A stretch of 64,000 bases of DNA from Syntrophaceae bacterium UBA6078 (GTDB taxonomy: Bacteria > Desulfobacterota > Syntrophia > Syntrophales > UBA2210), in the NCBI GenBank assembly GCA_002428735.1, contig DIXO01000009.1, positions 4,108 to 68,107 on the forward strand. The letters are read 5' to 3'. Under the pieces are notes generated by a model that saw only the letters and a program-made list of their open reading frames with translations, had not been told where the DNA came from and made no database searches. Positions 1-64,000 of the stretch are shown here, one piece after another. The first letter of the stretch is position 1. Each line of letters starts with the position of its first letter. The position numbers and the translations under genes were made by a program.

Positions 1-1436
1 TCAGGGTCGCCACGTTCCATGCGCTCGGAGATGACAGTTTGCTGGGAATCCCAATGCAGGTTCTCGGCCGCCTTGTCCTTGGTTTTATCCTGTTTGGCGT
101 GGCATTGCAGATTACAGGGGGAGGGAAATTTTTTCTCGACCTGGCGACCGCTCTTTTTGCTCATTTCAGAGGAGGACCTGCGAAAGTATCAGTTTTTGCA
201 AGTGCCCTGTTTGGTTCCATGAGCGGCAGTGTTCCGGCAAATGTAGTCACCACGGGAAGCTTTACCATTCCCATTATGAAGCAGAGCGGATTCCAAGGGA
301 AATACGCCGGGGCCATTGAGGCATGTGCATCCACCGGCGGAGTTCTCATGCCCCCCATAATGGGTGCCACGGCCTTTATCATGGCATCCTTCATGGGGGT
401 TACCTATCTCAGTGTAGTGAAAGCGGCCATTATTCCCTCCCTCCTCTATTATTTCGGTCTGTTCATACATGTCGATGCGTACGCAGCCGTCAATGGACTG
501 AAGGGACTGCCCAAGAATGAACTGCCGTCGCTCGTGAAGGTCATGAAAGAAGGCTGGTTTTATGCCCTTGCCCTCGTGCTGCTGATTGTGCTTCTCTTTT
601 ACAGACTGGAAGCCAGAGCGGCATATTTCACGGCCGTCCTTATCTTTGTTCTTACGAATTTCAACAAAGACAGCAGGCTGAGTGTCAAAAAGATGCTCCA
701 GTTCTTTGAGCAGTCGGGACGACTGCTGGCTGGTCTCACCACCATTTTTGTGGCTGTCGGAATGATTATAGGCTCCATGTCTCTGACCGGTGCGGGCCAC
801 TCACTGTCAAGGGAAATTGTGGCACTGGCAGGAGGCAACCTGGCATTGCTGCTTATGCTGGGAGCCATAGCGAGTTTCATTCTGGGAATGGGAATGACCA
901 TCACGGCATGCTATATTTTTCTTGCCGTGGTTCTCGCGCCCGCCCTGGTGCAATCAGGATTGAATCAAATGGCCGTGCACCTTTTTGTACTGTATTGCGC
1001 GGTACTTTCCTATATCACGCCCCCCGTGGCGATCGCCGCTTTTTCTGCACAGCCTATGGCCGGGGCACCAGCCATGTCCATAGCCACCACGGCATCAAAG
1101 TTGTCGACCATCAACTACTTATTGCCATTCCTCTTCGTATTGCACCCGAGCCTCATTCTGAATGGACCCATCAGCGGAACCATCCTGAATCTCATTCCAT
1201 GCGTGCTGGGGATATTATGTGTGAATGCAAGCCTGCATGGATACCTCCTGGGCATCGGAACAACGCGATTAGGTAATAGAGGCATGACCCTGGCAATGCG
1301 AGCAGGATATTTTGTGGGAGGTTTTCTCATGGCGCTCCAGGTTGGATACACTCTTTATGCGGGTCTTGTGATCACAGTGCTTACGTTGCTGATGCATGTG
1401 TCGCAACGACGCAGAAGAGCGCTTTCATTGCCGTAA
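1..1436 (+). CDS. TRAP-type transporter fused permease subunit (DctQM-like), 5' end cut by the window edge
   Basis: The frame is open from base 3 with no stop, so the listed start at 39 is an artefact. The translation is a long polytopic membrane protein with Gly/Ala-rich TM helices typical of TRAP large permeases. Confidence 0.7.
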   Translation, partial: RVATFHALGDDSLLGIPMQVLGRLVLGFILFGVALQITGGGKFFLDLATALFAHFRGGPAKVSVFASALFGSMSGSVPANVVTTGSFTIPIMKQSGFQGKYAGAIEACASTGGVLMPPIMGATAFIMASFMGVTYLSVVKAAIIPSLLYYFGLFIHVDAYAAVNGLKGLPKNELPSLVKVMKEGWFYALALVLLIVLLFYRLEARAAYFTAVLIFVLTNFNKDSRLSVKKMLQFFEQSGRLLAGLTTIFVAVGMIIGSMSLTGAGHSLSREIVALAGGNLALLLMLGAIASFILGMGMTITACYIFLAVVLAPALVQSGLNQMAVHLFVLYCAVLSYITPPVAIAAFSAQPMAGAPAMSIATTASKLSTINYLLPFLFVLHPSLILNGPISGTILNLIPCVLGILCVNASLHGYLLGIGTTRLGNRGMTLAMRAGYFVGGFLMALQVGYTLYAGLVITVLTLLMHVSQRRRRALSLP

Positions 1437-1935
1437 GACGATTCTCATAATCCGGGACCATCCTCTGATCATGCCTGAATGTCAAGAGGTTCCTGGTCCC
1501 TGGTCATGACAGTTGGAAGGATCTTTCATCAACCCCCAATGCAGCAGAACGAGGGGTTGGGCATAGCACCCGACCCCTCGTAATTTCCACGTGCTGGCAT
1601 GACCGATGACACGATTGGCTGTGGCGACCATGAACGATCAGGAAACCGGGATCTGGAACCATCTCCTCTGAAGATCCAACCGTTTTTACCCCTTGTCCTT
1701 GCTCCGTCCCATGAGATACTGTCTTCAGTCCTGGACGGGGAGCGTCATGGTCGGTAATCAGGGGACATTCTTCTTGGCTCACTCACTGTTACTGTCAGTA
1801 CTGCTCCCCTCTGTTCCCTCTCCACCCGTTGTCGTTTCAGCTTCTTGACGAAGAGCTCTTCACGCTCCTTCTTTTTTAGATTTTCGAATCGCCTTGAAAA
1901 TGTTTCTTGCCAGAGATGGCGGGGAAGACCGGCTC

Positions 1936-2418
1936 TTATATTCCCACTTGTACCGGTTGCGGGTTCAGAACTCGCGCCATATCCGCCGGGTCCATCTCGG
2001 CGAGGAGGCCCCGGTGCCCGGCGTTTATGAATATGCGTGGCAGGTTCAGGATGCTCTCCTCCACGTAAATCGGCATGGCCCTGCGTATGCCGAAGGGAGA
2101 GGTTCCCCCCACCATGTACCCCGTATGTTTCTGAGCCACGGCCGGATCGCAGGGAGTGACCGATTTCGTTCCGATGGTCCGGGCCAGGTTCTTTGTCGAT
2201 ACCTCCCGGTCGCCGTGCATGAGGATGATGAGCGGGTGTTTATGCTCGTCCTCCATGACGAGCGTTTTGACGGTTTCGTGCTCGTCGCATCCCAGTTCGC
2301 GGGCGGCCACGGCCGTTCCTCCCCGCTCTTCGTATTTATAAGGGCGGAGGGTAAAGATGACGCTGTGCTCTTTGAGGGAGCGGATGGCAGGAGTTGATGG
2401 AATCTTTTCTTTCGCCAC
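1936..2418 (-). CDS. ybaK: YbaK/EbsC-type Cys-tRNA(Pro) deacylase
   Basis: 160 aa. It begins MAKEKIPSTPAIRSLKEH, continues with HKHPLIILMHGDREVSTKNLAR and YMVGGTSPFG, and ends INAGHRG, matching the YbaK/EbsC pattern. Confidence 0.8.
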   Translation of the reverse strand: MAKEKIPSTPAIRSLKEHSVIFTLRPYKYEERGGTAVAARELGCDEHETVKTLVMEDEHKHPLIILMHGDREVSTKNLARTIGTKSVTPCDPAVAQKHTGYMVGGTSPFGIRRAMPIYVEESILNLPRIFINAGHRGLLAEMDPADMARVLNPQPVQVGI

Positions 2419-2491
2419 GAGTTTTCCTTTTATCCGTATTCCATATCAGGGGTTGATGCCATGAGGGGTGGAGGGGAGGGCAGAGCAGAGG

Positions 2492-2950
2492 TTACGGCTT
2501 GGAGAGGTTGCTCCAGAAGGAACGGGTGCGTTTTTTGAGCTCCGGCAGTTTCGTGACCAGGCGCTGGACGTGAGGGTCGCTCCAGAGGCGGTCGAACTTG
2601 ATGACGGCCTTGCATGCCTGCAGCTTTGCGGGGTCTTTCATCAGCTCTTCCAGAAAGGGCCTCTGGCTCTTGACGAAGGCGTCGAATTGCAGGAGACCCC
2701 GTTGATCATTGGAGAAGGGCCGCCCGCTGAGCCGTTCAACCTCATCCGTGGTCAGGCCGACCCCTTCTAGCATTTTGAGAAAATACTCGCCCGTAATATT
2801 CCTGCTTTCCTGCGAGAACTCGCTGAAGCGCTGGGGAGAAAGACCGGATTCTTTCATGAACGCACCCTTGCTGATCCTCTTGGACTGGGCGTATTTCCAC
2901 AGAAAGTCAAAATAGTCATTAAAATCGGTCTCTTTTTTTCTCGCTGCCAT
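2492..2950 (-). CDS. hypothetical protein (possible helix-turn-helix region)
   Basis: 152-aa ORF with normal amino-acid composition. The overlapping antisense ORFs look like shadow ORFs. No family recognised. Confidence 0.5.
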   Translation of the reverse strand: MAARKKETDFNDYFDFLWKYAQSKRISKGAFMKESGLSPQRFSEFSQESRNITGEYFLKMLEGVGLTTDEVERLSGRPFSNDQRGLLQFDAFVKSQRPFLEELMKDPAKLQACKAVIKFDRLWSDPHVQRLVTKLPELKKRTRSFWSNLSKP

Positions 2951-3146
2951 ACCGAAAATATACCATGATTATGACAGGTGTCAAATCAAAATGTGAAGGT
3001 CGTCTTGTTCTTTTTGCTGTCAGGCGCTGTCGGAAGACCCAGTTTCTCCTGTTGACTTTAACTGGCTGTCTGTGGCAGATTAGCCGGGCATTGCGCTCTT
3101 CCGGAAACGGATAGTTGCGAGGACGAGATTAGAAAAGGAGGAATGT

Positions 3147-3518
3147 ATGGCTTCTAAAGATAAAAGCGCACGGGATGCCCAGAAGACTCGCTGGGAAGGT
3201 GTATTGAGCAGTCGTATGGAGACCCTGAAGGAACAGGGTCTCGACAGGGAAAAGATCGCGCGGGATGCCACGGTGAGAAAGTTACGCGCAGAAATACGGA
3301 AGATCGGCGCCAGGCTCGCCAGTATAGACAAAAAACAGCAAAAGATAGAAGAAAAGGGGAGAATGAAGGCGGAGAAGATGGCCGTCCCCAAGGAGGAAAA
3401 GGCGAAGAAGGCGAAGGCAGATGGAGAGGCCGCTGAGGTAAGCAAAAGACAGCAGAAACTGGAAAAGAAGCTGGAAAAGAAGAAGGAAAAGAAACAGGCA
3501 GCAGAAAGCGAGAGTTGA
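3147..3518 (+). CDS. Lys/Glu-rich small protein, predicted coiled coil
   Basis: An AAAGGAGGA Shine-Dalgarno sits 5 nt before the ATG. The 123-aa product is highly charged, and a strong hairpin terminator follows. The antisense ORFs are Ser/Phe-rich low complexity. Confidence 0.55.
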   Translation: MASKDKSARDAQKTRWEGVLSSRMETLKEQGLDREKIARDATVRKLRAEIRKIGARLASIDKKQQKIEEKGRMKAEKMAVPKEEKAKKAKADGEAAEVSKRQQKLEKKLEKKKEKKQAAESES

Positions 3519-3550
3519 CCTGAGTTTGATATTTTGAGGAAGTGCAACAC

Positions 3551-3585
3551 AAAACGCCCACCGACTGAAGACCAGTGGGCGTTTT
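3551..3585. terminator. bidirectional Rho-independent-type hairpin between convergent genes
   Basis: AAAACGCCCAC (3551-3561) pairs perfectly with GTGGGCGTTTT (3575-3585). The A-run and T-run flanks would allow function on both strands. Confidence 0.6.
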
Positions 3586-3607
3586 GACTGATTGAATCCC
3601 CCTTGTT

Positions 3608-4204
3608 TCAGCCTTTTTTCCGCCTTACCAGCCCGATTCCCGCCAGACCGCATCCGAGGAGCAGCATGGTGGCAGGTTCGGGAACCGGGGCACTCGATGT
3701 CCCCACATTGAATGATATGCCACTGTTATAGAAATGACAGTCGGGATCGAACCCGAGTCCGAAAACACTGTCATTTTCCAGGTACGCGATCAGTGTGCCG
3801 ATCTCAGACGCGTCAAATGAATAGGTTATGTCCTGCGCGATAGGCGGGAGATTCTCCCAGTGTGCCAGCGCGACCTGAATCCCGCTGTATCCCCAGCTTG
3901 CGAAATAGGAGCCATCCCTTGAGCCGTCCCACCCCGTCCTTACGCCGTCTACCGCCGTATCAAGGAGATGCAGGTACAGATCATTCGAACTCCAGTCGTC
4001 ATTGCGGATGCCGTGAAAGGTCACGGATGCCGATGTTATGGTCTCTCCCGTGGGGATCGCCCAGTCGTCTTCACCCCAGGTATAATAATAGTTGTGATCG
4101 AGATCATACAGGTCGCCGAGATTCCATTCGAATGTCGTGGCGCGGGCCATCCCGGACAGTGACAATACAAACAGCACCGATATAATACACAATAATCTTC
4201 TCAT
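3608..4204 (-). CDS. PEP-CTERM sorting-domain secreted protein
   Basis: The C-terminus PVPEPATMLLLGCGLAGIGLVRRKKG is a textbook PEP-CTERM anchor (PEP motif, TM helix, Arg/Lys tail). I prefer the start at MRRLLCIISVLFVLSLSGMARA (signal peptide, ATG at 4204) over the listed 4264. Confidence 0.8.
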   Translation of the reverse strand: MRRLLCIISVLFVLSLSGMARATTFEWNLGDLYDLDHNYYYTWGEDDWAIPTGETITSASVTFHGIRNDDWSSNDLYLHLLDTAVDGVRTGWDGSRDGSYFASWGYSGIQVALAHWENLPPIAQDITYSFDASEIGTLIAYLENDSVFGLGFDPDCHFYNSGISFNVGTSSAPVPEPATMLLLGCGLAGIGLVRRKKG

Positions 4205-4496
4205 TTCCCGATTCCCTCCATTCAAGGCATTCCCCGGTATTTGGCAGTTCTGTGTATCTTTCACATGGCTTCCCTTTTCCCCGATTTGGAACCTGTTGTA
4301 AATACTACCAAAGTAGTATTTTTAAGTGTTTTCGATACGTTAAGAACGGTTTTTTACTCAATTGAGGGTTTTGTGGGTGGAAAGGGAGTGGTTAGCCGCT
4401 TACGGGAGAGAAAAATATCTGGGGAGTGGCACGGTCCGGGTAGAAGATTTTGGACTGGGGTTGTTTTTAGGGAGGGGGAAATGAAAAAAAGAGATG

Positions 4497-4509
4497 TCTT
4501 GACTAGAAC
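4497..4509 (+). promoter_or_regulatory. shared 13-nt motif TCTTGACTAGAAC, copy 1 (contains a TTGACT -35-like hexamer) upstream of the crotonase gene
   Basis: An identical 13-mer recurs at 5429-5441 upstream of the next gene. Confidence 0.3.
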
Positions 4510-4601
4510 ACTACTATGAATTGTGATAAAAGTTCAGTCAAGGTTTTTTAATGCACGTCTTGGTGCTGGGCGATTTATTATCAATATAAAAGGAGGTTGT
4601 T

Positions 4602-5396
4602 ATGCTGTTTGAAACTATTTTACTGGAAAAAAATGAAGGTATTGGAGTTTTGACGCTTAATAGACCAGAGCGGCAGAATGCATTTAATGAAAAGATGTGG
4701 ACTGAGATGGTTCAGGCACTCCATGAGGTAAATAAAGACGACGAGATTCGGGTTTTGGTGATAAAGGGTGCTGGCAAGGCGTTTTGCGCTGGGGCAGATG
4801 TTGGAGGTATGGCGTCTAAAGAAAAAAAATCAAGAGGAGCTGAGGCAATTCGTAGAGGATTTGCTAATGTCCAGAAAATGATCCTTGGCATTCAACAAAT
4901 GGAAAAGCCAACGATTGCTATGATCAATGGAGCAGCTGTTGGGGGAGGTTTTGACCTGGCATGTGCTTGTGATATTCGCACGGGATCAGAGAATAGCCGC
5001 TTCATGGTTGCATTTACTCGTATCGGTCTTTTCCCTGGTTGGGGAGGTACTTGGCTTATACCGCGAATTATAGGCATACCTAAGGCTGCAGAGATGCTTT
5101 TCACCGGAAACTTTATGGACGCTGAGGAAGCAAAAAGTCTGAATCTATTAAATAAGCTTGTGCCAGCTCAAAACTTGGAAAGCGAAACGATGTCGCTTGC
5201 GCGGCAAATTGCAAATGGTCCTCCCATTGCCATTAGACTAGCTAAATTGCAATTGTACCAAGGGTTAGAAATAGATTTGGATATAGCGCTCAAACTCGCC
5301 GCTGCTTTTGAAACTATTACCCTTTCTTCACAAGACCACAAGGAAGGGGTAGCCGCTTTCCGCGAGAAAAGACACCCCCAATATAGGGGTGAATAA
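4602..5396 (+). CDS. enoyl-CoA hydratase/isomerase (crotonase) family protein
   Basis: AGGAGG RBS. The product contains LTLNRPERQNAF, VIKGAGKAFCAGADV and INGAAVGGGFDLACACDIR, which are classic crotonase oxyanion-hole segments. Confidence 0.85.
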   Translation: MLFETILLEKNEGIGVLTLNRPERQNAFNEKMWTEMVQALHEVNKDDEIRVLVIKGAGKAFCAGADVGGMASKEKKSRGAEAIRRGFANVQKMILGIQQMEKPTIAMINGAAVGGGFDLACACDIRTGSENSRFMVAFTRIGLFPGWGGTWLIPRIIGIPKAAEMLFTGNFMDAEEAKSLNLLNKLVPAQNLESETMSLARQIANGPPIAIRLAKLQLYQGLEIDLDIALKLAAAFETITLSSQDHKEGVAAFREKRHPQYRGE

Positions 5397-5428
5397 TGCC
5401 CCATCTGCTTCATTCAAATTATTAAGGC

Positions 5429-5441
5429 TCTTGACTAGAAC
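5429..5441 (+). promoter_or_regulatory. shared 13-nt motif TCTTGACTAGAAC, copy 2, upstream of the reductase gene
   Basis: Identical to 4497-4509. Here a CATATT -10-like hexamer follows TTGACT after 17 nt. Confidence 0.3.
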
Positions 5442-5719
5442 GGCATAATTAACCATATTAAAAACATAGTCATGTCAACAACTAACAATAATCTCTTTGA
5501 TTTGGTAGCTCGCTATCTGTTTGATTCAGTGTCAAAATAGGATTCATTACCACAGATAAAAATATTTCAATCAATATTATCTGAAAATGAGTTCAGGAAG
5601 TTAATTGGGTTCAGAGATTAACGGAGATTAAAATCAAGCTGCGCAAGCGCTTGCAAGAAAACCATACATTTGCCTGTCCTACAAATCGTGCCCAAAAATC
5701 ATTTAAGGGGATGTCTCTT

Positions 5720-7636
5720 ATGCATATAGAAGGAGAGCTTTTTGAACCTATAACGATTGCCAACATGGAGGTAAAAAATCGGATTGTGATGTCGTCGATT
5801 AGCCTCTCTGCATGGGAGACAGAAAGAGTAAAGCAGTTTTATCTCGAACGTTCGCAAGGCGGCGTGGGACTTATCATTTGTAACCTTGCGACCATCAGAC
5901 GCGAAATGCCTAGAAGAAATCAGATGGCCATTGAGGATGATTCTCGTCTGCCTATGCTAAAGGACTTTGTTAATACTATACACGGAGGCGGTGCTAAAGT
6001 TGCAGCCCAATTGGTAGCGAGGCCAGCATGGAAAAGTGAACATGAACAAGCCGTTGAAATTCTAGGTCCTTCATCAGTACCGTGCTCACATCAGAAAAAT
6101 GTCCCTCCTCCACGCCCCCTTACTAAAGAAGATATTGCATATGTAATTTCTGAAATGGGAAATGCTGCAAAAAGGGCTAAGGATGCCGGATTTGATGCTG
6201 TGGAGTTACATTCTTTTGGTGGATCCTGCTTATTAAGTCAGTTCTTATCACCGGTTATAAATAAAAGAACTGATCAATATGGGGGAACACTCGAAAATCG
6301 TCTGAAGTTTATGCTTGAAATTATTGACAGGATAAGAGGTCAAGTAGGACGTTATTATCCTATCCTCTGTCGCATTTCTGGTGATGAATTTCTTGAAGAT
6401 GGAAACTCAGAGGAAGCAATGGGCGAAGTTGCGCGTATCCTGGAGGGTTGTGGTGTCGATGCAATTAATGTAACGACCGGTTTTTATCTGCTATCCAAAG
6501 TGCCGTTTATGCAAATGCCAGTACCGAGAGGAAACTGGATCTATTTAGCTCAGAAAATTAAACAGGTTGTTAAAATTCCAGTCATTGGAGGAACAAGGAT
6601 AAATGACCCTTTGGTTGCAGAAAAGGCAGTATCATCGGGCAAAATGGATATGGTATATCTTTGCCGTGCACTTATTGCAGATCCCCAATTCCCCAATAAG
6701 GTTATGCAAGGTAGATTCGATGAGATTCAACAATGTATTGCATGTTGCCATTGTCTAGATTCGACAATGGAGGGAAGAGGCCTTGAATGCTCTATTAACC
6801 CTCGAGTAGGCATAGAATTGAACTTTCCTATAACCACTAATGTAGGAAAATCTAAAAAAGTAGTAATAGTTGGCGGAGGCCCTTGCGGTATGGAAGCTGC
6901 CATTACTGCTGAAGAACAAGGACATAAAGTTATACTGTATGAGAGTAATAACCAACTGGGAGGTGCCCTTCTTTTGGCCGCTCTTCCACCGCATAAAGAG
7001 GAAATATCTAATTTTATCAAACAAATGATTAGACGTATCGAAAAATCAAGTATAATTGTAAAGTTAGGTGAAAAAGGAACAATCCCCATGATTTTAGATT
7101 GCAATCCAGATTTGGTGATTTTTGCAACAGGCGCAGATAACTATATCCCCAGTATTCAAGGTATAGAAAATTCTAATGTGATACCTTTTCAAAAAGCTCT
7201 TACTGATGTGGCAAGCGTTGGCAATCGTGTTATTATCATAGGAGGCGGAATGGTAGGGTGTGAAGTTGCTGACTTTTTAGCCATTAGAGGTAAAACTGTA
7301 ACGGTTCTAGAGAAAACAAAGCGTTTTGCTGCTGATGCGGGTAGAACGGGAAGGTGGGTGCTACTTCAGCGACTACGAAACCGGAGTGTGAGATTAGAGG
7401 CCTCAATTGAAGTAACAAAAATTGACCAAAAAGGAGTAACAGCGAAGGTTCCCAATAAAGAAAGGTTTTTTGCCTGTGATACTGTGGTAATTGCCACCGG
7501 ATTTATACCAACAATTGACCTGAAAAAAGAAAAAATAGGTGATAAAATACCTTTCGTTTTCGCGGGCAATTGCAGGAAGCCCGGGCATATAAGACAAGTC
7601 ATTAAGGAAGGGTTTTTAGCAATTCAACAGCTTTAG
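5720..7636 (+). CDS. Old-Yellow-Enzyme / 2,4-dienoyl-CoA reductase-type flavoprotein with a Cys cluster and a C-terminal FAD/NAD(P)-binding domain
   Basis: The N-terminus is a TIM-barrel OYE region (NRIVMSSIS, GFDAVELH). A Cys-rich linker (CIACCHCLDS...ECSINP) follows, then two Rossmann motifs (VVIVGGGPCGMEAA and VIIIGGGMVGCEVA). I prefer the ATG at 5720 because of its spacing from AAGGGG. The listed start at 5651 is a TTG. Confidence 0.8.
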   Translation: MHIEGELFEPITIANMEVKNRIVMSSISLSAWETERVKQFYLERSQGGVGLIICNLATIRREMPRRNQMAIEDDSRLPMLKDFVNTIHGGGAKVAAQLVARPAWKSEHEQAVEILGPSSVPCSHQKNVPPPRPLTKEDIAYVISEMGNAAKRAKDAGFDAVELHSFGGSCLLSQFLSPVINKRTDQYGGTLENRLKFMLEIIDRIRGQVGRYYPILCRISGDEFLEDGNSEEAMGEVARILEGCGVDAINVTTGFYLLSKVPFMQMPVPRGNWIYLAQKIKQVVKIPVIGGTRINDPLVAEKAVSSGKMDMVYLCRALIADPQFPNKVMQGRFDEIQQCIACCHCLDSTMEGRGLECSINPRVGIELNFPITTNVGKSKKVVIVGGGPCGMEAAITAEEQGHKVILYESNNQLGGALLLAALPPHKEEISNFIKQMIRRIEKSSIIVKLGEKGTIPMILDCNPDLVIFATGADNYIPSIQGIENSNVIPFQKALTDVASVGNRVIIIGGGMVGCEVADFLAIRGKTVTVLEKTKRFAADAGRTGRWVLLQRLRNRSVRLEASIEVTKIDQKGVTAKVPNKERFFACDTVVIATGFIPTIDLKKEKIGDKIPFVFAGNCRKPGHIRQVIKEGFLAIQQL

Positions 7637-7641
7637 TTTTA

Positions 7642-8760
7642 TTACCGCGGCAATTATACATAGCAATATTGGTAGTAGTGTGATATGCTGTGCGCATGGA
7701 AAAAGTTGATGGACGCACGCATAGTCCCCAGACGCAATACGAAATCAGGAAGCAAGTTATTCGTCTTCGGAAACAGGGTATTCAGAATCAGGTGTTGGCG
7801 GATGGAATCGGGATCAGCGTATTTCATGCCAGCAGGATCTGGCAAAGCTACTTGAGGGAGGGTAACAAAGCGATCAAGCTGGGGATACGCGGTCGCCGGA
7901 CGGGAGAGAAACGAACCCTTGCGACCGAACAGGAAGCCCAGGTGAAACGAGCCTTGATTGACAAGACACCGGACCAGATGAAGCTTCCCTTTGCGCTGTG
8001 GACGCGGGACGCCGTGAAGTTGTTGATTCGGCAGTTGTTTGGCATTGAGATGCCGATTCGGACCGTTGGTGAGTACCTCAAGCGGTGGGGTTTTACTCCT
8101 CAGAAGCCGGTCAAACGGGCCTATGAGCAGAGCTCGCAGGCGGTAAAGAAGTGGTTGGATACGGATTATCCTGTCATTGCCTCTCGGGCGAAGCTGGAGA
8201 AGGCGGAGATCCACTGGGGCGATGAGACGGGGATTCAGACGGGCGCCAACCGTGTCCGGGGTTTTGCACCGAAGGGAGAGACTCCGGTCATCAGGATGGT
8301 GGCCAAGAAGATCCATGTCAGTATGATTTCGGCCATTACCAATGGCGGTAAGGTGCGCTTCATGATGTACGAAGATGCCATGAATTCCGAGCTCTTGATC
8401 AAGTTTATGACCCGCCTGACCAAAGATGCTGGGCGCACGGTTTTTTTGATTTTGGATAATCTTCGGGCACATCATGGCAAAAATGTCAAACAATGGTTAG
8501 AAGAACACCGGGAACAAATTGAGGTTTTCCATCTGCCCTCATATTCGCCGGAACTCAATCCAGACGAGTATTTAAACGGAAATCTTAAGACCAAAGTACA
8601 CTCCGGCAAGCCGGTTCGTAACAGAGAGGATCTTGAAAAGAAAACCCGTTCATACATGAGAACCCTCCTGAAGAGACCAGCTCATGTCAGAAGCTATTTC
8701 AGGCATCATAAGGTCGCTTATGCCGCGTAATAAAATTGACATGTTCAATTGCCGAACTGA
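7642..8760 (+). mobile_element. IS630-family insertion sequence, apparently intact (about 1.1 kb)
   Basis: It carries a single transposase ORF. The imperfect terminal inverted repeats are TTACCGCGGCAATTATACAT (left) and the reverse complement of the right end, TCAGTTCGGCAATTGAACAT. TA dinucleotides flank both ends (7640-7641 and 8761-8762), as expected for IS630 target duplication. Confidence 0.75.
7690..8730 (+). CDS. IS630-family (Tc1/mariner-like) DDE transposase
   Basis: 346 aa with an N-terminal HTH. Typical IS630 strings are present: HWGDETG, FLILDNLRAHH and LPSYSPELNPDEYLN. The start is GTG 7690 or ATG 7696. Confidence 0.85.
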   Translation: MRMEKVDGRTHSPQTQYEIRKQVIRLRKQGIQNQVLADGIGISVFHASRIWQSYLREGNKAIKLGIRGRRTGEKRTLATEQEAQVKRALIDKTPDQMKLPFALWTRDAVKLLIRQLFGIEMPIRTVGEYLKRWGFTPQKPVKRAYEQSSQAVKKWLDTDYPVIASRAKLEKAEIHWGDETGIQTGANRVRGFAPKGETPVIRMVAKKIHVSMISAITNGGKVRFMMYEDAMNSELLIKFMTRLTKDAGRTVFLILDNLRAHHGKNVKQWLEEHREQIEVFHLPSYSPELNPDEYLNGNLKTKVHSGKPVRNREDLEKKTRSYMRTLLKRPAHVRSYFRHHKVAYAA

Positions 8761-8785
8761 TAACCCGACCAGCTCTATCAGTATC

Positions 8786-10342
8786 TCACCGGGGATAGCC
8801 GGTGATTTCCCTGATTCGCTTATAGAGAGGTTTCAGATGTTTGTACATTTTTTCGTAGACTTCGCGGTAGAGCCGATCATAGATCTCGTGGTTCTCCTGA
8901 TTTGGTTCGAATACCTCGCCCACATGCGTCATGGCTCTAACGGCGGATTCAAAATCGGTGTGCAGACCGAGGCCCACGGCGGTATCTATGGCTGCGCCGA
9001 GCCCCGATGTTTCATAGACGTGGGGCCGGGCGGTGGGCAAGCCGAAGATATCCGCCGCCGCACGCATGGCGTTTCTGCTCTGCGAGCCGCCGCCGGATAC
9101 GCGGAGGCTGGTGATGGGGATATGGGTCCGTTTCTCTATCCGCTCTTTCCCCTCTCTGAGGGCATACCCCAATCCCTCCAGGATGGCCCGGTAAAAATGT
9201 CCCTTCGTGTGCACATCGCCGAAGCCGATGATGGCTCCCTTGGCCTCCGGTCCGGGGAGCTTTAACCCCGGGGTCCAGTAGGGTTGCAACACCAGCCCCA
9301 TGGAGCCGGGGGGGATATCATCCACCATTTTGTCAAAGAGGGTTTCCGGCGTGACTCCCTGCCGGGACGCCTCCTGCTGTTCCTGATAACCGAATTCCCT
9401 GTTGAACCAGCTTACCATCCAGAACCCGCGGTAGATCTGCACCTCGATGGTATAATACCCCGGCACCGCGGACGGGTAGGGGGGGAGAATGGGAATCGGT
9501 TCCACGTACTTTTTGCTGGTGACATTGATAGTGGCGGTGGTGCTGAAACTGAGACAGCCGATGGAGGGATCGAGACTTCCCGAGCCGATCACCTCGCATG
9601 CCTTGTCCGTGGCCGCTGCTATGAGGGGAAGGCCTTCGGGAATGCCCGTTTCTTCGGCCGCCTTCCGGCTGATGCTCCCCAGCGGCTGGCCCGGCGGGAC
9701 GAGTTCCGGGAGCAGTTCACGCCCCACGGGAATCACTTTCCATTTCCAGTTCCAGTCGGAAGCCCAGCGCAGGCGCTTGTAGTCAAAAGGGATCATGGCG
9801 ACCTGGCAACCGATGGAATCGACGAATTCTCCCGTAAGGCGGTAGGTCAGATACCCGGAGAGGAGGAGGTATTTGTGTGTTTTTTTCCAGATATCGGGTT
9901 GATAGGTACGGATCCAGTTCGCCTCGGCCTCGGCCTGGAGGTAGGATACCGTGTCGCTGACGCGCCCGATCTTGAAGAGAAGGCCCCACAGCCCCCCCAG
10001 GGGGTGCAGTCCGTGGGTCTTGCGCTGATCCAGCCATATCATGGCGGGGCGGAGGGGCGTGCCGTTCAGGTCGACGTTGATGAGCGTGCTTCTCTGTGTC
10101 GTGATGGATACGCCGGCAATCCGCTCCCGGAATGGCCCTTCGTTCCATAATTCCTGACAGGCCCGGCAGAGGGCGTCCCAGAATACGGCGGGGTCCTGCT
10201 CCGCCCATCCGGGCTGCTCCGAATAGTAGGGTTCAAAGATGACCTGACGGCGCGCCACCAGTTCCCCGTTCAAGTCGAAGAGGAGGGCTTTCAGGCTCTG
10301 CGTTCCGTTATCGATGGAGAGAAGGAGATCTCGGTTATCCAT
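8786..10342 (-). CDS. FGGY-family carbohydrate kinase (xylulokinase/glycerol kinase-like)
   Basis: The N-terminal [17 protein letters not shown] matches the FGGY phosphate-1 motif. The 518-aa length and the C-terminal GGGSQS motif also fit. Confidence 0.85.
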
Positions 10343-10386
10343 GGCATACTCCCAATGCTGATGTTGTTCTCCTTCCTTCCGAACAG

Positions 10387-11247
10387 TCAGGACGATTCAT
10401 CGTGTGATTCTTCCTCTATGAAAGCAAGGACGTGCCGGTATACCTCTTTCCTCGGCACGTTCATTTCCTCCGAGAGCGCATTGATGATATCGCGGGTGGA
10501 GGATGCGGAATCTTTGCGCGTCTCGTGGAACCGCGCCCGTATCTCTTCGGGTGAAACGGTCGAACGGTCGGCATCGGCTCCCGAAGCCACGATCGTGATC
10601 TCCCCCTTAACCCGTTTTCCTCGGAAGGATTCGATGATTTCATCGGCGGTGCCGCGCAGTGTCTCTTCGTACAGCTTTGTCAATTCTCTCGATACGGCAA
10701 TCTGCCTCTCCCCGAGGATCTCCCGGATATCCTCCAGGGCGGAGACGAGCCGGTTGGGAGATTCATAGAAGACCATGGTTTTCGGTTCCTCTCGCACCGA
10801 TTCGAGGAACTGTCTTCTCTTCGTGCGGCGGGAGGGAAGGAACCCGAAGAAGACGAAGCTGTCCATGGGAAGGCCGGAGGCATTGAGAGCGGCAACGGCG
10901 GCAACCGGCCCGGGGACCGGAATGATCTTAATGGACTGGGCGATGGCGTGATTGACGAAGAGGTATCCCGGATCTGATATCCCCGGAGTCCCCGCGTCCG
11001 ATACGTAGGCAATATCGGTCCCTTCACGCAGCCTGGATATGAGGTATTCGCTCTTTTTCAGTTCATTGTGATCGTGGAGGCTGGTCAGAGGCGTGTCAAT
11101 CCCGTGGGCATCGAGGAGCACTCTTGTTCTCCGGGTGTCTTCCGCCGCAATCATCCCCACTTCCTTGAGGACGCGGATGGCCCGGAGCGTGATGTCCTCC
11201 AGATTACCGATGGGGGTGGCGACGATATACAGGGTTCCTTGTTTCAT
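10387..11247 (-). CDS. rsmI: 16S rRNA (cytidine1402-2'-O)-methyltransferase
   Basis: [27 protein letters not shown]...IAAEDTRRT is the conserved RsmI tetrapyrrole-methylase-like N-terminus. Confidence 0.9.
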
Positions 11248-11259
11248 GGCGATTCGATA

Positions 11260-11658
11260 TCACAGGCTCAAGTCGAAGGCGTTTCGTATCAGCGTTACCC
11301 GGTTTCCCTGGGGGGTGAAGCGTATGGCCACCACATCGAATCTCGCGTTATGGTCGGTGAGCCCTCTTTCCTGCAGGTAGCGCAGCGCCGTCCGGGAGAT
11401 TTTTTTCTGCTTGTCAGCTCCGATGGCTTCTTCGGGGGACCCGAAGATATCCGATTCTCTTCCCTTGACCTCGACAAAGGCCACGTCCTGTTTGTCCATG
11501 GCGATAATGTCGATCTCTCCATACCGGCACCGGTAATTTCTCTCGATGATCCGATACCCCTCCTTTTTCAGACAGGCGACAGCCGCATCCTCTCCCTTGA
11601 TCCCCTTTACTCTGTTAGCTGACCTTGAAGGACCGCCTGTGGATCTTGCATCGGCCAT
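11260..11658 (-). CDS. yraN: YraN-family (UPF0102) endonuclease-like protein
   Basis: Contains GEDAAVACLKKEGYRIIERNYRCRYGEIDIIAMD...AFVEVKGR. It sits downstream of rnhB, as in many genomes. Confidence 0.8.
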   Translation of the reverse strand: MADARSTGGPSRSANRVKGIKGEDAAVACLKKEGYRIIERNYRCRYGEIDIIAMDKQDVAFVEVKGRESDIFGSPEEAIGADKQKKISRTALRYLQERGLTDHNARFDVVAIRFTPQGNRVTLIRNAFDLSL

Positions 11659-12199
11659 ATTCTTTCAGGGCCTCCCGATGTTCCTTTGTGCCGTATCCCT
11701 TGTTTTTCAAGAAGTTATACTGAGGATACAGGGTATGATACCTGTCCATGATCTGATCTCTGGATACCTTTGCTATAATGGACGCGGCAGCCACGGAAAG
11801 ACTGAGGGAATCACCCCCGATGATCGTCTCCTGGGCAATGGACGTGTTGATGGTATGTATTCCGTCTATGAGGATGTAATCGGGCTGGGGGGAGAGGTTT
11901 GAAACGGCTGTCAGCATGGCGGACAAAGTTGCCTGCAGGATATTCATCCTGTCGATAGAGGCGGCGTCTACGATCCCCAGACCGGCGGAGACCGCCTCAT
12001 TTCGTATTGTTGTGTACAGGGATTCGCGCTTCCGGGGAGTCAGCTCCTTTGAATCTCTGATCTCCCCGTTGATATAATCCGGAGGGAAAATGACTGCCGC
12101 GGCAACAACGGGACCAGCGAGGGGACCTCTCCCGGCCTCGTCAACGCCGGCGATAGCGCTGAAACCGCGCCGGCGGGCGCGCAGTTCGAATTGATGCAT
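11615..12199 (-). CDS. rnhB: ribonuclease HII
   Basis: Contains IAGVDEAGRGPLAGPVVAAAV and DSKELTPRKRE, the RNase HII catalytic motifs. Confidence 0.9.
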   Translation of the reverse strand: MHQFELRARRRGFSAIAGVDEAGRGPLAGPVVAAAVIFPPDYINGEIRDSKELTPRKRESLYTTIRNEAVSAGLGIVDAASIDRMNILQATLSAMLTAVSNLSPQPDYILIDGIHTINTSIAQETIIGGDSLSLSVAAASIIAKVSRDQIMDRYHTLYPQYNFLKNKGYGTKEHREALKEYGRCKIHRRSFKVS

Positions 12200-12200
12200 C

Positions 12201-12548
12201 TCACCTTCTGCCCAGTTCCTTTATCCGTGCCTTTTTGCCTTTGAGGCCTCTCAGATAATACAGCCTCGACTGGCGTACTTTGCCTCTCATAACTACTTCT
12301 ATCTTGTCGATAATGGGGGAATGAAGAGGAAAGGTCCTTTCTACGCCGACGCCTGAAGATATCTTCCGCACGGTGAAGGTGGCGCGGTTCTGCCCCGCTC
12401 TCTTGCGTATGACGGAACCCTGAAATACCTGGATTCGCTCCTTTTGTCCTTCAACGATCTTTACGTGTACCTTCACGGTGTCACCCGGCCTGAAGCCGGG
12501 AATATCCATTCGCATTTGTTCTTTTTCAATGTTATCGAGAACATTCAT
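12201..12548 (-). CDS. rplS: 50S ribosomal protein L19
   Basis: Contains [44 protein letters not shown] chose the ATG at 12548, which gives the normal L19 length of about 115 aa. Confidence 0.9.
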
Positions 12549-12592
12549 AATAAAAAATCCTCCTCTAGCATAGCATATTGATTGATAGTTTG

Positions 12593-13156
12593 TTAGTGTC
12601 TGCACAGCCTGTCCAGCAGGACGGCCGCTGCCGACCTGACGGACAGGTGATTGTAATCGGAATTGCCCCGTATCGGTTCCACGGAGAAGTCCGCTTTTTC
12701 AAGAACATCTTCGGCTATCCCCCATCCCGTTCCAAAGAGAATGAGAAATGCATCGCCGCTCTGAGATATCTTTCCCCTCACATCATCACAGCTCAGGGAA
12801 GTCCCCCGTGATGCGGCGCTTGTGGCCACCACATGGACCCGGCCCTCGGTTTCTTCTGAGACAGTAGCTATGACATCGTCAAGCGTATCTGCCACCCTCA
12901 CGATGCCGAAGGCTTCTTTACGGGAAGGGTTGTAGGTGGCGCCATACCCTTTCTGCCAGTGACTCAGAATACGTTCTACGAACTGTTTCTGTTTTTCTAT
13001 GGGCGTTACAATATAAAACCGTTTTACGCCGTAGGTCCGGGCGGCACGTGAGATGTCGTGAATATCCATGTTGGTTACCGCTGTTGTCACGATCTCTCCC
13101 CGTTTGTTGTAGACGGGGTAATGTAAAAGAGCAATGTAGAGGTTTCCGGTGCTCAT
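12593..13156 (-). CDS. predicted SPOUT-like RNA methyltransferase (conserved gene between trmD and rplS)
   Basis: 187 aa. The N-terminus [38 protein letters not shown] matches my recollection of the Methyltrn_RNA_4-type family. The assignment is from memory only. Confidence 0.55.
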
Positions 13157-13902
13157 GATGAAGAGTCCGAGCCTTCCGCCCCCAGCTTTTCAAGGATTCT
13201 TCTATCTTCTTCTGCAAGATCGGCGTGTTCGAGCAGGTCCGGTCTCCTCTGCAGGGTTCGTCTGAGGGATTCTCTCCGCCGCCATTCGTCTATTTTCTTC
13301 TGGTGTCCCGAAAGGAGAATATCGGGAACCTTCCATCCCTCGTACTCCCGGGGCTTCGTGTAATGGGGTCCTTCCAGAAGGCCGGTCGAAAAAGAGTCGT
13401 GCAGGACCGATTGGCTGTTGCCCATAAAGCCCGGCACAAGACGGGAGACCGCATCGACTAAAATCATGGCGGGCAATTCCCCCCCGCTCAGGACATAATC
13501 ACCTATCGATATTTCACGATCAACCAGATGCTCCCTGACTCGTTCGTCTATCCCCTCGTAGTGCCCGCATATGAGGATGATCCGTGAGCAACGGGAGAGT
13601 TCCTCCGCGACCTTCTGCCGGAACGGTTCCCCCTGCGGTGACAGAAGAATAACAGATGCCTTGTCTCGGTCAGGGACAAGAGCATGAAGAGAACGCGCGA
13701 CCGGCTCCACCTTCATGACCATGCCGCCGCCGCCCCCGTACGGGGTATCGTCCGTCGTCCTGTGTTTGTCGATGGCGTAATCCCTGATATTATGAAGATT
13801 TACTTCGACGATTCCCCTGTCTGTCGATTTTTTTAAGAGACTGCTGCCCAGGGGGGAGTGAAACATCTCCGGAAAGACAGACAGGATATCAAAGGTGATC
13901 AT
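13153..13902 (-). CDS. trmD: tRNA (guanine37-N1)-methyltransferase
   Basis: Contains [26 protein letters not shown] and [12 protein letters not shown], the canonical TrmD motifs. Confidence 0.92.
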
Positions 13903-13903
13903 T

Positions 13904-14398
13904 CTACAGCCCTTCGGGGAGCCTCACGACCATGAGGCCTTTTCCAATGTCGATCTCTCGTACCACGTCATCGAATGCGGGGATGAGGATCTCCCGCTCG
14001 CCGCCGCTGCAGACATAGACATCGTTACTTACCGTCGGCAGAACTGCCGTTATAGTGCCCAGTTTCAGGCCGCTTTCCGTCACAATATCGAGTCCTATGA
14101 TGTCTTTCCAGTAGTACTCGCCGTCCGGCAGCCGCTCCGGCGAAATAAAGACGGATTGCCCCACCAGTTCACTGGCTGTCTGTATAGTATCAACCCCTTC
14201 AAGTTCGAGGGCGAAAGAGCCGCCTTTGACGCGAAGATATCTCACGTTGAACGAGGATACGTGCGCCCTGTCTTCTCCGACAAAAACACGCGCCGGAGTT
14301 TTGAGCTCCCCTTTTGATTCACGATATGAAAGAACCTTAAGCCGGCCTTTCAGGCCGCTGGATTTAACGATTTTCCCTATCTCAAGCAGGTCATTCAC
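13904..14398 (-). CDS. rimM: 16S rRNA processing protein RimM
   Basis: 164 aa. The N-terminus [16 protein letters not shown] and its position between the KH-protein gene and trmD both fit RimM. Confidence 0.85.
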
Positions 14399-14653
14399 TT
14401 ATTCTATAATTTCGAGGACCGCCCTTTTGTGCAGCTTTGATGAAGCCGCGCTCAGAATGGTCCTCATTGCCTTCGCGGTTTTCCCCTGTTTTCCTATGAC
14501 CTTCCCCAAGTCATCCTTCGCAACCCGCAGTTCAATCACAGAAGTCTGCTCGCCGATCACCTCGGTGCAATCCACATCTTCAGGATGATCTACCAAAGCC
14601 TGAGCCATATACTTGACCAATTCTTTCATCGCAGCACCCCTCCCCGTGATCAT
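14399..14653 (-). CDS. KH-domain RNA-binding protein (YlqC/UPF0109)
   Basis: 84 aa containing [26 protein letters not shown], a GxxG KH motif. It occupies the standard position after rpsP. Confidence 0.8.
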
Positions 14654-14694
14654 TAGAATAAGTAAGATGAAGATGGTTCCGTACTACCCAAAAC

Positions 14695-14970
14695 CTATGC
14701 CTGCGTTTTTTTTGCTTCTTCTGTCTTCGCTATGAGCCCCTTCTTTTTCAGGAGGCTTAATACCGTCTGTGTGGGTTTGGCCCCCCTGGACATCCAGTCC
14801 GCCACCCGGTCTTCCTTGAAGGTTATCTCGGCAGGGTCCGTCAACGGGTTGTAATTTCCCACTATTTCAATGAACCTTCCATCCCTCGGCGCTTCGCTGT
14901 CAGCCACGACGATCCGGTAAAACGGTCTCTTTTTTGCGCCCATTCGTGTCAATCGTATTTTAACTGCCAT
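14695..14970 (-). CDS. rpsP: 30S ribosomal protein S16
   Basis: Begins [36 protein letters not shown] chose the ATG at 14970. Confidence 0.9.
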
Positions 14971-15031
14971 TCCAGTGATTATCACCTCCCGATATTTTGG
15001 ATTAAGTTTGTTTATTATCACATGTTTTCTT

Positions 15032-16366
15032 TTATTTAAAGGGTAAATTTCCTCTCATCATCGATTTCATGCCGCCCTTCGACAACTTTTTCATCATTTT
15101 TCTCATCTCAATATAGTTTTTGAGAACCGTGTTTACATCCTGTACCGTGGTGCCGCTCCCCCGGGCGATTCGTTTTCTCCTCTGGCCGTTTATGATTTTG
15201 TAATTGAGGCGTTCCTGTTCCGTCATGGAATCAATGATAGCGGTTGTCTTCACCAGTTCGCGCGCATCCGGCGTGGCGTTTTTCAGGGCCTTTATCTTTC
15301 CGAGACCGGGAATCATCCCGATAATATCCTGAAGCGATCCCATTTTCTGTATCTGCCCCAGCTGCTTTTTCAGGTCGTTCAAGGTGAATGAATCCTTCCT
15401 GATCTTCCGTTCGAGATCCCGGGCGGTCTTCTCATCCATCGCCGTCTGGGCCTTTTCGACCAGGGTCAGAATGTCGCCCATGCCGAGAATCCTGGACGCC
15501 ATGCGTTCGGGGTGAAATACTTCCAGTGCGTCGCTCTTCTCGCCCATCCCGATGAACTTGACCGGCTTCCCCGTTACCTTCTTCAGTGACAGAGCGGCTC
15601 CCCCGCGGGCGTCGCCGTCCATCTTTGTCAGAACAACGCCGTCTATGGCGAGCAGGGCATCAAATTTTTCGGCCACCGACACGGCATCCTGCCCGGTCAT
15701 GGCATCGGCGACAAAGAGTATCTCGGCTGGATTGACGGCATCCTTGATCCGTTTCAATTCGTCCATCAGTTCGTCATCGATATGGAGCCGGCCGGCAGTG
15801 TCGATGATCAGGGTGTCAAAGCCGTTCGCTTTTCCGTGTTCGACGGCGTCGACGCAGATCCTCACGGGATCGCTCTGGCCATGTGAGTCGTACACGTTCA
15901 CTCCCGTCCTGTCACCCAGTACCCGCAGCTGCTCGATGGCGGCGGGGCGGTAGACGTCCGCGGAAACCAGAGAGACCCGGCGGTCCCTGTTTTTCAGGTA
16001 ACGGGCGAGCTTCGCAGCGGTGGTTGTCTTGCCGCATCCCTGAAGACCCACCAGCATGACGGGGGCGGGGAACCGGTTGGAGAGGTTCAGGTGGCTGCTT
16101 TCGGCCCCCATCAGTTCGATAAGTCTGTCGTGGACGATTTTGACGATCTGCTGTCCAGGGGTTATGCTGTCCAGAACTTCCCGGCCGACCGCACGCTGGC
16201 TCACATCTTCGATGAACTCCTTCGTCACCCGGAAATTGACGTCCGCCTCGAGCAGCGCCATACGGATGCTTTTCATGGCTGTCGCGACGGTTTCTTCGTC
16301 GAGCATGCCCCGTCCCTTCAGTTTTTTGAAGATGGCGTCCAGTTTCTCGGTGAGATTTTCAAACAT
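15032..16366 (-). CDS. ffh: signal recognition particle protein Ffh
   Basis: The GTPase motifs [15 protein letters not shown] and [10 protein letters not shown] are present, along with a Met-rich C-terminal M domain. Confidence 0.95.
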
Positions 16367-16372
16367 GGCCGT

Positions 16373-17029
16373 TTATTCCGATTCTCTGTTCTTGATGATC
16401 AGACACTTGATCCCCTTTATCTCTCCTTCCACACGGGACGCAGCCGTTCTGGCCTCATCGTATGTGGCAAAGCCCTGGAGCTTTAAACGGAACCATCTTC
16501 CGCTGGACTGGAGATTGATCTCATCCACCCGAGGCGTGTACCCCAGCTGGGACAGCCGCTCTCCCAATGTCCCCGTCATGGTTTTATCTCTGAAAGATGC
16601 CACCTGAACCGTGTAGGGGTCGTCCCCCTGTTTTCTTTCAGGGGAAGACGCACCAAGGGAAGGCGCCTTCGCGGGTGTGAAAGTTTCGTGTGTGTCTGAT
16701 TCCCCGGTTTTTTTTAATGTTTCGTAGAAGGTGAATTCGACCTTTTCTTCTTTCTGAACCGTATCCGGTGCGGGATCGCGGGGGGTCTCGTTGGAAGCGA
16801 TGGTGCTCCCATCCGCCCGGTCTGGTTCGGTTTCCACCCGTTCCGTGATTGTTTTTCTTATGACGTTCGGTATGCCCCTGGCGATCTTTTCCGGATAACT
16901 CTCAATGTTTTTCCCCACCATCACCCCGCAGACAAAGGAAAAGAGCAAAACCAGGGCGATGACAAAGGTGAAGAACACCAGGCCGGATCTGCCCAGTTTG
17001 AATGCGAACTCTCCGGTTTTCTGCGCCAT
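16373..17029 (-). CDS. SPOR-domain membrane protein
   Basis: It has an N-terminal TM helix, a low-complexity linker and a C-terminal SPOR-like repeat (YTVQVASFRDK...WFRLKLQGFATYDEA). Confidence 0.7.
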   Translation of the reverse strand: MAQKTGEFAFKLGRSGLVFFTFVIALVLLFSFVCGVMVGKNIESYPEKIARGIPNVIRKTITERVETEPDRADGSTIASNETPRDPAPDTVQKEEKVEFTFYETLKKTGESDTHETFTPAKAPSLGASSPERKQGDDPYTVQVASFRDKTMTGTLGERLSQLGYTPRVDEINLQSSGRWFRLKLQGFATYDEARTAASRVEGEIKGIKCLIIKNRESE

Positions 17030-17072
17030 CGTCTTCCCTTTGTTACGGATCTGAACCCTGGACGCTCAATCC

Positions 17073-18737
17073 TCACATACGCTCTGGAGCGGAAACGCCC
17101 AATAGTCTCAGAGCGTTTCGTATTACTATGCCGGTGGATTTGATTAAAAACAACCTCGCCTGTGTCAATGCGATGTTGTCGGAGACGACCTTGTGCTTAT
17201 TGTAAAAGCTGTGAAAAACGGAGGCAAGGTCATTGATGTAGTACGGTATGCGATGGGGTTCAAGGGCCTGCGCGCTTCCCTCGACGATCTCCGGAAAGGT
17301 GTCGATCATCTTGATAAGTTCGTGTTCCTCAGGTGCGGCAAGGAGATCGAGACTGATGTCTCCGTAGACCGGAATCCGATGTCCCTGTTCCACGGCGTTT
17401 CTCATGATGCTGCAGATTCTGGCATGGGCGTACTGCACGTAATAGACCGGATTTTCGTTGGACTGCGCCTTGGCGATTTCCAGATCGAAGTCGAGGTGGC
17501 TGTTGGATCTCCGCATCAGGAAATTGTACCGGGCCGCGTCTCTCCCCACCTCGTCGGTTACCTCGCGTATGGTGACGAATTCACCCGCCCTGGTGGACAT
17601 GGGGACGGGCACTCCTCCCCTCAGGAGGTTCACCAGTTGGACCAGGACAACGTCGAGATCTTCCTTCTTTCTGCCCAGGGCCTGAACGCAGGCCTGCATT
17701 CTCGGTATATACCCGTGATGGTCCGCCCCCCATACATTGATGATCCGGTCAAACCCCCGCTCGTACTTGTTGAGGTGATAGGCGATATCGGCCGCAAAAT
17801 AGGTGGGATCGCCGTTTCCTCTGACTACGACCCGATCCTTCTCGTCGCCGAAGTCGGTTGTCTTGAACCACAGCGTCCCCTCTTCTTCGTAAATGAATCT
17901 CTCGTTCCGAAGTTTCTCTATGATTTTAGACACTTTATTATCTCGGTACAGTTCCTTTTCGCTGAAATAGCGGTCAAAGACCACTCCCAGTGTTTCCAGG
18001 TCTTCTTTGATCCCTTCGAGGATCGATCCGGCCGCGTAATCCGTCATGAAAGGGACCGCTGCTTCTTTTCCTGATTTGAGAAATGTGTCTCCGTATGTAT
18101 CGCGTACCTCCCGGGCAAGATCGGTGATGTATGCCCCCTGATAACAGGTTTCGGGAAAGGAGATCGTTTCTCCCATCAGTCCCAGATACCGGTAGTAGAC
18201 GGATTCTCCCAGTGTGTTCATCTGGTTGCCGGCGTCGTTTATGTAATATTCCCGGGAAACGGAGAATCCCGATGCCCGGAGAATGCCGGCGATCACATCT
18301 CCGATGACGGCGCCTCTGGCGTGCCCTATGTGGAGGGGCCCCGTTGGGTTAGCGCTGACAAATTCGACCTGGATCTTGGAACCCATTCCCATGGCTGATT
18401 GACCGTATTTGTCTCCGAGAGCGTCCACTTCCTTCAGGAGAGCCGCCCATGCGCTGCCCTTGATAAAAAAGTTGATAAACCCGGGTCCGGCTATTTCCAC
18501 CTTGTCAAGGATCTTGGCGCTGTCATCAATGCTCTCGACGATAGATTCGGCTATCTTACGGGGGGGGCGCCGCTGTCCTGACGCGAGCATCATGGCGATA
18601 TTGGATGCGTAATCGCCATGAGCGCCTTCCCGCGGAAGCTCCACTTCTATGGAGGGGATGACCGTCTCATGCAGAGTCCCTTGTGTAAAACAAGAATAGA
18701 TTGCTTTTTCAAGCAGTTCAGTAAGTTTCTTTTTCAT
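17073..18737 (-). CDS. argS: arginine--tRNA ligase
   Basis: Contains [17 protein letters not shown] (HIGH motif), the Add-1 N-domain and a DALR anticodon-binding C-terminus. I chose the start [11 protein letters not shown] at 18737. Confidence 0.92.
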
Positions 18738-19226
18738 ATCAGCTCTTCTCTGCAGTATAGAAAACGAAAAAGTTGGCCCTGAGGCCAACCTTTTGAATGG
18801 AGGTAGAATGGCGCACTTCTATATGGTTTTGCTCTTCCCTGTCAACTCCGTTTTTGTTCGGTTTGTTCTATCTTGTCTATATCCGCGTCTTTGATAGCAA
18901 GATCTCTTGTAAAATCAGGGCAGTGGACCCTCCCGCTGGAATCCTTCTGAACGGAAAACCGTTTTGCGCATGTCCCCCTCCACGCACATATGGAGCAGTA
19001 TCTCTTCTCTGTACCCATGAGTTCCTTCCTTTCTGCTCTTCATTTTTTCACGTTTGTTGCCGAATATATATATGTACAATTTTCAAGTCAAGAATTTTCG
19101 CCGATTCCGCTGTCCAGAGCCGCTGGTTACGGCTTTTTTCTCCTCTTATCGCCGATGAAAATGATTGACATGGAGACTCATTTCCTGTATATTTTCAAAT
19201 ATATATTGAACGGTGGTACCCGTAGC

Positions 19227-19760
19227 ATGAAAAAACTGACTGTGATCATTATAGTGCTCTTTGCGTTTCTGGCGGTCCCCGCCAGCGGCAACGCATCATA
19301 TCGCATTCTGCTGAAAAATGGAGGAGAATTCAAGACAACCCGGTACTGGAAGGAAGGAAGTCAGATACGGTTTGACGTATATGGCGGGGTTGCGGGGATT
19401 CAAAAAGATTCGGTGAGAAAGATAGAGAAGGTGGTGGCCCCGGCAACCACCGTATATGCTAAGCAGCCCATTGATCAAAAAGCCGCGCACGGGTCGCTGG
19501 ATAAAGAGGGTCTCGGTAATGAGAAGAAGCAGGAAAAAGTGGATATCGCTCAGTACCTGGAGAAAAAGGATCGTCTAACCGACGAGCTTGCCCGGGCCAT
19601 CGAGAATGTCAGAAAAGCAGTGAGCGGTAGAGAACCGGAGGCCAAGAAACGGGCTGAGGGTGAAATGAGAAGACTCTCAGGTGAAATAACCGCCCTTACG
19701 GAAGAGGTGAAGGAAAAGAATGATGGAAAGCTCCCCGAAGGGTGGATGACGGAACGGTAG
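19227..19760 (+). CDS. secreted hypothetical protein with a charged C-terminal coiled coil
   Basis: MKKLTVIIIVLFAFLAVPASGNA is a signal peptide. The upstream extension back to 18990 lies in an AT-rich region and looks non-coding. Confidence 0.55.
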   Translation: MKKLTVIIIVLFAFLAVPASGNASYRILLKNGGEFKTTRYWKEGSQIRFDVYGGVAGIQKDSVRKIEKVVAPATTVYAKQPIDQKAAHGSLDKEGLGNEKKQEKVDIAQYLEKKDRLTDELARAIENVRKAVSGREPEAKKRAEGEMRRLSGEITALTEEVKEKNDGKLPEGWMTER

Positions 19761-19797
19761 GGCGCCGGCCACAGCCATCATGAGGCACGGCGATTCT

Positions 19798-21024
19798 CTA
19801 TAGCTCTTCCTTCCAGCTTAATACCCGCAAGGGGGCGTTTTGTGTTTGATTGTTGACCGCCGAACTGCAATAGATGATATTCACACCGCCGGCGATTGTC
19901 GTGTCGACCTCCGCGTCCAGGGATGAACCGGTTACGATGGCGCCGGTGACGTTCTTGTCCCCGCCGCCGGTAAATCTGATCGATCCCGTGGCGACCACAA
20001 TCCCGTACCATGAAAAACCGCCGCTGATTTCAAGATCGCCCTCCACGAGCAGTATGCCGCACCCCGCAGTCCCACCGCTGAACTTTACATATGTGTCCTG
20101 TGTGTCGTAGTAAACGATATTGCTCGTGTTGCAGGAAGTTGGATCCGCTTGAGTCGTTCCGGCTGTCGGCGTTCCCCAGCCGTCCCCCGGGCCCGGGATT
20201 TGAGTGCCTGTTATGGTTACACTATTGACGGTATAGGCGAAATCATGGGCATCCCTGATGGAATCAATCATGCTCTGGATATCCAGATCCGTGCTGCCGT
20301 ATGCGATGCCGTCAGGCGAGCCCTCAATGGTGGGGTTGCCGTTCGCCGTAATCGAATCGGCAGTGCCGGTGGTGACAATACCCGGTTTGTCGGAAGTGCC
20401 GCAGGCATCCGTGCCGACAATAGTTGTGCTATTACCGTTAATCGTCGTGTTGTCTTCGACGTAAAGACTGCCCGGGACCGTTATGGGAGGGACCCGTGCC
20501 ACCTCCGCCGTGATTGTCTTGGCGGAGCCGCTGGAAGATCCATAGCTGGTCACAAGATAGATATTCTGACCGGTAGAGGTGTTTCGCTCGCTGACTCCGT
20601 CGCTGTCGGAATCGCCCCAGTAGAGGATATTCCCCGATGCGTCCGTCTGATGTCGGATGGTTACAACGTAATCCAGGTCGGACTGGAGGCTGCTCACCTT
20701 GACATGCATGGTATTTCCGCTGTCGTAGCCTTTCCCCTGTGCCTTTACGTCGGTCCCCATATAGGCCCTCCACTGGTCCGAGGTTGGATGGCTATCAGTG
20801 ATAGGGCTTGTCGCGTATATCCGAAGCCTGGCCCGCGCCTCTTCAATCCCGGCTTCAGCCGCGTACAGGGCCTCTGTACCCGTCTTGTAATTTTTACCGA
20901 TTTTGAGATCCGTTGAGGTTTGCATGACGGCCGTCGTCCCTACGATAATCAATGCGGCGATCAAGAGGAGAACCGTCACCAGTATCATCCCCTTTTCGTT
21001 CATTGGTGATGTGCCTTCGTTCAT
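19798..21024 (-). CDS. PilX-N-terminal-domain type IV pilus minor component
   Basis: Contains GMILVTVLLLIAALIIVGTTAVMQTSTDLKIGKNY...ALYAAEAGIEEARARL, a PilX-like N-terminus. It is the last gene of the minor-pilin operon. Confidence 0.65.
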   Translation of the reverse strand: MNEGTSPMNEKGMILVTVLLLIAALIIVGTTAVMQTSTDLKIGKNYKTGTEALYAAEAGIEEARARLRIYATSPITDSHPTSDQWRAYMGTDVKAQGKGYDSGNTMHVKVSSLQSDLDYVVTIRHQTDASGNILYWGDSDSDGVSERNTSTGQNIYLVTSYGSSSGSAKTITAEVARVPPITVPGSLYVEDNTTINGNSTTIVGTDACGTSDKPGIVTTGTADSITANGNPTIEGSPDGIAYGSTDLDIQSMIDSIRDAHDFAYTVNSVTITGTQIPGPGDGWGTPTAGTTQADPTSCNTSNIVYYDTQDTYVKFSGGTAGCGILLVEGDLEISGGFSWYGIVVATGSIRFTGGGDKNVTGAIVTGSSLDAEVDTTIAGGVNIIYCSSAVNNQTQNAPLRVLSWKEEL

Positions 21025-21034
21025 AGCGATCTCC

Positions 21035-21682
21035 TTACAGGCCGAGATTTCTCGGGGTGATAACCGACGAGAGGGTGTATGTTCGGTAACCGCCGTTTGT
21101 GGTGTACTTCGGATCGGGTTTCGAGGTCCGTGCCACGATAGTCACCTTCACCCTGCGTACGTTTGCCGCGGTGGTAGTGGCGGCGCCGGCCGCATCCCAG
21201 TATTCGAATGCGAGAGATTGAACATGCTCTGCAACCGGTTGATTGGTGGCGCTTGCCGTCGACTTTCGTCCGAGTTTCTGTATGCCGTCCGTCGTATAGA
21301 GGGAGTAAGTGACGTATTCATTGGAATCGCCCGTGTCTCCGTCGGGAGACCCGGTTCCTCCGTCATCCGTTGTATCGAGAGTAAAGGTGAGAGAGTTGGA
21401 TGAAGCGCTCACAATCCCCGCCGATGCCGAGCCGGTCGGATCGTACCCCGCCATGCGTATCTCTCTGGTCATGATGTCCATGGCAACCCTGGCAGTCTGC
21501 TGCATCTCGGCGATCTGCTCCTGTATTCCGAAGGCTTTGCCGTGGAGGGTAAAGACGCCGTACATGGCGCCCAGGATGAGGAGACCAATCGCCATGGCGA
21601 CGAGCAATTCGATAAGGGAGAATCCACCATCGCAGTTCCCGCGCCGATTCCTGTTTTTTTTGTGTACCGTTTCCATCGTCAT
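21035..21682 (-). CDS. PilW-like prepilin-type minor pilin
   Basis: Prepilin cleavage/methylation motif G-FSLIELLVAMAIG, followed by ARVAMDIMTREIRMAGYDP, typical of PilW. Confidence 0.75.
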   Translation of the reverse strand: MTMETVHKKNRNRRGNCDGGFSLIELLVAMAIGLLILGAMYGVFTLHGKAFGIQEQIAEMQQTARVAMDIMTREIRMAGYDPTGSASAGIVSASSNSLTFTLDTTDDGGTGSPDGDTGDSNEYVTYSLYTTDGIQKLGRKSTASATNQPVAEHVQSLAFEYWDAAGAATTTAANVRRVKVTIVARTSKPDPKYTTNGGYRTYTLSSVITPRNLGL

Positions 21683-22041
21683 TTAGCCGCTATTGTCTTA
21701 AGGGTCACGTTGCGCGTGGAGCCCTTCCATGTAAACTGTACCGCCACCTGGATGGTTTTCATCCCATCGGCCGGAGAGTCGGCGGTGACGGTCCATGTCC
21801 GTGTATAGATGGAGTCCTGTGTGTCGGAACTCGATCCGAGGTTCGGATACGTCGTGTTTTTCAGTTCTTCTATTTTGTCCTGGGCCAGTGTCGTGGCAAC
21901 CGTCATCTCTTTGGCCAGGGTGTTCCCGTTGATCACCATTGTCGCGACGCCCGCGACGCCCAGCAGACCGACAACGATGACCAGAATGGCGATCATGACC
22001 TCTATAAGAGTAAATCCGTTGGAATCAGCTATCCTTTTCAT
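21679..22041 (-). CDS. PilV-like prepilin-type minor pilin
   Basis: Motif NG-FTLIEVMIAILVIVVGLLG, followed by ATTLAQDKIEELKN. I chose the start at MKRIADS (22041). Confidence 0.75.
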   Translation of the reverse strand: MKRIADSNGFTLIEVMIAILVIVVGLLGVAGVATMVINGNTLAKEMTVATTLAQDKIEELKNTTYPNLGSSSDTQDSIYTRTWTVTADSPADGMKTIQVAVQFTWKGSTRNVTLKTIAAK

Positions 22042-22052
22042 CTGTTGTTCCT

Positions 22053-22505
22053 CTACTGTATCTTCACCCGTCCCGCCGTTGAAACACTGACGGACTTCGA
22101 TCCGCTGGTATTTGTCAGGGTGACCGTTGTTCCCCACGCTGTTCCGCGGGGATAGAAAATCGGATGTGCGGACGCGCTCAAGGTCACACCGGGATAGTCG
22201 CTCTGGATATCCTTCGTGACGCTCGTTTCGCCGGTGTCTTCGGTACCGTTGTTGTTTTCATCATCGAGCACCTTATACTGATGGGTATCCAGAAAAAACA
22301 CCTTGAACTGGTTGTTCTCGCTGACCGCCTTCATCCGCGCGTCCATGAGGTCCGTCATGACCTGCCGCGCCGCTCCGTTCAACCGGCGCTGCGCCATGTA
22401 CGTCTGAAAATTAGGCGCTGCGATGGCGGCGATGATCGCCAAGAGGGCGATCACGATCATCATCTCTACAAGGGTAAATCCTCTTTTGTCAGCGTGTCGT
22501 GTCAT
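22053..22505 (-). CDS. FimT/GspH-like prepilin-type minor pilin
   Basis: Motif RG-FTLVEMMIVIALLAIIAAIAAPNF, followed by RRLNGAARQVMTDL. I chose the start MTRHADK at 22505, which overlaps the pilD stop. Confidence 0.75.
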   Translation of the reverse strand: MTRHADKRGFTLVEMMIVIALLAIIAAIAAPNFQTYMAQRRLNGAARQVMTDLMDARMKAVSENNQFKVFFLDTHQYKVLDDENNNGTEDTGETSVTKDIQSDYPGVTLSASAHPIFYPRGTAWGTTVTLTNTSGSKSVSVSTAGRVKIQ

Positions 22506-23278
22506 CGAAGAAATATCCACCTCATAAAGGCCTCGCCACAGAAGATATACGCGACAGCGGCGGCGGAAAGAAAAGGGCCGAAGGGGATGGCGTATTTTGT
22601 GTCCTTTCCCTTCCATATCATGGCAGTTATTCCTGCAGCCGCTCCGATCAGGGAGGCCACCATGATGGTAAACCAGAGGGACTGCCATCCCAGAAATCCT
22701 CCAATCATGGCCAGGAGCTTGATGTCGCCCCCACCCATCCCCTCTCGTTTTCTCAAAAACTGATATCCCATGGCAATCAAAAAGAGAAATCCTCCTCCCG
22801 CGACGATGCCGATCAGGGAGTCCCTGATCGTGATATCCATGAATATAATGGCCGCCAGCGCGAAGAACGGTATCCCGGGGAGGGTGATCACATCGGGGAT
22901 GATCTGGTGCCTGAAGTCAATAAAGGTGATGACGATGAGGGAGCATGTGAACAGAAAGGCGAAGAGGTAGTGGAGCGACAGGCCGTATCTCAGGAAGAGG
23001 AGCACGGACATGACGGCGGTCAGGAGTTCAACGGTCGGATAGACAGGGGATATTTTTTCATGGCAGTTGCGGCATTTTCCTCCCAATATCACGTAGCTGA
23101 TTATCGGTATATTGTCATAGAACTTGAGGGAATATCCGCAGGAGGTGCAGTGAGAAGCCGGCAGCACGATGGAGCCTCCCGAAGGAATCCGGTAGATGCA
23201 TACGTTGAGAAAGCTTCCGACGACGGCGCCCACAATCGCCAAAAAAATTCCCATAAGATATTCCGCGCAAAGTCCCAT
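22502..23278 (-). CDS. pilD: prepilin peptidase / N-methyltransferase (A24 family)
   Basis: Contains GSFLNVCIYRIP, the zinc-knuckle Cys pairs CTSCGYSL...CRNCHEKIS, and GMGGGDIKLLAMIG bearing the catalytic Asp. Confidence 0.9.
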   Translation of the reverse strand: MGLCAEYLMGIFLAIVGAVVGSFLNVCIYRIPSGGSIVLPASHCTSCGYSLKFYDNIPIISYVILGGKCRNCHEKISPVYPTVELLTAVMSVLLFLRYGLSLHYLFAFLFTCSLIVITFIDFRHQIIPDVITLPGIPFFALAAIIFMDITIRDSLIGIVAGGGFLFLIAMGYQFLRKREGMGGGDIKLLAMIGGFLGWQSLWFTIMVASLIGAAAGITAMIWKGKDTKYAIPFGPFLSAAAVAYIFCGEAFMRWIFLR

Positions 23279-23356
23279 TCAGCCCTCGCAGGTTTATGAA
23301 CTCTCGCAACTGGCACATTTGTTTTGGGAAATGTATACTAAAGATACCCGGTGAAC

Positions 23357-23376
23357 GCAATGAAGCGCTTCATTGC
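23357..23376 (-). terminator. hairpin downstream of the crp/fnr-family gene
   Basis: Perfect 9-bp inverted repeat GCAATGAAG-CG-CTTCATTGC. The flanking T-tract is weak, so function is uncertain. Confidence 0.35.
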
Positions 23377-23407
23377 CCGGGTGTGAAGCATATCACAGGG
23401 GGCGCTG

Positions 23408-24097
23408 TTACAGACGGGCCCGTTTCTCAAGTCGTTCCATATCGAGTATCTGAAGGGTGTCCCCTTCGGCATTGACCAATCCTTTTTCTCGTAGCACTCT
23501 CAATTCCTTGTTGATGCTTTCCCGTGTCGTGCCAACGATGCTCGCGAGATCTCTCTGGGTAAGACGCAGGCCGATCTCGACAGGGCCTCCCTCTTCAGCC
23601 GCGCTGCCGTATTTTCTGCCTAACTCCACGAGCCTTCGGGCGAACCGCGTCGGGATATTGAGAAAATGGGCGTCCTCGAGAAGTTCATCCGTCCTGCGCA
23701 ACTGCATGGAAAGATATGAAAAGATCGCCACGATGGCCCCCTCGTTACCCGTCAGGAATGCGATAAAATCTCCTCTGTTCAGGGCCAGCAGTTCGGAAGG
23801 CTCAAGGGCGATCACATCGGCCGAGCGGGGCATACCGTCCAGAAGCGCCAGCTCGCCGAAGAAATCTCCCTTGGACAGGATCGCGGCCGCAACCTCGTCG
23901 CCCATTTCCGAGGGAAGAACAATCTTGACACTCCCCGCTTTTACTATATACAGTGTGGAACCTTCGTCACCCTTGCGGAAGAGCGCTTCCCCTTTTTTCA
24001 GGGAACGGCGTTTGAGCGAGGCGGCGAGGGATTCCCTGTCGCTGTCGCTGAGGGATTGAAAGAGGGATACCCCCTGTAAGAACTCTTCAGGTTTCAT
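23408..24097 (-). CDS. Crp/Fnr-family transcriptional regulator
   Basis: It has a cNMP-binding beta-barrel (GDEGSTLYIVKAGSVKI, GDFFGELALLDG.PRSA) and a C-terminal HTH (TQRDLASIVGTTRESINKELR). I chose the start MKPEEF at 24097. Confidence 0.85.
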   Translation of the reverse strand: MKPEEFLQGVSLFQSLSDSDRESLAASLKRRSLKKGEALFRKGDEGSTLYIVKAGSVKIVLPSEMGDEVAAAILSKGDFFGELALLDGMPRSADVIALEPSELLALNRGDFIAFLTGNEGAIVAIFSYLSMQLRRTDELLEDAHFLNIPTRFARRLVELGRKYGSAAEEGGPVEIGLRLTQRDLASIVGTTRESINKELRVLREKGLVNAEGDTLQILDMERLEKRARL

Positions 24098-24293
24098 AAT
24101 AGTATATGCACCGTAAATCCTTTGTGTCCTCACGGAGAGAAGAACATGCCGCAGGCTATCTTTCGGAGGATACCTGTGCCCGTATGCGGCACTGAAGATA
24201 AAGTATAGACAATACGCTACGGCAAGTCAAAAAATATCTTTGAAGGAGGAAATCTCCGCCGCGGGGGTTCCCTGATCGAACGGAGGGCACGAG

Positions 24294-24695
24294 ATGAACC
24301 AGTTTACGGTACGAACCGGCTCGCGGTTCGAAATGATCGACATTACGGGAGAGATACGCTCTATCCTGAAGAAAAGCGGGATGATGGAGGGGGTGTGTCA
24401 TCTGTTTGTGCCCCATACCACCACCGCCGTCACCATCAATGAAAACGCAGACCCCGATGTGCCGAAAGATATTCTGGCTGAGCTGGATAAGATCGTTCCG
24501 CTGCATGATGCCTACCGGCATATGGAGGTAAATTCCGCCGCCCATATCAAGGCATCCCTGTTCGGTTCTTCCGAGACTCTCCTCGTGGAAGGGGGGAGCC
24601 TGATTCTGGGGACCTGGCAGTCGGTCTTCTTCTGCGAATTCGACGGCCCGCGGACGAGAAAGGTCCTGGTTGAGTGTGTTCCCCATCCTCGTTGA
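24294..24695 (+). CDS. yjbQ: YjbQ-family (UPF0047) secondary thiamine-phosphate synthase-like protein
   Basis: Contains FVPHTTTAVTINENADPDV and NSAAHIKASLFGSS...GTWQ, the hallmark YjbQ strings. Confidence 0.85.
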   Translation: MNQFTVRTGSRFEMIDITGEIRSILKKSGMMEGVCHLFVPHTTTAVTINENADPDVPKDILAELDKIVPLHDAYRHMEVNSAAHIKASLFGSSETLLVEGGSLILGTWQSVFFCEFDGPRTRKVLVECVPHPR

Positions 24696-24744
24696 GAGCC
24701 CGGCACATCGTCCCGCATTCAAAAACAGGAGAAATACCAACTAT

Positions 24745-25329
24745 ATGAACATGCAGGCATCCTTTATCCTGGCATCCGCCTCGCCCCGCCGCAGGGAACT
24801 GCTTGGCGCGCTGATACCGGGTTTTCAAATAATCCCCAGTGAGGTGGACGAGGAACCGCTGGACGGAGAATCACCGGGCGATCATGTCCTGCGGCTCGCG
24901 AGAGAGAAGGCCCTGGCCGTGTCCCGGGTGTACCCGGACCGCTGGGTCCTGGGGGCGGATACGATTGTGGTCATAGACGGGGAGATGCTGGGCAAGCCCG
25001 AGACGCCCGCGGAGGCCCGGAGGATGCTCGCCAAGCTGAGCGGCCGTGAGCACATGGTTATCACGGGGTTCGCTCTTGTGAAGGGAGATGCTGTCATTGC
25101 CAATGAATGTGTCCGATCCGACGTCCTGTTCAAGGAGATATCCAAGAATGAGATGGAGTGGTACACCCAGACGGATGAGCCATACGACAAGGCAGGGGGG
25201 TACGCTGTCCAGGGGAAAGCGGCTTTTTTCATAAAGGAAATACGCGGCTCGTACACAAACGTCATCGGCCTTCCCCTGTGCGAGGTCGTATCGGCGATGG
25301 AAAAAGAGGGGGTCCTGAAACTGGCGTGA
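24745..25329 (+). CDS. maf: Maf-family nucleoside triphosphate pyrophosphatase
   Basis: Contains ILASASPRRRELL, LGADTIVV and KAGGYAVQGKAAFFIKEIRGSYTNVIGLPL. I chose the start at 24745. Confidence 0.9.
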   Translation: MNMQASFILASASPRRRELLGALIPGFQIIPSEVDEEPLDGESPGDHVLRLAREKALAVSRVYPDRWVLGADTIVVIDGEMLGKPETPAEARRMLAKLSGREHMVITGFALVKGDAVIANECVRSDVLFKEISKNEMEWYTQTDEPYDKAGGYAVQGKAAFFIKEIRGSYTNVIGLPLCEVVSAMEKEGVLKLA

Positions 25330-25458
25330 TTGAGGAGCGAACGGACAGGCTCAGGAAAACAGAACAATCAATCTGTTCCCCTCTCCTTGAAAGTCTGACT
25401 TTGAACTGGGTCGTTTTTCGGGGAAAGGCACGAAGGGTGAGGATGGAAAGGCTTAATA

Positions 25459-26898
25459 GTGAGAGATAAAAGAATCTTGTTAGTAACAGTGCCCATTATG
25501 GATGAAATAGACGGTAAGATTCAGCCGATCATGATGGACAAAACCCGGTCGAATCCCCCCACAGGAGTCTATCTGCTCGCTGGGATTTTGAAAAAGAGCC
25601 GCATTACGTTTCGATTTCTGGATTTGATTGCCGGAGGGGTCTTCGATCTGGAAAATATTGATAAAGATCTCGAGGAGATCGATATCATTGCTCTTCCCGC
25701 CAATTCACTTAATTGGCCCAGCGCATTACTCCTCATCAATCGAGCAAAACAGATTAATCCACAATCGACTATTATCCTCGGAAATATTCACGGCACCATG
25801 TTTCCTGAATATATATTGGCTCATTATCCGGTTGATTATATTCTGCGGGGAGAGGCGGAAATGTCTTTTCGGGCATTGATTGAATGCTTGTTGAAAGGGA
25901 AGGAACCGGACAATATGTCGGGGCTTTGTTTCAAGAAAAAGGGAATGATGTATATTGACCCTATTATCCCGACGCTGACCGAGGAGCAGCTGAATCAAAA
26001 TCTAATTCCTCTTTGGGATATTATCCCTGAGAACGCCTATACATCTCTTTCGATCGAGTCTTCCCGAGGCTGTAAATTCAATTGTCTCTTTTGTTCAATT
26101 CCTTACCGCAGAAATTGGCGTAAACTTTCAGCGTCGGTATTTTATGAACGGTGTCTTGAGTCCATTACGTATAGCCGAAGAACGCGATCAAATGTGCTTT
26201 CGATTATCGATGACTGTTTCACGATTGACAAAAAAAGGATTCTGGATATCGTGAGTTTGTTAAAGAACGAAAACTCCCCCCCTTCATTTACCATGGACGC
26301 CAGGGCATCCGATTTACGCGATGCCGAGTTATGTGCTGCGATTGCTCCTTATGTTAACTCAATGCTGGTTGGGGCGGAACTCGGTTATGAAGCCGGGTTA
26401 AAGAAAATAAGGAAAGGCATCCGGCTTCAAGATATTATTGATTCGGCGTCAAACCTCAATGAGATGGGAATTGCCCATCAAACGGTATTTTCATTCATTA
26501 TTGGGTTTCCTTGGGAACGGTATGATGAAGTGATGCAAACCGTTCAGTTTGCTTTTGAACTTTACGCTCGATATGGAGTAAGAATCTACTTGCAATGGCA
26601 CAATCTTATTCCTGGATCAAAAATCTGGTATTCCTTCCTGAACAATCAACAATTGTCGCTGATGGAATATGATACGATGGGATTTTTCCGCAACAGGAAG
26701 CTTATGGGATTGAGTATTGGCCGCAGTAACAATGAAATATTCAAAATATGCGACCGCGTGTTGTCTGTTATCAATCTATCCCGGATTCAGGACCGGATAG
26801 GCAATCTTAACACCCAATCGATTTCCTTTTCCGTTCCATGGCACCTTGTCGATGATTATTCCCAGTATCTGAGTCAAGAGGAACAACAAAAAACATAA
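25459..26898 (+). CDS. B12-binding-domain radical SAM protein (class B-like)
   Basis: 479 aa. The CX3CX2C motif SSRGCKFNCLFCS lies at 26071-26094 (Cys205/209/212). It is preceded by a Rossmann-like N-terminal domain of about 190 aa, the arrangement seen in B12-binding radical SAM enzymes. GTG start. AT-rich coding sequence. Confidence 0.8.
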   Translation: MRDKRILLVTVPIMDEIDGKIQPIMMDKTRSNPPTGVYLLAGILKKSRITFRFLDLIAGGVFDLENIDKDLEEIDIIALPANSLNWPSALLLINRAKQINPQSTIILGNIHGTMFPEYILAHYPVDYILRGEAEMSFRALIECLLKGKEPDNMSGLCFKKKGMMYIDPIIPTLTEEQLNQNLIPLWDIIPENAYTSLSIESSRGCKFNCLFCSIPYRRNWRKLSASVFYERCLESITYSRRTRSNVLSIIDDCFTIDKKRILDIVSLLKNENSPPSFTMDARASDLRDAELCAAIAPYVNSMLVGAELGYEAGLKKIRKGIRLQDIIDSASNLNEMGIAHQTVFSFIIGFPWERYDEVMQTVQFAFELYARYGVRIYLQWHNLIPGSKIWYSFLNNQQLSLMEYDTMGFFRNRKLMGLSIGRSNNEIFKICDRVLSVINLSRIQDRIGNLNTQSISFSVPWHLVDDYSQYLSQEEQQKT

Positions 26899-26940
26899 AA
26901 ATTTTGACAATTGATAAACTGAAAAAAGGAGGCAAGAAAA

Positions 26941-27276
26941 ATGGCAAAGATTACAGTAAATATTCCGGACAACATTATTCAACTGGGCAAAGATTTGATG
27001 AGCGATGATTCGCTCCGAGACCGGTTTGATGAAAATCCTGTTGAGGTTTTAAATGAATACGGATTCAAACTTCCGGAAGAACTGACCAGTGACAAGCTCA
27101 AAGAGTTCAAGGTAAAAGACATGATTCGCGACATGAAGAGCATGGACCGCACGGCAATGCGCGCCGCAGCAGTTGCTGAAGCGGAAATTGTTGTCGAAGC
27201 GGCAATGACGCCTTATACCTATCCCGTGACAATGGTTGTCGTTGGTGTGGCTGTAGCGACAACAGTAGGCGAATAG
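26941..27276 (+). CDS. 111-aa ORF: candidate RiPP precursor with a Nif11/NHLP-like leader and a Val/Ala/Thr-rich C-terminal core
   Basis: AGGAGG sits 8 nt upstream of the ATG, and the ORF starts 42 nt after the radical SAM stop. The leader-like stretch is DDSLRDRFDENPVEVLNEYGFKLPEEL. The C-terminus is AAAVAEAEIVVEAAMTPYTYPVTMVVVGVAVATTVGE, with no Cys. Confidence 0.55.
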   Translation: MAKITVNIPDNIIQLGKDLMSDDSLRDRFDENPVEVLNEYGFKLPEELTSDKLKEFKVKDMIRDMKSMDRTAMRAAAVAEAEIVVEAAMTPYTYPVTMVVVGVAVATTVGE

Positions 27277-27367
27277 AAATAAACGCCTTGTCAAATAATG
27301 CTGGAATTTGCTCGCTTCCATTGAGGGCTTGATCCGTTCACATGGCTTTGGTTGTTATTGAAATTAT

Positions 27368-27525
27368 GAAAAGTGGAGGGGGGTAAACATGGGACGGGGA
27401 AGGGCGCCTTCTTGATCGGGGAGATTTGCGACTCACACACCACCGCGATCGGTCTCCCCCTGTCCGAGGTGGTCAACGCGATGGAAAGGGTCGGGGGCGC
27501 TCAGACTGGCGTAAGCGGAAGATGA
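27368..27525 (+). pseudogene. relic of a maf 3' end (diverged duplicate of 25186-25329), followed by a duplicated terminator-like hairpin
   Basis: Translating 27391-27525 gives GTGKGAFLIGEICDSHTTAIGLPLSEVVNAMERVGG...*, against the intact Maf C-terminus VQGKAAFFIKEIRGSYTNVIGLPLCEVVSAMEKEG...*. The downstream GGAAAACAGAA...TCTGT.CCC hairpin is also shared (25353-25381 vs 27535-27562). Confidence 0.75.
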
Positions 27526-27713
27526 GGAAAGCCACGGAAAACAGAAAAACAAGTCTGTCCCTTTTTGTTTTATTAAACGTTGGTTCTTAAGAAGTGATAT
27601 GAATGACTTGCAGCCATTATTAAAAAAATATGAAGGCAATCGCGTCATTCGTGGCCTAATTCAGTTGGTGCCATTTGGTATAGGAGGCAATTGACGTTGT
27701 TCTCACCAAGACC

Positions 27714-28283
27714 TTGGAAAATATTCAAGAAGAAAGAGCAGACGCATTTTTTGATGAGTTGGCGGCTGGCAACATCTTTGTTGATGAGGGTCTTCTGAAG
27801 TCTGAAGATTTTTTACATGCATATTATGCAACAACCAAGTTTGCCTTAAATTCTAGAAGGCGAGAAAAAATAAGAATGTTCGCCCGTCTCTTGAAAAGTT
27901 CGCTTACTGATAATGAAATTTCAAACATCGATGAGTATGAAGATTTTCTCAAAATACTAGACGAACTAAGCTATCGCGAACTGATAGCCTTAAGAGTTTT
28001 AGACGAATTTGGATCAACTCCAAGAACCGAAGAGCAAAACGATCTCCAGTGGACAAACCAGTTTTGGGACAAATTCGAAAAACGTCTATCAAGTGAATTG
28101 GGAATACCAACTAATCAACTAACTGATTTTATGAACAGAATAGCACGAACCGGATGTTATGAAATGTTTACGGGTGGATACATGGATTATACTGGAGGAA
28201 AAGGCAAATTAACTCCCACCTACCATAGACTTAGGGGATTTGTTGAAGAAAGCGAAAAGGCCGAACACAAATGGGTCAACTAA
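27714..28283 (+). CDS. hypothetical protein, possibly the frameshifted body of a longer gene starting at ATG 27601
   Basis: 189-aa ORF with only a TTG start and no nearby RBS. A 31-aa ORF (27601-27696, MNDLQPLLKKYEGNRVIRGLIQLVPFGIGGN*) ends 18 nt upstream in another frame and reads like its N-terminus. Confidence 0.45.
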   Translation: MENIQEERADAFFDELAAGNIFVDEGLLKSEDFLHAYYATTKFALNSRRREKIRMFARLLKSSLTDNEISNIDEYEDFLKILDELSYRELIALRVLDEFGSTPRTEEQNDLQWTNQFWDKFEKRLSSELGIPTNQLTDFMNRIARTGCYEMFTGGYMDYTGGKGKLTPTYHRLRGFVEESEKAEHKWVN

Positions 28284-28340
28284 GACGCTCCTTACGTTGT
28301 GTCTGCTACCTCAAGCGTTATTTTTTGTGGAGATAAGATA

Positions 28341-28748
28341 ATGGATTCAAAACTCTGGGCTATGTTAATCGGGCTTATAGCTGGTGCCTTTGGGTATTGG
28401 TTTACGACTTTTCATATGCAACCCATCTTAAGATTTCGGAATCTTCGAAACCAAGTATTAATGGATTTCATCTACTATGCTCAGGTTATAAATGCAGAAA
28501 AATTGAATGAAGATATGAAAAAGCTATTCCGAGAACGTGTACTTGTAAACAGAAGATCATCTGCTCAGCTATTTGCCGCAATACAGGATTTGCCATGGTG
28601 GTATTCGCATTACCTAAAACATAGGGGAATTGAACCGGAGAAGGCTGCTACCCACTTGATCGGGTATTCCAATACAACCGATTACGAAGATGCTCACAAA
28701 GTAGAGGAAGCGATCAGAAGGAATCTTAGGTTGCCAAAGCAAACATAA
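28341..28748 (+). CDS. hypothetical N-terminally membrane-anchored protein
   Basis: MDSKLWAMLIGLIAGAFGYWFTTF forms a TM helix, followed by a soluble helical region. AT-rich. No family recognised. Confidence 0.5.
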   Translation: MDSKLWAMLIGLIAGAFGYWFTTFHMQPILRFRNLRNQVLMDFIYYAQVINAEKLNEDMKKLFRERVLVNRRSSAQLFAAIQDLPWWYSHYLKHRGIEPEKAATHLIGYSNTTDYEDAHKVEEAIRRNLRLPKQT

Positions 28749-28883
28749 TCATAATCCTGAAACGTGTCGTCCCCGTTTAAGCTAGGAGAACAAAATAGGT
28801 ATTACCGATAAGACGAGTTAAAACCAGCCAGAGTTTTCTCGCCAGCTCCGCCGGTTTTGTTTTTAGTCAGAAGGGGAATCATA

Positions 28884-29573
28884 ATGTCAGCAGTAGGGGA
28901 CAACATAAGAAAAATACGGGAGGAGATTGCCGAAGCGGCCCTGCGGTCGGGGAGGGAGCCTTCCGCGGTCAGGCTGATGGCCGTGACCAAGACGGTGGAT
29001 GATGCCCGGATCTTGGAGGCGATCGAGGCCGGCGTGGATATCATGGGGGAAAATTACGTCCAGGAGGCGAAACGGAAGATCGAGACGATGAATGTGGATG
29101 TGAGATGGCACATGATCGGTCATCTGCAGTCGAACAAGGCCAAGTACGCCATCAGGCTTTTTGATATGATCCACTCCATCGACCGGCTGAGCCTGGCGGA
29201 GGAGCTTGACAAACGGTCCGCCGCCGTGGGTCGGGTCACCACTGTCCTCATTGAAGTGAACGTAAGCGGCGAGGAGAGCAAAAGCGGCATCCCGGCCGAA
29301 GAGGCGCCCGCACTGGTCAGAAAAATCGCATCCCTCGACAATCTCTCGATCCGGGGCCTCATGACGATGCCTCCCTGGTTCGAAGATCCCGAAAACGCCC
29401 GACCGTACTTTGCGGCCTTGCGGAAGTTGCGAGACCGTATTGCCGATGAGGAGATTCCGGGTGTCGATCTGCGCGAACTCTCCATGGGGATGTCGGCGGA
29501 TTACCGGGTCGCCGTGGAAGAGGGCGCGACCATTGTCAGGATCGGGACCGCCATATTCGGTCCCCGGGCATAG
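28884..29573 (+). CDS. yggS: YggS-family pyridoxal-phosphate homeostasis protein
   Basis: Contains LMAVTKT (PLP Lys), GENYVQEA, WHMIGHLQSNK and LSMGMSADY. I chose the start at 28884. Confidence 0.88.
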   Translation: MSAVGDNIRKIREEIAEAALRSGREPSAVRLMAVTKTVDDARILEAIEAGVDIMGENYVQEAKRKIETMNVDVRWHMIGHLQSNKAKYAIRLFDMIHSIDRLSLAEELDKRSAAVGRVTTVLIEVNVSGEESKSGIPAEEAPALVRKIASLDNLSIRGLMTMPPWFEDPENARPYFAALRKLRDRIADEEIPGVDLRELSMGMSADYRVAVEEGATIVRIGTAIFGPRA

Positions 29574-29582
29574 AGAGAAGAG

Positions 29583-30563
29583 TCAATCTTGTTCTTCAGG
29601 AACTTCTTCCTCAGCGGACGGTCCCTTGTAGATATATCTCTCGAGAAGCCGGTGGTAGGGCGTCCAGTTTGATCCATTTCGTGGACCGTTCATGAATTCC
29701 TCAAAAGCGTTTACCTTCGCGTCCAGATCATCCATATAGTTGACGATGAGTGCTTCCACCGTCTTTGGGCGTTTCGGAGATCCAAATTCCAGAACTCCGT
29801 GATGGCTGAGGAGTATATGACGAAGCTCGAGAGCGAGCTGCTTAGGGAAATTTTCGATCTCGGCAATTTTCGCGTCCACGAATTCCACGCCGAGGACGAT
29901 ATGGCCGACTAGACGTCCTTCGTCCGTGTAATCCATCGTGCCGTTGAAGGAAAGCTCGTGGATCTTCCCGATGTCATGGAGGATCCCTCCCGCCATGACA
30001 AGATCCCGATTCACGTTCCTGTAATGCTGCGTCGCCAGATCGAGGAGACGCGCCACGGAGAGGGTGTGTTCAAGAAGTCCCCCGATGTAGGCGTGATGAA
30101 AGCCTTTGGCCGCGGGCGCTTTTCGAAAGGCGTCCGCCGTCCGTTCATCACCGAACATCAGATTAAGGAGGGTCTTGAGGTGCGGGTTTTGCACCGTTTC
30201 TATGATCTTTTTGAGCGCCTCGAACATGTCGTCGATGTCGGACGCGGAGGACGGCAGATAATCGGCAGGGGTGATTGCCGGGTCATCGGCGAGAGAGATC
30301 TTTGATATGGACAACTGGACGACATTCCGAAAGCTCACGGCCTGGGACTGGATATGGATAATATCTCCCGTCCGGAAGATATCGTTCATCTCGGCAGCCC
30401 GGTCCCACACCCTCCCGTCAACCTCGCCCGTCTTGTCTCTGATCTTCAGATTCAGGTAAGGGTTCCCTTTCTGGGAGATGGCCATATTCTTTTCCGTGAC
30501 GAGAAACAGATCCTGGACTCGGTCCCCCGCCTGAATATCCTTCACATAGATCTGCTTGTTCAA
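29583..30563 (-). CDS. OB-fold + HD-domain protein (YhaM-like 3'-5' exoribonuclease family)
   Basis: The N-terminal OB fold (QDLFLV..K....KGNPYLNLKIRDKTGEVDGRVWD) is followed by the HD domain (GGLLEHTLSV...AGGILHDIGK). I prefer the TTG start at 30563, which overlaps the fdhD stop as TTGA. The ATG at 30599 is the alternative. Confidence 0.72.
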   Translation of the reverse strand: MNKQIYVKDIQAGDRVQDLFLVTEKNMAISQKGNPYLNLKIRDKTGEVDGRVWDRAAEMNDIFRTGDIIHIQSQAVSFRNVVQLSISKISLADDPAITPADYLPSSASDIDDMFEALKKIIETVQNPHLKTLLNLMFGDERTADAFRKAPAAKGFHHAYIGGLLEHTLSVARLLDLATQHYRNVNRDLVMAGGILHDIGKIHELSFNGTMDYTDEGRLVGHIVLGVEFVDAKIAEIENFPKQLALELRHILLSHHGVLEFGSPKRPKTVEALIVNYMDDLDAKVNAFEEFMNGPRNGSNWTPYHRLLERYIYKGPSAEEEVPEEQD

Positions 30564-31327
30564 AACCGTACCCGCCTTTCGTTGGAGTATACCTTGCATG
30601 TCCCCCCTCTCACGTGGCCGATGAGAGTAATACCCGCTTCACGGACGATATCGACGGCCTCGGATGTGGGGACCGAATGGGAAATCACGATGGGGATGCC
30701 CAGCATCCACGCTTTCTCGGCGATCTCAGAGGAAAACCTTCCCGTCTTGACGATGATCTTGTCTGAACAGTCGATGCCGGCGAGCAGGGCGTACCCGCCA
30801 AGCATGTCGATGGTGTTGTGCCGCCCGATGTCGTCTCTCAAAACGATCATTTTCTCCGTATCGGCGAGGGCCGAACAGTGGGTGCTGTGTGTCTCCTTGT
30901 GGAGTTGGGAAGAGGACAGCAGCTTTTCCATAAATTCGATCGCCTTCTTCGCGGATATGGAGGTATCCGATGTGACGAGATCTTTTTTCTGCCTCGATCC
31001 GCGTGCCTTTGCTCCGCTCGAGAGGATGAACAGATCTGAAGGATCGTGTCCCCCTTGTCCCGGACATTGTGTCAGGATGTCGACCCTTGATCCCTCGGGA
31101 GATACGGTGATTGCTTCTATATCATCCCGAGTATTGAGAACGCCCATCGACCGGAGGAATCCAGTTGCCAGTTCCTCGATGTGGATCCCCGTGCAGGCGA
31201 TGGTCGCGATCCTGCTGTCGTTCAGAAATATGTCCAGAAGTCTCTCCCGGATGACCGGCTCTGAGACCATCGATGTCTCTTTCCCGTTGTAAAATGTGAC
31301 ATCTATCTTTTCAATGGGACCCTTCAC
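30560..31327 (-). CDS. fdhD: formate dehydrogenase accessory sulfurtransferase FdhD
   Basis: Contains DIGRHNTIDMLGGYALL and SGRFSSEIAEKAWMLGIPIVISHSVPTSEAV, the conserved FdhD C-terminal half. Confidence 0.88.
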   Translation of the reverse strand: MKGPIEKIDVTFYNGKETSMVSEPVIRERLLDIFLNDSRIATIACTGIHIEELATGFLRSMGVLNTRDDIEAITVSPEGSRVDILTQCPGQGGHDPSDLFILSSGAKARGSRQKKDLVTSDTSISAKKAIEFMEKLLSSSQLHKETHSTHCSALADTEKMIVLRDDIGRHNTIDMLGGYALLAGIDCSDKIIVKTGRFSSEIAEKAWMLGIPIVISHSVPTSEAVDIVREAGITLIGHVRGGTCKVYSNERRVRF

Positions 31328-33234
31328 AGCGTTCTCTCTCTCAGCATTCGATGATTTTCCACCCGGATGGTCAGTTTTGTCTTGTCAAAATATTCCATAA
31401 GTGGAATTATGAATTTGCGCGACAGTCCCGTCAGCTCCTTGAAGGTGGCGGGAGAAGCCTTTCCGTCTTTGATGAGAAGCTTCCGGTAGTCTTCCCGGAG
31501 CCGGTCGAGGGCCTCCCGATAAAAATACATATCCTCATTGACCTTGACAAGCATATCGGTATTCAGCATGACATTCAGGATGTCGGTGACGGTTTTCTTT
31601 TTTGCGGGAAATGCAGCCAGCAACTCTTTCGTGGAAGGAGGCGTCAGTGCCGCCGTGCGATATATGCCGGCGATTTCTTCCCTGAGTTGCACCTCGTCGT
31701 CCTTCAGATTAACCGCGTGGCTCTCAATGCGAACCGTTTCATTCGCAGCGATGATCTTTCCATCATCTGCCAGGTCTTTGATCGCCCTGTTAAAGAGTTT
31801 GGGATCGATAAAACCTCCGAGGGTGGTCCTCAACTCTTCCCTGGAGAGGCCTTCTTTCAGGGGATATTTGTTGTGGTAAGCGGCGATCCCGGCGAGGACT
31901 CGTTTTTGGAAATCCGTGTAAACGCCGGATGAAACAACCCTGCGCTCATCGCGGTCGATGAGAAGAGCTTTTTTTTCGGAAAACATCTTTTCAAGGATCT
32001 TTTCCTGCTCGCCGGGGTGAAGGCCGGTCCGTATGGAAAGGCTCAGGATCGAGATGCCGCCCAGGCCGGCCCGTTCCAGTATGATGCCGGTTTTTTCCGG
32101 CCCCGTTCCCCGATGGAGCTTTTCGGTTTCGTCGAGCGCCGAGTGCTTTCGCCTCTTCTGGGCGAGCGGGTCGATGATATCACCCCCTCCGATCGTGGTG
32201 ACGGGAGAATAACTTCTGATCACAAACCGGTCCCCCGACATGGCCACCACCGGCGTGGCGGGAAGCACCTGGGCGTAAATCTTTTCTCCCGGTTCCAGTT
32301 CTTCTCTGTCCGGGAGTATGATTCTCGAAATGGTCTCGCTGGTCCCGGTGTGGAACCTGACGAGCGCCCGGTTTTTCAATTTCTTGCCCGCGCTGGAAAG
32401 ATATCTCAGATAAATGTCAAGACGATGTGACGGTTGAAAGGTCGAAGGACGGGTAAGAACGTCCCCTCTCTCTATTGTCGCCCGGTCAATCCCCTGAAGA
32501 TTGATGGCTGTTCGCTGTCCCGCCTGGGCTCTTTCCGCTGTTTCGTTGTGGACCTGGATCCCCCGTATCTTCGCCTGTCCCCCGGAAGGCATGATGGCAA
32601 TGGTATCGCCGACGCGTATCTTCCCGGAGGCGAGCGTTCCCGTGACCACCGTGCCGAACCCCTTCATGGTGAACACACGGTCCACGGCGAGTCTGAAGAG
32701 TCCCGAATCAGCCCGCTCATCCAAGGTGGCGATAACCGATTGGAGCGCCTGAAGAAATTCCGGAAGACCCGCGCCGGTCAGTGAGGACAGGGGAATAATC
32801 GGCGCCCCCTCAAGAAAGGTTTCCCCGAGGAAGCTCCTGACATCTTCCTGAACGAGGGCCAGCCAGTCCCCGTCCACCATATCCGTCTTTGTGAGGGCGA
32901 CGAGCCCTTTTTTGATGCCGAGAAGTTCGCAGATATCGAGATGTTCCCGCGTCTGCGGCATGACCCCTTCGTCGGCGGCGATTACCAGAACGACCAGGTC
33001 GATACCTCCCGCTCCGGCGACCATGTTCTTCACGAATTTTTCATGGCCGGGAACATCCACAATCCCGATCTTCTGTCCGTCAGGGAGCACTAGAGGGGCG
33101 AACCCCAGTTCGATCGTAATTCCCCGCTCTTTTTCCTCCTTCAGCCGGTCCGTATCTACGTTGGTGAGAGCCTTTATGAGGGACGTCTTTCCGTGATCGA
33201 CATGTCCCGCCGTGCCTACGATGATGTGTTTCAT
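31324..33234 (-). CDS. selB: selenocysteine-specific translation elongation factor SelB
   Basis: The start [24 protein letters not shown] carries the G1 motif. DVPGHEKF follows. The long C-terminal winged-helix extension gives about 636 aa. Confidence 0.92.
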
Positions 33235-33389
33235 GGTTTCAGATGGCCCCTTCATCTTTATGGAAAAATAGCAAAAACGCGCGGGTTGCACAAGGAGATT
33301 GTCTGCAAGAAAACGCTGATGCCGCCAATCTCCTTTGCCGCCAATCTCCTTTTGTTATCAGGATGGCTATGCTATACAATGAGGCCATT

Positions 33390-33845
33390 ATGAGAATGCT
33401 GGGCTTGGACTACGGCGAAAAAAGGATAGGGGTGGCGGTCTGCGATGAACTGGGTATGTTTGCCAGGGGGATTGCCACCATTGTCAGAAAATACTGGAAA
33501 CGTGATATCGCGCAGATTGCCGCTCTGGCGGACGAATATGCCGCCAGGAGAATCGTTGTCGGGTATCCCGTGAGACTGGATGGAACGGAGGGGATTGCCT
33601 GTGAGAAGGTCAACCGGTTTATCGATGCCCTCGCGGCGGGGGTGGGCGTGCCCGTTGTAAAATGGGATGAAGCCCTTTCCACGAAAGAGGCGGAAGAGCT
33701 CCTGAGAGAAAGGGATGTGAACAGCAGAAAGGGAAGGACGGTTGTCGACAGGATAGCAGCCGCCGTTATTCTCCAGGACTATCTGAATAATATTGCGGAT
33801 GTTCCCCCAGCCGACCCTGTGAATTCCGGGAAAGAACAGGAATAA
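33390..33845 (+). CDS. ruvX: YqgF/RuvX putative pre-16S rRNA nuclease / Holliday junction resolvase-like protein
   Basis: Contains MRMLGLDYGEKRIGVAVCD and VVGYPVRLDGTEG....V..F...L, matching the RuvX pattern. Confidence 0.88.
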   Translation: MRMLGLDYGEKRIGVAVCDELGMFARGIATIVRKYWKRDIAQIAALADEYAARRIVVGYPVRLDGTEGIACEKVNRFIDALAAGVGVPVVKWDEALSTKEAEELLRERDVNSRKGRTVVDRIAAAVILQDYLNNIADVPPADPVNSGKEQE

Positions 33846-34858
33846 TGAAACGAAGACTGCTCAAGGCGGGAGTAGCCGCGGGTGTGACATGCGTGGTTGC
33901 TGCCGTCATCCTGATCCTCGTCTTTGTCAATTACGCGAACAGTCCCTTAGACTTTGAATACCGCGAGGTGACGGTAGAGATACCCCGGGGCAGTTCATTT
34001 GCTCAGGCGGCCGACCTCCTTGTCGGAGCGGGATTGCTGAAGCATACGAAAAGATTCTGCTTTCTGGCTTTTATAACGGGTGTGTCGAAACGGATTCAGG
34101 CGGGCGAGTATGATTTGCGAAGTTCCATGACCCCTGTAAATGTGCTTGACCAACTGATCAGAGGGAAGGTTAAAGAATACCAGGTTTTCATTCCTGAAGG
34201 ATTCACGTTGCGACGGATAGCCGACCGCCTCGAAGATGCGGGACTCGCCCGTCAGGACACCTTTATCGGCCTCGCGTCGAACCGTTTGCTCCTGGCTTCC
34301 CTCGGCATAGAGGGCACAAGTGCCGAAGGGTACCTTTTCCCCGATACCCATACCCTCAACAAATCAATGGGCGAAGAGGGGATTATACGGTTTATGGTTC
34401 GACAGTTCAGGAAGGCGGTGACGCCAGACATGCTGAAGAAGGCGAAGGAACTGAACCTGACAGAGCACGAGATGGTAACCCTTGCCTCCATTATCGAAAA
34501 GGAGGGAGGGCCACAGGAGGAACGCCCTCTCGTATCCGCCGTCTTTCACAACAGGCTGAGGAAGGGGATGAGACTGCAAAGCGATCCCACGGTCATCTAT
34601 GATATTGAGGACTTCGACGGAAATCTCAGACGGGAGGATCTCGAGAGAAAAACCCCGTATAATACCTACCAGATAAAAGGCCTGCCTCCGGGCCCCATCT
34701 GCAGTCCGGGGCTGGAGGCGATCAAGGCCGCTCTCCACCCGGCCCCGGTGGATTACCTCTATTTCGTGTCAAAAAACGACGGTTCCCATCATTTTTCGTC
34801 CAATCTGGAAGACCACAACAGAGCAGTCCAAAAATATCAAATTAAAAGAAGAAAATAG
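33845..34858 (+). CDS. mltG: endolytic murein transglycosylase MltG (YceG-like)
   Basis: It has an N-terminal TM helix and contains LASIIEKEG, SVFHNRLRKGMRLQSDPTV, YNTY...GLPPGPI.SPG and HHFS. Confidence 0.9.
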   Translation: MKRRLLKAGVAAGVTCVVAAVILILVFVNYANSPLDFEYREVTVEIPRGSSFAQAADLLVGAGLLKHTKRFCFLAFITGVSKRIQAGEYDLRSSMTPVNVLDQLIRGKVKEYQVFIPEGFTLRRIADRLEDAGLARQDTFIGLASNRLLLASLGIEGTSAEGYLFPDTHTLNKSMGEEGIIRFMVRQFRKAVTPDMLKKAKELNLTEHEMVTLASIIEKEGGPQEERPLVSAVFHNRLRKGMRLQSDPTVIYDIEDFDGNLRREDLERKTPYNTYQIKGLPPGPICSPGLEAIKAALHPAPVDYLYFVSKNDGSHHFSSNLEDHNRAVQKYQIKRRK

Positions 34859-34869
34859 CGTTTTTTTTC

Positions 34870-34898
34870 TTGACAAAGCCGCCACGCGCTCTTATAGT
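34870..34898 (+). promoter_or_regulatory. near-consensus sigma70-type promoter of the dcw cluster (Pmra-like)
   Basis: TTGACA (34870-34875), a 17-nt spacer, then TATAGT (34893-34898), about 45 nt upstream of mraZ. Confidence 0.6.
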
Positions 34899-34906
34899 TC
34901 GACCAA

Positions 34907-34931
34907 GTGGAGCAAAGTGGATGATTGTGGA
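34907..34931 (+). promoter_or_regulatory. three phased GTGGA boxes (putative MraZ operator)
   Basis: GTGGA occurs at 34907, 34917 and 34927, exactly 10 bp apart and just downstream of the -10. MraZ is known to bind triple direct repeats with 10-bp periodicity in its own promoter. Confidence 0.55.
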
Positions 34932-34942
34932 GGTCTCAGTCA

Positions 34943-35389
34943 TTGTCAGTATTTAGGGGAAGATACTACCACACCATTGATGAAAAGGGGAGAATAATCT
35001 TCCCGGCCAGGCTGTGCCAGGTCTTCACGGAAAAGTATGACGAGCGGATGGTGATCACGAACTGGGACGGGTGTCTCCTGGTTTTTCCCTACAACGAATG
35101 GGTTGCCATCGAAGAGAAGGTCTTCGCCCAGTCGATCATCAGAAAAGAGGTGCGGGCGTTTCAACGGCTCTTCATGTCGGGTGCCGTTGACTGTTCTTTC
35201 AATGAGCAGAGAAGGGTGCTGATTCCACCCGCTCTCAGGGAATACGCGAAACTTGAGAAAGAGATCGTTCTCGCCGGGATGGGGCGGAGCATAGAGATCT
35301 GGAACAGGGAACGGTTTGAAAAGGAGATCGAAAACTCGAACCAGAACGTAGAGGCCTTCAGCGATTACATGGCTGATCTGGGGATATGA
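34943..35389 (+). CDS. mraZ: transcriptional regulator MraZ
   Basis: Contains (M)SVFRGRYYHTIDEKGRIIFPARL, and a second SpoVT/AbrB repeat with RVLIPPALREYA. The TTG start at 34943 lies 9 nt after GGAGG. Confidence 0.9.
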   Translation: MSVFRGRYYHTIDEKGRIIFPARLCQVFTEKYDERMVITNWDGCLLVFPYNEWVAIEEKVFAQSIIRKEVRAFQRLFMSGAVDCSFNEQRRVLIPPALREYAKLEKEIVLAGMGRSIEIWNRERFEKEIENSNQNVEAFSDYMADLGI

Positions 35390-36327
35390 GACAGTCAGCC
35401 TACCACGAACCGGTGATGCTGAGAGAGGCGGTTGATTCTCTGGGTTGCAGACCGGGGGGCGTGTATTTCGATGGCACGGTAGGGGGCGGGGGGCACGCAT
35501 ATGAGATCCTGGCGAGTACTGCCCCGGATGGAATCCTGATCGGGGTTGACCGCGACGATGATGCCCTCGCCGAGTGCGCCCGAAGGCTGGAGGTCTTCGG
35601 GAGTCGAGCGATTCTGGTGAAAGGAAATTTCGCACGGATCGACGCCATACTGTCGGGGTTGGGTTTTGAAAAAGTGAGCGGGATACTGCTGGATCTGGGC
35701 GTTTCGTCCCACCAGTTCGATGCCCCCGAGAGGGGATTCGGGTTTTCCCGGGACGCGCCGCTCGATATGCGGATGGACCGGGACGATACCGTGACGGCAT
35801 TTGATATCGTGAACGGGTTTCCGGAAGAGAAGCTGAGGAAGATCATCAGAGATTATGGTGAAGAGATGATGCCCGGAAGGATTGTGCGCGCAATTTCGGA
35901 AAGGCGCAAGCTGTCTCCCATACGAACAACGGGTGAACTGGCTGCGATCATCGCCGGCGCGCTGCCGAATCACCTCAAAAAGAAGAAGATACATCCCGCC
36001 ACAAAGACCTTTCAGGCCCTCCGCATAGTCGTCAATAATGAGCTTGAAAATCTTCATGCCGCAATAGAACGGGGCATTGAAATGCTGGAAGAGGGGGGGA
36101 GATTCTCCGTGATCGCCTTCCACTCGCTTGAAGACCGAATGGTAAAGGAACTGTTCCGCTCCTGGGAGAAGGGGTGTGTGTGTCCCCCCGATTTTCCCGT
36201 TTGCCGCTGCGGCAGAACGGGCAAGCTGAAAGTGTTGACCAAGAGACCTTGGATGCCCGGCGAGGCAGAGATCATCTCCAATCCAAGAGCGCGAAGCGCC
36301 CGCTTGAGAACGGCGGTGAGGGTCTGA
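35386..36327 (+). CDS. rsmH: 16S rRNA (cytosine1402-N4)-methyltransferase
   Basis: Contains YHEPVMLREAV, DGTVGGGGHA, LDLGVSSHQFD and SLEDR.VK. Confidence 0.93.
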   Translation: MRQSAYHEPVMLREAVDSLGCRPGGVYFDGTVGGGGHAYEILASTAPDGILIGVDRDDDALAECARRLEVFGSRAILVKGNFARIDAILSGLGFEKVSGILLDLGVSSHQFDAPERGFGFSRDAPLDMRMDRDDTVTAFDIVNGFPEEKLRKIIRDYGEEMMPGRIVRAISERRKLSPIRTTGELAAIIAGALPNHLKKKKIHPATKTFQALRIVVNNELENLHAAIERGIEMLEEGGRFSVIAFHSLEDRMVKELFRSWEKGCVCPPDFPVCRCGRTGKLKVLTKRPWMPGEAEIISNPRARSARLRTAVRV

Positions 36328-36329
36328 AA

Positions 36330-36620
36330 ATGCCGGTAGCCAGAAAAAAAAGGGAGGGATGGAAGATTGTCCGTCTTATTGTTGTTGCGCTTCTCTTCAT
36401 GGCCACCGCCCTCACCTACGTCTGGTTCCGGATCAGTATTACGAGCATTGATTATCGGATAGCTGGGGAGATGCATCGAAGGGATGCCCTGCTGGAGGAA
36501 AACAGAAAATTGAAGGTGGAGATAGCGACACTCAAATCCCCGGGCAGGATAGAATCCATTGCGCGGGCTAAGCTGGGTATGCGCTATCCGGAAAGGGATC
36601 AGGTGATTTTCCTGCGATGA
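36330..36620 (+). CDS. ftsL: cell division protein FtsL-like
   Basis: 96 aa with a single TM helix followed by a coiled coil (LLEENRKLKVEIATLKSP). It sits in the canonical position between rsmH and ftsI. Confidence 0.7.
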   Translation: MPVARKKREGWKIVRLIVVALLFMATALTYVWFRISITSIDYRIAGEMHRRDALLEENRKLKVEIATLKSPGRIESIARAKLGMRYPERDQVIFLR

Positions 36621-38599
36621 GCGCGAAATCGAGAAAATGGCTTCGATTCAGGGTAGCGTCGATCCTGGTTTTTTCCCTTGTTCTCTACGTGGCGCTGGTG
36701 TCGAGGGCCTTTCAACTGCAGATTGTCTCAGGCGAGACCCTGGGGAAACTTGCAGACAGACAGCATAGAAAAAGCCTGACCCTCTACCCGGAGAGAAGAC
36801 TTATATTCGACCGAAATGGTCAACAGCTCGCGGCCACCGTTATGACAGATTCCGTCTACGTTGACCCCTCGACTGCTGAGGATCGACGGAGGGTTGCGTC
36901 AAAGCTTTCGTCCATACTGGGAGTGAAGAAAGAGAAAATTGTCAAGGCGCTTGCAAATGAGGGAAGTTTCCGCTGGGTTGCCCGCCAGATTTCTCCCGCG
37001 AGGGCTGAGGGTATTCGCGCCCTGAATCTGGAAGGAGTGCACTTGGTGCGGGAGCCAAAGCGATTTTATCCTCATCGGGAGCTGGCGTGCCACCTGCTTG
37101 GATTCGCCGGTCTGGATTCCATCGGCCTCGAGGGGCTGGAACTCAAGTATGACGAGTGCCTGAAAGGCATACCAAAGAAAGTGGTATGGGGCAGGGACGC
37201 GCGAGGGCACAATATCTATCTTGACGAAGGCCCGGGTGGCGCGGTGGATGACAGGAGTTGCAGCATCTTCCTGACGATCGACAGCAAGATTCAGTATATC
37301 GTTGAATCTCAGCTGAGGCGCGCCGTTGAAGGACTTGGCGCGAAGGGGGGGAGCGTTATCGTGATGGATCCGCGGACCGGCGGGGTCCTGGCGATGGCTA
37401 ATGAACCCCGGTTCAACCCCAATGATTTTTCCTCGTACCCGGCTGATGCTAGGCGAAACAGAGCCGTTACCGATTGCTTTGACCCGGGATCGGTGTTCAA
37501 ACCCTTTATCGTGGCGGCTGCGCTTGAGGAAGGGCTCGTCAGCGAGACGGATGTGTTCGATTGTGAAAATGGATCCTATGTGGTCGGAGACCGGGTGATT
37601 CATGAAGCCCAGAGTGAAAAATTCAAAGAGTTGACCATTCCGGAAATCCTCAAATATTCAAGCAATATAGGAACAGTCAAAATTGCCGAACGGCTCGGGA
37701 AGAATCTGGCCCATCGGTACATGACGAAGTTCGGTTTCGGTTCAAAGACGGGAGTCGATCTTCCCGGAGAATCTACAGGGATCCTGAGGAACCCTCGTGA
37801 CTGGCGCGAAGTCGATTTCGCGACCATGGCCTTCGGCCAGGGCATTTCGGTAACGGCGATGCAACTGGCCAGTGGAATGTGCGCTATAGCAAACGGCGGT
37901 GTTCTGATGAAACCGCATGTCGTTCGGCGCCTGGTCAATAAAGAAGGCGCAACAGTCAAGGAGTTCGAACCTGTTCCGCTCGGAACGGTGATATCACCGG
38001 AGACTTCCCGAAAGATCACGTCCATTCTTACCGGGGTGGTTGAGGGAGAGGGGGGAACGGGGAAAAATGCCCATATAGTCAATCTTTCCATAGCGGGGAA
38101 AACAGGAACGTCTCAGAAGTTCGATTTCACTTCGGGAAAATACTCTGCCAAAAAGGTGGCGGCATCATTCATGGGATTTTTCCCCGCCCAAGATCCCCAG
38201 ATGGTAATCCTCGTTGTGCTTGATGAGCCGGAGACGAGCCGGTGGGGGGGGGCTGCCGCCGCGCCGGTCTTTAAAAGGGTCACAGAGCAGATATTGAGAT
38301 GTTCAAATAGCGGCATGGATGTACAGGATTTCGCTGCCGTTGAAACGGTTGGCGAGGCACGGATAATTCCGGCGTCAACTTCCATAACGGATATGGTCTA
38401 TCCTGATCCAGAAGAAGATGAGACGGTGATCCCCGATTTTCAGGGTATGTCTCTCCGGGAAGTTCTGAGGATGGCTCAAAGCAGGAGAATCGAGATAAAA
38501 ACCGCTGGCACTGGCTGGGCCGTCCATCAGAATCCGGCTCCGGGTGTTCCGATAGAGGGAAATCAACCCTGCTATGTGCTCTTCGACAGGGAGGGGTGA
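36617..38599 (+). CDS. ftsI: peptidoglycan D,D-transpeptidase FtsI (PBP3-class) with a C-terminal PASTA-like domain
   Basis: It has a TM anchor and a dimerisation domain. The transpeptidase motifs are SVFKP (SxxK), SSN and KTGT. The C-terminus IPDFQGMSLREVLRMAQSRRIEIKTAGTGWAVHQNPAPG resembles PASTA. Confidence 0.9.
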   Translation: MSAKSRKWLRFRVASILVFSLVLYVALVSRAFQLQIVSGETLGKLADRQHRKSLTLYPERRLIFDRNGQQLAATVMTDSVYVDPSTAEDRRRVASKLSSILGVKKEKIVKALANEGSFRWVARQISPARAEGIRALNLEGVHLVREPKRFYPHRELACHLLGFAGLDSIGLEGLELKYDECLKGIPKKVVWGRDARGHNIYLDEGPGGAVDDRSCSIFLTIDSKIQYIVESQLRRAVEGLGAKGGSVIVMDPRTGGVLAMANEPRFNPNDFSSYPADARRNRAVTDCFDPGSVFKPFIVAAALEEGLVSETDVFDCENGSYVVGDRVIHEAQSEKFKELTIPEILKYSSNIGTVKIAERLGKNLAHRYMTKFGFGSKTGVDLPGESTGILRNPRDWREVDFATMAFGQGISVTAMQLASGMCAIANGGVLMKPHVVRRLVNKEGATVKEFEPVPLGTVISPETSRKITSILTGVVEGEGGTGKNAHIVNLSIAGKTGTSQKFDFTSGKYSAKKVAASFMGFFPAQDPQMVILVVLDEPETSRWGGAAAAPVFKRVTEQILRCSNSGMDVQDFAAVETVGEARIIPASTSITDMVYPDPEEDETVIPDFQGMSLREVLRMAQSRRIEIKTAGTGWAVHQNPAPGVPIEGNQPCYVLFDREG

Positions 38600-38615
38600 A
38601 GAGGGGGGATCCGCC

Positions 38616-40136
38616 ATGGCTCAGATTTCGGACCTGCTTGAAGGAGTGGATACCCTGGAGATACGGGGCGATGTTTCCGGGGAAGCCTCCGGCCTGTTCT
38701 ATGACTCGCGGAAATGCGAGGAAGGATCTCTCTTTGTCGCCGTTTCGGGCGCCCGGTTCGACGGTCATGATTTTATCCCTGAAGCGGTCAAACGGGGGGC
38801 TCGGTATGTGGTGTGCGATCGAGAAGCGGTTCCCCGTTCGCTGCCGGCGACGTGCATACGGGTGAGAGACAGCCGCCTGGCGTTGGCCATCCTCGCAAGG
38901 AATTTCTACGGGGATCCTTCCCGTGATATCTGTCTCATCGGAGTCACCGGAACGAACGGCAAGACGACGATAACGTTTCTTCTCGAGTCGATTCTCACGG
39001 CTGCCGGATGTTCCGTGGGAGTTCTGGGAACGGTAAATTACCGGTACGCGGGCAGGATTTTCCCGGCTTTGCATACGACTCCGGAATCGCTCGACCTGCA
39101 GAAGATGCTCAGAGAAATGGTCGATGCGGGGGTGACGCATGTCGTCATGGAGGTTTCGTCTCACGCGATTGACTTGAAACGGGTCTATGGATGCTCATAC
39201 GACGTGGGGGTATTTACAAACCTTTCCAGCGAGCATCTGGATTACCATCGAACCATGGAGGACTACTTCCGTGTCAAGAAGCGGTTTTTTGATGACGTGA
39301 TCCGTGAACACCCGGCTGTTGTGAACGGAGATAATCCCTGGGGTTTGAGACTGTTCAGTGAGATACGGAGCCCGGTGGTTACTTTCGGATTCGATGGATC
39401 ATGGGATGTTTCGCCTGCGGATGCTTCCCTTTCTCCGGACGGCATTGATGCGAAGATCCGACATAGCGGCGGAGAGTTCGCCATATCCTCCCCTTTAACC
39501 GGAAGATTTAATCTCTCCAACATCCTCGCCTCTTCAGCGACAGCCATGTCGATCGGGATAGGGACGGAAGATATCCGCGCGGGTATCAAAGCCCTTGCGG
39601 TGGTTCCCGGGCGTCTGGAGCGGGTGAGCGGGCGCGATGAACCCGCGGTTTTTGTTGATTATGCCCACACGGAGGACGCCCTGGAAAATGTGCTGGCCAC
39701 GCTTCTGGAGTTCAAAAAAGGGAGGATCATAACGGTATTCGGATGCGGGGGAGACCGGGATTGCACGAAGCGGCCCGGCATGGGGAAGGTGGCGGCGGCA
39801 TTGAGCGATCTGGCAATAATTACCTCCGACAACCCGAGGACCGAAGATCCTCTTGCAATTATCGGTGACATAGAGGGAGGCGTGGGGATCGGTTCAACCC
39901 GGTATACGCCTGAAGAGATCACGAACGGGCTTACGGGAAAAGGATACACGGTGATCGCTGACCGGAAAGCCGCCATACACTTGGCAGTGTCCGTGGCGGA
40001 TGGGGCGGACATCGTTCTGATCGCGGGGAAGGGGCATGAGGACTACCAGATCGTAGGGACCACAAAATTCCCCTTCGATGACAGGATGATTGCCAGAGAG
40101 GCCCTCTATAACCGCAGGACGGGAGGCGTCCATTGA
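38616..40136 (+). CDS. murE: UDP-N-acetylmuramoyl-L-alanyl-D-glutamate--2,6-diaminopimelate ligase
   Basis: Contains GVTGTNGKTT and the DNPR motif (ITSDNPRTEDP), indicating meso-DAP specificity. Confidence 0.93.
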   Translation: MAQISDLLEGVDTLEIRGDVSGEASGLFYDSRKCEEGSLFVAVSGARFDGHDFIPEAVKRGARYVVCDREAVPRSLPATCIRVRDSRLALAILARNFYGDPSRDICLIGVTGTNGKTTITFLLESILTAAGCSVGVLGTVNYRYAGRIFPALHTTPESLDLQKMLREMVDAGVTHVVMEVSSHAIDLKRVYGCSYDVGVFTNLSSEHLDYHRTMEDYFRVKKRFFDDVIREHPAVVNGDNPWGLRLFSEIRSPVVTFGFDGSWDVSPADASLSPDGIDAKIRHSGGEFAISSPLTGRFNLSNILASSATAMSIGIGTEDIRAGIKALAVVPGRLERVSGRDEPAVFVDYAHTEDALENVLATLLEFKKGRIITVFGCGGDRDCTKRPGMGKVAAALSDLAIITSDNPRTEDPLAIIGDIEGGVGIGSTRYTPEEITNGLTGKGYTVIADRKAAIHLAVSVADGADIVLIAGKGHEDYQIVGTTKFPFDDRMIAREALYNRRTGGVH

Positions 40137-41539
40137 AAACTCCCCGGCTCAAGACGAGCGAGGTGATCGCGGCCACCGGAGGAACCCTTGTCAGGGGAAA
40201 TCCCGATGGAGTCTTTGCGGGGGTATCGACCGATTCACGGGAAGTGGCCGAGGGCGCTCTTTTTATTCCTCTGACGGGTGAACGGTTCGAGGGTCATGAT
40301 TTTATCCCCGCTGCGGCGGAAAAAGGCGCAGCGGGAGTGCTCGTTCAGCGGGGAAAGGAGAAGGTGCCGGATACCGCCTTCGGCGGCGCTGCGGTGATTC
40401 TCGTCGACGATACCCTCCGGGCGCTGGGGGATATAGCGCACTGGTGGAGAAGTGGATTTTCGATTCCCATCGTGGCGGTCACGGGAAGTTCCGGCAAGAC
40501 GACGACGAAGGAGATGATTGCCACCGTGGCGGAACGTTGCGGGACGGTTCTCAAGAGTAAAGGGAATTACAATAACCTGATCGGTCTTCCTCTCACGCTT
40601 CTGAAGCTGAACACGGAACATGCGATGGCCGTTGTCGAGATGGGGACCAACAGAAAAGGAGAGATCGGGAGGCTTGCCGCCATAGCCGACCACGACATCG
40701 GCGTTATCACCAATATAGGACCGGCCCATCTGGAGGGGTTCGGGTCGCTCAATGCCGTGATGGAGGAAAAGGGGGGTATTGTTCTTTGCATGAAAGATTC
40801 CGGTGTCGCGGTTATCAACAGGGATGACCCCTTTTCTGTGATAATAGGCGATCGGTGGCGGGGCAGAAACATCAGTTTCGGTATCGAGGGAAATGCCTTT
40901 GTTCGAGCCGAGCGCATCTTTATGAGAGGGGAGCGGGGGGTCAGCTTTACCCTTACTATGGGAGGGATCGGCAGAGGAATCGATATGGCCATCGTGGGCA
41001 GACACAATATATACAACGCCCTGGCCTGCGCCGCTGCCTGCCGGGGCATGGATATCCCCTATGATCTGATCTGTGAAGGTTTGTCGGTATTCAGGCAGAT
41101 CCCGGGCCGCATGGAGATTCATCGGCTGAAGGGGGGTGGTACCGTCATCGACGACACCTATAACGCAAACCCCGCTTCTGTGATTGAAGCCCTCAAGACA
41201 TTGAGTGATCTGAAAGGAAAAGGCGAGAGTGTCGTGATCCTGGGGGATATGCTCGAACTGGGGGAACACGCCGTGACTTTACATGAAGAGGTGGGAAGAG
41301 CCATAGCCGACAGCGGCGTCGGTACCCTCATCCTCAAGGGCAATTTCTCGGAGGCCGTAGCGAAGGGGGCAGTCGAACGGGGGTTGGGGGAAGACCGGAT
41401 ACATTTTGTTGAAACACCTGACAGAATTATCGACACGCTCCGGCCTCTGGTGCGGGAAGGGAACTGGATACTGGTGAAGGGATCGAGAGGCATGAAGATG
41501 GAAGAATTTCTCAACGTCATACTGGAGGAATTCCGGTAA
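40133..41539 (+). CDS. murF: UDP-N-acetylmuramoyl-tripeptide--D-alanyl-D-alanine ligase
   Basis: Contains VTGSSGKTTTKEM and DDTYNANP. Positioned after murE. Confidence 0.92.
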   Translation: MKTPRLKTSEVIAATGGTLVRGNPDGVFAGVSTDSREVAEGALFIPLTGERFEGHDFIPAAAEKGAAGVLVQRGKEKVPDTAFGGAAVILVDDTLRALGDIAHWWRSGFSIPIVAVTGSSGKTTTKEMIATVAERCGTVLKSKGNYNNLIGLPLTLLKLNTEHAMAVVEMGTNRKGEIGRLAAIADHDIGVITNIGPAHLEGFGSLNAVMEEKGGIVLCMKDSGVAVINRDDPFSVIIGDRWRGRNISFGIEGNAFVRAERIFMRGERGVSFTLTMGGIGRGIDMAIVGRHNIYNALACAAACRGMDIPYDLICEGLSVFRQIPGRMEIHRLKGGGTVIDDTYNANPASVIEALKTLSDLKGKGESVVILGDMLELGEHAVTLHEEVGRAIADSGVGTLILKGNFSEAVAKGAVERGLGEDRIHFVETPDRIIDTLRPLVREGNWILVKGSRGMKMEEFLNVILEEFR

Positions 41540-41690
41540 GGGTTTGTTCCGATCCTGTTGTGACGGGAGATGATGCAGGGATGCTGTATATAGTTGTTAA
41601 TTCATTGTTAACCACCACATGCTGTGGTATAGGCGATAGAAGGGTTATCCTCCGCCGATCCTGGAGGGTGTCACGGGGAGAGCGATACGC

Positions 41691-42767
41691 ATGATCTATC
41701 ATCTTTTATATCCACTGAGCGATACGTATTCATGGCTTAACGTATTCCGTTACATAACCTTCAGGACTATTTACGCGGCGATAACCGCTCTGGCCATCTG
41801 TTTCGTCCTCGGCCCTTGGGTAATCGGAAAACTCCAGGCCTTGAGCATCGGGCAGCCGATACGCCATGACGGGCCCAACTCCCATCTCGCCAAGAAGGGA
41901 ACCCCCACCATGGGCGGCGTCCTGATCATCTTTTCCGTTGTTATTTCGGTTCTCCTCTGGTCGCGGCTCACCGTTGGCTATGTCTGGATTATGCTCATGA
42001 TAACAGTGGGATTTGGTCTGATCGGATTCTGCGACGATTGCCGTAAATTGTCAAAGGGGAGCAAAGGGGTTCCAAAACGGATCAGACTTGCCGGAGAGAT
42101 CATACTGGCGCTCGTCGTCAGTATCGTCCTGTACATGGATCCCCACTTCAGCTCGAACATGACTGTCCCCTTCTTCAAGACACTGCTCCCCGACCTTGGC
42201 TGGGGATACGTAATCCTTTCGACGTTTATTATCGTGGGCGCGGCCAATGCGGTCAATCTGACCGACGGTCTCGACGGTCTCGCCATCAGCCCGGCGACGA
42301 TATGTTTCGCAACATATCTCCTCTTCGCCTATTTTGCGGGAAATATCAAACTGGCCGGATATCTCCAGATTCCCTATGTGGCGGGGGTCGGAGAACTTTC
42401 CGTGTTCTGCGGTGCCATGGTCGGCGCCGGACTCGGGTTTCTCTGGTACAACACATACCCCGCCCAGATATTCATGGGCGATACGGGATCGCTCTCGCTG
42501 GGCGGTGCTCTGGGGACCATAGCGATTCTGACGAAACAGGAGATTCTTCTCGCTATCGTGGGGGGGATTTTTGTGGTGGAGACCATATCGGTCATTTTTC
42601 AGGTGGGGTGGTTCAAGGTGTCGAACGGGAACCGGATCTTCAGAATGGCGCCGATACATCACCACTTTGAACTCAAGGGATGGGCCGAGCCCAAGGTTAT
42701 CGTCCGTTTCTGGATTATCTCCGTTATTCTTGCGCTGATCGCCATCAGCACATTGAAACTGCGGTAA
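41691..42767 (+). CDS. mraY: phospho-N-acetylmuramoyl-pentapeptide transferase
   Basis: Contains [22 protein letters not shown] and APIHHHFE. Confidence 0.95.
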
Positions 42768-42795
42768 GGAACCGGGCGCGGACAGGTGGCAATCC

Positions 42796-44187
42796 ATGGA
42801 TCTGGAAGGGAAAACAGTTCTGGTGATCGGCTTGGGAAGAACGGGGGTGGCAACGGCGCGGTTTCTTCTCGACAAGCGGGCCCGGGTCCTGGCCGCCGAG
42901 GAAAAACCGATTTCAGAACTTGGAGAAGCTATTGCGCCCCTCAAGGGGGTTTCGGGTATCGAGTTCGGGATCGGGCAGAGGGATCTGGATGCCCTGTCTC
43001 GGGTTGATCTGATTGTCCCCTCGCCGGGGGTTGCCCCCTTCAATCCCCTGCTCGCGGAGGGGGCGCGGAGAAACATGCCAATCGTGAGCGAACTGGAACT
43101 TGCCTCCGGCTATGTGAAAAAGCCGATCATCGCTATTACCGGCACCAACGGGAAGACGACGACAACAACCCTCCTCGGCGAGATGCTTTCCCGATGCGGC
43201 AAGAGAGTCTTTGTGGGGGGGAATATCGGCATTCCACTCATATCGCATGTCGGCGGCAGTCAGGAGGAGGATTTTCTGGTGCTGGAGGTCAGCAGCTTCC
43301 AGCTGCAGTGGGTCAGGGATTTTCACCCCTTCATCGCCATGCTTCTCAATGTGAGTTGCGACCACCTCGATTATCACGCCTCTCTTGAGGAATACCGGGC
43401 CGTGAAGGAACGGATATTTGCCCGTCAGGGGCGGGGGGATCTGGCGGTTCTGAACGGAGATGATCCTCTGTCGGTCGACCGTGCGAAAGGGCTGCCTGCT
43501 GAGCATGTGGTTCGATTCAGTTCGTCGTCAAAACTGGCGGAAGGGATTTTTGTGGATGGAGAGTTCCTGAGATACCGACTCGCGGGCCGGGATGAAACGT
43601 ATCCCGTGGGGGCGATACGGTTGAAGGGAGCGCATAACCTGGAAAATATCATGGCCGCCGTTGTTGCCGCGCGGATGTGCGGGTGCCCTGCTGAGAGAAT
43701 TACCGAGACGCTCAATACCTTTATCGGCATTGCTCACCGGATAGAGTTTGCCGGGACGGTGGACGGTGTCGAGTATTACGATGACTCCAAAGGGACCAAC
43801 GTTGACGCCGTATACCGAGCCCTCCAGTCGTTCAACGGGCCGTTGGTTCTTCTTCTCGGAGGGAGATACAAGGGGGGGGATTTTGCAATACTGGAAACGC
43901 TGCTGCGTGAACGGGTGAAGGCCCTGATTGTCTTCGGCGAGGCAGCCTCCCGAATTGAGGCAATGATCGGAAGAATCGTGAAAACCGAACGTGCCGGGAC
44001 ATTGCGCGAGGCTGTCGGCATGGCCCGCCGTATCGCGGCGTCCGGCGACACGGTCCTTCTGTCGCCGGGGTGTTCGAGTTTTGATGAGTTCAAGAACTAT
44101 GAGGAACGAGGCTCCGTCTTCAAGGACATGGTCCAGAGGATGGGTCACGAGAGGAACACAGGGACATGGGCAAAGAGGCTTCAGTAA
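42796..44187 (+). CDS. murD: UDP-N-acetylmuramoylalanine--D-glutamate ligase
   Basis: Contains VIGLGRTG, ITGTNGKTTTT and DDSKGTN. Confidence 0.93.
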   Translation: MDLEGKTVLVIGLGRTGVATARFLLDKRARVLAAEEKPISELGEAIAPLKGVSGIEFGIGQRDLDALSRVDLIVPSPGVAPFNPLLAEGARRNMPIVSELELASGYVKKPIIAITGTNGKTTTTTLLGEMLSRCGKRVFVGGNIGIPLISHVGGSQEEDFLVLEVSSFQLQWVRDFHPFIAMLLNVSCDHLDYHASLEEYRAVKERIFARQGRGDLAVLNGDDPLSVDRAKGLPAEHVVRFSSSSKLAEGIFVDGEFLRYRLAGRDETYPVGAIRLKGAHNLENIMAAVVAARMCGCPAERITETLNTFIGIAHRIEFAGTVDGVEYYDDSKGTNVDAVYRALQSFNGPLVLLLGGRYKGGDFAILETLLRERVKALIVFGEAASRIEAMIGRIVKTERAGTLREAVGMARRIAASGDTVLLSPGCSSFDEFKNYEERGSVFKDMVQRMGHERNTGTWAKRLQ

Positions 44188-45302
44188 CGAGGGGCAGACC
44201 GGACATCACGCTTCTGGTGGTTACGGTCATCCTGGTGGTGATCGGGACCGTGATGATCTACAGCTCGAGTTCCATCATTGCCATGGAGAAATATGGCGAC
44301 GGGTACCACTATATCAAGAAACAGATCGTGTTCGTCCTTCTCGGTTTTGGTGTCATGACAGGGGTATCCAGGATTCCCTACCGCCACTGGGGAAAGGTGG
44401 CGTATCCCGCTGCGCTGGTGTCGGTAGCGCTCCTGACTCTCCTTATTATTCCCGGTTTTGGCACGACGGTAGGAGGCGCCACCCGGTGGTTTCGTATTGC
44501 CGGTATCTCGTTCCAAGTGTCCGAGATGGTGAAGGTTGCACTGGTCATATTCCTGGCCCACTACCTTACGAAGAAGGTCAGCCGCATCAAGGAATTTTCG
44601 CGCGTCTTTCTGGTCCCTCTGGCTCTGCTGCTCATAATTCTCGGTCTTATCCTGCGCCAGCCGGATTTTGGAACGGCCGTCATCATGGTCATGGTCTTCA
44701 TGCTCATGTTTTATCTGGCGGGAAGCCGTGTCACCTATCTCGTCGGACTCGCGGCAACCGCGATCCCCGCGGGAGCCATTCTGATCATGCAGGAAAGTTA
44801 TCGCATGCGCAGGCTGCTCTCCTTCCTCAACCCCTGGGAGGATCCGGGCGGGACCGGATTTCAGATCATCCAGTCGTTTATTTCCTTCGGCTCCGGGGGG
44901 GCCTTTGGTGTGGGAATCGGCAACAGCATGCAGAAGCTTTTTTATCTTCCCGAGCCGCATACGGACTTTATCCTCTCGGTCATCGCCGAGGAGGGCGGGT
45001 TTGTCGGGGTTGTCGTCGTTGTGGTCCTGTTCTCCATTCTTGTGCTTCGCGGGTTCGTGATCTCGTTCCGCTGCGACGATCTGTTCGGGATGCTTCTGGC
45101 ATCCGGATTGACGGCGGTCATTGCCCTGGGAGCGTTTATCAATATGGCGGCCGTTATGGGGCTTGTTCCCACGAAAGGATTGGTGCTCCCCTTCCTCAGT
45201 TACGGGGGAACCTCGCTCATCATGTGCATGATGGTTATCGGAATATTGCTGAACATATCGTCCCGCCGCGGGCAGGAGGAGACCACGGCGGAGGCCGCAT
45301 GA
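44166..45302 (+). CDS. ftsW: SEDS-family peptidoglycan glycosyltransferase FtsW
   Basis: It has 10 TM helices and contains RWF....SFQVSEMVK, EPHTDFI and LPFLSYGGTS. Confidence 0.92.
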   Translation: MGKEASVTRGRPDITLLVVTVILVVIGTVMIYSSSSIIAMEKYGDGYHYIKKQIVFVLLGFGVMTGVSRIPYRHWGKVAYPAALVSVALLTLLIIPGFGTTVGGATRWFRIAGISFQVSEMVKVALVIFLAHYLTKKVSRIKEFSRVFLVPLALLLIILGLILRQPDFGTAVIMVMVFMLMFYLAGSRVTYLVGLAATAIPAGAILIMQESYRMRRLLSFLNPWEDPGGTGFQIIQSFISFGSGGAFGVGIGNSMQKLFYLPEPHTDFILSVIAEEGGFVGVVVVVVLFSILVLRGFVISFRCDDLFGMLLASGLTAVIALGAFINMAAVMGLVPTKGLVLPFLSYGGTSLIMCMMVIGILLNISSRRGQEETTAEAA

Positions 45303-45339
45303 ATGAGGGATCCCAGGGCGAGTCATCCGTGGTGCGCGT

Positions 45340-46461
45340 ATGGAGAAGAGAGAAATCAGGATCATACTGGCGGGCGGGGGAACGGGGGGGCATCTCTTCC
45401 CCGCCATCGCCCTCGCCGAGGAATTTATGGGACGGTCGCCCATGCATAAGGTGCTTTTCATAGGAACCGAGAGGGGCCTGGAGGCCAGGCTTCTTCCACG
45501 ACTGGGTTTCGCGCTTCGAACGATTACCGTGGAGGGGGTGAAGGGCAGAGGCCCCGTAAGGATGCTGGGGAGTCTGCTCAAGATCCCCCGGGGGATGGCA
45601 CAATCCTTTTCGATTCTGCGCGAATTCCGCCCCCATATCGCTCTGGGCGTGGGGGGGTACGCATCGGGTCCCGCGGTACTGGCGGCTCATTGTATGGGCA
45701 TCAAGACGGCCATTGCGGAGCAGAACGCCCTCCCCGGTACCACAAACAGGATCCTGGGGAGGTTCGCGGACAGGGTGTTCCTGACCTTCCCCGACCGGGA
45801 AAGACGGTTTGCGGCCGAGAAGACCGTTGTCACGGGGAACCCCGTGAGGAGGGCGTTTACAGAAGGAATGATCAGAACCGGCCGGGATAAAAGGGCCTTT
45901 TCGATCCTTGTTTTCGGAGGGAGTCAGGGGGCGCGGGCCATCAACCGGGCCGTTATGGAAGCACTGCCCTATCTGGCGGACATGAAAGAGGCGCTGGTAA
46001 TAGTGCACCAGACGGGAGAGAGAGAGGCCGATGAGGTGTCCGCCACCTATCGCGACTATGGCATTCGTGCCGCGGTGCATCCCTTCATCGATGACATGGC
46101 GTCCGCGTACGGGGCGGCAGATCTCCTGATATGCAGGGCGGGAGCGACTTCCATTGCCGAGATAACCGCTATGGGCAGGGCGTCGATCCTGATTCCCTAC
46201 CCCTTCGCAGTGGGAGGACATCAGGAGATGAACGCCCGCGTTCTTGCCGATGCGGGGGCGGCGGAGATGATACTCGAGGAGCGGCTTGATGGAAAAACAC
46301 TTGCCGGGGCCATCCGAAGGCTTGTGGAAAGCCCGGAAGGGGTACGCCGAATGGAAGTGGCCTCCGCACGATGCGGAAATGTAAAGGCGGCGGCCCGCAT
46401 CGTGGATGAGTGCATGGCCTTGCTGGACGGAAAATCGATGGTACAGACGGGGAGAATCTGA
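45340..46461 (+). CDS. murG: undecaprenyldiphospho-muramoylpentapeptide beta-N-acetylglucosaminyltransferase
   Basis: Contains AGGGTGGHLFPAIALAEE, GGSQGA and RAGATSIAEI....A.ILIP. Confidence 0.93.
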   Translation: MEKREIRIILAGGGTGGHLFPAIALAEEFMGRSPMHKVLFIGTERGLEARLLPRLGFALRTITVEGVKGRGPVRMLGSLLKIPRGMAQSFSILREFRPHIALGVGGYASGPAVLAAHCMGIKTAIAEQNALPGTTNRILGRFADRVFLTFPDRERRFAAEKTVVTGNPVRRAFTEGMIRTGRDKRAFSILVFGGSQGARAINRAVMEALPYLADMKEALVIVHQTGEREADEVSATYRDYGIRAAVHPFIDDMASAYGAADLLICRAGATSIAEITAMGRASILIPYPFAVGGHQEMNARVLADAGAAEMILEERLDGKTLAGAIRRLVESPEGVRRMEVASARCGNVKAAARIVDECMALLDGKSMVQTGRI

Positions 46462-47834
46462 TGTACAGAAGGGTGAAGAACATACATTTTGTCGGAATCG
46501 GCGGGATCGGCATGAGCGGTATTGCCGAGGTTATCCTCAATCTCGGATATGCGATCAGCGGGTCCGATCTGGAACGCACCGACATCACAGCGAGACTCGA
46601 ATCGCTTGGGGCGCGGATATTTCACGGCCACCGATCGTCAAATCTCACCGATGCCGATGTGGTGGTAAAATCGACGGCCATCGGCGAAGACAATCCCGAG
46701 GTCATGGAGGCCCACCGGAGGAATATTCCTGTTATCCCGCGGGCCGAGATGCTGGCTGAACTCTTGAAGCTGAAATACTCCATCGCCGTATCGGGATGCC
46801 ACGGAAAGACGACAACCACCTCCATCATCTCCACCGTCCTCGCCCACGGCGGTCTTGATCCCACGATGGTGATCGGGGGGAGGCTGGACAGCATCGGGAG
46901 CAACGCGCGGCTGGGAGAAGGTGAGTTTATCGTCGCCGAGGCGGACGAGAGCGACGGTTCCTTCCTCAGTCTCAATCCGTACATTGCCGTTATTACCAAC
47001 ATCGATCGGGAACATCTGGACTATTATCCCGGCATCGGGGAGATCAAGGACGCCTTCCTCCGGTTTGCCAACTCGGTTCCTTTCTACGGAGCCGTTGTCC
47101 TGTGCAGCGACTGCGACAATGTGCGGGATATCCTTCCGCGGGTAAAAAGAAAGGCCATCACCTACGGCATATACAACGAAGCCGATTTCAGGGCCGCCGA
47201 CATCTCCTTCAAGGGGTTAACGTCCCGATTCTCCCTCTACCAGGGAGAAAAACCCCTGGGTGAGATCGAAATGCAGGTCCCGGGGCTGTTCAACGTCTAT
47301 AACACCATGGCTGCGGTAGCCGTCGGTATGGAGCTTGGAATGAATTTTCCAACCATCCGAGAAGGGGCGCAGGCTTACCGAGGCGTTCACCGCCGGCTCG
47401 AGATCAAGGGACAGGCAGGGGGGGTGACGGTTGTCGATGATTACGGCCATCATCCCACAGAGATCAAAGCGGTTCTGGGAGCCGCGCGGCGCGCGTGGGA
47501 AGGAAGATTGATCGTCGTCTTTCAGCCCCACCGATATACGCGTACCAGGGCGCTCTTCGACGATTTTCTCGATTCCTTCGATGACGCCACGGCGCTGATC
47601 CTGACGGACATATATGCGGCGAGCGAGAAGGAGATACAGGGGGTTCATTCCATCAATCTCAGGAAAGGGATTCAGGAACATGGCCATGGCGATGTCACCT
47701 ATCTGTCGAGCTTTGGCGAGATCGCGGACCACCTGTGCGCCATGATACAGCCGGGAGACGTGGTCCTGACGCTGGGGGCGGGGAATGTGTGGAGAATAGG
47801 CGAAGATCTTCTGGAAAGGCTGAAGAGTAGATGA
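46461..47834 (+). CDS. murC: UDP-N-acetylmuramate--L-alanine ligase
   Basis: Contains IHFVGIGGIGMSGIAE and VSGCHGKTTTT. The ATG overlaps the murG TGA by 1 nt. Confidence 0.93.
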   Translation: MYRRVKNIHFVGIGGIGMSGIAEVILNLGYAISGSDLERTDITARLESLGARIFHGHRSSNLTDADVVVKSTAIGEDNPEVMEAHRRNIPVIPRAEMLAELLKLKYSIAVSGCHGKTTTTSIISTVLAHGGLDPTMVIGGRLDSIGSNARLGEGEFIVAEADESDGSFLSLNPYIAVITNIDREHLDYYPGIGEIKDAFLRFANSVPFYGAVVLCSDCDNVRDILPRVKRKAITYGIYNEADFRAADISFKGLTSRFSLYQGEKPLGEIEMQVPGLFNVYNTMAAVAVGMELGMNFPTIREGAQAYRGVHRRLEIKGQAGGVTVVDDYGHHPTEIKAVLGAARRAWEGRLIVVFQPHRYTRTRALFDDFLDSFDDATALILTDIYAASEKEIQGVHSINLRKGIQEHGHGDVTYLSSFGEIADHLCAMIQPGDVVLTLGAGNVWRIGEDLLERLKSR

Positions 47835-48778
47835 TGGGAGCGGCCGGGATGATTGCTGGTTCACAGGTTACAGGAAGACTCGGCGCCATCGCCGTCCGGA
47901 ACGTGCTCTTCGATGAACCCATGTCCGCCCACACCTCCATGGGTGTCGGGGGAAGGGCTGACGCGCTGGCCTTTCCCGATACGGACGAGGAACTCTGTCA
48001 TCTGATCTCGTTTCTCCGGAGGGAGGGGATTCCCTTTCTGCCGGTGGGAAATGGGACGAACCTGATCGTGAGGGATGGCGGGTATCGGGGGGTGCTGGTT
48101 TCCCTGGAGAGGCTCCGGAAGCTCGAAATAGCAAGAGTCGAGGGGAGCGGAGATGCCCTTGTTCATGCCCAGGCGGGGGTCTCCTTCGCGGGGTTGGTCG
48201 ATCTTTCGCTCCGGGAATCACTCACGGGGATGGAATTCTGCGCGGGGATACCGGGAAGCGTGGGCGGTGGTGTCAGAATGAATGCCGGCGCGTGGGGACA
48301 AGAGGTGAAGGACATTATTTCGTCGGTGACGATTCTCGATGCCCTGGGCCGGATAGGGGATATGGTGAGGAAGGACCTCCTCTTCGAGTACCGGAATCTT
48401 GATCTCCCCGCGGGAGCGATCATTACCGGGGCAACCTTTCGCCTCGCAAAGGGAGACAGCGCCGCGATCCGCGAGCGAGTTTCCGAGATCATGGCGAAAC
48501 GCAAGACGCGGCATCCCCTTTCGTTCCGGAGCGCGGGCTCCGTATTCAAGAATCCTCCGGGGAACACAGCCGGGAAGATGATCGAGGAGGCCGGTCTTAA
48601 GAGGTTCAGGATCGGAGGGGCTGAAATCTCCGAGAAACACGCAAATTTTATCGTAAACAGGGGTGGTGCAACAGCGGCGGATGTCATAGCTCTGATTGAC
48701 ACGGTCCGGGAGCGGATCCTGGGCGCGAGAGGGGTCCTTCTCGAACCTGAGCTGAAAATCATCGGGGATGAGATATGA
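47831..48778 (+). CDS. murB: UDP-N-acetylenolpyruvoylglucosamine reductase
   Basis: It has an FAD-binding PCMH domain (GNGTNLIVRDGG), and contains GSVGGGVRMNAGA and SAGSVFKNP. Confidence 0.9.
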   Translation: MMGAAGMIAGSQVTGRLGAIAVRNVLFDEPMSAHTSMGVGGRADALAFPDTDEELCHLISFLRREGIPFLPVGNGTNLIVRDGGYRGVLVSLERLRKLEIARVEGSGDALVHAQAGVSFAGLVDLSLRESLTGMEFCAGIPGSVGGGVRMNAGAWGQEVKDIISSVTILDALGRIGDMVRKDLLFEYRNLDLPAGAIITGATFRLAKGDSAAIRERVSEIMAKRKTRHPLSFRSAGSVFKNPPGNTAGKMIEEAGLKRFRIGGAEISEKHANFIVNRGGATAADVIALIDTVRERILGARGVLLEPELKIIGDEI

Positions 48779-49617
48779 AAAAATCCCTCAAATCACCCAT
48801 CGCGCATGGGAGGAACAAGTCCAAGCGACAGGCGGTGACGGTCCGTCGTGAGATCTTCAGGACCCTCGGTATCGTGGGTCTTGCCGGTCTTCTGGCATTC
48901 GTTATGGTGTATGCGTACAACTACGCCCTGTGCGCCGATTATTTTCTGCTGAAGCACGCCATAGTGCGGGGCTCGAAGAGGGTCAGCGAGGAAGAGATAA
49001 AGACGCTTGCCGGGATATCGACCCCCCTTAATATCCTGACGGTGAGCCCGGAAAAGATGGCGCGGACGATCGAGAAAAACCCGTGGATCAGAAACGCTTC
49101 CGTGGGGCGGGAATTCCCCGACAGGCTTATTATCGAGATCACCGAGAGAAAGGCCGCGGCCATTCTGGAAAAGGGAAGCGATCTCTATCTGGTGGATCGG
49201 GACGGAGCGGTATTCAAGAAGTTCGAAGCGGGCGATGGGGTGGATGTGCCGGTGTTCACCGGCTTTTATCGGAACAACAACCTGCGGGGCGACCTGCTGA
49301 AAAAGGCCTTTTCCTTTCTGGATTACCTCTCTGGAAGCGATCACTTTCCGCGGATCTGGAACGTGTCGGAGATTTATGTGGATGATGTCCATGATTTTTC
49401 TGTCGTGACGGATAATCATCTCTTCCTGGATCTCGGCTTTGAAGATTATGAACGGAAGCTGAAACGTCTGCGGAGGGTAATGGCGGATCTGGCGCGAAGC
49501 GGTTTCGAAGGACGATCCCTGAGTATCGATCTTCAGGACCCCAGCAGGGTGGTCGTTCAGCAGGGAGGCTCGCCCGCGCCCAAACAGGCGGTGGCAAAGC
49601 GGAAGACAAAAATATGA
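48775..49617 (+). CDS. ftsQ: cell division protein FtsQ
   Basis: It has a TM anchor, a POTRA region (I.V.G...VSEEEI) and the FtsQ beta domain. Positioned before ftsA. Confidence 0.85.
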   Translation: MKKSLKSPIAHGRNKSKRQAVTVRREIFRTLGIVGLAGLLAFVMVYAYNYALCADYFLLKHAIVRGSKRVSEEEIKTLAGISTPLNILTVSPEKMARTIEKNPWIRNASVGREFPDRLIIEITERKAAAILEKGSDLYLVDRDGAVFKKFEAGDGVDVPVFTGFYRNNNLRGDLLKKAFSFLDYLSGSDHFPRIWNVSEIYVDDVHDFSVVTDNHLFLDLGFEDYERKLKRLRRVMADLARSGFEGRSLSIDLQDPSRVVVQQGGSPAPKQAVAKRKTKI

Positions 49618-49676
49618 CGGTTTGTGACAACAGGGCGTCCGTTTCGCGCATCCGCGGCGGCAGGAAGGATGGGTAG

Positions 49677-50903
49677 ATGGCTAAGAGAGATAACATCGTC
49701 GTAGGTCTGGACGTGGGGACGACGAAAACATGTGTCATCGTTGGGGAGGTTACGAATGCCGGGATCGATATCATCGGAATCGGCACGCACCCTTCAAGCG
49801 GTCTGCAGAAGGGGGTCGTGGTCAATATCGACAGCACAATGGATTCGATCAAGAAAGCGGTGGAAGAAGCGGAACTGATGTCGGAATGCGAGATACGGTC
49901 CGTCTTCACCGGTATAGCGGGAAGTCACATCAAGGGTATGAACAGCCACGGCATCGTGGCCGTCAAAGGCGGGGAAGTCGGCGAATATGACGTCAAGAAG
50001 GCGCTGGAGGCGGCCCAGGCGATCGCCATCCCCCTGGACAGAAAAGTGATTCACATCCTGCCCCAGTATTACATCGTCGATGACCAGGACGGAGTGAAGA
50101 ATCCCATCGGGATGTCGGGGGTCCGGCTTGAAGCGAAGGTGCATGTTATTACCGGGTCCGTCACATCCGTGCAGAATATCATCAAGTCCGTCAACCGCGT
50201 GGGGCTGGACGTGAATGACATTATTCTGGAGCCGCTGGCGTCCAGCGAGGCGATTCTCAGCCAGGACGAAAAGGATCTGGGGGTTGCCCTGATCGATATC
50301 GGCGGGGGGACCACCGACATCGCTGTCTTTGCCGAGGGGAGCATCCAGCATACCGCCGTTCTCCCTCTGGGAGGGAATTATGTGACCAACGATATATCCG
50401 TTGGGCTGCGTACGCCCCTGCTGGAGGCTGAAAAGATAAAGATCAAATACGGCTGCGCCTATACCCCCTTGATCCCTCAGAATGAAATCATCGAGGTGTC
50501 CAGCGTGGGGGGGAGGAAGCCGCGCAATGTTTCGCGGCAGGTGCTGGGTGAGATCATCGCACCGCGCATAGAGGAGATACTCGGTCTCGCCCACCGGGAG
50601 ATCGTCAGATCCGGGTATGATGACCTTCTTGCTGCGGGGGTTGTCCTGACCGGGGGGACGGCGATGCTCCAAGGGATAACGGAACTGGCCGAGCAGGTGT
50701 TCAACGTCCCCGTCAGGAAGGGCTCTCCGGTGGGTGTCGGGGGTATTACGGATATCATCAACACCCCCATGTATACGACGGGGGTGGGGCTGGTGATATA
50801 CGGCAGCAGGGATCGGGCTGATTACGCGATGAAGAGGGGTGAGAAGGGGGTTGTGAGGAAACTCACGAAAACCTTTGAAAGATGGTTTAACGATTTTTTC
50901 TGA
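49677..50903 (+). CDS. ftsA: cell division protein FtsA
   Basis: Contains VGLDVGTTKTCVIVGE and DIGGGTTDIAVF, in an actin-like ATPase fold. Confidence 0.93.
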   Translation: MAKRDNIVVGLDVGTTKTCVIVGEVTNAGIDIIGIGTHPSSGLQKGVVVNIDSTMDSIKKAVEEAELMSECEIRSVFTGIAGSHIKGMNSHGIVAVKGGEVGEYDVKKALEAAQAIAIPLDRKVIHILPQYYIVDDQDGVKNPIGMSGVRLEAKVHVITGSVTSVQNIIKSVNRVGLDVNDIILEPLASSEAILSQDEKDLGVALIDIGGGTTDIAVFAEGSIQHTAVLPLGGNYVTNDISVGLRTPLLEAEKIKIKYGCAYTPLIPQNEIIEVSSVGGRKPRNVSRQVLGEIIAPRIEEILGLAHREIVRSGYDDLLAAGVVLTGGTAMLQGITELAEQVFNVPVRKGSPVGVGGITDIINTPMYTTGVGLVIYGSRDRADYAMKRGEKGVVRKLTKTFERWFNDFF

Positions 50904-50921
50904 GAAGAGGAGGACCTGGAT

Positions 50922-52088
50922 ATGTTTGAACTGGTACAGGGCGGCGCTAAAACGAATGCCGCCAAGATCAAAGTGATCGGCGTTGGAGGCGGCGGAGGAA
51001 ACGCCGTCAACATGATGATAACCTACAACCTCACCGGCGTGGATTTTATCGTGGCCAACACTGATTCCCAGGCCATGGTGGCGTCAAAGGCCCCTATCAA
51101 GGTGCAACTGGGGGCCGACATCACCAAGGGTCTCGGCGCCGGATCGGATCCCGAGGTGGGAAGGAGGGCTGCAATTGAATCCCGGGACCGGCTGCGGGAT
51201 GTCCTCGACGGAGCGGATATGGTATTTGTGACAGCCGGTCTGGGGGGGGGAACCGGGACGGGGGGCGCGCCGATTGTGGCCGAGATCGCGCGGGATCTGG
51301 GGGCTCTCACCGTCGCCGTCGTTACGAAACCGTTCCAGTTCGAAGGGAAGAAACGATGGCGGCAGGCGGAGGAAGGTTTGGCGGAATTGAAAGAGGTGGT
51401 CGATACCCTCATTGTGGTCCCGAATCAGAGACTTCTGAGCATCAGCGGCAGGAATATGTCTCTTCCCGATGCCTTCAAGAAGGCCGACGATATTCTTTAC
51501 AACGGGGTGAAGGGGATCTCCGATCTGATCATGGTTCCCGGCCTGATTAATCTCGATTTTGCCGATGTGCGGAAGGTCATGTCCGAGATGGGGCTGGCAC
51601 TCATGGGGACCGGTGTGGCCGGCGGCGATAACCGGGCGATTGAGGCAGCGCAGAAGGCGATCTCTTCGCCGCTCCTGGAAGACAACTCCATCCAGGGGGC
51701 GCGCGGTGTCCTCCTCAACATAACGGGTGGACCGGAGATGACCCTTTTCGAGGTCAACGAGGCGTCCTCTCTTGTCCAGGCTGAGGCCCATGAGGACGCG
51801 AATATCATATTCGGGACGGTTCTCGATGAGACGATGGGAGAGGAGATACGCATTACCGTCATCGCCACGGGATTTGATCCGCAGGTGAGAGGATATGAGA
51901 AGGCTCCCGAGTATGCCGGTGTCCCCAATGCAGCGCGGAAAAGAGAAAATCTGGAAAAGCCGACGTTTATCAGAAACAGGAACGAGAGGACCGGAGAAAA
52001 ACCGGTCGTGATCAGGATGGGGATGATCAGTGACGATGAAGATCTTGATTATGAGACGCCCGCATTCCTGAGAAAACAGGCCGATTAA
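50922..52088 (+). CDS. ftsZ: cell division GTPase FtsZ
   Basis: Contains [15 protein letters not shown], the tubulin signature [20 protein letters not shown], and the C-terminal peptide [15 protein letters not shown]. Confidence 0.97.
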
Positions 52089-52342
52089 CCGGGAACGGGG
52101 TATTGGCACCGGCGCGATACCCCCCCGCTGATTTCTTCACAAAACGGATCTGACCGGTCCGTGATGTGCGCTGGCATGGTGTGCCGGGTCAGGGCAATGA
52201 AAGGGGAGCCCTCGAGAACGGTTGACGCTGAAATACCCCGGCAGTCAGCGCAGTCAAGAAGCTTTTTTCCTCCCCGTGGAGCAACACGTGCCGGCCTTTT
52301 TGCAATCTTGCAAAGAAATTCACCGAAAATTTCGGCACCCTG

Positions 52343-52642
52343 TCATGTGTTTTTCTTGAAAAAACGGAGACACCAGTGCCACGCCCGTGCCAGCAGGAGA
52401 CGGGAATAACAAAGCCCCTGTGGTCCCGCCAGCACAAACCCCAGCCCCATCATGACCCAGGTCAGGGCGTAAAGGACAAAGCTGAGGCAGGTGAAGAACA
52501 AGCTTTCCTTCGCCAGGGCAACGGCATTGCATATCAGCAGAGCCGCCCAGCCCAGGGGCTGATTGACTGTCAGGAGCACTATGCCTATGTAAAATCTGAG
52601 GCTGAGCTTGCTGGTTTTCGTCTCGCTTGTCGTATCCGGCAC
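52343..52642 (-). CDS. small hypothetical membrane protein
   Basis: It contains two to three hydrophobic helices (IGIVLLTVNQPLGWAALLICNAV...). I prefer the GTG start at 52642, which lies 12 nt after AGGAG and avoids a 119-nt overlap with the upstream gene. Confidence 0.4.
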   Translation of the reverse strand: MPDTTSETKTSKLSLRFYIGIVLLTVNQPLGWAALLICNAVALAKESLFFTCLSFVLYALTWVMMGLGFVLAGPQGLCYSRLLLARAWHWCLRFFKKNT

Positions 52643-52652
52643 GGATGTGTGG

Positions 52653-53903
52653 CTACTCCTGAGAGTTTTTTCTCTGAACGGTGAAGGTTTCTCCCTCTTT
52701 CGGGGCGATACAGACGGTGGAGGATCCCCGTTCCTCCAGCACGGCACGCGCGATTTCAAGTTTAGCGTCAATGTCGTCGTCCGTCTGGTCGAGGTCGTGG
52801 TGGAAGAGAAACAGCTTTTTGACGCCGGCCCGGTCGGCCAACTCCGTCGCCCGGCTTACCGATGAATGTCCCCATCCCATTTTCCCCTCGTATTCCTCGT
52901 CCAGATAGGCGGCGTCGGTTATCAGAACATCCGCGTCGGCGATAAAGGCTTCCAGTTTTCTGACGTAGTCCTCGTCGTACAGGCTGTTGGACGGGGGGTA
53001 CAGCTCATGATCGGTCATATAACAGAACGAAGTCTCTCCCCAGTCCAGACGGTACCCCAGACACCGGCCGGGGTGGTTCAGGAAGATGGACTGCACCGCC
53101 GCCCCGTTGAGATCAAACTGTTCTTCCCCCAGGTCGAGAAAAGACACCTTCGCGTTGAACTCCTTAATGTTGATGGGGAAATATACTCCGTTCATCTGCC
53201 CGGCGATCAGTTCGCGCAGGGACATGCTCCCATTCGGCGGACCGAAGATATCGAGCGAATTTCCCCTGGTATAGAGAGGCCCGAAAAAGGGGAGGCCGTG
53301 TATGTGATCCCAGTGAGGGTGGGAAATGAGTATGGCGGCGTGTGTGACCGGGCGGTTTTCAGACGCGAGAAAATTGGAAAGCTCCTTTATCCCGGTCCCG
53401 GCGTCAAAGACAAAGAGGCTATCCCCCGGAAGACGGAGGCTGACGCAGGGGGTGTTTCCCCCGTACCGCGCCGTCTTTCGCCCCGGCACCGGCAGAGTCC
53501 CGTGTACTCCCCAGAAGGTAAATCTGATCAGTCCCTCTATGATTTCGGTGAGATACCGGATCAGCGTGTCACCCTGTACGGATCTGGCTATCGATCCGTC
53601 GGCCCCTGCCGCGCGGGCCTTCTGAAGAGTCTGATCGGAAGGGTGGGCGAAGACGGTGACTATCTTCGTGCCGTTCAACTCACTGACGTTCCGCAGGCGC
53701 CTGAGGAATTCGAGCCCCTTCGCGTCGGAGTCCGTCACGCCCAGGATGATGCAATCGGGTCTTCGTTCCACGATTTCGTGGAGGGCCTCAGCCCGTGCAG
53801 CGCCGGAACAGATCGCCTGCCCGTGCCCTGTCAGGATACGGGTAAGCGTTTGGATAAAGAGGGGGTCGTCGTCAACAATAAAAAATGTGTATTTCTTATT
53901 CAT
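52653..53903 (-). CDS. receiver-like (REC) domain fused to an MBL-fold metallo-hydrolase
   Basis: The N-terminus FFIVDDDP...DCIILGVTDSDAKGLEFLRRLR has a CheY-like fold. The C-terminal half contains ILISHPHWDHIHGLPFF and other MBL motifs. Confidence 0.75.
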   Translation of the reverse strand: MNKKYTFFIVDDDPLFIQTLTRILTGHGQAICSGAARAEALHEIVERRPDCIILGVTDSDAKGLEFLRRLRNVSELNGTKIVTVFAHPSDQTLQKARAAGADGSIARSVQGDTLIRYLTEIIEGLIRFTFWGVHGTLPVPGRKTARYGGNTPCVSLRLPGDSLFVFDAGTGIKELSNFLASENRPVTHAAILISHPHWDHIHGLPFFGPLYTRGNSLDIFGPPNGSMSLRELIAGQMNGVYFPINIKEFNAKVSFLDLGEEQFDLNGAAVQSIFLNHPGRCLGYRLDWGETSFCYMTDHELYPPSNSLYDEDYVRKLEAFIADADVLITDAAYLDEEYEGKMGWGHSSVSRATELADRAGVKKLFLFHHDLDQTDDDIDAKLEIARAVLEERGSSTVCIAPKEGETFTVQRKNSQE

Positions 53904-54033
53904 GGCGCGTTTTAAGAGGCAGCCTGTACGGGTGTATTATCGATTTATGAATCAAGTCCCTGTCTTTCTCTCATGATTTCCGGCCGTTGTCAAAACGTTT
54001 CCACAGAATTCGAAAAAAATAATGCATCTGATT

Positions 54034-54816
54034 CTATTCTGACTGCCCCGTATAACGGAATGACCGGAGGTTCGATCCCAGTTCCAGGGTATCGTTCAGA
54101 CGGACCAGGGCTTGCGAGAGGCGCGCCTGGTCGGCATGCCGGTAGAGCATCTCTCCCGGTTTCCCTTTGATGGTATGAGCGACGGCCAGTATCGTATCCA
54201 GTGTTTCCAGTTCGCCCAGCAGACTGGCTGCCGTTTTTATCCCCACATGGGGAACGCCGGGGATGTTGTTCGTCGGGTATCCAGCCAGGGCGAACAGATC
54301 CGCCACCTGATCGGGTCGAACGCCCAGCTTTTCGCGGATATATACCCGATCCAGATTCAACCTCTGATAGTGATCGCGCACCACGATCAGATCGGAAACA
54401 AGCTGCAGGAGCAGCCTGTCGGTAGAGAGGATCACGGCCGAACCGCCGCGCTGTGCCACCTTTCGTGCCAGCGTGGCGATGATATCGTCAGCCTCCAGCG
54501 CGGGGAGATGGATGGAAGAAACACCAATCCGGGAAAAGGCCTCCTTGAATCGGTCCATCCCGGCATGCAGGGCCTCAGGCATGGGCGAGCGGCCCTCCTT
54601 GTACGCCGGGTATCGATCGTGGCGCCAGCTCCGTTCGTGCCCGTCGAAAACGCAGACCGCGTGGGTGGGCACGCACTCGCGCAGGGCGCGCCGAAGGGAA
54701 TCCGTACTCGTTTTCAGGGAGTCGTCAACGCGGGCCGTTCCGTCGTCTCCCGGCTGGGCGGCGTATACCCGGCGGATGAGGTTGAGGGCATCTATGAGCA
54801 GGAACCGTATATTCAT
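54034..54816 (-). CDS. xni: flap endonuclease Xni (ExoIX-type 5'-3' exonuclease)
   Basis: It is collinear with my recollection of E. coli Xni: LLIDALNLIRR, PTHAVCVFDG, WRHDRYPAYKEGR.PMPE, LEADDIIATLA, ILSTD and IPGVPHVGIKTAASLL. Confidence 0.85.
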   Translation of the reverse strand: MNIRFLLIDALNLIRRVYAAQPGDDGTARVDDSLKTSTDSLRRALRECVPTHAVCVFDGHERSWRHDRYPAYKEGRSPMPEALHAGMDRFKEAFSRIGVSSIHLPALEADDIIATLARKVAQRGGSAVILSTDRLLLQLVSDLIVVRDHYQRLNLDRVYIREKLGVRPDQVADLFALAGYPTNNIPGVPHVGIKTAASLLGELETLDTILAVAHTIKGKPGEMLYRHADQARLSQALVRLNDTLELGSNLRSFRYTGQSE

Positions 54817-54833
54817 CTTCCCCAGTCAAGCCG

Positions 54834-56060
54834 TCAATCGGCGTTCACGCTCTCGGCAAAGTGCCGGTAACGCAGCGCTTCCCGGTCGTTCCCCTCGGCG
54901 GCGTAGATCTGTTCCACCATTCTGAAGTGGTGTTTCCGCTCCGCCGGATCTTCCTCGATGAGCGAGAGGTACATCTCCAGTATCTGAGTCGAACGATCCC
55001 CCCGTTCCAGGGAGATGTCCGCGTATTTTCGTTTCACGAAAGGGTTGATCCGCGCGTTGCAGGCGCGGCACTGCCGCATGATCTCGCCGTACAGATCGAG
55101 GGCTTCTTCTGTTTTGCCGAGCGCTTCGCACGTCAATGCCAGGGAAACGACCGTCTGCTCATCTCGGCCGTGGATGTGGAGCATCTCCCGGTAGAGAGAG
55201 TCCGCCTCTTCATGTCTGCCCGATCGGTTCAGGGCTTCTCCTTTGAGACGCAGAATGGGAAGGCTGTGCGCTATCGTATCCGGGCACGAAAGGAGCCGCT
55301 CCCACGCTTTGTCGAACCGCTCTTCCGCCCACAGGACCTCGCACAGGGTATAATACCCGTGGACGGAGTCGGGATGATCCCGGATGAAATCTTCCGCCAG
55401 TGTGATGGCTTCTTCGTACCGTTCAAGGTTCAGGTACGCCGTGGCCAATTCGAGGGGAATCATGGTGTCCGCGGGATTTTCCTCCAGTGCCTGCTCCAGC
55501 AGTCCCGCCGCGCGGCCGTAATCTCCCCGGTTCAGAGCTACATACCCTTCCATGAAAGCTTCTCCGTAGCCGTGATACGCCTCCTGCCTCTCATCATCCA
55601 GGGCGCCGCAGAGGGCGGTGAAGTGTTCGGTATGGTCTATCTGCCATTCCTCGTTTCCTCTGTCATCATCTTCGGGAAAGGGGAGTGAAGAGGGCGTTTC
55701 CTCGCCGGGAGGGGCGCTCTGTGCTTTCTCCAGCACCTGTCGTATGCCGCTCGCGAGTTCTGCGTCCTGCGTCAGCTCCAGCGCCAGGCGCAGCAGATCC
55801 GACGCGCCTTCGGAATCTCCCGATTCGGTGAGGCGCTCCGCGTTCTCCCGGTGCTGACGGGCCAGGGCTTCCCGGCTTTTTCCCATCTTTTCCCGAAGCC
55901 GCTCTTCGAGCACTGCATTTCCCGGCCCCTTCCGTGTCTTGTCCAGGGCGGTTTCATACTCCAGCTTGGCCGCTCCGTATTCCCCGAGTTCGAAAAAACG
56001 GTCTCCTTTGCGTTCGTATTCTTCGGGACCTTTTCCCGAAAACAGCTTCAAAAATCCCAT
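54834..56060 (-). CDS. tetratricopeptide-repeat protein
   Basis: 408 aa with repeated 34-residue A/Y/L-patterned helices (for example YGRAAGLLEQALEENP and YEEAITLAEDFIRDHP). Confidence 0.75.
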   Translation of the reverse strand: MGFLKLFSGKGPEEYERKGDRFFELGEYGAAKLEYETALDKTRKGPGNAVLEERLREKMGKSREALARQHRENAERLTESGDSEGASDLLRLALELTQDAELASGIRQVLEKAQSAPPGEETPSSLPFPEDDDRGNEEWQIDHTEHFTALCGALDDERQEAYHGYGEAFMEGYVALNRGDYGRAAGLLEQALEENPADTMIPLELATAYLNLERYEEAITLAEDFIRDHPDSVHGYYTLCEVLWAEERFDKAWERLLSCPDTIAHSLPILRLKGEALNRSGRHEEADSLYREMLHIHGRDEQTVVSLALTCEALGKTEEALDLYGEIMRQCRACNARINPFVKRKYADISLERGDRSTQILEMYLSLIEEDPAERKHHFRMVEQIYAAEGNDREALRYRHFAESVNAD

Positions 56061-56095
56061 CCGATCTTTCCCTTCTATGCTCTCTCTGGTCTGCT

Positions 56096-56737
56096 CTACA
56101 GGTTGATCACCGCGCCCACGCCCCCTTCTGTCCAGGTTTCAGGACAGTGCGATGCGATTTCTCCTTTGAATTCGGTGCAGTGGGTGGCGCAGATAACGCC
56201 CAGCTGCTCCATCAACGCGAATTCGGTGGAGCCGTGCAGTCCTCCGATAAGGGCGTACACCGTTCCATGAGCGGAGGCGGCCGTGAGAATCGCTCCGATC
56301 CCCGGGTGGGAACACCCCGCGATAACGGCAGGCCCTCGCTCCGTGGCCACCACAAGGGCCTGTTCAACCCCCCGGAGTTCTCCCGTGGAGAAGATTCCCT
56401 CGGTGATTTTCAGAGGCCCTTGCACCACGATCACCTCCCGGGCCACGTCGGAAGGGATGTTGCACGACGACGGGATGTACAGCGTGACATTCTTGTTTTC
56501 CTTGAGAAACACCGCCAGCCCGCCCGTATGATCCCAGTGGGCGTGGGATATGACGACCCTGTCGATGGAGTGCGGATCGATTCCGAGGGCTTTCATGTTT
56601 TCCAGGAGAATGTCGCCGTTCGCCCCGGTATCGAAGAGAATCCGCTCTCCGTGCGCCTCCACGAGACTGGCAAATCCCCAGTCGGCGATCAGGTCGTCAC
56701 GGGTTGACTCATTATCGTAAATAATCGTAATCTTCAT
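56096..56737 (-). CDS. MBL-fold metallo-hydrolase
   Basis: Contains FDTGANGD and VVISHAHWDHTGGL, with 213 aa arranged as a beta-lactamase fold. Confidence 0.75.
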   Translation of the reverse strand: MKITIIYDNESTRDDLIADWGFASLVEAHGERILFDTGANGDILLENMKALGIDPHSIDRVVISHAHWDHTGGLAVFLKENKNVTLYIPSSCNIPSDVAREVIVVQGPLKITEGIFSTGELRGVEQALVVATERGPAVIAGCSHPGIGAILTAASAHGTVYALIGGLHGSTEFALMEQLGVICATHCTEFKGEIASHCPETWTEGGVGAVINL

Positions 56738-56785
56738 TTCTGTTCTCCATGCGTGGGTTTCCGGGTCCGGTCGTTCGGAGAAAGG

Positions 56786-57517
56786 CTACAGGTTGAGAAA
56801 TTTCCCCGCCGTGATGCACCGGTCCCAGAATTCGTTCGACCCTTTGAGGAAGGCCTCTTTGGGGAGATAATCCCGCGCCACATCATCGAGGACGTGCGGC
56901 GACAGGGTTCCCTTTTCCACCAGTTCCCGCCCGGCCCGGCGGATCGCTTCTTTGATCTCTCTGACCGGTTCGGGGAGGAGTCCCTCCAGGGTGAAGATAT
57001 AACTCGACGGACGCACCACCGCCCCGACGAACCGGGACTGCATGTTGCGGCACATGCGCTCCACATGGTCGATCAGCCCGTCGAAGTTTTCGCGCTCGTA
57101 GAAGCCGCAGACGCTGAGCAGGACGACGTCGGGGGGCTTCTCACCGTACCGTCGCGGATGGCGGTAGTGTCCGTCCACCAGCTCGAAATGGGGATCGGCG
57201 AGGGGGATCATGCGGTCCACGAAGGTCTTCATCTGGGCCGTCATGCCGTCCACGTACAGGGGGGTTCCGATCATCAGGCAGTCCGCCTGGCGGATCTTCT
57301 CCAGAAGTCCCGCCATGTCGTCCCTGTGGACGCACACCCCGGGGGTTGTCACCCAGCACCTGTAGCAGCCGATACAGTAGTTAATCTTTTTTTTCTGCAG
57401 GAAGACCGTTTCCGCCTCGGCCCCCGCCTCACGCGCCCCGTCAAGAAAGGTCTCCATAAGGATATGGGTCATCCCTTTCTGTGTGTTAGGGCTCCCGTTC
57501 ACCGCGAATATCTTCAT
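56786..57517 (-). CDS. iron-sulfur flavoprotein (Isf)/NADPH-dependent FMN reductase family protein
   Basis: It begins with the flavodoxin-like MKIFAVNGSP and carries the compact Cys motif CIGCYRCWVTTPGVC (CX2CX2CX7C), typical of Isf proteins. Confidence 0.75.
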   Translation of the reverse strand: MKIFAVNGSPNTQKGMTHILMETFLDGAREAGAEAETVFLQKKKINYCIGCYRCWVTTPGVCVHRDDMAGLLEKIRQADCLMIGTPLYVDGMTAQMKTFVDRMIPLADPHFELVDGHYRHPRRYGEKPPDVVLLSVCGFYERENFDGLIDHVERMCRNMQSRFVGAVVRPSSYIFTLEGLLPEPVREIKEAIRRAGRELVEKGTLSPHVLDDVARDYLPKEAFLKGSNEFWDRCITAGKFLNL

Positions 57518-57539
57518 CGGTCCTCTCCTTTCTGGCGTT

Positions 57540-57794
57540 CTACCCATGCATGATCTTCATGACAATGATGTACAGGGTAAGGCTGAACCCGACGGCATTC
57601 CCCAGCATGACAGGGGCGGAGTGTATCAGCAGGCCGTAAACGAGCCAGAGGAGGAGGCCGGTTCCCAGAACCGCGAAGGCGCCCAGCGACAGATCATGGG
57701 TCTGCTTTGTCCGGTATATCTTGATAACCTGGGGAGACATGGCGAGCGAAGAGATGACCGCCGCCGTGAAACCGATAATATCAGCCATACTCAC
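57540..57794 (-). CDS. SemiSWEET (PQ-loop, 3-TM) transporter
   Basis: 84 aa with three TM helices and the PQ motif SPQVIKIYRTK. Its start overlaps the stop of the upstream guanylyltransferase gene. Confidence 0.75.
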   Translation of the reverse strand: MSMADIIGFTAAVISSLAMSPQVIKIYRTKQTHDLSLGAFAVLGTGLLLWLVYGLLIHSAPVMLGNAVGFSLTLYIIVMKIMHG

Positions 57795-58861
57795 AGGTAT
57801 TCCTTCATCCCTTTTTTTTCGAGGTGCTCCACCACCTTCCTGACGTCTTGCGATGCTCCTCTCCGGCAGACGAGAAGGGCGTCATCCGTTTCCACGACGA
57901 GCAGGTCTTCCACCCCCACCAGCGCCACCATCTTGTCGGGGCTGTGCACCAGGCAGTTCGAAGTCCCGGAACGCAGGACGCGGCCCCGCGCCACGTTCCC
58001 CTTCGCGTCCTTTCCGAGCACATCCCACAGGGCGTCCCAACTCCCGATGTCATTCCACCCGAAATCCCCTTCCAGCATGACCACATCAGAGGCCTTCTCC
58101 ATGACGCCGTAATCGATGGAAACCGGTTCGATTCTGCGATAGACTTCGGAAAGGGCCCGCATTTCGCGGTCCGTCCTGATGGATTCTCCTATTGCACAAA
58201 GTCCCTCGTGCAGATCGGGGAGGAGATTCTCAATCGTGTCCAGCAGGGTGGAAACCTTCCAGACGAAGATCCCGCTGTTCCAGAAGAATTTTCCGCTTTT
58301 GAGAAACGACTCCGCGGTTGCCCGGTCCGGCTTCTCGCGGAATGATTTGACCTGGTAGATCTTCGTGTCCCCTATAGTGTCCGCTGTCTGCCCCCGTTCC
58401 ATATAGCCGTACCCGGTCTCGGCCCACCGGGGGCGCACGCCGATCGTGACGAGGCAGGCCCTTTTCTCCGCCATGTCGCGCGCCGCTATGAGCGAGGCGA
58501 GGAAGGGTTCCGTGTCCTGGATCAGGTGATCGGCGGGGAGGACGCACATAACGGCGTCGGGTTCCTTCTTTCGTATGTGCATCGCGGCGAGACCGATGCA
58601 GGGGGCGGTATTTCTTCCCACCGGTTCGACCAGGATATTTTCAGAGGGGATCTGGGGAAGTTGTTCCCTGATCTGGTCCGCGTGGCTGGCGCCGGTGACG
58701 ATCAGGATGCGGTCCTGAGCCACGAGGGGTGAAATCCGGTCCACCGTGTACTGGATGATGCTTTTCTCTCCTGTCATGTTGAGCAGATGCTTCGGCCGTT
58801 TCTCCCGGCTCAAAGGCCAGAACCGCGTCCCCTTTCCTCCCGCCATGATGACCGCGTACAT
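57791..58861 (-). CDS. manC: mannose-1-phosphate guanylyltransferase (nucleotidyltransferase domain only)
   Basis: The start MYAVIMAGGKGTRFWPLSR at 58861 carries the GxGTRxxPLS motif. The product is about 356 aa and lacks a cupin isomerase domain. Confidence 0.82.
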   Translation of the reverse strand: MYAVIMAGGKGTRFWPLSREKRPKHLLNMTGEKSIIQYTVDRISPLVAQDRILIVTGASHADQIREQLPQIPSENILVEPVGRNTAPCIGLAAMHIRKKEPDAVMCVLPADHLIQDTEPFLASLIAARDMAEKRACLVTIGVRPRWAETGYGYMERGQTADTIGDTKIYQVKSFREKPDRATAESFLKSGKFFWNSGIFVWKVSTLLDTIENLLPDLHEGLCAIGESIRTDREMRALSEVYRRIEPVSIDYGVMEKASDVVMLEGDFGWNDIGSWDALWDVLGKDAKGNVARGRVLRSGTSNCLVHSPDKMVALVGVEDLLVVETDDALLVCRRGASQDVRKVVEHLEKKGMKEYL

Positions 58862-58952
58862 AGGAATCTCCTCAGGCGCCATCCGGCCCTCGGGCCGGCG
58901 GGGTCTGGTTTCGGTGATATGCCTCGGCTTTTCCTTTGGATTTGACGTGAAT

Positions 58953-58980
58953 ATACTATCGTGATCGCCGTCAGAGTCAA
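58953..58980 (-). promoter_or_regulatory. sigma70-like promoter for manC
   Basis: On the minus strand: TTGACT (58980-58975), a 16-nt spacer, then TAGTAT (58958-58953). Confidence 0.4.
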
Positions 58981-59006
58981 GGGTTATTTGTGAAGGGTTA
59001 TTTGTG
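58979..59006. repeat. perfect tandem duplication of a 14-nt unit (AAGGGTTATTTGTG x2) abutting the manC -35
   Basis: Read directly: 58979-58992 is identical to 58993-59006. Confidence 0.9.
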
Positions 59007-59146
59007 AAGAAGGCAGGGTTGGTGAAAGGGTCGTAAAAATGGTAGGTTAAGCTTATCGGTATGGTGTCTCCGGATTTCACTTGTCTGGATTTTACCCAGA
59101 TTTCCAAGAGTATCTCGGTGAGATCAAAAACAATCCGGAGATTTTC

Positions 59147-59680
59147 CTACCTGTTTTCCAGTTGGACACCCAAGGTATTAAGTGCCATGGATACTAGGAT
59201 GTAATTTCCAACGGTGAAGATCATATCCATTATTTGCGCGTCCCGATACTCTTTTTTCAGGTCACTCCATGTTGCATCTGAAATAAAGGAATCCGCATGA
59301 AGCTCATCGGTAGCTCGAAGTATGGCACGCTCAACAGCTGACCAGCCAGGAGCCTCCGGTCCCTCCTTGATCCGCTTAATCTCCTCGTCTGTCAGACCAA
59401 TTTTCTTTCCGATCCACTCATGCTGAGTCCACTCGTAGCCGGACCGACAGAGATGACCGGTACGCAAAATTGCGAGTTCCCTTTCCCGATTGGGTAGAGT
59501 GGATTTGTTCAGAATGTAAGAGGCAAAAACCGTCCAGCGTTTCAGCAACTTCGGGTGGCGGCCAAGAGTAAGGAATATATTAAGAAGTCGATCACCACCA
59601 GCTCGATTGATAATTTTCCTTTGCTCCTCATCCATTTCGGAGGCCGCGAGCGGTGCTACTCTCGGTTTGGATAGTCTCAT
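59147..59680 (-). CDS. carboxymuconolactone decarboxylase (AhpD-like) family protein
   Basis: 177 aa. The pattern RERELAILRTGHLCRSGYEWTQH and the all-helical composition fit the CMD family. AT-richer than the backbone. Confidence 0.7.
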   Translation of the reverse strand: MRLSKPRVAPLAASEMDEEQRKIINRAGGDRLLNIFLTLGRHPKLLKRWTVFASYILNKSTLPNRERELAILRTGHLCRSGYEWTQHEWIGKKIGLTDEEIKRIKEGPEAPGWSAVERAILRATDELHADSFISDATWSDLKKEYRDAQIMDMIFTVGNYILVSMALNTLGVQLENR

Positions 59681-59858
59681 GTCGCCCTCCTTATTTATCT
59701 CACATCTTAAAACTTGTAATATTTTTTCAAAGAAAAATCATTTATACATAATTTATCATTTTCATATCCATTTTAACGTATAAAAGCAACCACAATCTTA
59801 GGACTGTCAGTAGCACGTAATCTTTCCGGTTTAGAATAGCCACGTTGCGGAGGTAGAT

Positions 59859-60260
59859 ATGAGACGGGCGGAGATGCCACAAGAATGTAGGGATGATGCG
59901 ACGGGAGAGCACTACAGCATGTTTTTTGTGCAGGAGGAAGGGACATCTAGCAGCTTTCAGGGAGTACGAGAGGTGATCCTTCAAAGGGGCCTGTTCAGTT
60001 CACTCTATACCGATCATGGAAGTCACTACTGGTACACGCCTGAGGCCGGGGCAAGAGTAAGCAAAGGGCAGCTGACGCAGTTTGGGCGTGCCATGCGGCA
60101 GTTGGGGATCGAGATGATTGCCGCCTATGCACGGGGTCCAAGCGAGCGTGCTTTCAGAAAGACTGCGGAAGTCGTAGACTGAAGCAGCCTTTCTGACCGA
60201 TATAAAGCGGACAATTCATGTGCTATAAAACCGGACAATTCTATTTGTTGACAACAGGGT
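59859..60260 (+). pseudogene. decayed DDE (rve-type) transposase fragment
   Basis: The 107-aa ORF keeps only the core region (FFVQEEGTSSS...SLYTDHGSHYWYT...LTQFGRAMRQLGIEMIAAY) and lacks the N-terminal and C-terminal parts. A 10-nt direct repeat CGGACAATTC (60208 and 60232) follows in a different frame. Confidence 0.55.
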
Positions 60261-60404
60261 TTTATATTGTTGAAGAATCGCGTGGGCAGCGGGGCGCTGT
60301 TTGCTTACCAGTATTTGTCATGATGCCGGTGGGAGTATTAACTGCCGACGTCGACGAGTTCGTGGGTGTAGGGAACGATGTGCATGTTTGCACTTCCTGA
60401 TCGG

Positions 60405-60872
60405 TCAGGCGGTGGCGAGGTCCTTCCGGCGGTCGGGTTCCGGGAAAAGGGGAAGGAGTCCCCATGCGGCGCGCGCCTGATTGCACCGCATCAGTTCCTC
60501 GATTCCAGCGCGCCAGACGCCGTTCTTGAAAAAGATACCGAAGTTCCGGCAGGGGCTGGGCCTCCGGTCGTAGATCGCGCAGCGGACCCCGCGCCCGATC
60601 TCCCCTTCGAGGGCGACGCACCGGGGGTGGCTTCGATTCGTTCCCTTCATGCAGAGCCGGAACCCCTCCAGATGATCCGTCAGTTCCGAGGGAACGATCC
60701 CTCCGCTCTCTTCGTCCGCTTCGCGCCAGTAGAAGGAGACCCTGAAGGCGCCACAGCAGGCCCCGCATGACAGGCAGGGATTGTCCAAAGAGGAAAATCC
60801 CTCCACTGTTGCAATCTGCTCTGACGGAACAAAAATCGGCACCGTTAAACCCCCGCGGCTGTATCCCTCCAC
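60405..60872 (-). CDS. YkgJ-family (UPF0153) cysteine-cluster protein
   Basis: It carries the CLSCGACCGAF (CxxCxxCC) motif and a second Cys group (RCVALEG...CAIYDRRPSPC). Confidence 0.7.
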   Translation of the reverse strand: MEGYSRGGLTVPIFVPSEQIATVEGFSSLDNPCLSCGACCGAFRVSFYWREADEESGGIVPSELTDHLEGFRLCMKGTNRSHPRCVALEGEIGRGVRCAIYDRRPSPCRNFGIFFKNGVWRAGIEELMRCNQARAAWGLLPLFPEPDRRKDLATA

Positions 60873-61091
60873 GGAAATATCTTAAAAGCGGGGGAATTCT
60901 ACGCTGAAAACGGTTGCTGTCAAGGGGATTCTTCTCATTTATATCTCTTTTATCGTATTATTTTAATGGCTTGTCCGAGGATCCGTGGGAGCGATGCGGC
61001 TTGACAGGGGGGCTTTGTTTCTATAGTCCGCAGTAATAGAGTCGAGTGGGCGCACCGTCACCATAAATAGATCGTGGAAAGGGACTTATCT

Positions 61092-61676
61092 ATGGAACCG
61101 CTGATTTCGCGCATTGATCATGTATCCGTCGCTGTCCGGGACTATGAAAAGGCTGAGCACTTCTTTCGCACCATTCTGGGAGGAATACCGGGAGCAAGGG
61201 CTGAAGATCCCGCGATGAGGTATGTCTGGCAGCTATTTTCTCTGGGCGACCTGAGCCGTTTCGAACTGATGAAGACGACGGGTAAGGGCAGTTTCCTCGA
61301 CAACTTTCTGGTGGAGCGGGAAGGGGGCGTGCATCACATTACCATGCAGACGCCGGATATAGAACGGGTCAAGAGCATCCTTGAACAGAACGGCATCCCC
61401 TATTTCGGGTATAACGAGTACGGCGACGCTTACTGGAAGGAACTGTTCATCCATCCCCGTCATGCCTTTGGCGTTCTGATCCAGATCGCCGAGTTTCACG
61501 CCCCTGACTGGCTGAGCGATGAGGTCAACCTCCCACAGGGGAAAAGCTGGCGCATCGAGAAGACAGACGACGGAATCGGCCTTGAGCTTGCCCATCCCGG
61601 CGGCGGGCGGGTACGGCTGGAAATCAGCGGAAACGACGTCAAAAAGCTGATCGCCGATCTGGAAAAAGAGATTTAA
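61092..61676 (+). CDS. VOC (glyoxalase/bleomycin-resistance/dioxygenase) family protein
   Basis: Contains IDHVSVAVRDYEKAEHFF and GGVHHITMQTPDIERVKSILEQNGI, a paired beta-alpha-beta-beta-beta module pattern. Confidence 0.7.
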   Translation: MEPLISRIDHVSVAVRDYEKAEHFFRTILGGIPGARAEDPAMRYVWQLFSLGDLSRFELMKTTGKGSFLDNFLVEREGGVHHITMQTPDIERVKSILEQNGIPYFGYNEYGDAYWKELFIHPRHAFGVLIQIAEFHAPDWLSDEVNLPQGKSWRIEKTDDGIGLELAHPGGGRVRLEISGNDVKKLIADLEKEI

Positions 61677-61901
61677 TCCCGACGGGAATTCCCCACCCGT
61701 AAGGGCGGGGATGAGAGTAATATCCAATCTGACTTTCGCATCAGTGAAAGGCAGGTTGGACAAGTGAAACTTGAATCAGAAGACACCACGTCCGTAAGGG
61801 CGTGGAGATTCATGAAAGAGGTTGTCGAATCATAAAGCCGGCGTTGGATTGAGGTGTCTCCCCCGTTGTCATTCATTTGCCGGTGGCTGTCTCCCTGTTC
61901 G

Positions 61902-63191
61902 CTATTCCAGGATGTTCCTGTGCCGCATGCTCTCTTCCCACAGTTGGTCTCTAAAATCAGGATGGGCAATAGCGATCAAAGCCTCAGCTCTTTGGCGAAG
62001 ATTCTTCCCTTTGAGCTCGGCTATTCCAAATTCGGTCACAACGATATCGGACAGATATCTCGGGATCGTAATTGGTGTCCCTTTCTCGAAGGCGGAAACT
62101 ATACGGGAAACCTTACCACGGGATGCGGTTGAGTTAAGAACTGTAATAGACTTTCCTCCTCCCACAAAGGCCCCTTGAGCAAAATCGAATAGCCCCCCAA
62201 TACCACTAATCTGAGTACCGTTTAGAAATTCTCCATTCATCTGACCATCGAGAGCAACCGAGACAGTCGAATTGATGGCTATGAAGTTGTCGATAGTCCC
62301 TATCAATGTTGAATTATGGGTTACCTCGACAGGGTGCATCTCAATGGACGGGTTTTCATGGGCAAAGTGGAATAACTTCTCGCTGCCGAACAAATCTCCG
62401 GTTATAAGTTTCCCTGGATAGAGGTTTTTCTTTCGATTGGTGACTACCCCTCTGGCAAACAAATCAACAATTTCATCAGAGATCATTCCCGAATGGATAC
62501 CTAGATCCTTTTTGTCTTCAAGAAAACGCAAGATTGCGACCGGCAGCTTGCCGACGCCGATTTGAATAGTAGCTCCATCCGGAATCAAATCGATTGCGTT
62601 GGCAGCAATTTTCTTTTCCTCTTCCCCTATCGTAATGTCTGGGAAGGGAATCAAAGGATTTGAAGTTTCAACGATATAATCGATTTCGTCTTCCCGGAGA
62701 TAGCAGGGGCCGCACGTTCGGGGAGCCTGTTCATTAACTTCGGCAATAATCTGTTTAGCGCCTTTCGCCAAAGGATAAGCCAGGCACGTTGAAGCCCCCA
62801 GACTGAAATTTCCTTTTCGATCCGGTGGAGATACCTGGACTAAGGCAACATCAATAGGAGACGGTCCTGAGCCGGAAAAAACGATAGGGATTGAGGAGTA
62901 ATGAATGGGCAGGAAATCAATTCTGCCTTCGTCCCAACTTCGGCTCATCGTTGAACTGTTCTGAAGACTCACGCAGTGAAAGGAAGATTCCATGCCCGGT
63001 TTCGCTAAAGGATGATCGGTAAAAAGATACATATTAACTATTTCAACGTCCCGGTAAAAATCAAAGTCATCAGCCAGTGCATTTAATAGAGTCTGTGGCT
63101 GCGCTGCCGCCATGGAGAAGAAAACACGTGAACCAGGTGTGATTGTCTTACGCAATGCGTTTCGGGCATTCGTTTTGTGCGTTTTTTTCAT
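61902..63191 (-). CDS. acetyl-CoA hydrolase/transferase family protein (4-hydroxybutyrate CoA-transferase-like)
   Basis: 429 aa with a two-domain CoA-transferase layout. GIGGLFDFAQGA resembles the GGQxDF motif. AT-rich. Confidence 0.8.
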   Translation of the reverse strand: MKKTHKTNARNALRKTITPGSRVFFSMAAAQPQTLLNALADDFDFYRDVEIVNMYLFTDHPLAKPGMESSFHCVSLQNSSTMSRSWDEGRIDFLPIHYSSIPIVFSGSGPSPIDVALVQVSPPDRKGNFSLGASTCLAYPLAKGAKQIIAEVNEQAPRTCGPCYLREDEIDYIVETSNPLIPFPDITIGEEEKKIAANAIDLIPDGATIQIGVGKLPVAILRFLEDKKDLGIHSGMISDEIVDLFARGVVTNRKKNLYPGKLITGDLFGSEKLFHFAHENPSIEMHPVEVTHNSTLIGTIDNFIAINSTVSVALDGQMNGEFLNGTQISGIGGLFDFAQGAFVGGGKSITVLNSTASRGKVSRIVSAFEKGTPITIPRYLSDIVVTEFGIAELKGKNLRQRAEALIAIAHPDFRDQLWEESMRHRNILE

Positions 63192-63422
63192 TTATGGATT
63201 TCTCCAAATCACCTAACTCATGAATATCTCGGCTTACCTTGACAGTTACAAATCGAACCTGCTATCATGTTATGTGAGATCTGTCAATGACAGGTATCCA
63301 ACGGGATATCCGGTGATTGTCACAATACTTGTTGTCGATGAAAGGAAGCATATGGCGGATGTTTCGATGGCGTGTTGGTTTAAATCGCCTGAGGGTGAAA
63401 GACTAGACGGTCTTTATACTTC

Positions 63423-63713
63423 TCAGTTGACGATAGAGCCTTGATACACTTCCTGAAGAGCTTCCATCGCCAGATCCAAAAGAGCGCCGTTGATTGTATC
63501 GGCGATGTAATAGAGAAATTCCCATTGAACAGGAATACCGTGAAGACGGATAACGGTCATGCCGTTCAGGCAAAGTCTCACTGGCATGTCGAAGATCGAG
63601 TCAATGTTGACGCATTGGCCTGGTTGATAAAATTTGTTTCTCACGAGATTATCAATGGCGCGGTGCAGGTCAGCCAGGGCGCCATTGATCGCGGTAGTGT
63701 ACTGGCCTGTCAC
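63423..63713 (-). CDS. hypothetical protein
   Basis: 96-aa ORF with unremarkable composition. No family recognised and no clear RBS checked. Confidence 0.35.
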   Translation of the reverse strand: MTGQYTTAINGALADLHRAIDNLVRNKFYQPGQCVNIDSIFDMPVRLCLNGMTVIRLHGIPVQWEFLYYIADTINGALLDLAMEALQEVYQGSIVN

Positions 63714-63784
63714 TTTGCCGTTTCGATTCGGAAGAGTTCCGCATCCTTTTGGTTCGGGGAGAGGAACTCTTCGGGTTCACTCCT

Positions 63785-64000
63785 TTACGACGGGATGGCA
63801 GGATCAACCGTTTTTGAGCGTTTCGCTTCCCAGTTCTGGTACAGAAAAAGACCTCCCAGCACAAGGACACCGAAAATGTCCGACACCAACCCCGGTTTTA
63901 TAAGCCCCAGACCGGCAATAAGGAGAAGAACACGGAAACCCCAGTTCACACGATCACGCATATAACCCATCATTCCTGATCCCAGGGCTATTGTCCCCAG
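63785..64000 (-). CDS. hypothetical membrane protein, N-terminus beyond the window edge
   Basis: The frame stays open to base 64000 (…LGTIALGSGMMGYMRDRVNWGFRVLLLIAGLGLIKPG…). The sequence is hydrophobic helices. Confidence 0.4.
   Translation of the reverse strand: MGTIALGSGMMGYMRDRVNWGFRVLLLIAGLGLIKPGLVSDIFGVLVLGGLFLYQNWEAKRSKTVDPAIPS

Follow-up and report, generated by a model that had tools for sequence, protein, structure and literature searches.

How did a second 3' end of the housekeeping gene maf come to lie downstream of the intact gene, beyond a radical SAM gene and a putative precursor gene, in an uncultured syntrophic bacterium? The window, that is the whole 64-kb stretch of Syntrophaceae bacterium UBA6078 that was analysed (coordinates count from its first letter), had been read earlier from its sequence alone. 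That sequence-only reading proposed that the two genes arrived as a cassette by insertion into, or recombination at, the maf 3' end, and that the incoming DNA supplied a replacement 3' end while the other copy was displaced. We compared the window with about 25 related maf-yggS loci (L-numbered) from uncultured Syntrophales, for which metagenome assemblies are the only source. An independent assembly (Logan contig L057, 7 samples) is 100% identical to the window across 10.4 kb spanning the whole locus, and the arrangement is not an assembly artefact. We denote the maf genes of the resident group (window, L001, L015 and L020) W-type and those of a different Syntrophales subclade A-type. The features of the locus are as follows.

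24745-25329, plus strand: intact maf (Pfam Maf, E=7.5e-60), resident W-type over its full length
25186-25381, plus strand: first repeat copy, the last ~145 nt of maf and ~50 nt 3' of it, including a hairpin at 25354-25379
25459-26898, plus strand: B12-binding radical SAM gene (Pfam Radical_SAM and B12-binding), the first of two cargo genes
26941-27276, plus strand: 111-aa ORF, putative NHLP-like RiPP precursor, family scores below threshold
27277-27293, plus strand: last 17 nt common to L015, the right edge of colinearity between the window and L015
27294-27366, strand not given: spacer of about 71 nt, matching nothing above shuffles except for a marginal L047 score
27367-27514, plus strand: maf 3' relic, an unconstrained A-type pseudogene fragment, homology secure from 27394
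27536-27574, plus strand: second hairpin copy (27536-27561) with a T-run (27562-27574)
27599-28283, plus strand: ORF4, a frameshifted copy of a widespread ~220-aa protein, the frame breaking near 27683-27694
28299-28748, plus strand: ORF5, a small ORF of 135-149 aa, hydrophobic at its N-terminus and unassigned to any family
28818-28958, plus strand: yggS leader and first ~75 nt of yggS, A-type, probably part of an imported tract
28958-29005, plus strand: breakpoint interval within yggS, where informative sites switch from A to W
28884-29573, plus strand: yggS (PLP-binding, Ala_racemase_N fold; Pfam E=3.7e-25), the right-hand core gene of the hotspot

The repeated maf 3' end and its hairpin

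The duplication of the maf 3' end is genuine. Local alignment of 25186-25381 with 27368-27562 scored 75, far above the 500 shuffles (17.3 ± 2.2, maximum 27), no other site in the 64-kb window scored near this value, and tblastn with the Maf C-terminus returned 27379-27495 (59% identity, 39 aa). The copies lie in the same orientation 2.2 kb apart and are ~70% identical (MAFFT), in line with the divergence of roughly 30 percent estimated earlier; their longest exact shared run is 11 nt, the chance level for ~70% identity over 195 nt. The repeat had been drawn somewhat too long, as the leftmost ~27 nt of the second copy are only about 50% identical and secure homology begins at ~27394. As previously stated, only the B12-binding radical SAM gene and the 111-aa ORF lie between the copies.

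The motif GGAAAACAGAA-N7-TCTGTYCC, an imperfect palindrome present in both copies, occurs in the 64 kb only at 25354-25379 and 27536-27561 (0.04 matches expected by chance). The suggestion that the same hairpin follows both copies thus holds for the motif, but a T-run (27562-27574) follows the relic-side hairpin only and not the copy at 25354-25379. The hairpin is weak (5-bp core stem, about -10 to -15 kcal/mol in context) and was not called by a simple terminator scan; Rfam and simple terminator and promoter scans of the locus added nothing. In the A-type loci L024 and L050 the same hairpin with its T-run stands 3' of intact maf, and in L026 its left arm has decayed.

The relic is a decaying fragment of a foreign maf

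The relic is a fragment of the maf of another subclade and not a copy of the resident gene. It is 79-81% identical to A-type maf (L027, L024, L025, L022 and L026; 0.69-0.77 at third codon positions) versus 68-71% to W-type maf (window, L001, L015 and L020; 0.44-0.51), and it is least like its own resident maf (68%). Its nearest neighbour was A-type in 4990 of 5000 bootstraps (99.8%), which contradicts the view that it is the displaced resident end. In addition, its synonymous-site states and a Ser-for-Cys codon are common to A-type maf, and a 23-nt stretch, ATCGGTCTCCCCCTGTCCGAGGT, matches L024, L027, L025 and L022 exactly.

An indel upstream had been held to break the frame of the relic. Instead, the frame is kept from 27394 up to the run at 27493-27497, where an additional G shifts the last six codons only; without this G the relic reads TGKGAFLIGEICDSHTTAIGLPLSEVVNAMERVGALRLA and terminates at the original TAA stop codon (27512-27514). 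Identity at second codon positions is 0.74-0.77 compared with 0.87-0.95 among intact genes, and 6 of 19 invariant residues are altered. The relic is a decaying pseudogene fragment that evolves without constraint. Its decay amounts to about 17% (codon positions 1 and 2 combined, over 117 nt only). Identity to A-type maf drops toward the left end of the relic, significantly so only with the doubtful leftmost 27 nt counted, which hints at a composite history. We make no claim that the relic is a chimera, since the effect depends on those 27 nt.

The resident maf and the radical SAM cassette

The maf of the window is 88-91% identical to those of L001, L015 and L020, and its 3' end is resident W-type throughout: 16 informative sites at 25174-25343 are W and 5 are A, the W-type extends to the stop codon, and this end is as close to those of the cassette-free L001 and L020 as the remainder of the gene. 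For these reasons there is no sign that the cassette supplied the maf 3' end, as had been assumed; L015, moreover, shares the left junction and has no relic.

One relative, L015 (88% identical), has the order maf-hairpin-rSAM-precursor-yggS. It is colinear with the window over 23760-27293 and 28891-29557, and the window DNA missing from it (27294-28890) includes the relic, its hairpin and T-run, and two low-GC ORFs. The relic had been tied to the cassette; it is linked rather to the DNA on its right (hairpin with T-run, ORFs and A-type yggS 5' end), which in L015 is absent or different.

The radical SAM gene is 88% and the 111-aa ORF 94% identical in L015. Radical SAM copies of 57% identity paired with a ~109-aa ORF, 46-48% identical to the 111-aa ORF, occur in unrelated contexts in L047-L049, where no maf relics were found beside the cassette. 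The cassette is thus a portable two-gene unit that occurs in other contexts. The 111-aa ORF scored 26 bits against NCBIfam TIGR04351 (cutoff 65), and other NHLP-clan matches were below cutoff as well. Between the window and L015, third-position identity of the cassette is 0.74-0.76 versus 0.81-0.83 in flanking genes; this divergence, similar to or above that of the flanks, is compatible with vertical co-inheritance of the cassette.

A gene-exchange hotspot between maf and yggS

Among the about 25 related loci the maf-yggS gap is either empty or filled in at least nine cargo arrangements, including the following.

Empty gap: L053, L054, L008, L035
Short gap: L052, L007, L021
SRA-HNH cargo: L001, L027
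X, relic and HNH: L050
X, relic and other cargo: L024, L022, L026
299-aa ORF: L003
198-aa ORF: L020
rSAM cargo: L015

In L008, L035, L053, L054, L052 and L007, yggS follows maf directly or nearly so. The spot is 0-3.5 kb in size with one to four genes, and its cargo has a GC content of 0.35-0.44 versus about 0.55 in the flanks. Some of the cargo is defence-like (SRA-HNH, AbiGi and one weak Abi_alpha-like match). Neither integrase nor transposase was found in the cargo ORFs or within ±10 kb (Pfam, PADLOC and NCBIfam; ten neighbour ORFs, 15.0-38.6 kb), in agreement with the sequence-only reading that no integrase or recombinase is present. The large downstream regions of L002 and L030, which are without yggS, yielded no integrase either; L002 contains an IS1595 transposase and a Hint-domain protein, and L030 housekeeping genes. 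These data suggest that the maf-yggS spot is a gene-exchange hotspot without mobile-element genes in these Syntrophales.

Four further loci (L050, L024, L026 and L022) carry maf 3' relics of their own, none with the radical SAM cassette; these relics bracket another gene and have another junction. Because relatives without the cassette hold two maf-like segments, the duplication recurs at this hotspot and is not peculiar to the cassette, contrary to what had been supposed. Displacement of a 3' end, with a new end coming in and the old one pushed downstream, is seen cleanly in L050 versus L027. L050 is an L027-like locus with an additional 452 nt (hairpin and gene X) and a 53-nt duplication of the maf 3' end, and its displaced end is still joined to the original downstream DNA. 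Its maf-hairpin-X-relic part is common to L024 and its relic-HNH-yggS part to L027. The displacement mechanism proposed for the window is therefore real in a sister locus but unsupported, as stated, for the window itself. We observed in L050 also an element-supplied proximal 3' end with a native distal copy, there too without an integrase. The positions at which cargo is joined vary: at the stop codon (L022, L023 and L025), inside the hairpin (L001), after the T-run (L024, L026 and L050) or after the hairpin stem (window). The left ends of the relics differ as well, at about 27394 in the window versus the PLSEVV codons in X-type loci.

The DNA to the right of the relic and the mosaic yggS

Low-GC foreign DNA extends past the relic to about 28850. 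To the left of the relic, the spacer (27294-27366) had no BLAST match in any locus compared, and against maf, L015 and the cassette-downstream DNA of L047-L049 six of seven comparisons were at shuffle level; the remaining one, with L047, was marginal (21 versus 14.3 ± 2.2, reached by 1.7% of shuffles). Repaired ORF4 (227 aa) has no Pfam family above threshold and full-length homologs of 60-82% identity at 95-97% coverage, which are located in unrelated contexts (DNA identity up to 82%, L017). Of the close homologs (78-82%; contigs L016-L019) none lies beside maf and none comes with a maf relic, and no ORF5 homolog was found near them.

The leader and 5' end of yggS (28847-28966) are 83-93% identical to L021 and 78-85% to L024 and L027, versus 70-82% to L001 and L020 and 50-75% to L015. 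Informative sites in yggS are 16 A to 4 W up to 28958 and 8 A to 55 W from 29005 (Fisher p = 4e-8). The yggS 5' end is mosaic, with a recombination breakpoint at 28958-29005. The same is probably true of L015, whose own yggS 5' end is atypical, so that L015 may not show the ancestral state. No yggS 5' relics or further maf fragments were detected inside the islands.

Origin of the second maf 3' end

The explanation that we prefer, and to which we give about an even chance, is that the second maf 3' end would be the scar of a homology-facilitated illegitimate recombination that brought in one block after the cassette was already in place. Lineages would exchange cargo through recombination for which the flanking genes maf and yggS provide the anchors. 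An L015-like ancestor (maf-hairpin-rSAM-precursor-yggS) would have received ~1.7 kb of DNA from a donor of the A-type subclade. On this block a truncated maf 3' end with its hairpin and T-run would have been followed by both low-GC ORFs and then by the leader and initial ~75 nt of yggS. The right end of the block may have entered by a homologous crossover inside yggS (28958-29005) and the left end by a non-homologous join 17 nt past the precursor gene (27293/27294), after which the truncated maf piece, being unconstrained, would have decayed. Both kinds of end are present in the window, the homologous one as the mosaic yggS and the other as a junction without homology to the recipient, and a related but distinct source is indicated by the relic, the hairpin context and the yggS 5' end, all of which group with A-type. 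We infer from this comparison that the whole block came in one event and later than the cassette. Two elements of the sequence-only reading are retained: the duplication marks integrase-free recombination at the maf 3' end, and homology-facilitated acquisition from a relative is the best explanation.

This explanation has weak points. Since the 71 nt to the left of the relic match neither maf nor the other DNA compared, either the donor maf must have been incomplete beforehand or the joint received filler DNA. None of the loci compared has the order maf-hairpin-ORF4-ORF5-yggS that is predicted for the donor. Furthermore, an intergenic identity of 70% between the window and L015 implies about 15% neutral divergence per lineage since their split, and the decay of the relic, equal to or above this level over its 117 nt, appears uncomfortably old for a post-split event. 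As for divergence levels as a means of ordering the two cargo arrivals, the 117-nt relic is too short to decide.

Alternative explanations

The reverse order of arrival, with the ORF4/ORF5 block first and the radical SAM cassette later, displacing an A-type maf 3' end, is the most serious rival and corresponds to the mechanism of the sequence-only reading, although we consider it rather unlikely. In its first step, a W-type genome would have gained ORF4/ORF5 by double homologous recombination, and the crossovers in maf and yggS with an A-type donor would have turned the maf 3' end, the hairpin and the yggS 5' end A-type; such a step is a common type of hotspot event (PMC5635113). In the second, L015-like DNA (maf-hairpin-rSAM-precursor and about 90 nt), anchored at its left end in or upstream of maf and joined illegitimately at its right end about 120-145 nt before the maf stop codon, would have made maf a complete W-type gene again and pushed the A-type 3' end downstream. 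This order accounts for the contiguity of the relic with the A-type hairpin, the island and the yggS 5' end, and allows the 71-nt spacer to be read as the cassette's own downstream flank. It is favoured by analogy, because the only clearly resolved event, L050 versus L027, was anchored on the left in maf with cargo beside it; the geometry is the same, with hairpin and X next to maf and a 53-nt end displaced. However, it requires one additional event, and the spacer is unlike the cassette-downstream DNA of L015, L048 and L049 and only marginally like that of L047. The cassette has diverged from its L015 counterpart at least as far as the flanking core genes have, thus nothing indicates a more recent cassette transfer. 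Finally, maf bears no trace of a W/A switch, which the model expects, yet this does not support it.

Apart from the order of events, displaced maf 3' ends could be working parts of an integrase-free, self-propagating cassette system on the terminus of a housekeeping gene, a reading that we regard as improbable. If it were true, cargo between two maf 3' segments would be a homology-flanked cassette, ordinary homologous recombination could insert or delete it at the maf 3' end of any relative, and every relic with its hairpin would be a docking site for the next cargo. In a stronger variant, an unlinked recombinase may recognise the hairpin. The layout of L050, with halves common to L024 and L027, fits the working-part reading.

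Site-specific integration at an att site in the maf 3' end or hairpin, by a recombinase located elsewhere (Xer-like or integron-like), would duplicate the target each time, and tandem accretion would give maf - cargo - relic - cargo. Direct repeats of a gene 3' end around cargo are its classic signature, relics occur in at least five loci, and the palindromic hairpin stands at both copies. Nevertheless, we regard it as very improbable, given the lack of an integrase in the cargo or within ±10 kb, the absence of an identical core (attL/attR) beyond the chance-level run of 11 nt, and junctions and relic left ends that vary by locus. Moreover, L015 holds the cassette without a second copy, the mosaic tract in yggS is unexpected for integration at maf, and in the window the proximal copy is W-type resident and the distal one A-type foreign, the opposite of what an integrative element would leave. 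An integron attC array or a Xer/dif module, in which a site of conserved structure would flank every cassette together with IntI or a dif-like 11-6-11 site, was considered and rejected: in the 64 kb the hairpin is confined to two places, both in maf downstream sequence, there is no IntI and no Rfam match, and the cargo of other loci has no hairpin.

The resident maf 3' end could also have been duplicated long ago and have decayed since, its A-type likeness being due to chance or compositional convergence. Such an origin would fit the hairpin motif in both copies, their common orientation and their spacing of 2.2 kb, and is made highly improbable by the lower identity of the relic to its own maf (68% vs 79-81% to A-type), by its bootstrap placement (99.8%) and by the adjacent yggS 5' end, which is A-type too. 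A chimeric assembly of co-occurring W-type and A-type strains, conceivable as the contig is metagenome-assembled and the A-type tract is bounded by strain-shared sequence, deserves almost no credence in view of the identical L057, a left junction that falls in non-shared sequence, and a relic that is not another strain's intact gene, being truncated, frameshifted and mutated at invariant residues.

Comparison with known systems

The relic is a known kind of evolutionary scar and reveals no new mechanism. The locus shows, at base-pair resolution, the turnover of an accessory spot without mobile-element machinery in uncultured syntrophic bacteria. This turnover proceeds by homologous replacement and, occasionally, by illegitimate joins at one end only, which leave dated scars. 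Such relics can be used to order acquisition events, and the maf-yggS gap is a place to seek small defence-like and RiPP-like cargo in this clade.

Integrase-mediated islands and prophages insert in the 3' ends of tRNA, tmRNA or protein genes. As in such islands, direct repeats of the target 3' end bracket the insert and the gene is intact; unlike in them, there is no integrase, exact core or fixed junction, and the gene-proximal copy is resident-type. Core defence hotspots are a related class of spots. Many hotspots of horizontal gene transfer lack mobile-element genes, recombination taking place in flanking core genes (Oliveira et al. 2017, PMC5635113). Similarly, the same core pair brackets differing low-GC accessory genes here, with defence-like cargo, no integrase and recombination tracts in a flanking gene. 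The present spot differs in being very small, in belonging to an uncultured anaerobe lineage and in keeping visible 3'-end scars, which surveys usually leave undescribed.

Homology-facilitated illegitimate recombination was shown experimentally in Acinetobacter, Pseudomonas stutzeri, Streptococcus pneumoniae and E. coli, according to work cited in PMC5361080. The window resembles these cases in its one anchor (yggS), its one non-homologous joint (27293/27294) and the foreign DNA trapped beside the anchor, and differs in that the process at maf-yggS is deduced from sequence. The arrays of sequentially displaced genes in T6SS effector-immunity clusters of Vibrio cholerae (Kirchberger et al. 2017, PMC5361080) and the C-terminal displacement at Rhs and CDI loci, for which that paper cites Rhs work, are built in a like manner: homology to a conserved gene anchors one end of the incoming DNA, its other end joins illegitimately without an integrase, and the old 3' end with older cargo is pushed downstream, leaving orphan 3' fragments. 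The anchor at our locus is, however, the housekeeping gene maf (or yggS) and not a polymorphic toxin, the cargo is functionally unrelated to it, and the orphan fragment in the window stems from a lineage other than that of the resident gene. Scarless double homologous replacement also occurs at T6SS/Rhs-type loci (PMC5361080), and ordinary replacement of this kind likewise takes place at maf-yggS.

Results and discussion

A second maf 3′ end beyond the radical SAM cassette

The locus belongs to an uncultured Syntrophales bacterium and is surrounded by housekeeping genes. Its features are the following.

Upstream neighbours: pilins, prepilin peptidase, Crp-family regulator, yjbQ and maf
25459-26898: B12-binding radical SAM (rSAM) gene
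26941-27276: 111-aa ORF, with the rSAM gene forming the cassette
27294-27366: spacer of 71 nt between the cassette and the relic
27367-27514: relic, a second, decayed maf 3′ end
27599-28283: ORF4, frameshifted copy of a ~220-aa protein
28299-28748: ORF5, small ORF
Downstream neighbours: yggS, HD-domain/OB-fold protein, fdhD, selB, YceG-family protein gene and penicillin-binding protein gene

The duplication described in the sequence-only reading was confirmed: the last ~145 nt of maf with ~50 nt downstream (25186-25381) match 27368-27562 with ~70% identity, the local alignment of the two copies scores 75 versus 17.3 ± 2.2 for shuffles, and no third copy resembling the repeat occurs elsewhere in the 64-kb window. 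As had also been stated, only the B12-binding radical SAM gene and the 111-aa ORF lie between the copies. At the protein level the relic is 59% identical to the Maf C-terminus over 39 residues. Its secure homology begins near 27394, and the reading frame is intact from about the same point (~27394); a single additional G in the G run at 27493-27497 puts only the last six codons out of frame, so the frame break earlier attributed to an upstream indel is instead an insertion near the 3′ end. Without the extra G the relic reads ...GLPLSEVVNAMERVGALRLA and terminates at the original TAA stop (27512-27514). The motif GGAAAACAGAA-N7-TCTGTYCC of the shared hairpin is found at 25354-25379 and 27536-27561 only (chance expectation 0.04 matches); the hairpin is weak, and a T-run comes after it at the relic only, not at intact maf. 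A low-GC tract extends from 25400 to ~28850 (GC ~0.40 vs ~0.55 in the flanks), reaching well past the relic and broken only by this GC-rich fragment. Neither the cargo nor the region within ±10 kb of the locus contains an integrase or transposase.

The rSAM protein belongs to the B12-binding class B and resembles named families, RiPP C-methyltransferases among them, only below threshold, and the 111-aa ORF gives sub-threshold NHLP-type leader matches; from these sequence features, a putative rSAM/precursor pair is plausible. The pair recurs as a B12-rSAM gene and a ~109-aa partner in three comparison loci (L047:1673-3497, L048:5001-6829, L049:2005-3833) with 57% (rSAM) and 46-48% (partner) identity. 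There it neighbours P-II, RecQ or ABC-F genes, with maf not nearby, and recurrence in such unrelated contexts therefore marks the cassette as a genuine portable two-gene unit.

Origin of the two copies

Informative sites were compared between the resident maf group (W-type: window, L001, L015, L020) and the maf of another Syntrophales subclade (A-type: L027, L024, L025, L022, L026). The intact window maf is W-type to its last base, with 16 W versus 5 A sites in 25174-25343, and its 3′ end and the remainder of the gene are equally close to the cassette-free L001 and L020. Thus the proposal that the cassette brought a replacement maf end is not shown for the window. Over 117 in-frame nt the relic is 79-81% identical to A-type maf and 68-71% to W-type maf; among the W-type sequences, it matches its own gene least well. 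At third codon positions the identities are 0.69-0.77 and 0.44-0.51, respectively, and 4990 of 5000 bootstrap replicates give it an A-type nearest neighbour. Relic and A-type maf also agree exactly over a 23-nt stretch and have in common the PLSEVV Ser codon and the GSHT His. The relic evolves free of constraint: its second-position identity is 0.74-0.77, where intact genes reach 0.87-0.95 among themselves, and substitutions affect 6 of the 19 invariant residues. From right to left, its identity to A-type maf per 36 nt is 0.83, 0.89, 0.72 and 0.50 (27367-27514); it could have a composite history, a later crossover having converted part of an older relic, or its leftmost part could be non-homologous.

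The yggS leader together with the opening ~75 nt of the gene (28832-28958) is likewise A-type-like (16 A vs 4 W informative sites), whereas from 29005 on yggS is W-type (55 W vs 8 A; Fisher p = 4e-8 for the switch), which places a recombination breakpoint inside the gene. The A-type tract runs from the relic through ORF4 and ORF5 into yggS. The ~65-nt yggS leader (28818-28883, AAAACCAGCCAGAGTTTTCTCGCCAGCTCCGCCGGTTTTGTTTTTAGTCAGAAGG...) is conserved in L021, L020, L003, L007 and L024 regardless of cargo and may contain the promoter of yggS or a terminator of the cargo before it.

The maf-yggS gap in relatives

We compared ~25 loci from genomes with Maf 62-91% identical to that of the window.

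Content of the maf-yggS gap in related loci
Directly adjacent genes, 13-25 nt: L053, L054, L008, L035
Short gap, 124-242 nt: L052, L007, L021
SRA-HNH endonuclease: L001, L027
299-aa ORF: L003
198-aa membrane-anchored ORF: L020
~1.2 kb of small ORFs: L032
rSAM gene and precursor: L015
Small gene X, maf 3′ relic, then differing cargo: L050 (SRA-HNH), L024 (150-aa ORF), L022 (AbiGi), L026

The gap is a hypervariable, integrase-free spot flanked by two core genes, with cargo GC of 0.35-0.44 across loci. Several cargo genes look like defence genes, namely the SRA-domain HNH endonuclease, which is type IV restriction-like (L001:6542-7231, L027:3340-4026, L050:5003-5692), and an AbiGi-family protein (L022:2101-2430); other loci carry small membrane-anchored ORFs. 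In L002, a relative with 79% Maf identity, no yggS was found within 7 kb 3′ of maf, and the region after maf (7597-14582) encodes VIT1, a Hint-domain protein, a Sel1/PG-binding protein, an IS1595-family transposase and a FIST protein; the locus has either been rearranged or received a larger insertion.

Junction positions differ from locus to locus and the two repeat copies have no exact core sequence in common; together with the lack of a recombinase gene, this argues against site-specific integration and fits recombination that uses the flanking genes as anchors. A clean double crossover would exchange cargo tracelessly; a one-sided event, homologous at one end but illegitimately joined at the other, leaves part of the flanking gene behind in truncated form. 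Compared with L027 (L050:4348-4856 vs L027:3139-3447), L050 is a clean natural example in which such one-sided 3′-end displacement is seen directly: L050 corresponds to an L027-like locus (maf-spacer-HNH-yggS) plus 452 nt comprising the hairpin and the 118-aa gene X, and a 53-nt stretch of the maf 3′ end is present twice. The displaced end retains the TAA stop and is still joined to the original spacer and SRA-HNH gene. L050 and L024 have maf-hairpin-X-relic in common and differ past the relic, which is therefore also a recombination junction. The interpretation first proposed from the sequence is partly supported, namely for acquisition facilitated by homology and for recombination at the 3′ end of maf.

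Order of events

With 88% identity to the window, L015 is colinear with 23760-27293 (yjbQ, maf, hairpin, rSAM, precursor and 17 nt), colinearity resuming at 28891 in yggS. It lacks 27294-28890, that is the spacer, the relic, the hairpin with T-run, ORF4 and ORF5. Hence the cassette exists unbracketed and the relic is physically part of the right-hand block. The L015 yggS has an N-terminal extension, and its leader and first ~20 codons (L015:3537-3660, vs window 28818-28960) are only 36-63% identical to all other relatives; this sequence suggests that recombination made a separate joint at the right cassette edge in that lineage. Within the block, ORF4 is frameshifted near 27683-27694; the repaired protein has full-length homologs of 60-82% identity in unrelated contexts of very different taxa (82% DNA identity to L017), suggesting recent promiscuous transfer. 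The family is widespread and, apart from a weak sub-threshold Abi_alpha match, is assigned in neither Pfam nor NCBIfam. The 71-nt spacer was no better than shuffles in 6 of 7 comparisons, the other, with L047, giving one marginal local score (21 vs 14.3 ± 2.2), and its predicted fold is moderately stable (-15.5 kcal/mol with flanks).

We favour, at about even confidence, an order in which the cassette came first and a single A-type block was imported later. An L015-like ancestor would already have carried the cassette and taken up 27294 to ~28960-29005 as one piece, anchored on the right in yggS and joined illegitimately on the left, 17 nt past the precursor gene. This order costs one event and agrees with the cassette and flank divergences between window and L015, which look vertical. 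Against it stand the spacer without an accounted source, the lack of a sampled donor arrangement, the rather deep decay of the relic and the atypical L015 yggS 5′ end. Possible, with distinctly less confidence, is the reverse order: the ORF4/ORF5 block would have entered by double homologous recombination that made the maf 3′ end A-type, and a maf-anchored one-sided event would then have brought the cassette of a W-type relative and displaced the A-type end. Its geometry is identical to that of L050 and its mechanism is the one put forward in the sequence-only reading. A trans-acting site-specific recombinase is improbable given the variable junctions and the absence of a recombinase and an exact core. 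Even less credible is an old duplication of the resident gene, contradicted by the bootstrap placement of the relic with A-type maf and by the A-type yggS 5′ end. An assembly chimera is the least probable, contradicted by the loss of constraint in the relic and by L057, an independent Logan assembly, seen in seven samples, that is 100% identical across 10.4 kb covering the locus, so that the arrangement is not an assembly artefact.

Comparison with known systems

The maf-yggS gap, an integrase-free hypervariable spot between core genes, corresponds to the hotspot type of Oliveira et al. (PMC5635113). Work on T6SS and Rhs loci put forward homology-facilitated illegitimate recombination with sequential displacement (PMC5361080), and the L050-type displacement follows the same scheme, with one homologous and one illegitimate end. 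The window arrangement combines known kinds, a hotspot without mobile-element genes and the orphan 3′ ends of one-sided recombination, and the xenologous origin of its orphan fragment is an instructive twist on such scars.

Follow-up and report, generated by a model that had tools for sequence, protein, structure and literature searches.

The 64-kb window, by which we mean the whole stretch of DNA that was analyzed, holds two adjacent genes on the forward strand that an earlier note had described from the letters alone. The first (25459–26898, + strand) is a 479-aa ORF with a GTG start that encodes a class-B enzyme, i.e., a B12-binding domain followed by a radical SAM domain. The second (26941–27276, + strand) starts with ATG, encodes a precursor-like protein of 111 aa and follows after a gap of 42 nt, just as that note had it. 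Its strong AGGAGG Shine-Dalgarno sequence is likewise present (26927–26932, + strand), 8 nt upstream of the ATG. Both genes are in the ORF list, and the smaller one is further backed by its dN/dS and by homologues that adjoin homologues of the enzyme gene (see below).

A compositionally foreign cassette at the maf–yggS junction

The full extent of the foreign segment (25330–27293, no strand assigned), which lies between maf and the next segment, is given by the shift in GC content and by what is common to contig L086. Its GC content is 0.43 as compared to 0.55 in both flanks, and the GC3 values of the enzyme gene (0.46) and the small ORF (0.48) differ from those of maf (0.73) and yggS (0.74). 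The hand counts from which an AT-rich cassette had originally been proposed are exact (23/60 G+C at 26041–26100; 40/60 at 46201–46260). The flanking genes comprise maf, yggS and two ORFs without Pfam matches. Contig L086 aligns to 24001–27293 and again to 28891–29557, and both ORFs are intact at the same site in two strains that are ~12% apart in DNA. Most likely, the cassette was horizontally acquired by this lineage at the maf–yggS junction and then retained under selection. We ruled out that a 3' remnant of maf arose as a target duplication, since the comparison with L086 places the remnant in a separate 1.6-kb segment and not with the cassette.

Scans for promoters and terminators, as well as folding of the maf-proximal hairpins, yielded no signal better than shuffled sequences. 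Near the pair, the 64-kb window contains no epimerase, C39 protease or ABC exporter; all absences listed in the earlier note, which also included a Gly-Gly site and any other tailoring gene, hold near the pair. Other AT-rich islands in the window carry unrelated genes, and a PADLOC search with two neighboring AT-rich ORFs gave no match.

The 479-aa enzyme is claimed by no curated family

Both domains of the enzyme exceed their Pfam cut-offs. The N-terminal Rossmann-type B12-binding domain (PF02310; residues 33–140, 25555–25878, + strand), for which cobalamin binding is predicted, scores 37.6 bits against a cut-off of 32.1, and the radical SAM core (PF04055; residues 199–365, 26053–26553, + strand) scores 49.2 against 29.5. 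The cysteines of the CX3CX2C [4Fe-4S] motif can be read directly as C205, C209 and C212 (26071–26094, + strand) in GCKFNCLFC (residues 204–212), so that the class-B layout suggested at first reading is borne out. In an alignment of 30 enzyme sequences (A3), C205 and C212 are invariant and C209 nearly so, G108 and H111 of the B12-binding domain are invariant, and no further conserved cysteine was found; an auxiliary cluster is therefore not indicated. No SPASM domain was matched in Pfam. The GTG start gains support from the N-terminus MRDKRILLVTVPIMDE, which fits the family consensus M.ILL..VP.MD.

The AlphaFold2 (AF2) model of the enzyme (pLDDT 91.9) most closely resembles the folds of QCMT/MgmA (9ccb), AprD4, OxsB, CysS, TsrM and TokK, with Foldseek E-values of 9e-19 to 1e-13 against 9ccb, 5ul4, 9n1d, 6wte and 7kdx and a match to AprD4 as well. 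QCMT (9ccb) is also the best sequence match in the PDB (E 3e-15). Scores against NCBIfam models fell far below the respective cut-offs: 45.2 bits versus 281.85 for the PoyB/PoyC-type C-methyltransferases (TIGR03975; relatives reach 57–70 bits), 61.2 versus 360 for QCMT (TIGR04014), 74 versus 750 for ApyD (NF050148) and 87.7 versus 251 for MJ_1487 (TIGR04013). Partial similarity to HpnJ, BchE, HpnR and a lipid-biosynthesis B12 radical SAM enzyme equals that to RiPP enzymes, all of it far under cut-off, and in PADLOC the enzyme resembles PDC-M51A only as a generic B12 radical SAM protein (43 bits). The enzyme is claimed by no curated family and is far from every curated methyltransferase family.

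A putative NHLP-clan leader and a constrained tail in the small ORF

Four NHLP-clan models of NCBIfam align to residues 10–60 of the 111-aa ORF, namely TIGR04351 (E 4.7e-6), TIGR04509 (2.3e-4), NF038399 (6.2e-4) and TIGR03793 (9e-3), with the ORF alone remaining under all four cut-offs (in the same order, 26.1 vs 65, 21.2 vs 34, 19.8 vs 40 and 15.8 vs 50.9 bits). The family profile A6, in which the 111-aa ORF is the first sequence, matches the NHase alpha chain 1v29_A (E 3.8e-6), Os1348 (6lk7_A; E 1.4e-5) and seven more NHase alpha chains (E ~3e-4), and yields E 0.067 for the NHLP proteusin precursor 8tb1_A; a Methylocystis relative of the small ORF clears the NF038399 cut-off (45.9 vs 40 bits). 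A match to "Rhobin9" in the PDB was discarded as a chance hit to a de novo designed rhodamine binder. Taken at the family level, these profile comparisons support genuine homology between the leader and the NHLP clan, and not Nif11 specifically. Of the Nif11/NHLP resemblance first proposed, the NHLP part consequently stands by family profile and the specific link to Nif11 does not, with the 111-aa ORF alone under every curated cut-off.

The predicted leader domain (~residues 8–56, 26962–27108, + strand), delimited by the sub-threshold NCBIfam matches, the family profile and AF2, consists of three short helices followed by GFKLPEE. In the AF2 model, pLDDT values are ~80–89 over residues 11–50, the helices span residues 10–21, 23–31 and 33–39, and the tail is unstructured. 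Foldseek ranks RiPP precursor leader domains, the proteusin precursor 8tb1 and NHase alpha at the top for this model, all with E >1. A variable linker (residues 57–84, 27109–27192, + strand; pLDDT mostly <50) aligns poorly and differs in length across the family. It leads into the core-like tail IVVEAAMTPYTYPVTMVVVGVAVATTVGE (residues ~83–111, 27193–27273, + strand), which aligns to the conserved cores of relatives and is rich in Val, Thr, Pro and Ala, with low model confidence. The ORF contains no Cys, and the Cys-free Val/Ala/Thr-rich stretch noticed earlier is confirmed; Gly-Gly is absent from the 111-aa sequence as well, and no recognizable cleavage site was found in it, a classical VAGG site occurring in the peripheral relative L072 only.

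Across the family, the core follows the motif T-x-(G)-T-x-P-x-V-x-V-x-V (more fully T-x-G-T-R/K-P-x-V-x-V-x-V; motif string VRVATNGTRPAV). Columns T90, G92, T93, P95, V97, V99 and V101 of A6 are nearly invariant; the 111-aa ORF departs from them with Y at 92 and T at 97, so its own version reads T90-x-x-T93-x-P95-x-x-x-V99-x-V101 (27208–27243, + strand; family alignment A6). The pattern T.P[AVGI][VIT].[VIA] occurs in 23 of the 52 adjacent precursors versus 0.5% of control ORF tails. When compared with the 88%-identical contig L086, the small ORF has 26 synonymous as opposed to 6 non-synonymous differences (dN/dS 0.049); read in its two shifted frames, this DNA gives ratios of 3.4 and 5.7. We thus have a genuine small gene under strong purifying selection. 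Residues 59–111 account for 15 synonymous differences and a single non-synonymous one, which makes the tail (dN/dS 0.015) more constrained than the leader (0.091); the enzyme has a dN/dS of 0.115 in the same comparison.

The gene pair recurs in many phyla

A word-index search with the small ORF alone returned the ORF itself and one relative of 65% identity, and an exhaustive profile search added six further relatives; the family was brought to light only by walking outward from the enzyme gene. In 61 of 85 loci, a leader ORF on the same strand adjoins the enzyme gene, which answers the earlier call to examine co-occurrence and supports the proposed two-gene RiPP-type module. Of the outcomes that the earlier note had named as fatal to its proposal, none that computation can address was observed. 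The iterated leader model found 64 matches among 6055 ORFs, with just three outside the adjacency window. Paired loci occur across many bacterial phyla and in two archaeal MAGs, either gene may come first, and the pair sits in unrelated neighborhoods (L001, L004, L005, L086 and L087). Enzyme identity and leader identity are correlated (r = 0.65; reached in 0 of 2000 permutations), to which shared phylogeny may contribute in part. Among 136 neighbor ORFs, we found no recurrent protease, exporter, epimerase, lipid or cofactor gene or other partner. Some precursors carry multiple cores (e.g., L031).

A scan of metagenome contigs with the close-subfamily enzyme alignment gave one distant locus. 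NCBIfam does not curate the family, whose precursors carry the annotation "hypothetical protein". Cultured carriers are Rhodopseudomonas rhenobacensis DSM 12706, Methylocystis suflitae, Myxococcus, Streptomyces griseocarneus JCM 4580, Actinomadura mexicana DSM 44485, Chlorobium ferrooxidans DSM 13031 and Aurantimonas coralicida DSM 14790.

Comparison with known systems

The polytheonamide/aeronamide proteusins (PoyA with PoyB/PoyC) share with the cassette a class-B maturase, a core rich in Val, Thr and Ala and a long NHLP-clan leader, which in the cassette is predicted to be folded; PoyC methylates the beta-carbons of Val and Ile (PMC11285071). The cassette enzyme, however, belongs to another clade by its TIGR03975 score and has the canonical CX3CX2C motif instead of the CX7CX2C of PoyC. 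In addition, the cassette consists of two genes only, lacks a PoyD-type epimerase, N-methyltransferase, dehydratase, protease and Gly-Gly site, and has a core motif that is conserved across phyla, not variable. Since an NHLP-type leader is the usual definition of a proteusin, the pair falls within the broad proteusin concept. It is therefore no new class, and the earlier suggestion that the cassette is undescribed stands as far as curated libraries and open-access literature reach.

Clavusporins (precursor MpcA, B12 radical SAM enzyme MpcB, DUF5825 protein MpcC) resemble the cassette in their hydrophobic Val/Ile/Thr/Pro core, which in clavusporin is multiply beta-methylated by the B12 radical SAM enzyme (PMC10849626), and in the charged or acidic follower behind the core that many cassette relatives also possess. 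A further likeness may lie in the product, which in clavusporin is a physical agent and no classical antibiotic. In contrast, the 39-mer MpcA has a short leader in place of the NHLP domain of the cassette precursor, MpcB is larger, carries CX7CX2C where the cassette enzyme has CX3CX2C and strictly requires MpcC, and the mpc operon, restricted to Actinobacteria, always includes an S9 peptidase and an MFS transporter (PMC10849626). Neither a DUF5825 partner nor an S9 peptidase or MFS transporter was found beside the cassette among the neighboring genes or the 136 neighbor ORFs.

Among solved structures, the glutamine C-methyltransferase of MCR (QCMT/MgmA, 9CCB) is the best match in both sequence and fold, shares the compact build of Rossmann domain, TIM barrel and helical C-terminus (about 450–480 aa) and methylates an sp3 carbon on a protein substrate (PMC12931638). 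It differs in its 18% identity to the cassette enzyme, in the TIGR04014 score and in acting on a large enzyme subunit, not on an adjacent leader-bearing small precursor. Os1348 (NF038399, 6LK7; cluster OS3 of Pseudomonas sp. Os17) has a homologous leader domain in a small protein of 85–110 aa; its link with antibiotic activity and its presumed post-translational modification also count as likenesses. Yet its partners are GNAT, peptidase, SagB-type dehydrogenase and efflux genes with no radical SAM enzyme, the 111-aa ORF stays below the NF038399 cut-off, and the tails are unrelated. ApyD, the aminopyruvatide B12 radical SAM enzyme, provides the top RiPP-annotated NCBIfam model for the enzyme clade (NF050148; 74–131 bits), but this model has 645 positions and a cut-off of 750 bits, and the cluster of ApyD comprises several enzymes, including a P450 and an MNIO, and a precursor that is not of the NHLP type. 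The cyclopropylglycine synthase TvgB was dropped as a close analogue, as it belongs to the radical SAM family IPR023867 and not to the B12 type; cyclopropylglycine synthase is termed an RS-SPASM enzyme (PMC10878394).

Proposed function and alternative explanations

The 111-aa protein is probably the substrate of the enzyme. Provided that it is, analogy with characterized enzymes tips the chemistry somewhat towards C-methylation. As a whole, the reading of a self-contained RiPP-type enzyme–substrate pair, docked by the leader and C-methylating Val, Thr and Pro, has in our estimate an even chance of being correct. The NHLP-clan domain (~residues 8–56), predicted to be folded, would dock the 111-aa product onto the 479-aa enzyme, allowing the flexible C-terminal tail with its T90-to-V101 motif to enter the active site. 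There, the 5'-deoxyadenosyl radical derived from the [4Fe-4S] cluster and SAM would take hydrogen from unactivated sp3 carbons of Val, Thr and Pro, and methylcobalamin would then supply the methyl group, probably repeatedly, so that the beta-branched tail might become bulkier and more hydrophobic. The unit has no protease or exporter of its own; unlinked functions of the host may trim and export the product, or it may be active with the leader attached. Precedents exist in the B12 radical SAM enzymes PoyB/PoyC, which methylate Val/Ile and other residues of an NHLP precursor (PMC11285071), and in MpcB/MpcC, whose target stretch KPSVGITITVPFR, with an acidic follower behind it, is beta-methylated at Pro, Val, Ile and Thr (PMC10849626). 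Several observations weigh against this reading: the 111-aa ORF scores under all curated leader cut-offs, its model matches RiPP leader domains only with E >1, the enzyme is remote from the curated methyltransferases, class-B enzymes also carry out non-methylating reactions, neither a cleavage site nor a protease, exporter, promoter or terminator was recognized, and a core conserved beyond its leader is unusual among antibiotic RiPPs.

The same pair could instead perform a non-methylating reaction in the T/P/V core, or in the Tyr-containing TPYTYP core of this subfamily, with a C–C, C–O or C–S cross-link, a ring, an epimer or a rearrangement as the outcome. This we regard as unlikely, though as the strongest competitor. 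Class-B enzymes include non-methylating catalysts, among them the fold neighbors OxsB and AprD4, the latter with the same fold; thioether-forming and ortho-tyrosine cross-linking roles of B12 radical SAM enzymes are found in the literature, the cassette enzyme is in no curated methyltransferase family, and the tight motif T-x-G-T-R-P resembles a turn suited to a specific cross-link. However, most characterized class-B enzymes that modify peptides or proteins are C-methyltransferases (as are PoyB/C, the bottromycin methyltransferases, MpcB and QCMT), the conserved Val, Thr and Pro are exactly the residues beta-methylated in clavusporin, and Tyr is not conserved beyond the close subfamily.

The small protein would not be a substrate at all if its hydrophobic C-terminus were a simple anchor, be it that of a tail-anchored protein in the membrane or of a partner with a structural or regulatory role. 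The tail PVTMVVVGVAVATTVG is indeed hydrophobic, close relatives have charged residues after the hydrophobic stretch (e.g., L005 ...VVIATSKSSKGEE), and the NHLP-clan protein Os1348 is a stable full-length dimer (PMC7726476). A Kyte-Doolittle mean of at least 1.6 over some stretch of 19 residues is nevertheless attained by just 8 of 54 family members; the other 46 fall short of it, the best 19-residue stretch of the 111-aa ORF reaches 1.43, and Arg or Lys abounds in many cores, so that the simple membrane anchor the earlier note had named as fatal to its proposal is not what we found. Homologous cores are broken by Arg, Lys, Pro and Gly (e.g., VRVGTRPGTRPGVRVGVRV and TKGTKPAVSVITKGTQPAV), multi-core precursors such as L031 exist, and the strict pairing with a radical SAM gene has no rationale for a plain anchor. 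We therefore deem an anchor improbable.

A small-molecule substrate such as a lipid or cofactor, with the adjoining ORF as an unrelated hitch-hiker, is more improbable still: the similarity to HpnJ, BchE, HpnR and a lipid-biosynthesis enzyme is as strong as that to RiPP enzymes, but all those scores are far under cut-off, an NHLP-clan ORF adjoins the enzyme across many phyla in either gene order, and the 136 neighbor ORFs hold no recurrent lipid or cofactor gene. Inert foreign DNA in decay, which the strongly deviant GC and GC3 and the lack of a recognized promoter or terminator in our scans would suit, is hardly credible given ORFs kept intact at one site in two strains ~12% apart, dN/dS values of 0.05 (small ORF) and 0.12 (enzyme) and a preserved strong ribosome-binding site.

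Implications

By curated libraries and open-access literature, the pair is apparently uncharacterized. B12-dependent radical SAM enzymes functionalize unactivated carbons, which is among the hardest reactions in peptide chemistry, and to our knowledge few of their peptide-modifying clades have been characterized. A compact enzyme (~480 aa) that comes with its probable substrate and without accessory proteins lends itself as a minimal system to mechanistic studies and engineering. The cassette family offers a promising lead to new peptide chemistry, with no new principle involved, and its presence in culturable strains renders it directly testable.

A core more conserved than its leader is atypical of antibiotic RiPPs. 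Possibly, though on the doubtful side, the family represents an undescribed system of small-protein modification across many phyla and some archaea, marked by a core that outconserves the leader, the lack of a travelling protease or exporter and a new class-B clade. Its product would then be a peptide that keeps its leader or is processed by the host and that serves a conserved role in physiology (surface-active, membrane-active or structural), made by a chemistry perhaps beyond simple methylation. The conservation of the core across phyla hints at such a shared physiological function and not at strain-specific warfare.

A conserved pair of enzyme and precursor-like genes

The enzyme gene (25459-26898, + strand; GTG start, 479 aa) and the small ORF (26941-27276, + strand; ATG start, 111 aa) lie exactly where they were first noted, separated by 42 nt, with an AGGAGG sequence 8 nt 5' of the small-ORF start. 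The B12-binding and radical-SAM layout that the earlier note had read from the enzyme is borne out, as both Pfam domains exceed their cut-offs: B12-binding at residues 33-140 (37.6 bits; cut-off 32.1) and the Radical_SAM core at residues 199-365 (49.2 bits; cut-off 29.5). Its CX3CX2C motif is made up of C205, C209 and C212 (nt 26071-26094).

Selection was measured between the window and the related contig L086 (88% DNA identity over 24001-27293), which has the same gene pair at the same site. The small ORF shows 26 synonymous and 6 non-synonymous differences (dN/dS 0.049), and the two shifted frames of the same DNA give ratios of 3.4 and 5.7. Residues 59-111 are its most constrained part (15 synonymous, 1 non-synonymous; dN/dS 0.015); the enzyme gene gives 0.115. 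The small ORF is a genuine gene. Because the pair and its site are shared and these ratios are low, the cassette was present in the common ancestor of the two diverged strains, predates their split and has been maintained since.

The pair recurs across genomes

Every enzyme relative at 56-88% identity has a homologous 108-111-aa ORF after it, and these close-relative pairs occur in unrelated neighbourhoods (L001, L004, L005/L006, L086 and L087, in our numbering of 85 loci with enzyme homologues). At 42% enzyme identity, the corresponding ORF lies downstream in L007 (117 aa) and upstream in L009 (140 aa); in either case it has the same leader, and its tail is V/A/T/R/P-rich. When one genome per species was scanned, 75 loci emerged. 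The bacterial ones include Alphaproteobacteria, Myxococcota, Actinomycetota, Acidobacteriota, Chloroflexota, Planctomycetota, Chlorobiota, Bacillota, Desulfobacterota-like MAGs, Omnitrophota and Zixibacteria, and two are archaeal MAGs (Methanobacteriaceae and Methanosarcinales).

An iterated leader HMM matched 64 of the 6055 ORFs (at least 35 aa) in the 85 loci. Co-occurrence of the two ORFs' homologues, which the earlier note had proposed as a check, is seen in 61 of the 85 loci, where a leader match lies no more than 700 nt from the enzyme gene and in the same orientation; only 3 of the 64 matches fall beyond this distance. Loci lacking a match mostly have the most divergent enzymes or are truncated. 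Pairwise identities of enzyme and leader are correlated (r = 0.65, reached in 0 of 2000 permutations; r = 0.46 below 60% enzyme identity), and shared descent may lie behind part of this correlation. Four loci from Desulfoluna and relatives (L038, L039, L046, L078) have enzyme homologues without an NHLP-type ORF; there, highly repetitive DNA with Pro/His/Trp/Arg-rich ORFs in several frames lies ~100-1500 nt downstream of the enzyme.

Among 136 neighbour ORFs from ~50 loci there is no consistent partner gene, and even the commonest Pfam family, Radical_SAM, occurs just four times. L007 has an additional rSAM-SPASM gene and an OEP/MFP/MacB exporter upstream. In the window, no protease, exporter or epimerase lies near the pair, as had been remarked from the sequence. 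Since no partner travels consistently with the pair and none of these adjoins it here, the two genes are the conserved functional unit. At eight loci from Alphaproteobacteria, Acidobacteriota and Kribbella (L013, L018, L020, L021, L022, L029, L045, L083), the pair is accompanied by a multi-pass membrane protein (~240-280 aa) that is unannotated and has no Pfam match; this protein is a candidate third component of that subfamily and has no homologue in the window.

An NHLP-type leader joined to a conserved tail

The resemblance to Nif11 and NHLP leaders suggested earlier stands for the NHLP clan and not for Nif11, which is a weak secondary match in some relatives. Searched alone, the window's small ORF reaches no curated NCBIfam leader cut-off, but four different NHLP-clan models align below threshold, all on residues 10-60 (TIGR04351, E 4.7e-6; TIGR04509, 2.3e-4; NF038399, 6.2e-4; TIGR03793, 9e-3), and a Methylocystis relative exceeds the NF038399 cut-off (45.9 vs 40 bits). 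A profile of 37 homologues, window small ORF first, matched in the PDB nitrile hydratase alpha chains (1v29_A, E 3.8e-6; seven others, ~3e-4), the Os1348 crystal structure 6LK7 (E 1.4e-5) and, more weakly, the NMR structure 8tb1 of an NHLP proteusin precursor (E 0.067). At family level, these profile matches are decisive for homology of the predicted leader to the NHLP clan. AlphaFold2 models residues 11-50 as three short helices followed by a GFKLPEE segment (pLDDT ~80-89) and residues 59-111 with low confidence. The model's top Foldseek matches, to RiPP precursor leader domains, to a proteusin precursor and to nitrile hydratase alpha, all have E >1, so we take them only as consistent with an NHLP-type leader.

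The tails are homologous across relatives, with near-invariant columns corresponding to window T90, (G)92, T93, P95, (V)97, V99 and V101 in two family alignments. Typical tails read ...AVLVRVATNGTRPAVSVVVRSSTFA..., ...VRVGTRPGTRPGVRVGVRVATGTSTF... or ...TKGTKPAVSVITKGTQPAVQVGV..., and that of the window ...IVVEAAMTPYTYPVTMVVVGVAVATTVGE. T.P[AVGI][VIT].[VIA] is found in 23 of 52 non-redundant adjacent precursors vs 0.5% of control ORF tails, and [VI].[VI].[VI] in 38 of the 52 vs 7.6% of controls. A plain membrane anchor, which had been named as one of the outcomes that would undo the proposal, is argued against by the low hydropathy of most members (the 19-residue Kyte-Doolittle mean is at least 1.6 in 8 of 54; the window's best is 1.43) and by the Arg, Lys, Pro and Gly that break up many of the cores.

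Multi-core precursors exist, as in L031 with three repeats of SPLVRV(A/V)TGGTRPVVNVATG. This giant relative (L031 5547-6839; 430 aa) has an NHLP-type leader, its three SPLVRV(A/V)TGGTRPVVNVATGVAPLG repeats and ATNPVTQT-like repeats; in another (L019 4106-5278; 390 aa), a leader is combined with (ETP)n and Ala/Gly/Glu repeats. The peripheral members L036 6064-6345 (ECAFTCDGISCIVTICGCVPFTT) and L072 5525-5830 (VAGGKSGQTGCCCTGLCCCTGHGV) join the same kind of leader to Cys-rich cores, so at the family's periphery the leader-enzyme partnership accommodates cores of very different kinds.

Origin of the cassette in this genome

The cassette lies between maf and yggS and is AT-rich relative to its surroundings, as the earlier hand counts (23/60 and 40/60 G+C, both exact) had indicated: its GC is 0.43 vs 0.55 on either side, and its GC3 0.46-0.48 vs 0.73-0.74 in maf and yggS. 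Foreign GC is confined to the window lineage (0.43-0.44 vs 0.55-0.59); in L004, L005, L007, L009 and L087 the cassette equals its flanks.

In L086 the small ORF is directly followed by yggS, where the window has 1.6 kb extra (27294-28890). Within it lie a diverged maf 3'-end remnant with ~50 nt of its downstream region (27379-27561; 59% identical in amino acids to Maf residues 176-214 and, over 169 nt, 68% identical in nucleotides to 25212-25379) and two + strand ORFs even more AT-rich than the cassette: 27714-28283 (189 aa; GC3 0.33; weak Abi_alpha match, E 0.006) and 28299-28748 (149 aa; GC3 0.38; hydrophobic stretch at the start), neither with a PADLOC or NCBIfam family. The segment is a second, separate acquisition at the maf-yggS junction, by recombination or insertion. 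Other AT-rich islands of the window carry unrelated genes. One (4000-8730; GC 0.41-0.44) encodes an enoyl-CoA hydratase (4602-5396) together with an OYE-like flavin/pyridine-nucleotide oxidoreductase (5651-7636), with an IS630-type DDE_3 transposase (7690-8730) at its edge. The window (~55% GC) also has type IV pilin genes, SelB, FdhD and a protein bearing a PEP-CTERM sorting motif at its C-terminus (3608-4264, - strand; E 1e-6). It corresponds to JGI metagenome contig 3300001567 Draft_10000547, of which ENA has an almost identical counterpart.

Enzyme family and proposed chemistry

No NCBIfam model comes close to its cut-off on the enzyme: the best are TIGR04013 (88 bits vs 251), HpnJ (75 vs 578), ApyD (74 vs 750), BchE (71 vs 481), QCMT (61 vs 360) and the PoyB/C-type TIGR03975 (45 vs 282), and seven relatives from named organisms are likewise far below. 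Among solved proteins, 9CCB is nearest in sequence (E 3e-15); it is QCMT, the MCR glutamine C-methyltransferase (PMC12931638). The AlphaFold2 model (pLDDT 91.9) superposes best on QCMT/MgmA, AprD4, OxsB, CysS, TsrM and TokK (E 9e-19 to 1e-13). As the three motif cysteines are the only ones conserved in an alignment of 30 enzymes, nothing points to an auxiliary cluster or a SPASM domain.

We consider it probable that the small protein is the substrate of the adjacent enzyme. The NHLP-type domain would dock the precursor on the enzyme and the flexible tail would enter the active site, where a 5'-deoxyadenosyl radical would remove hydrogen from Val/Thr/Pro at unactivated carbons; methyl transfer from methylcobalamin would follow, probably more than once. 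The proposal is supported by two precedents: PoyB/PoyC act on an NHLP precursor (PMC11285071), and MpcB/MpcC carry out beta-methylation of Pro, Val, Ile and Thr within the core KPSVGITITVPFR, ahead of an acidic follower, yielding a surfactant, not an antibiotic (PMC10849626). The principal alternative is that the enzyme performs a different radical reaction on this substrate; it stands outside every methyltransferase family, and the reactions of class-B enzymes also include ring contraction, thioether formation and cross-linking. Given the enzyme-substrate relationship, methylation is, by analogy, the somewhat likelier chemistry.

The earlier view that the pair matches no described class holds against the specific systems and gives way at a broader level. 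Unlike polytheonamide-type clusters, with TIGR03975, an epimerase and a Gly-Gly site, the pair fails all the features tested; it also lacks the DUF5825, S9 peptidase, MFS transporter and CX7CX2C of clavusporin clusters, and the enzyme falls outside the QCMT and ApyD equivalogs. Its leader, as judged by homology, nevertheless places it inside the broad proteusin concept. Named precursor homologues are all 'hypothetical protein', enzyme homologues have generic names only, and we found no paper on this family in the largely open-access full-text literature searched. Given the proteusin-type leader, the failed cluster tests, the unnamed homologues and this literature result, we regard the pair not as a new principle but as a solid genome-mining lead and a testable minimal system.
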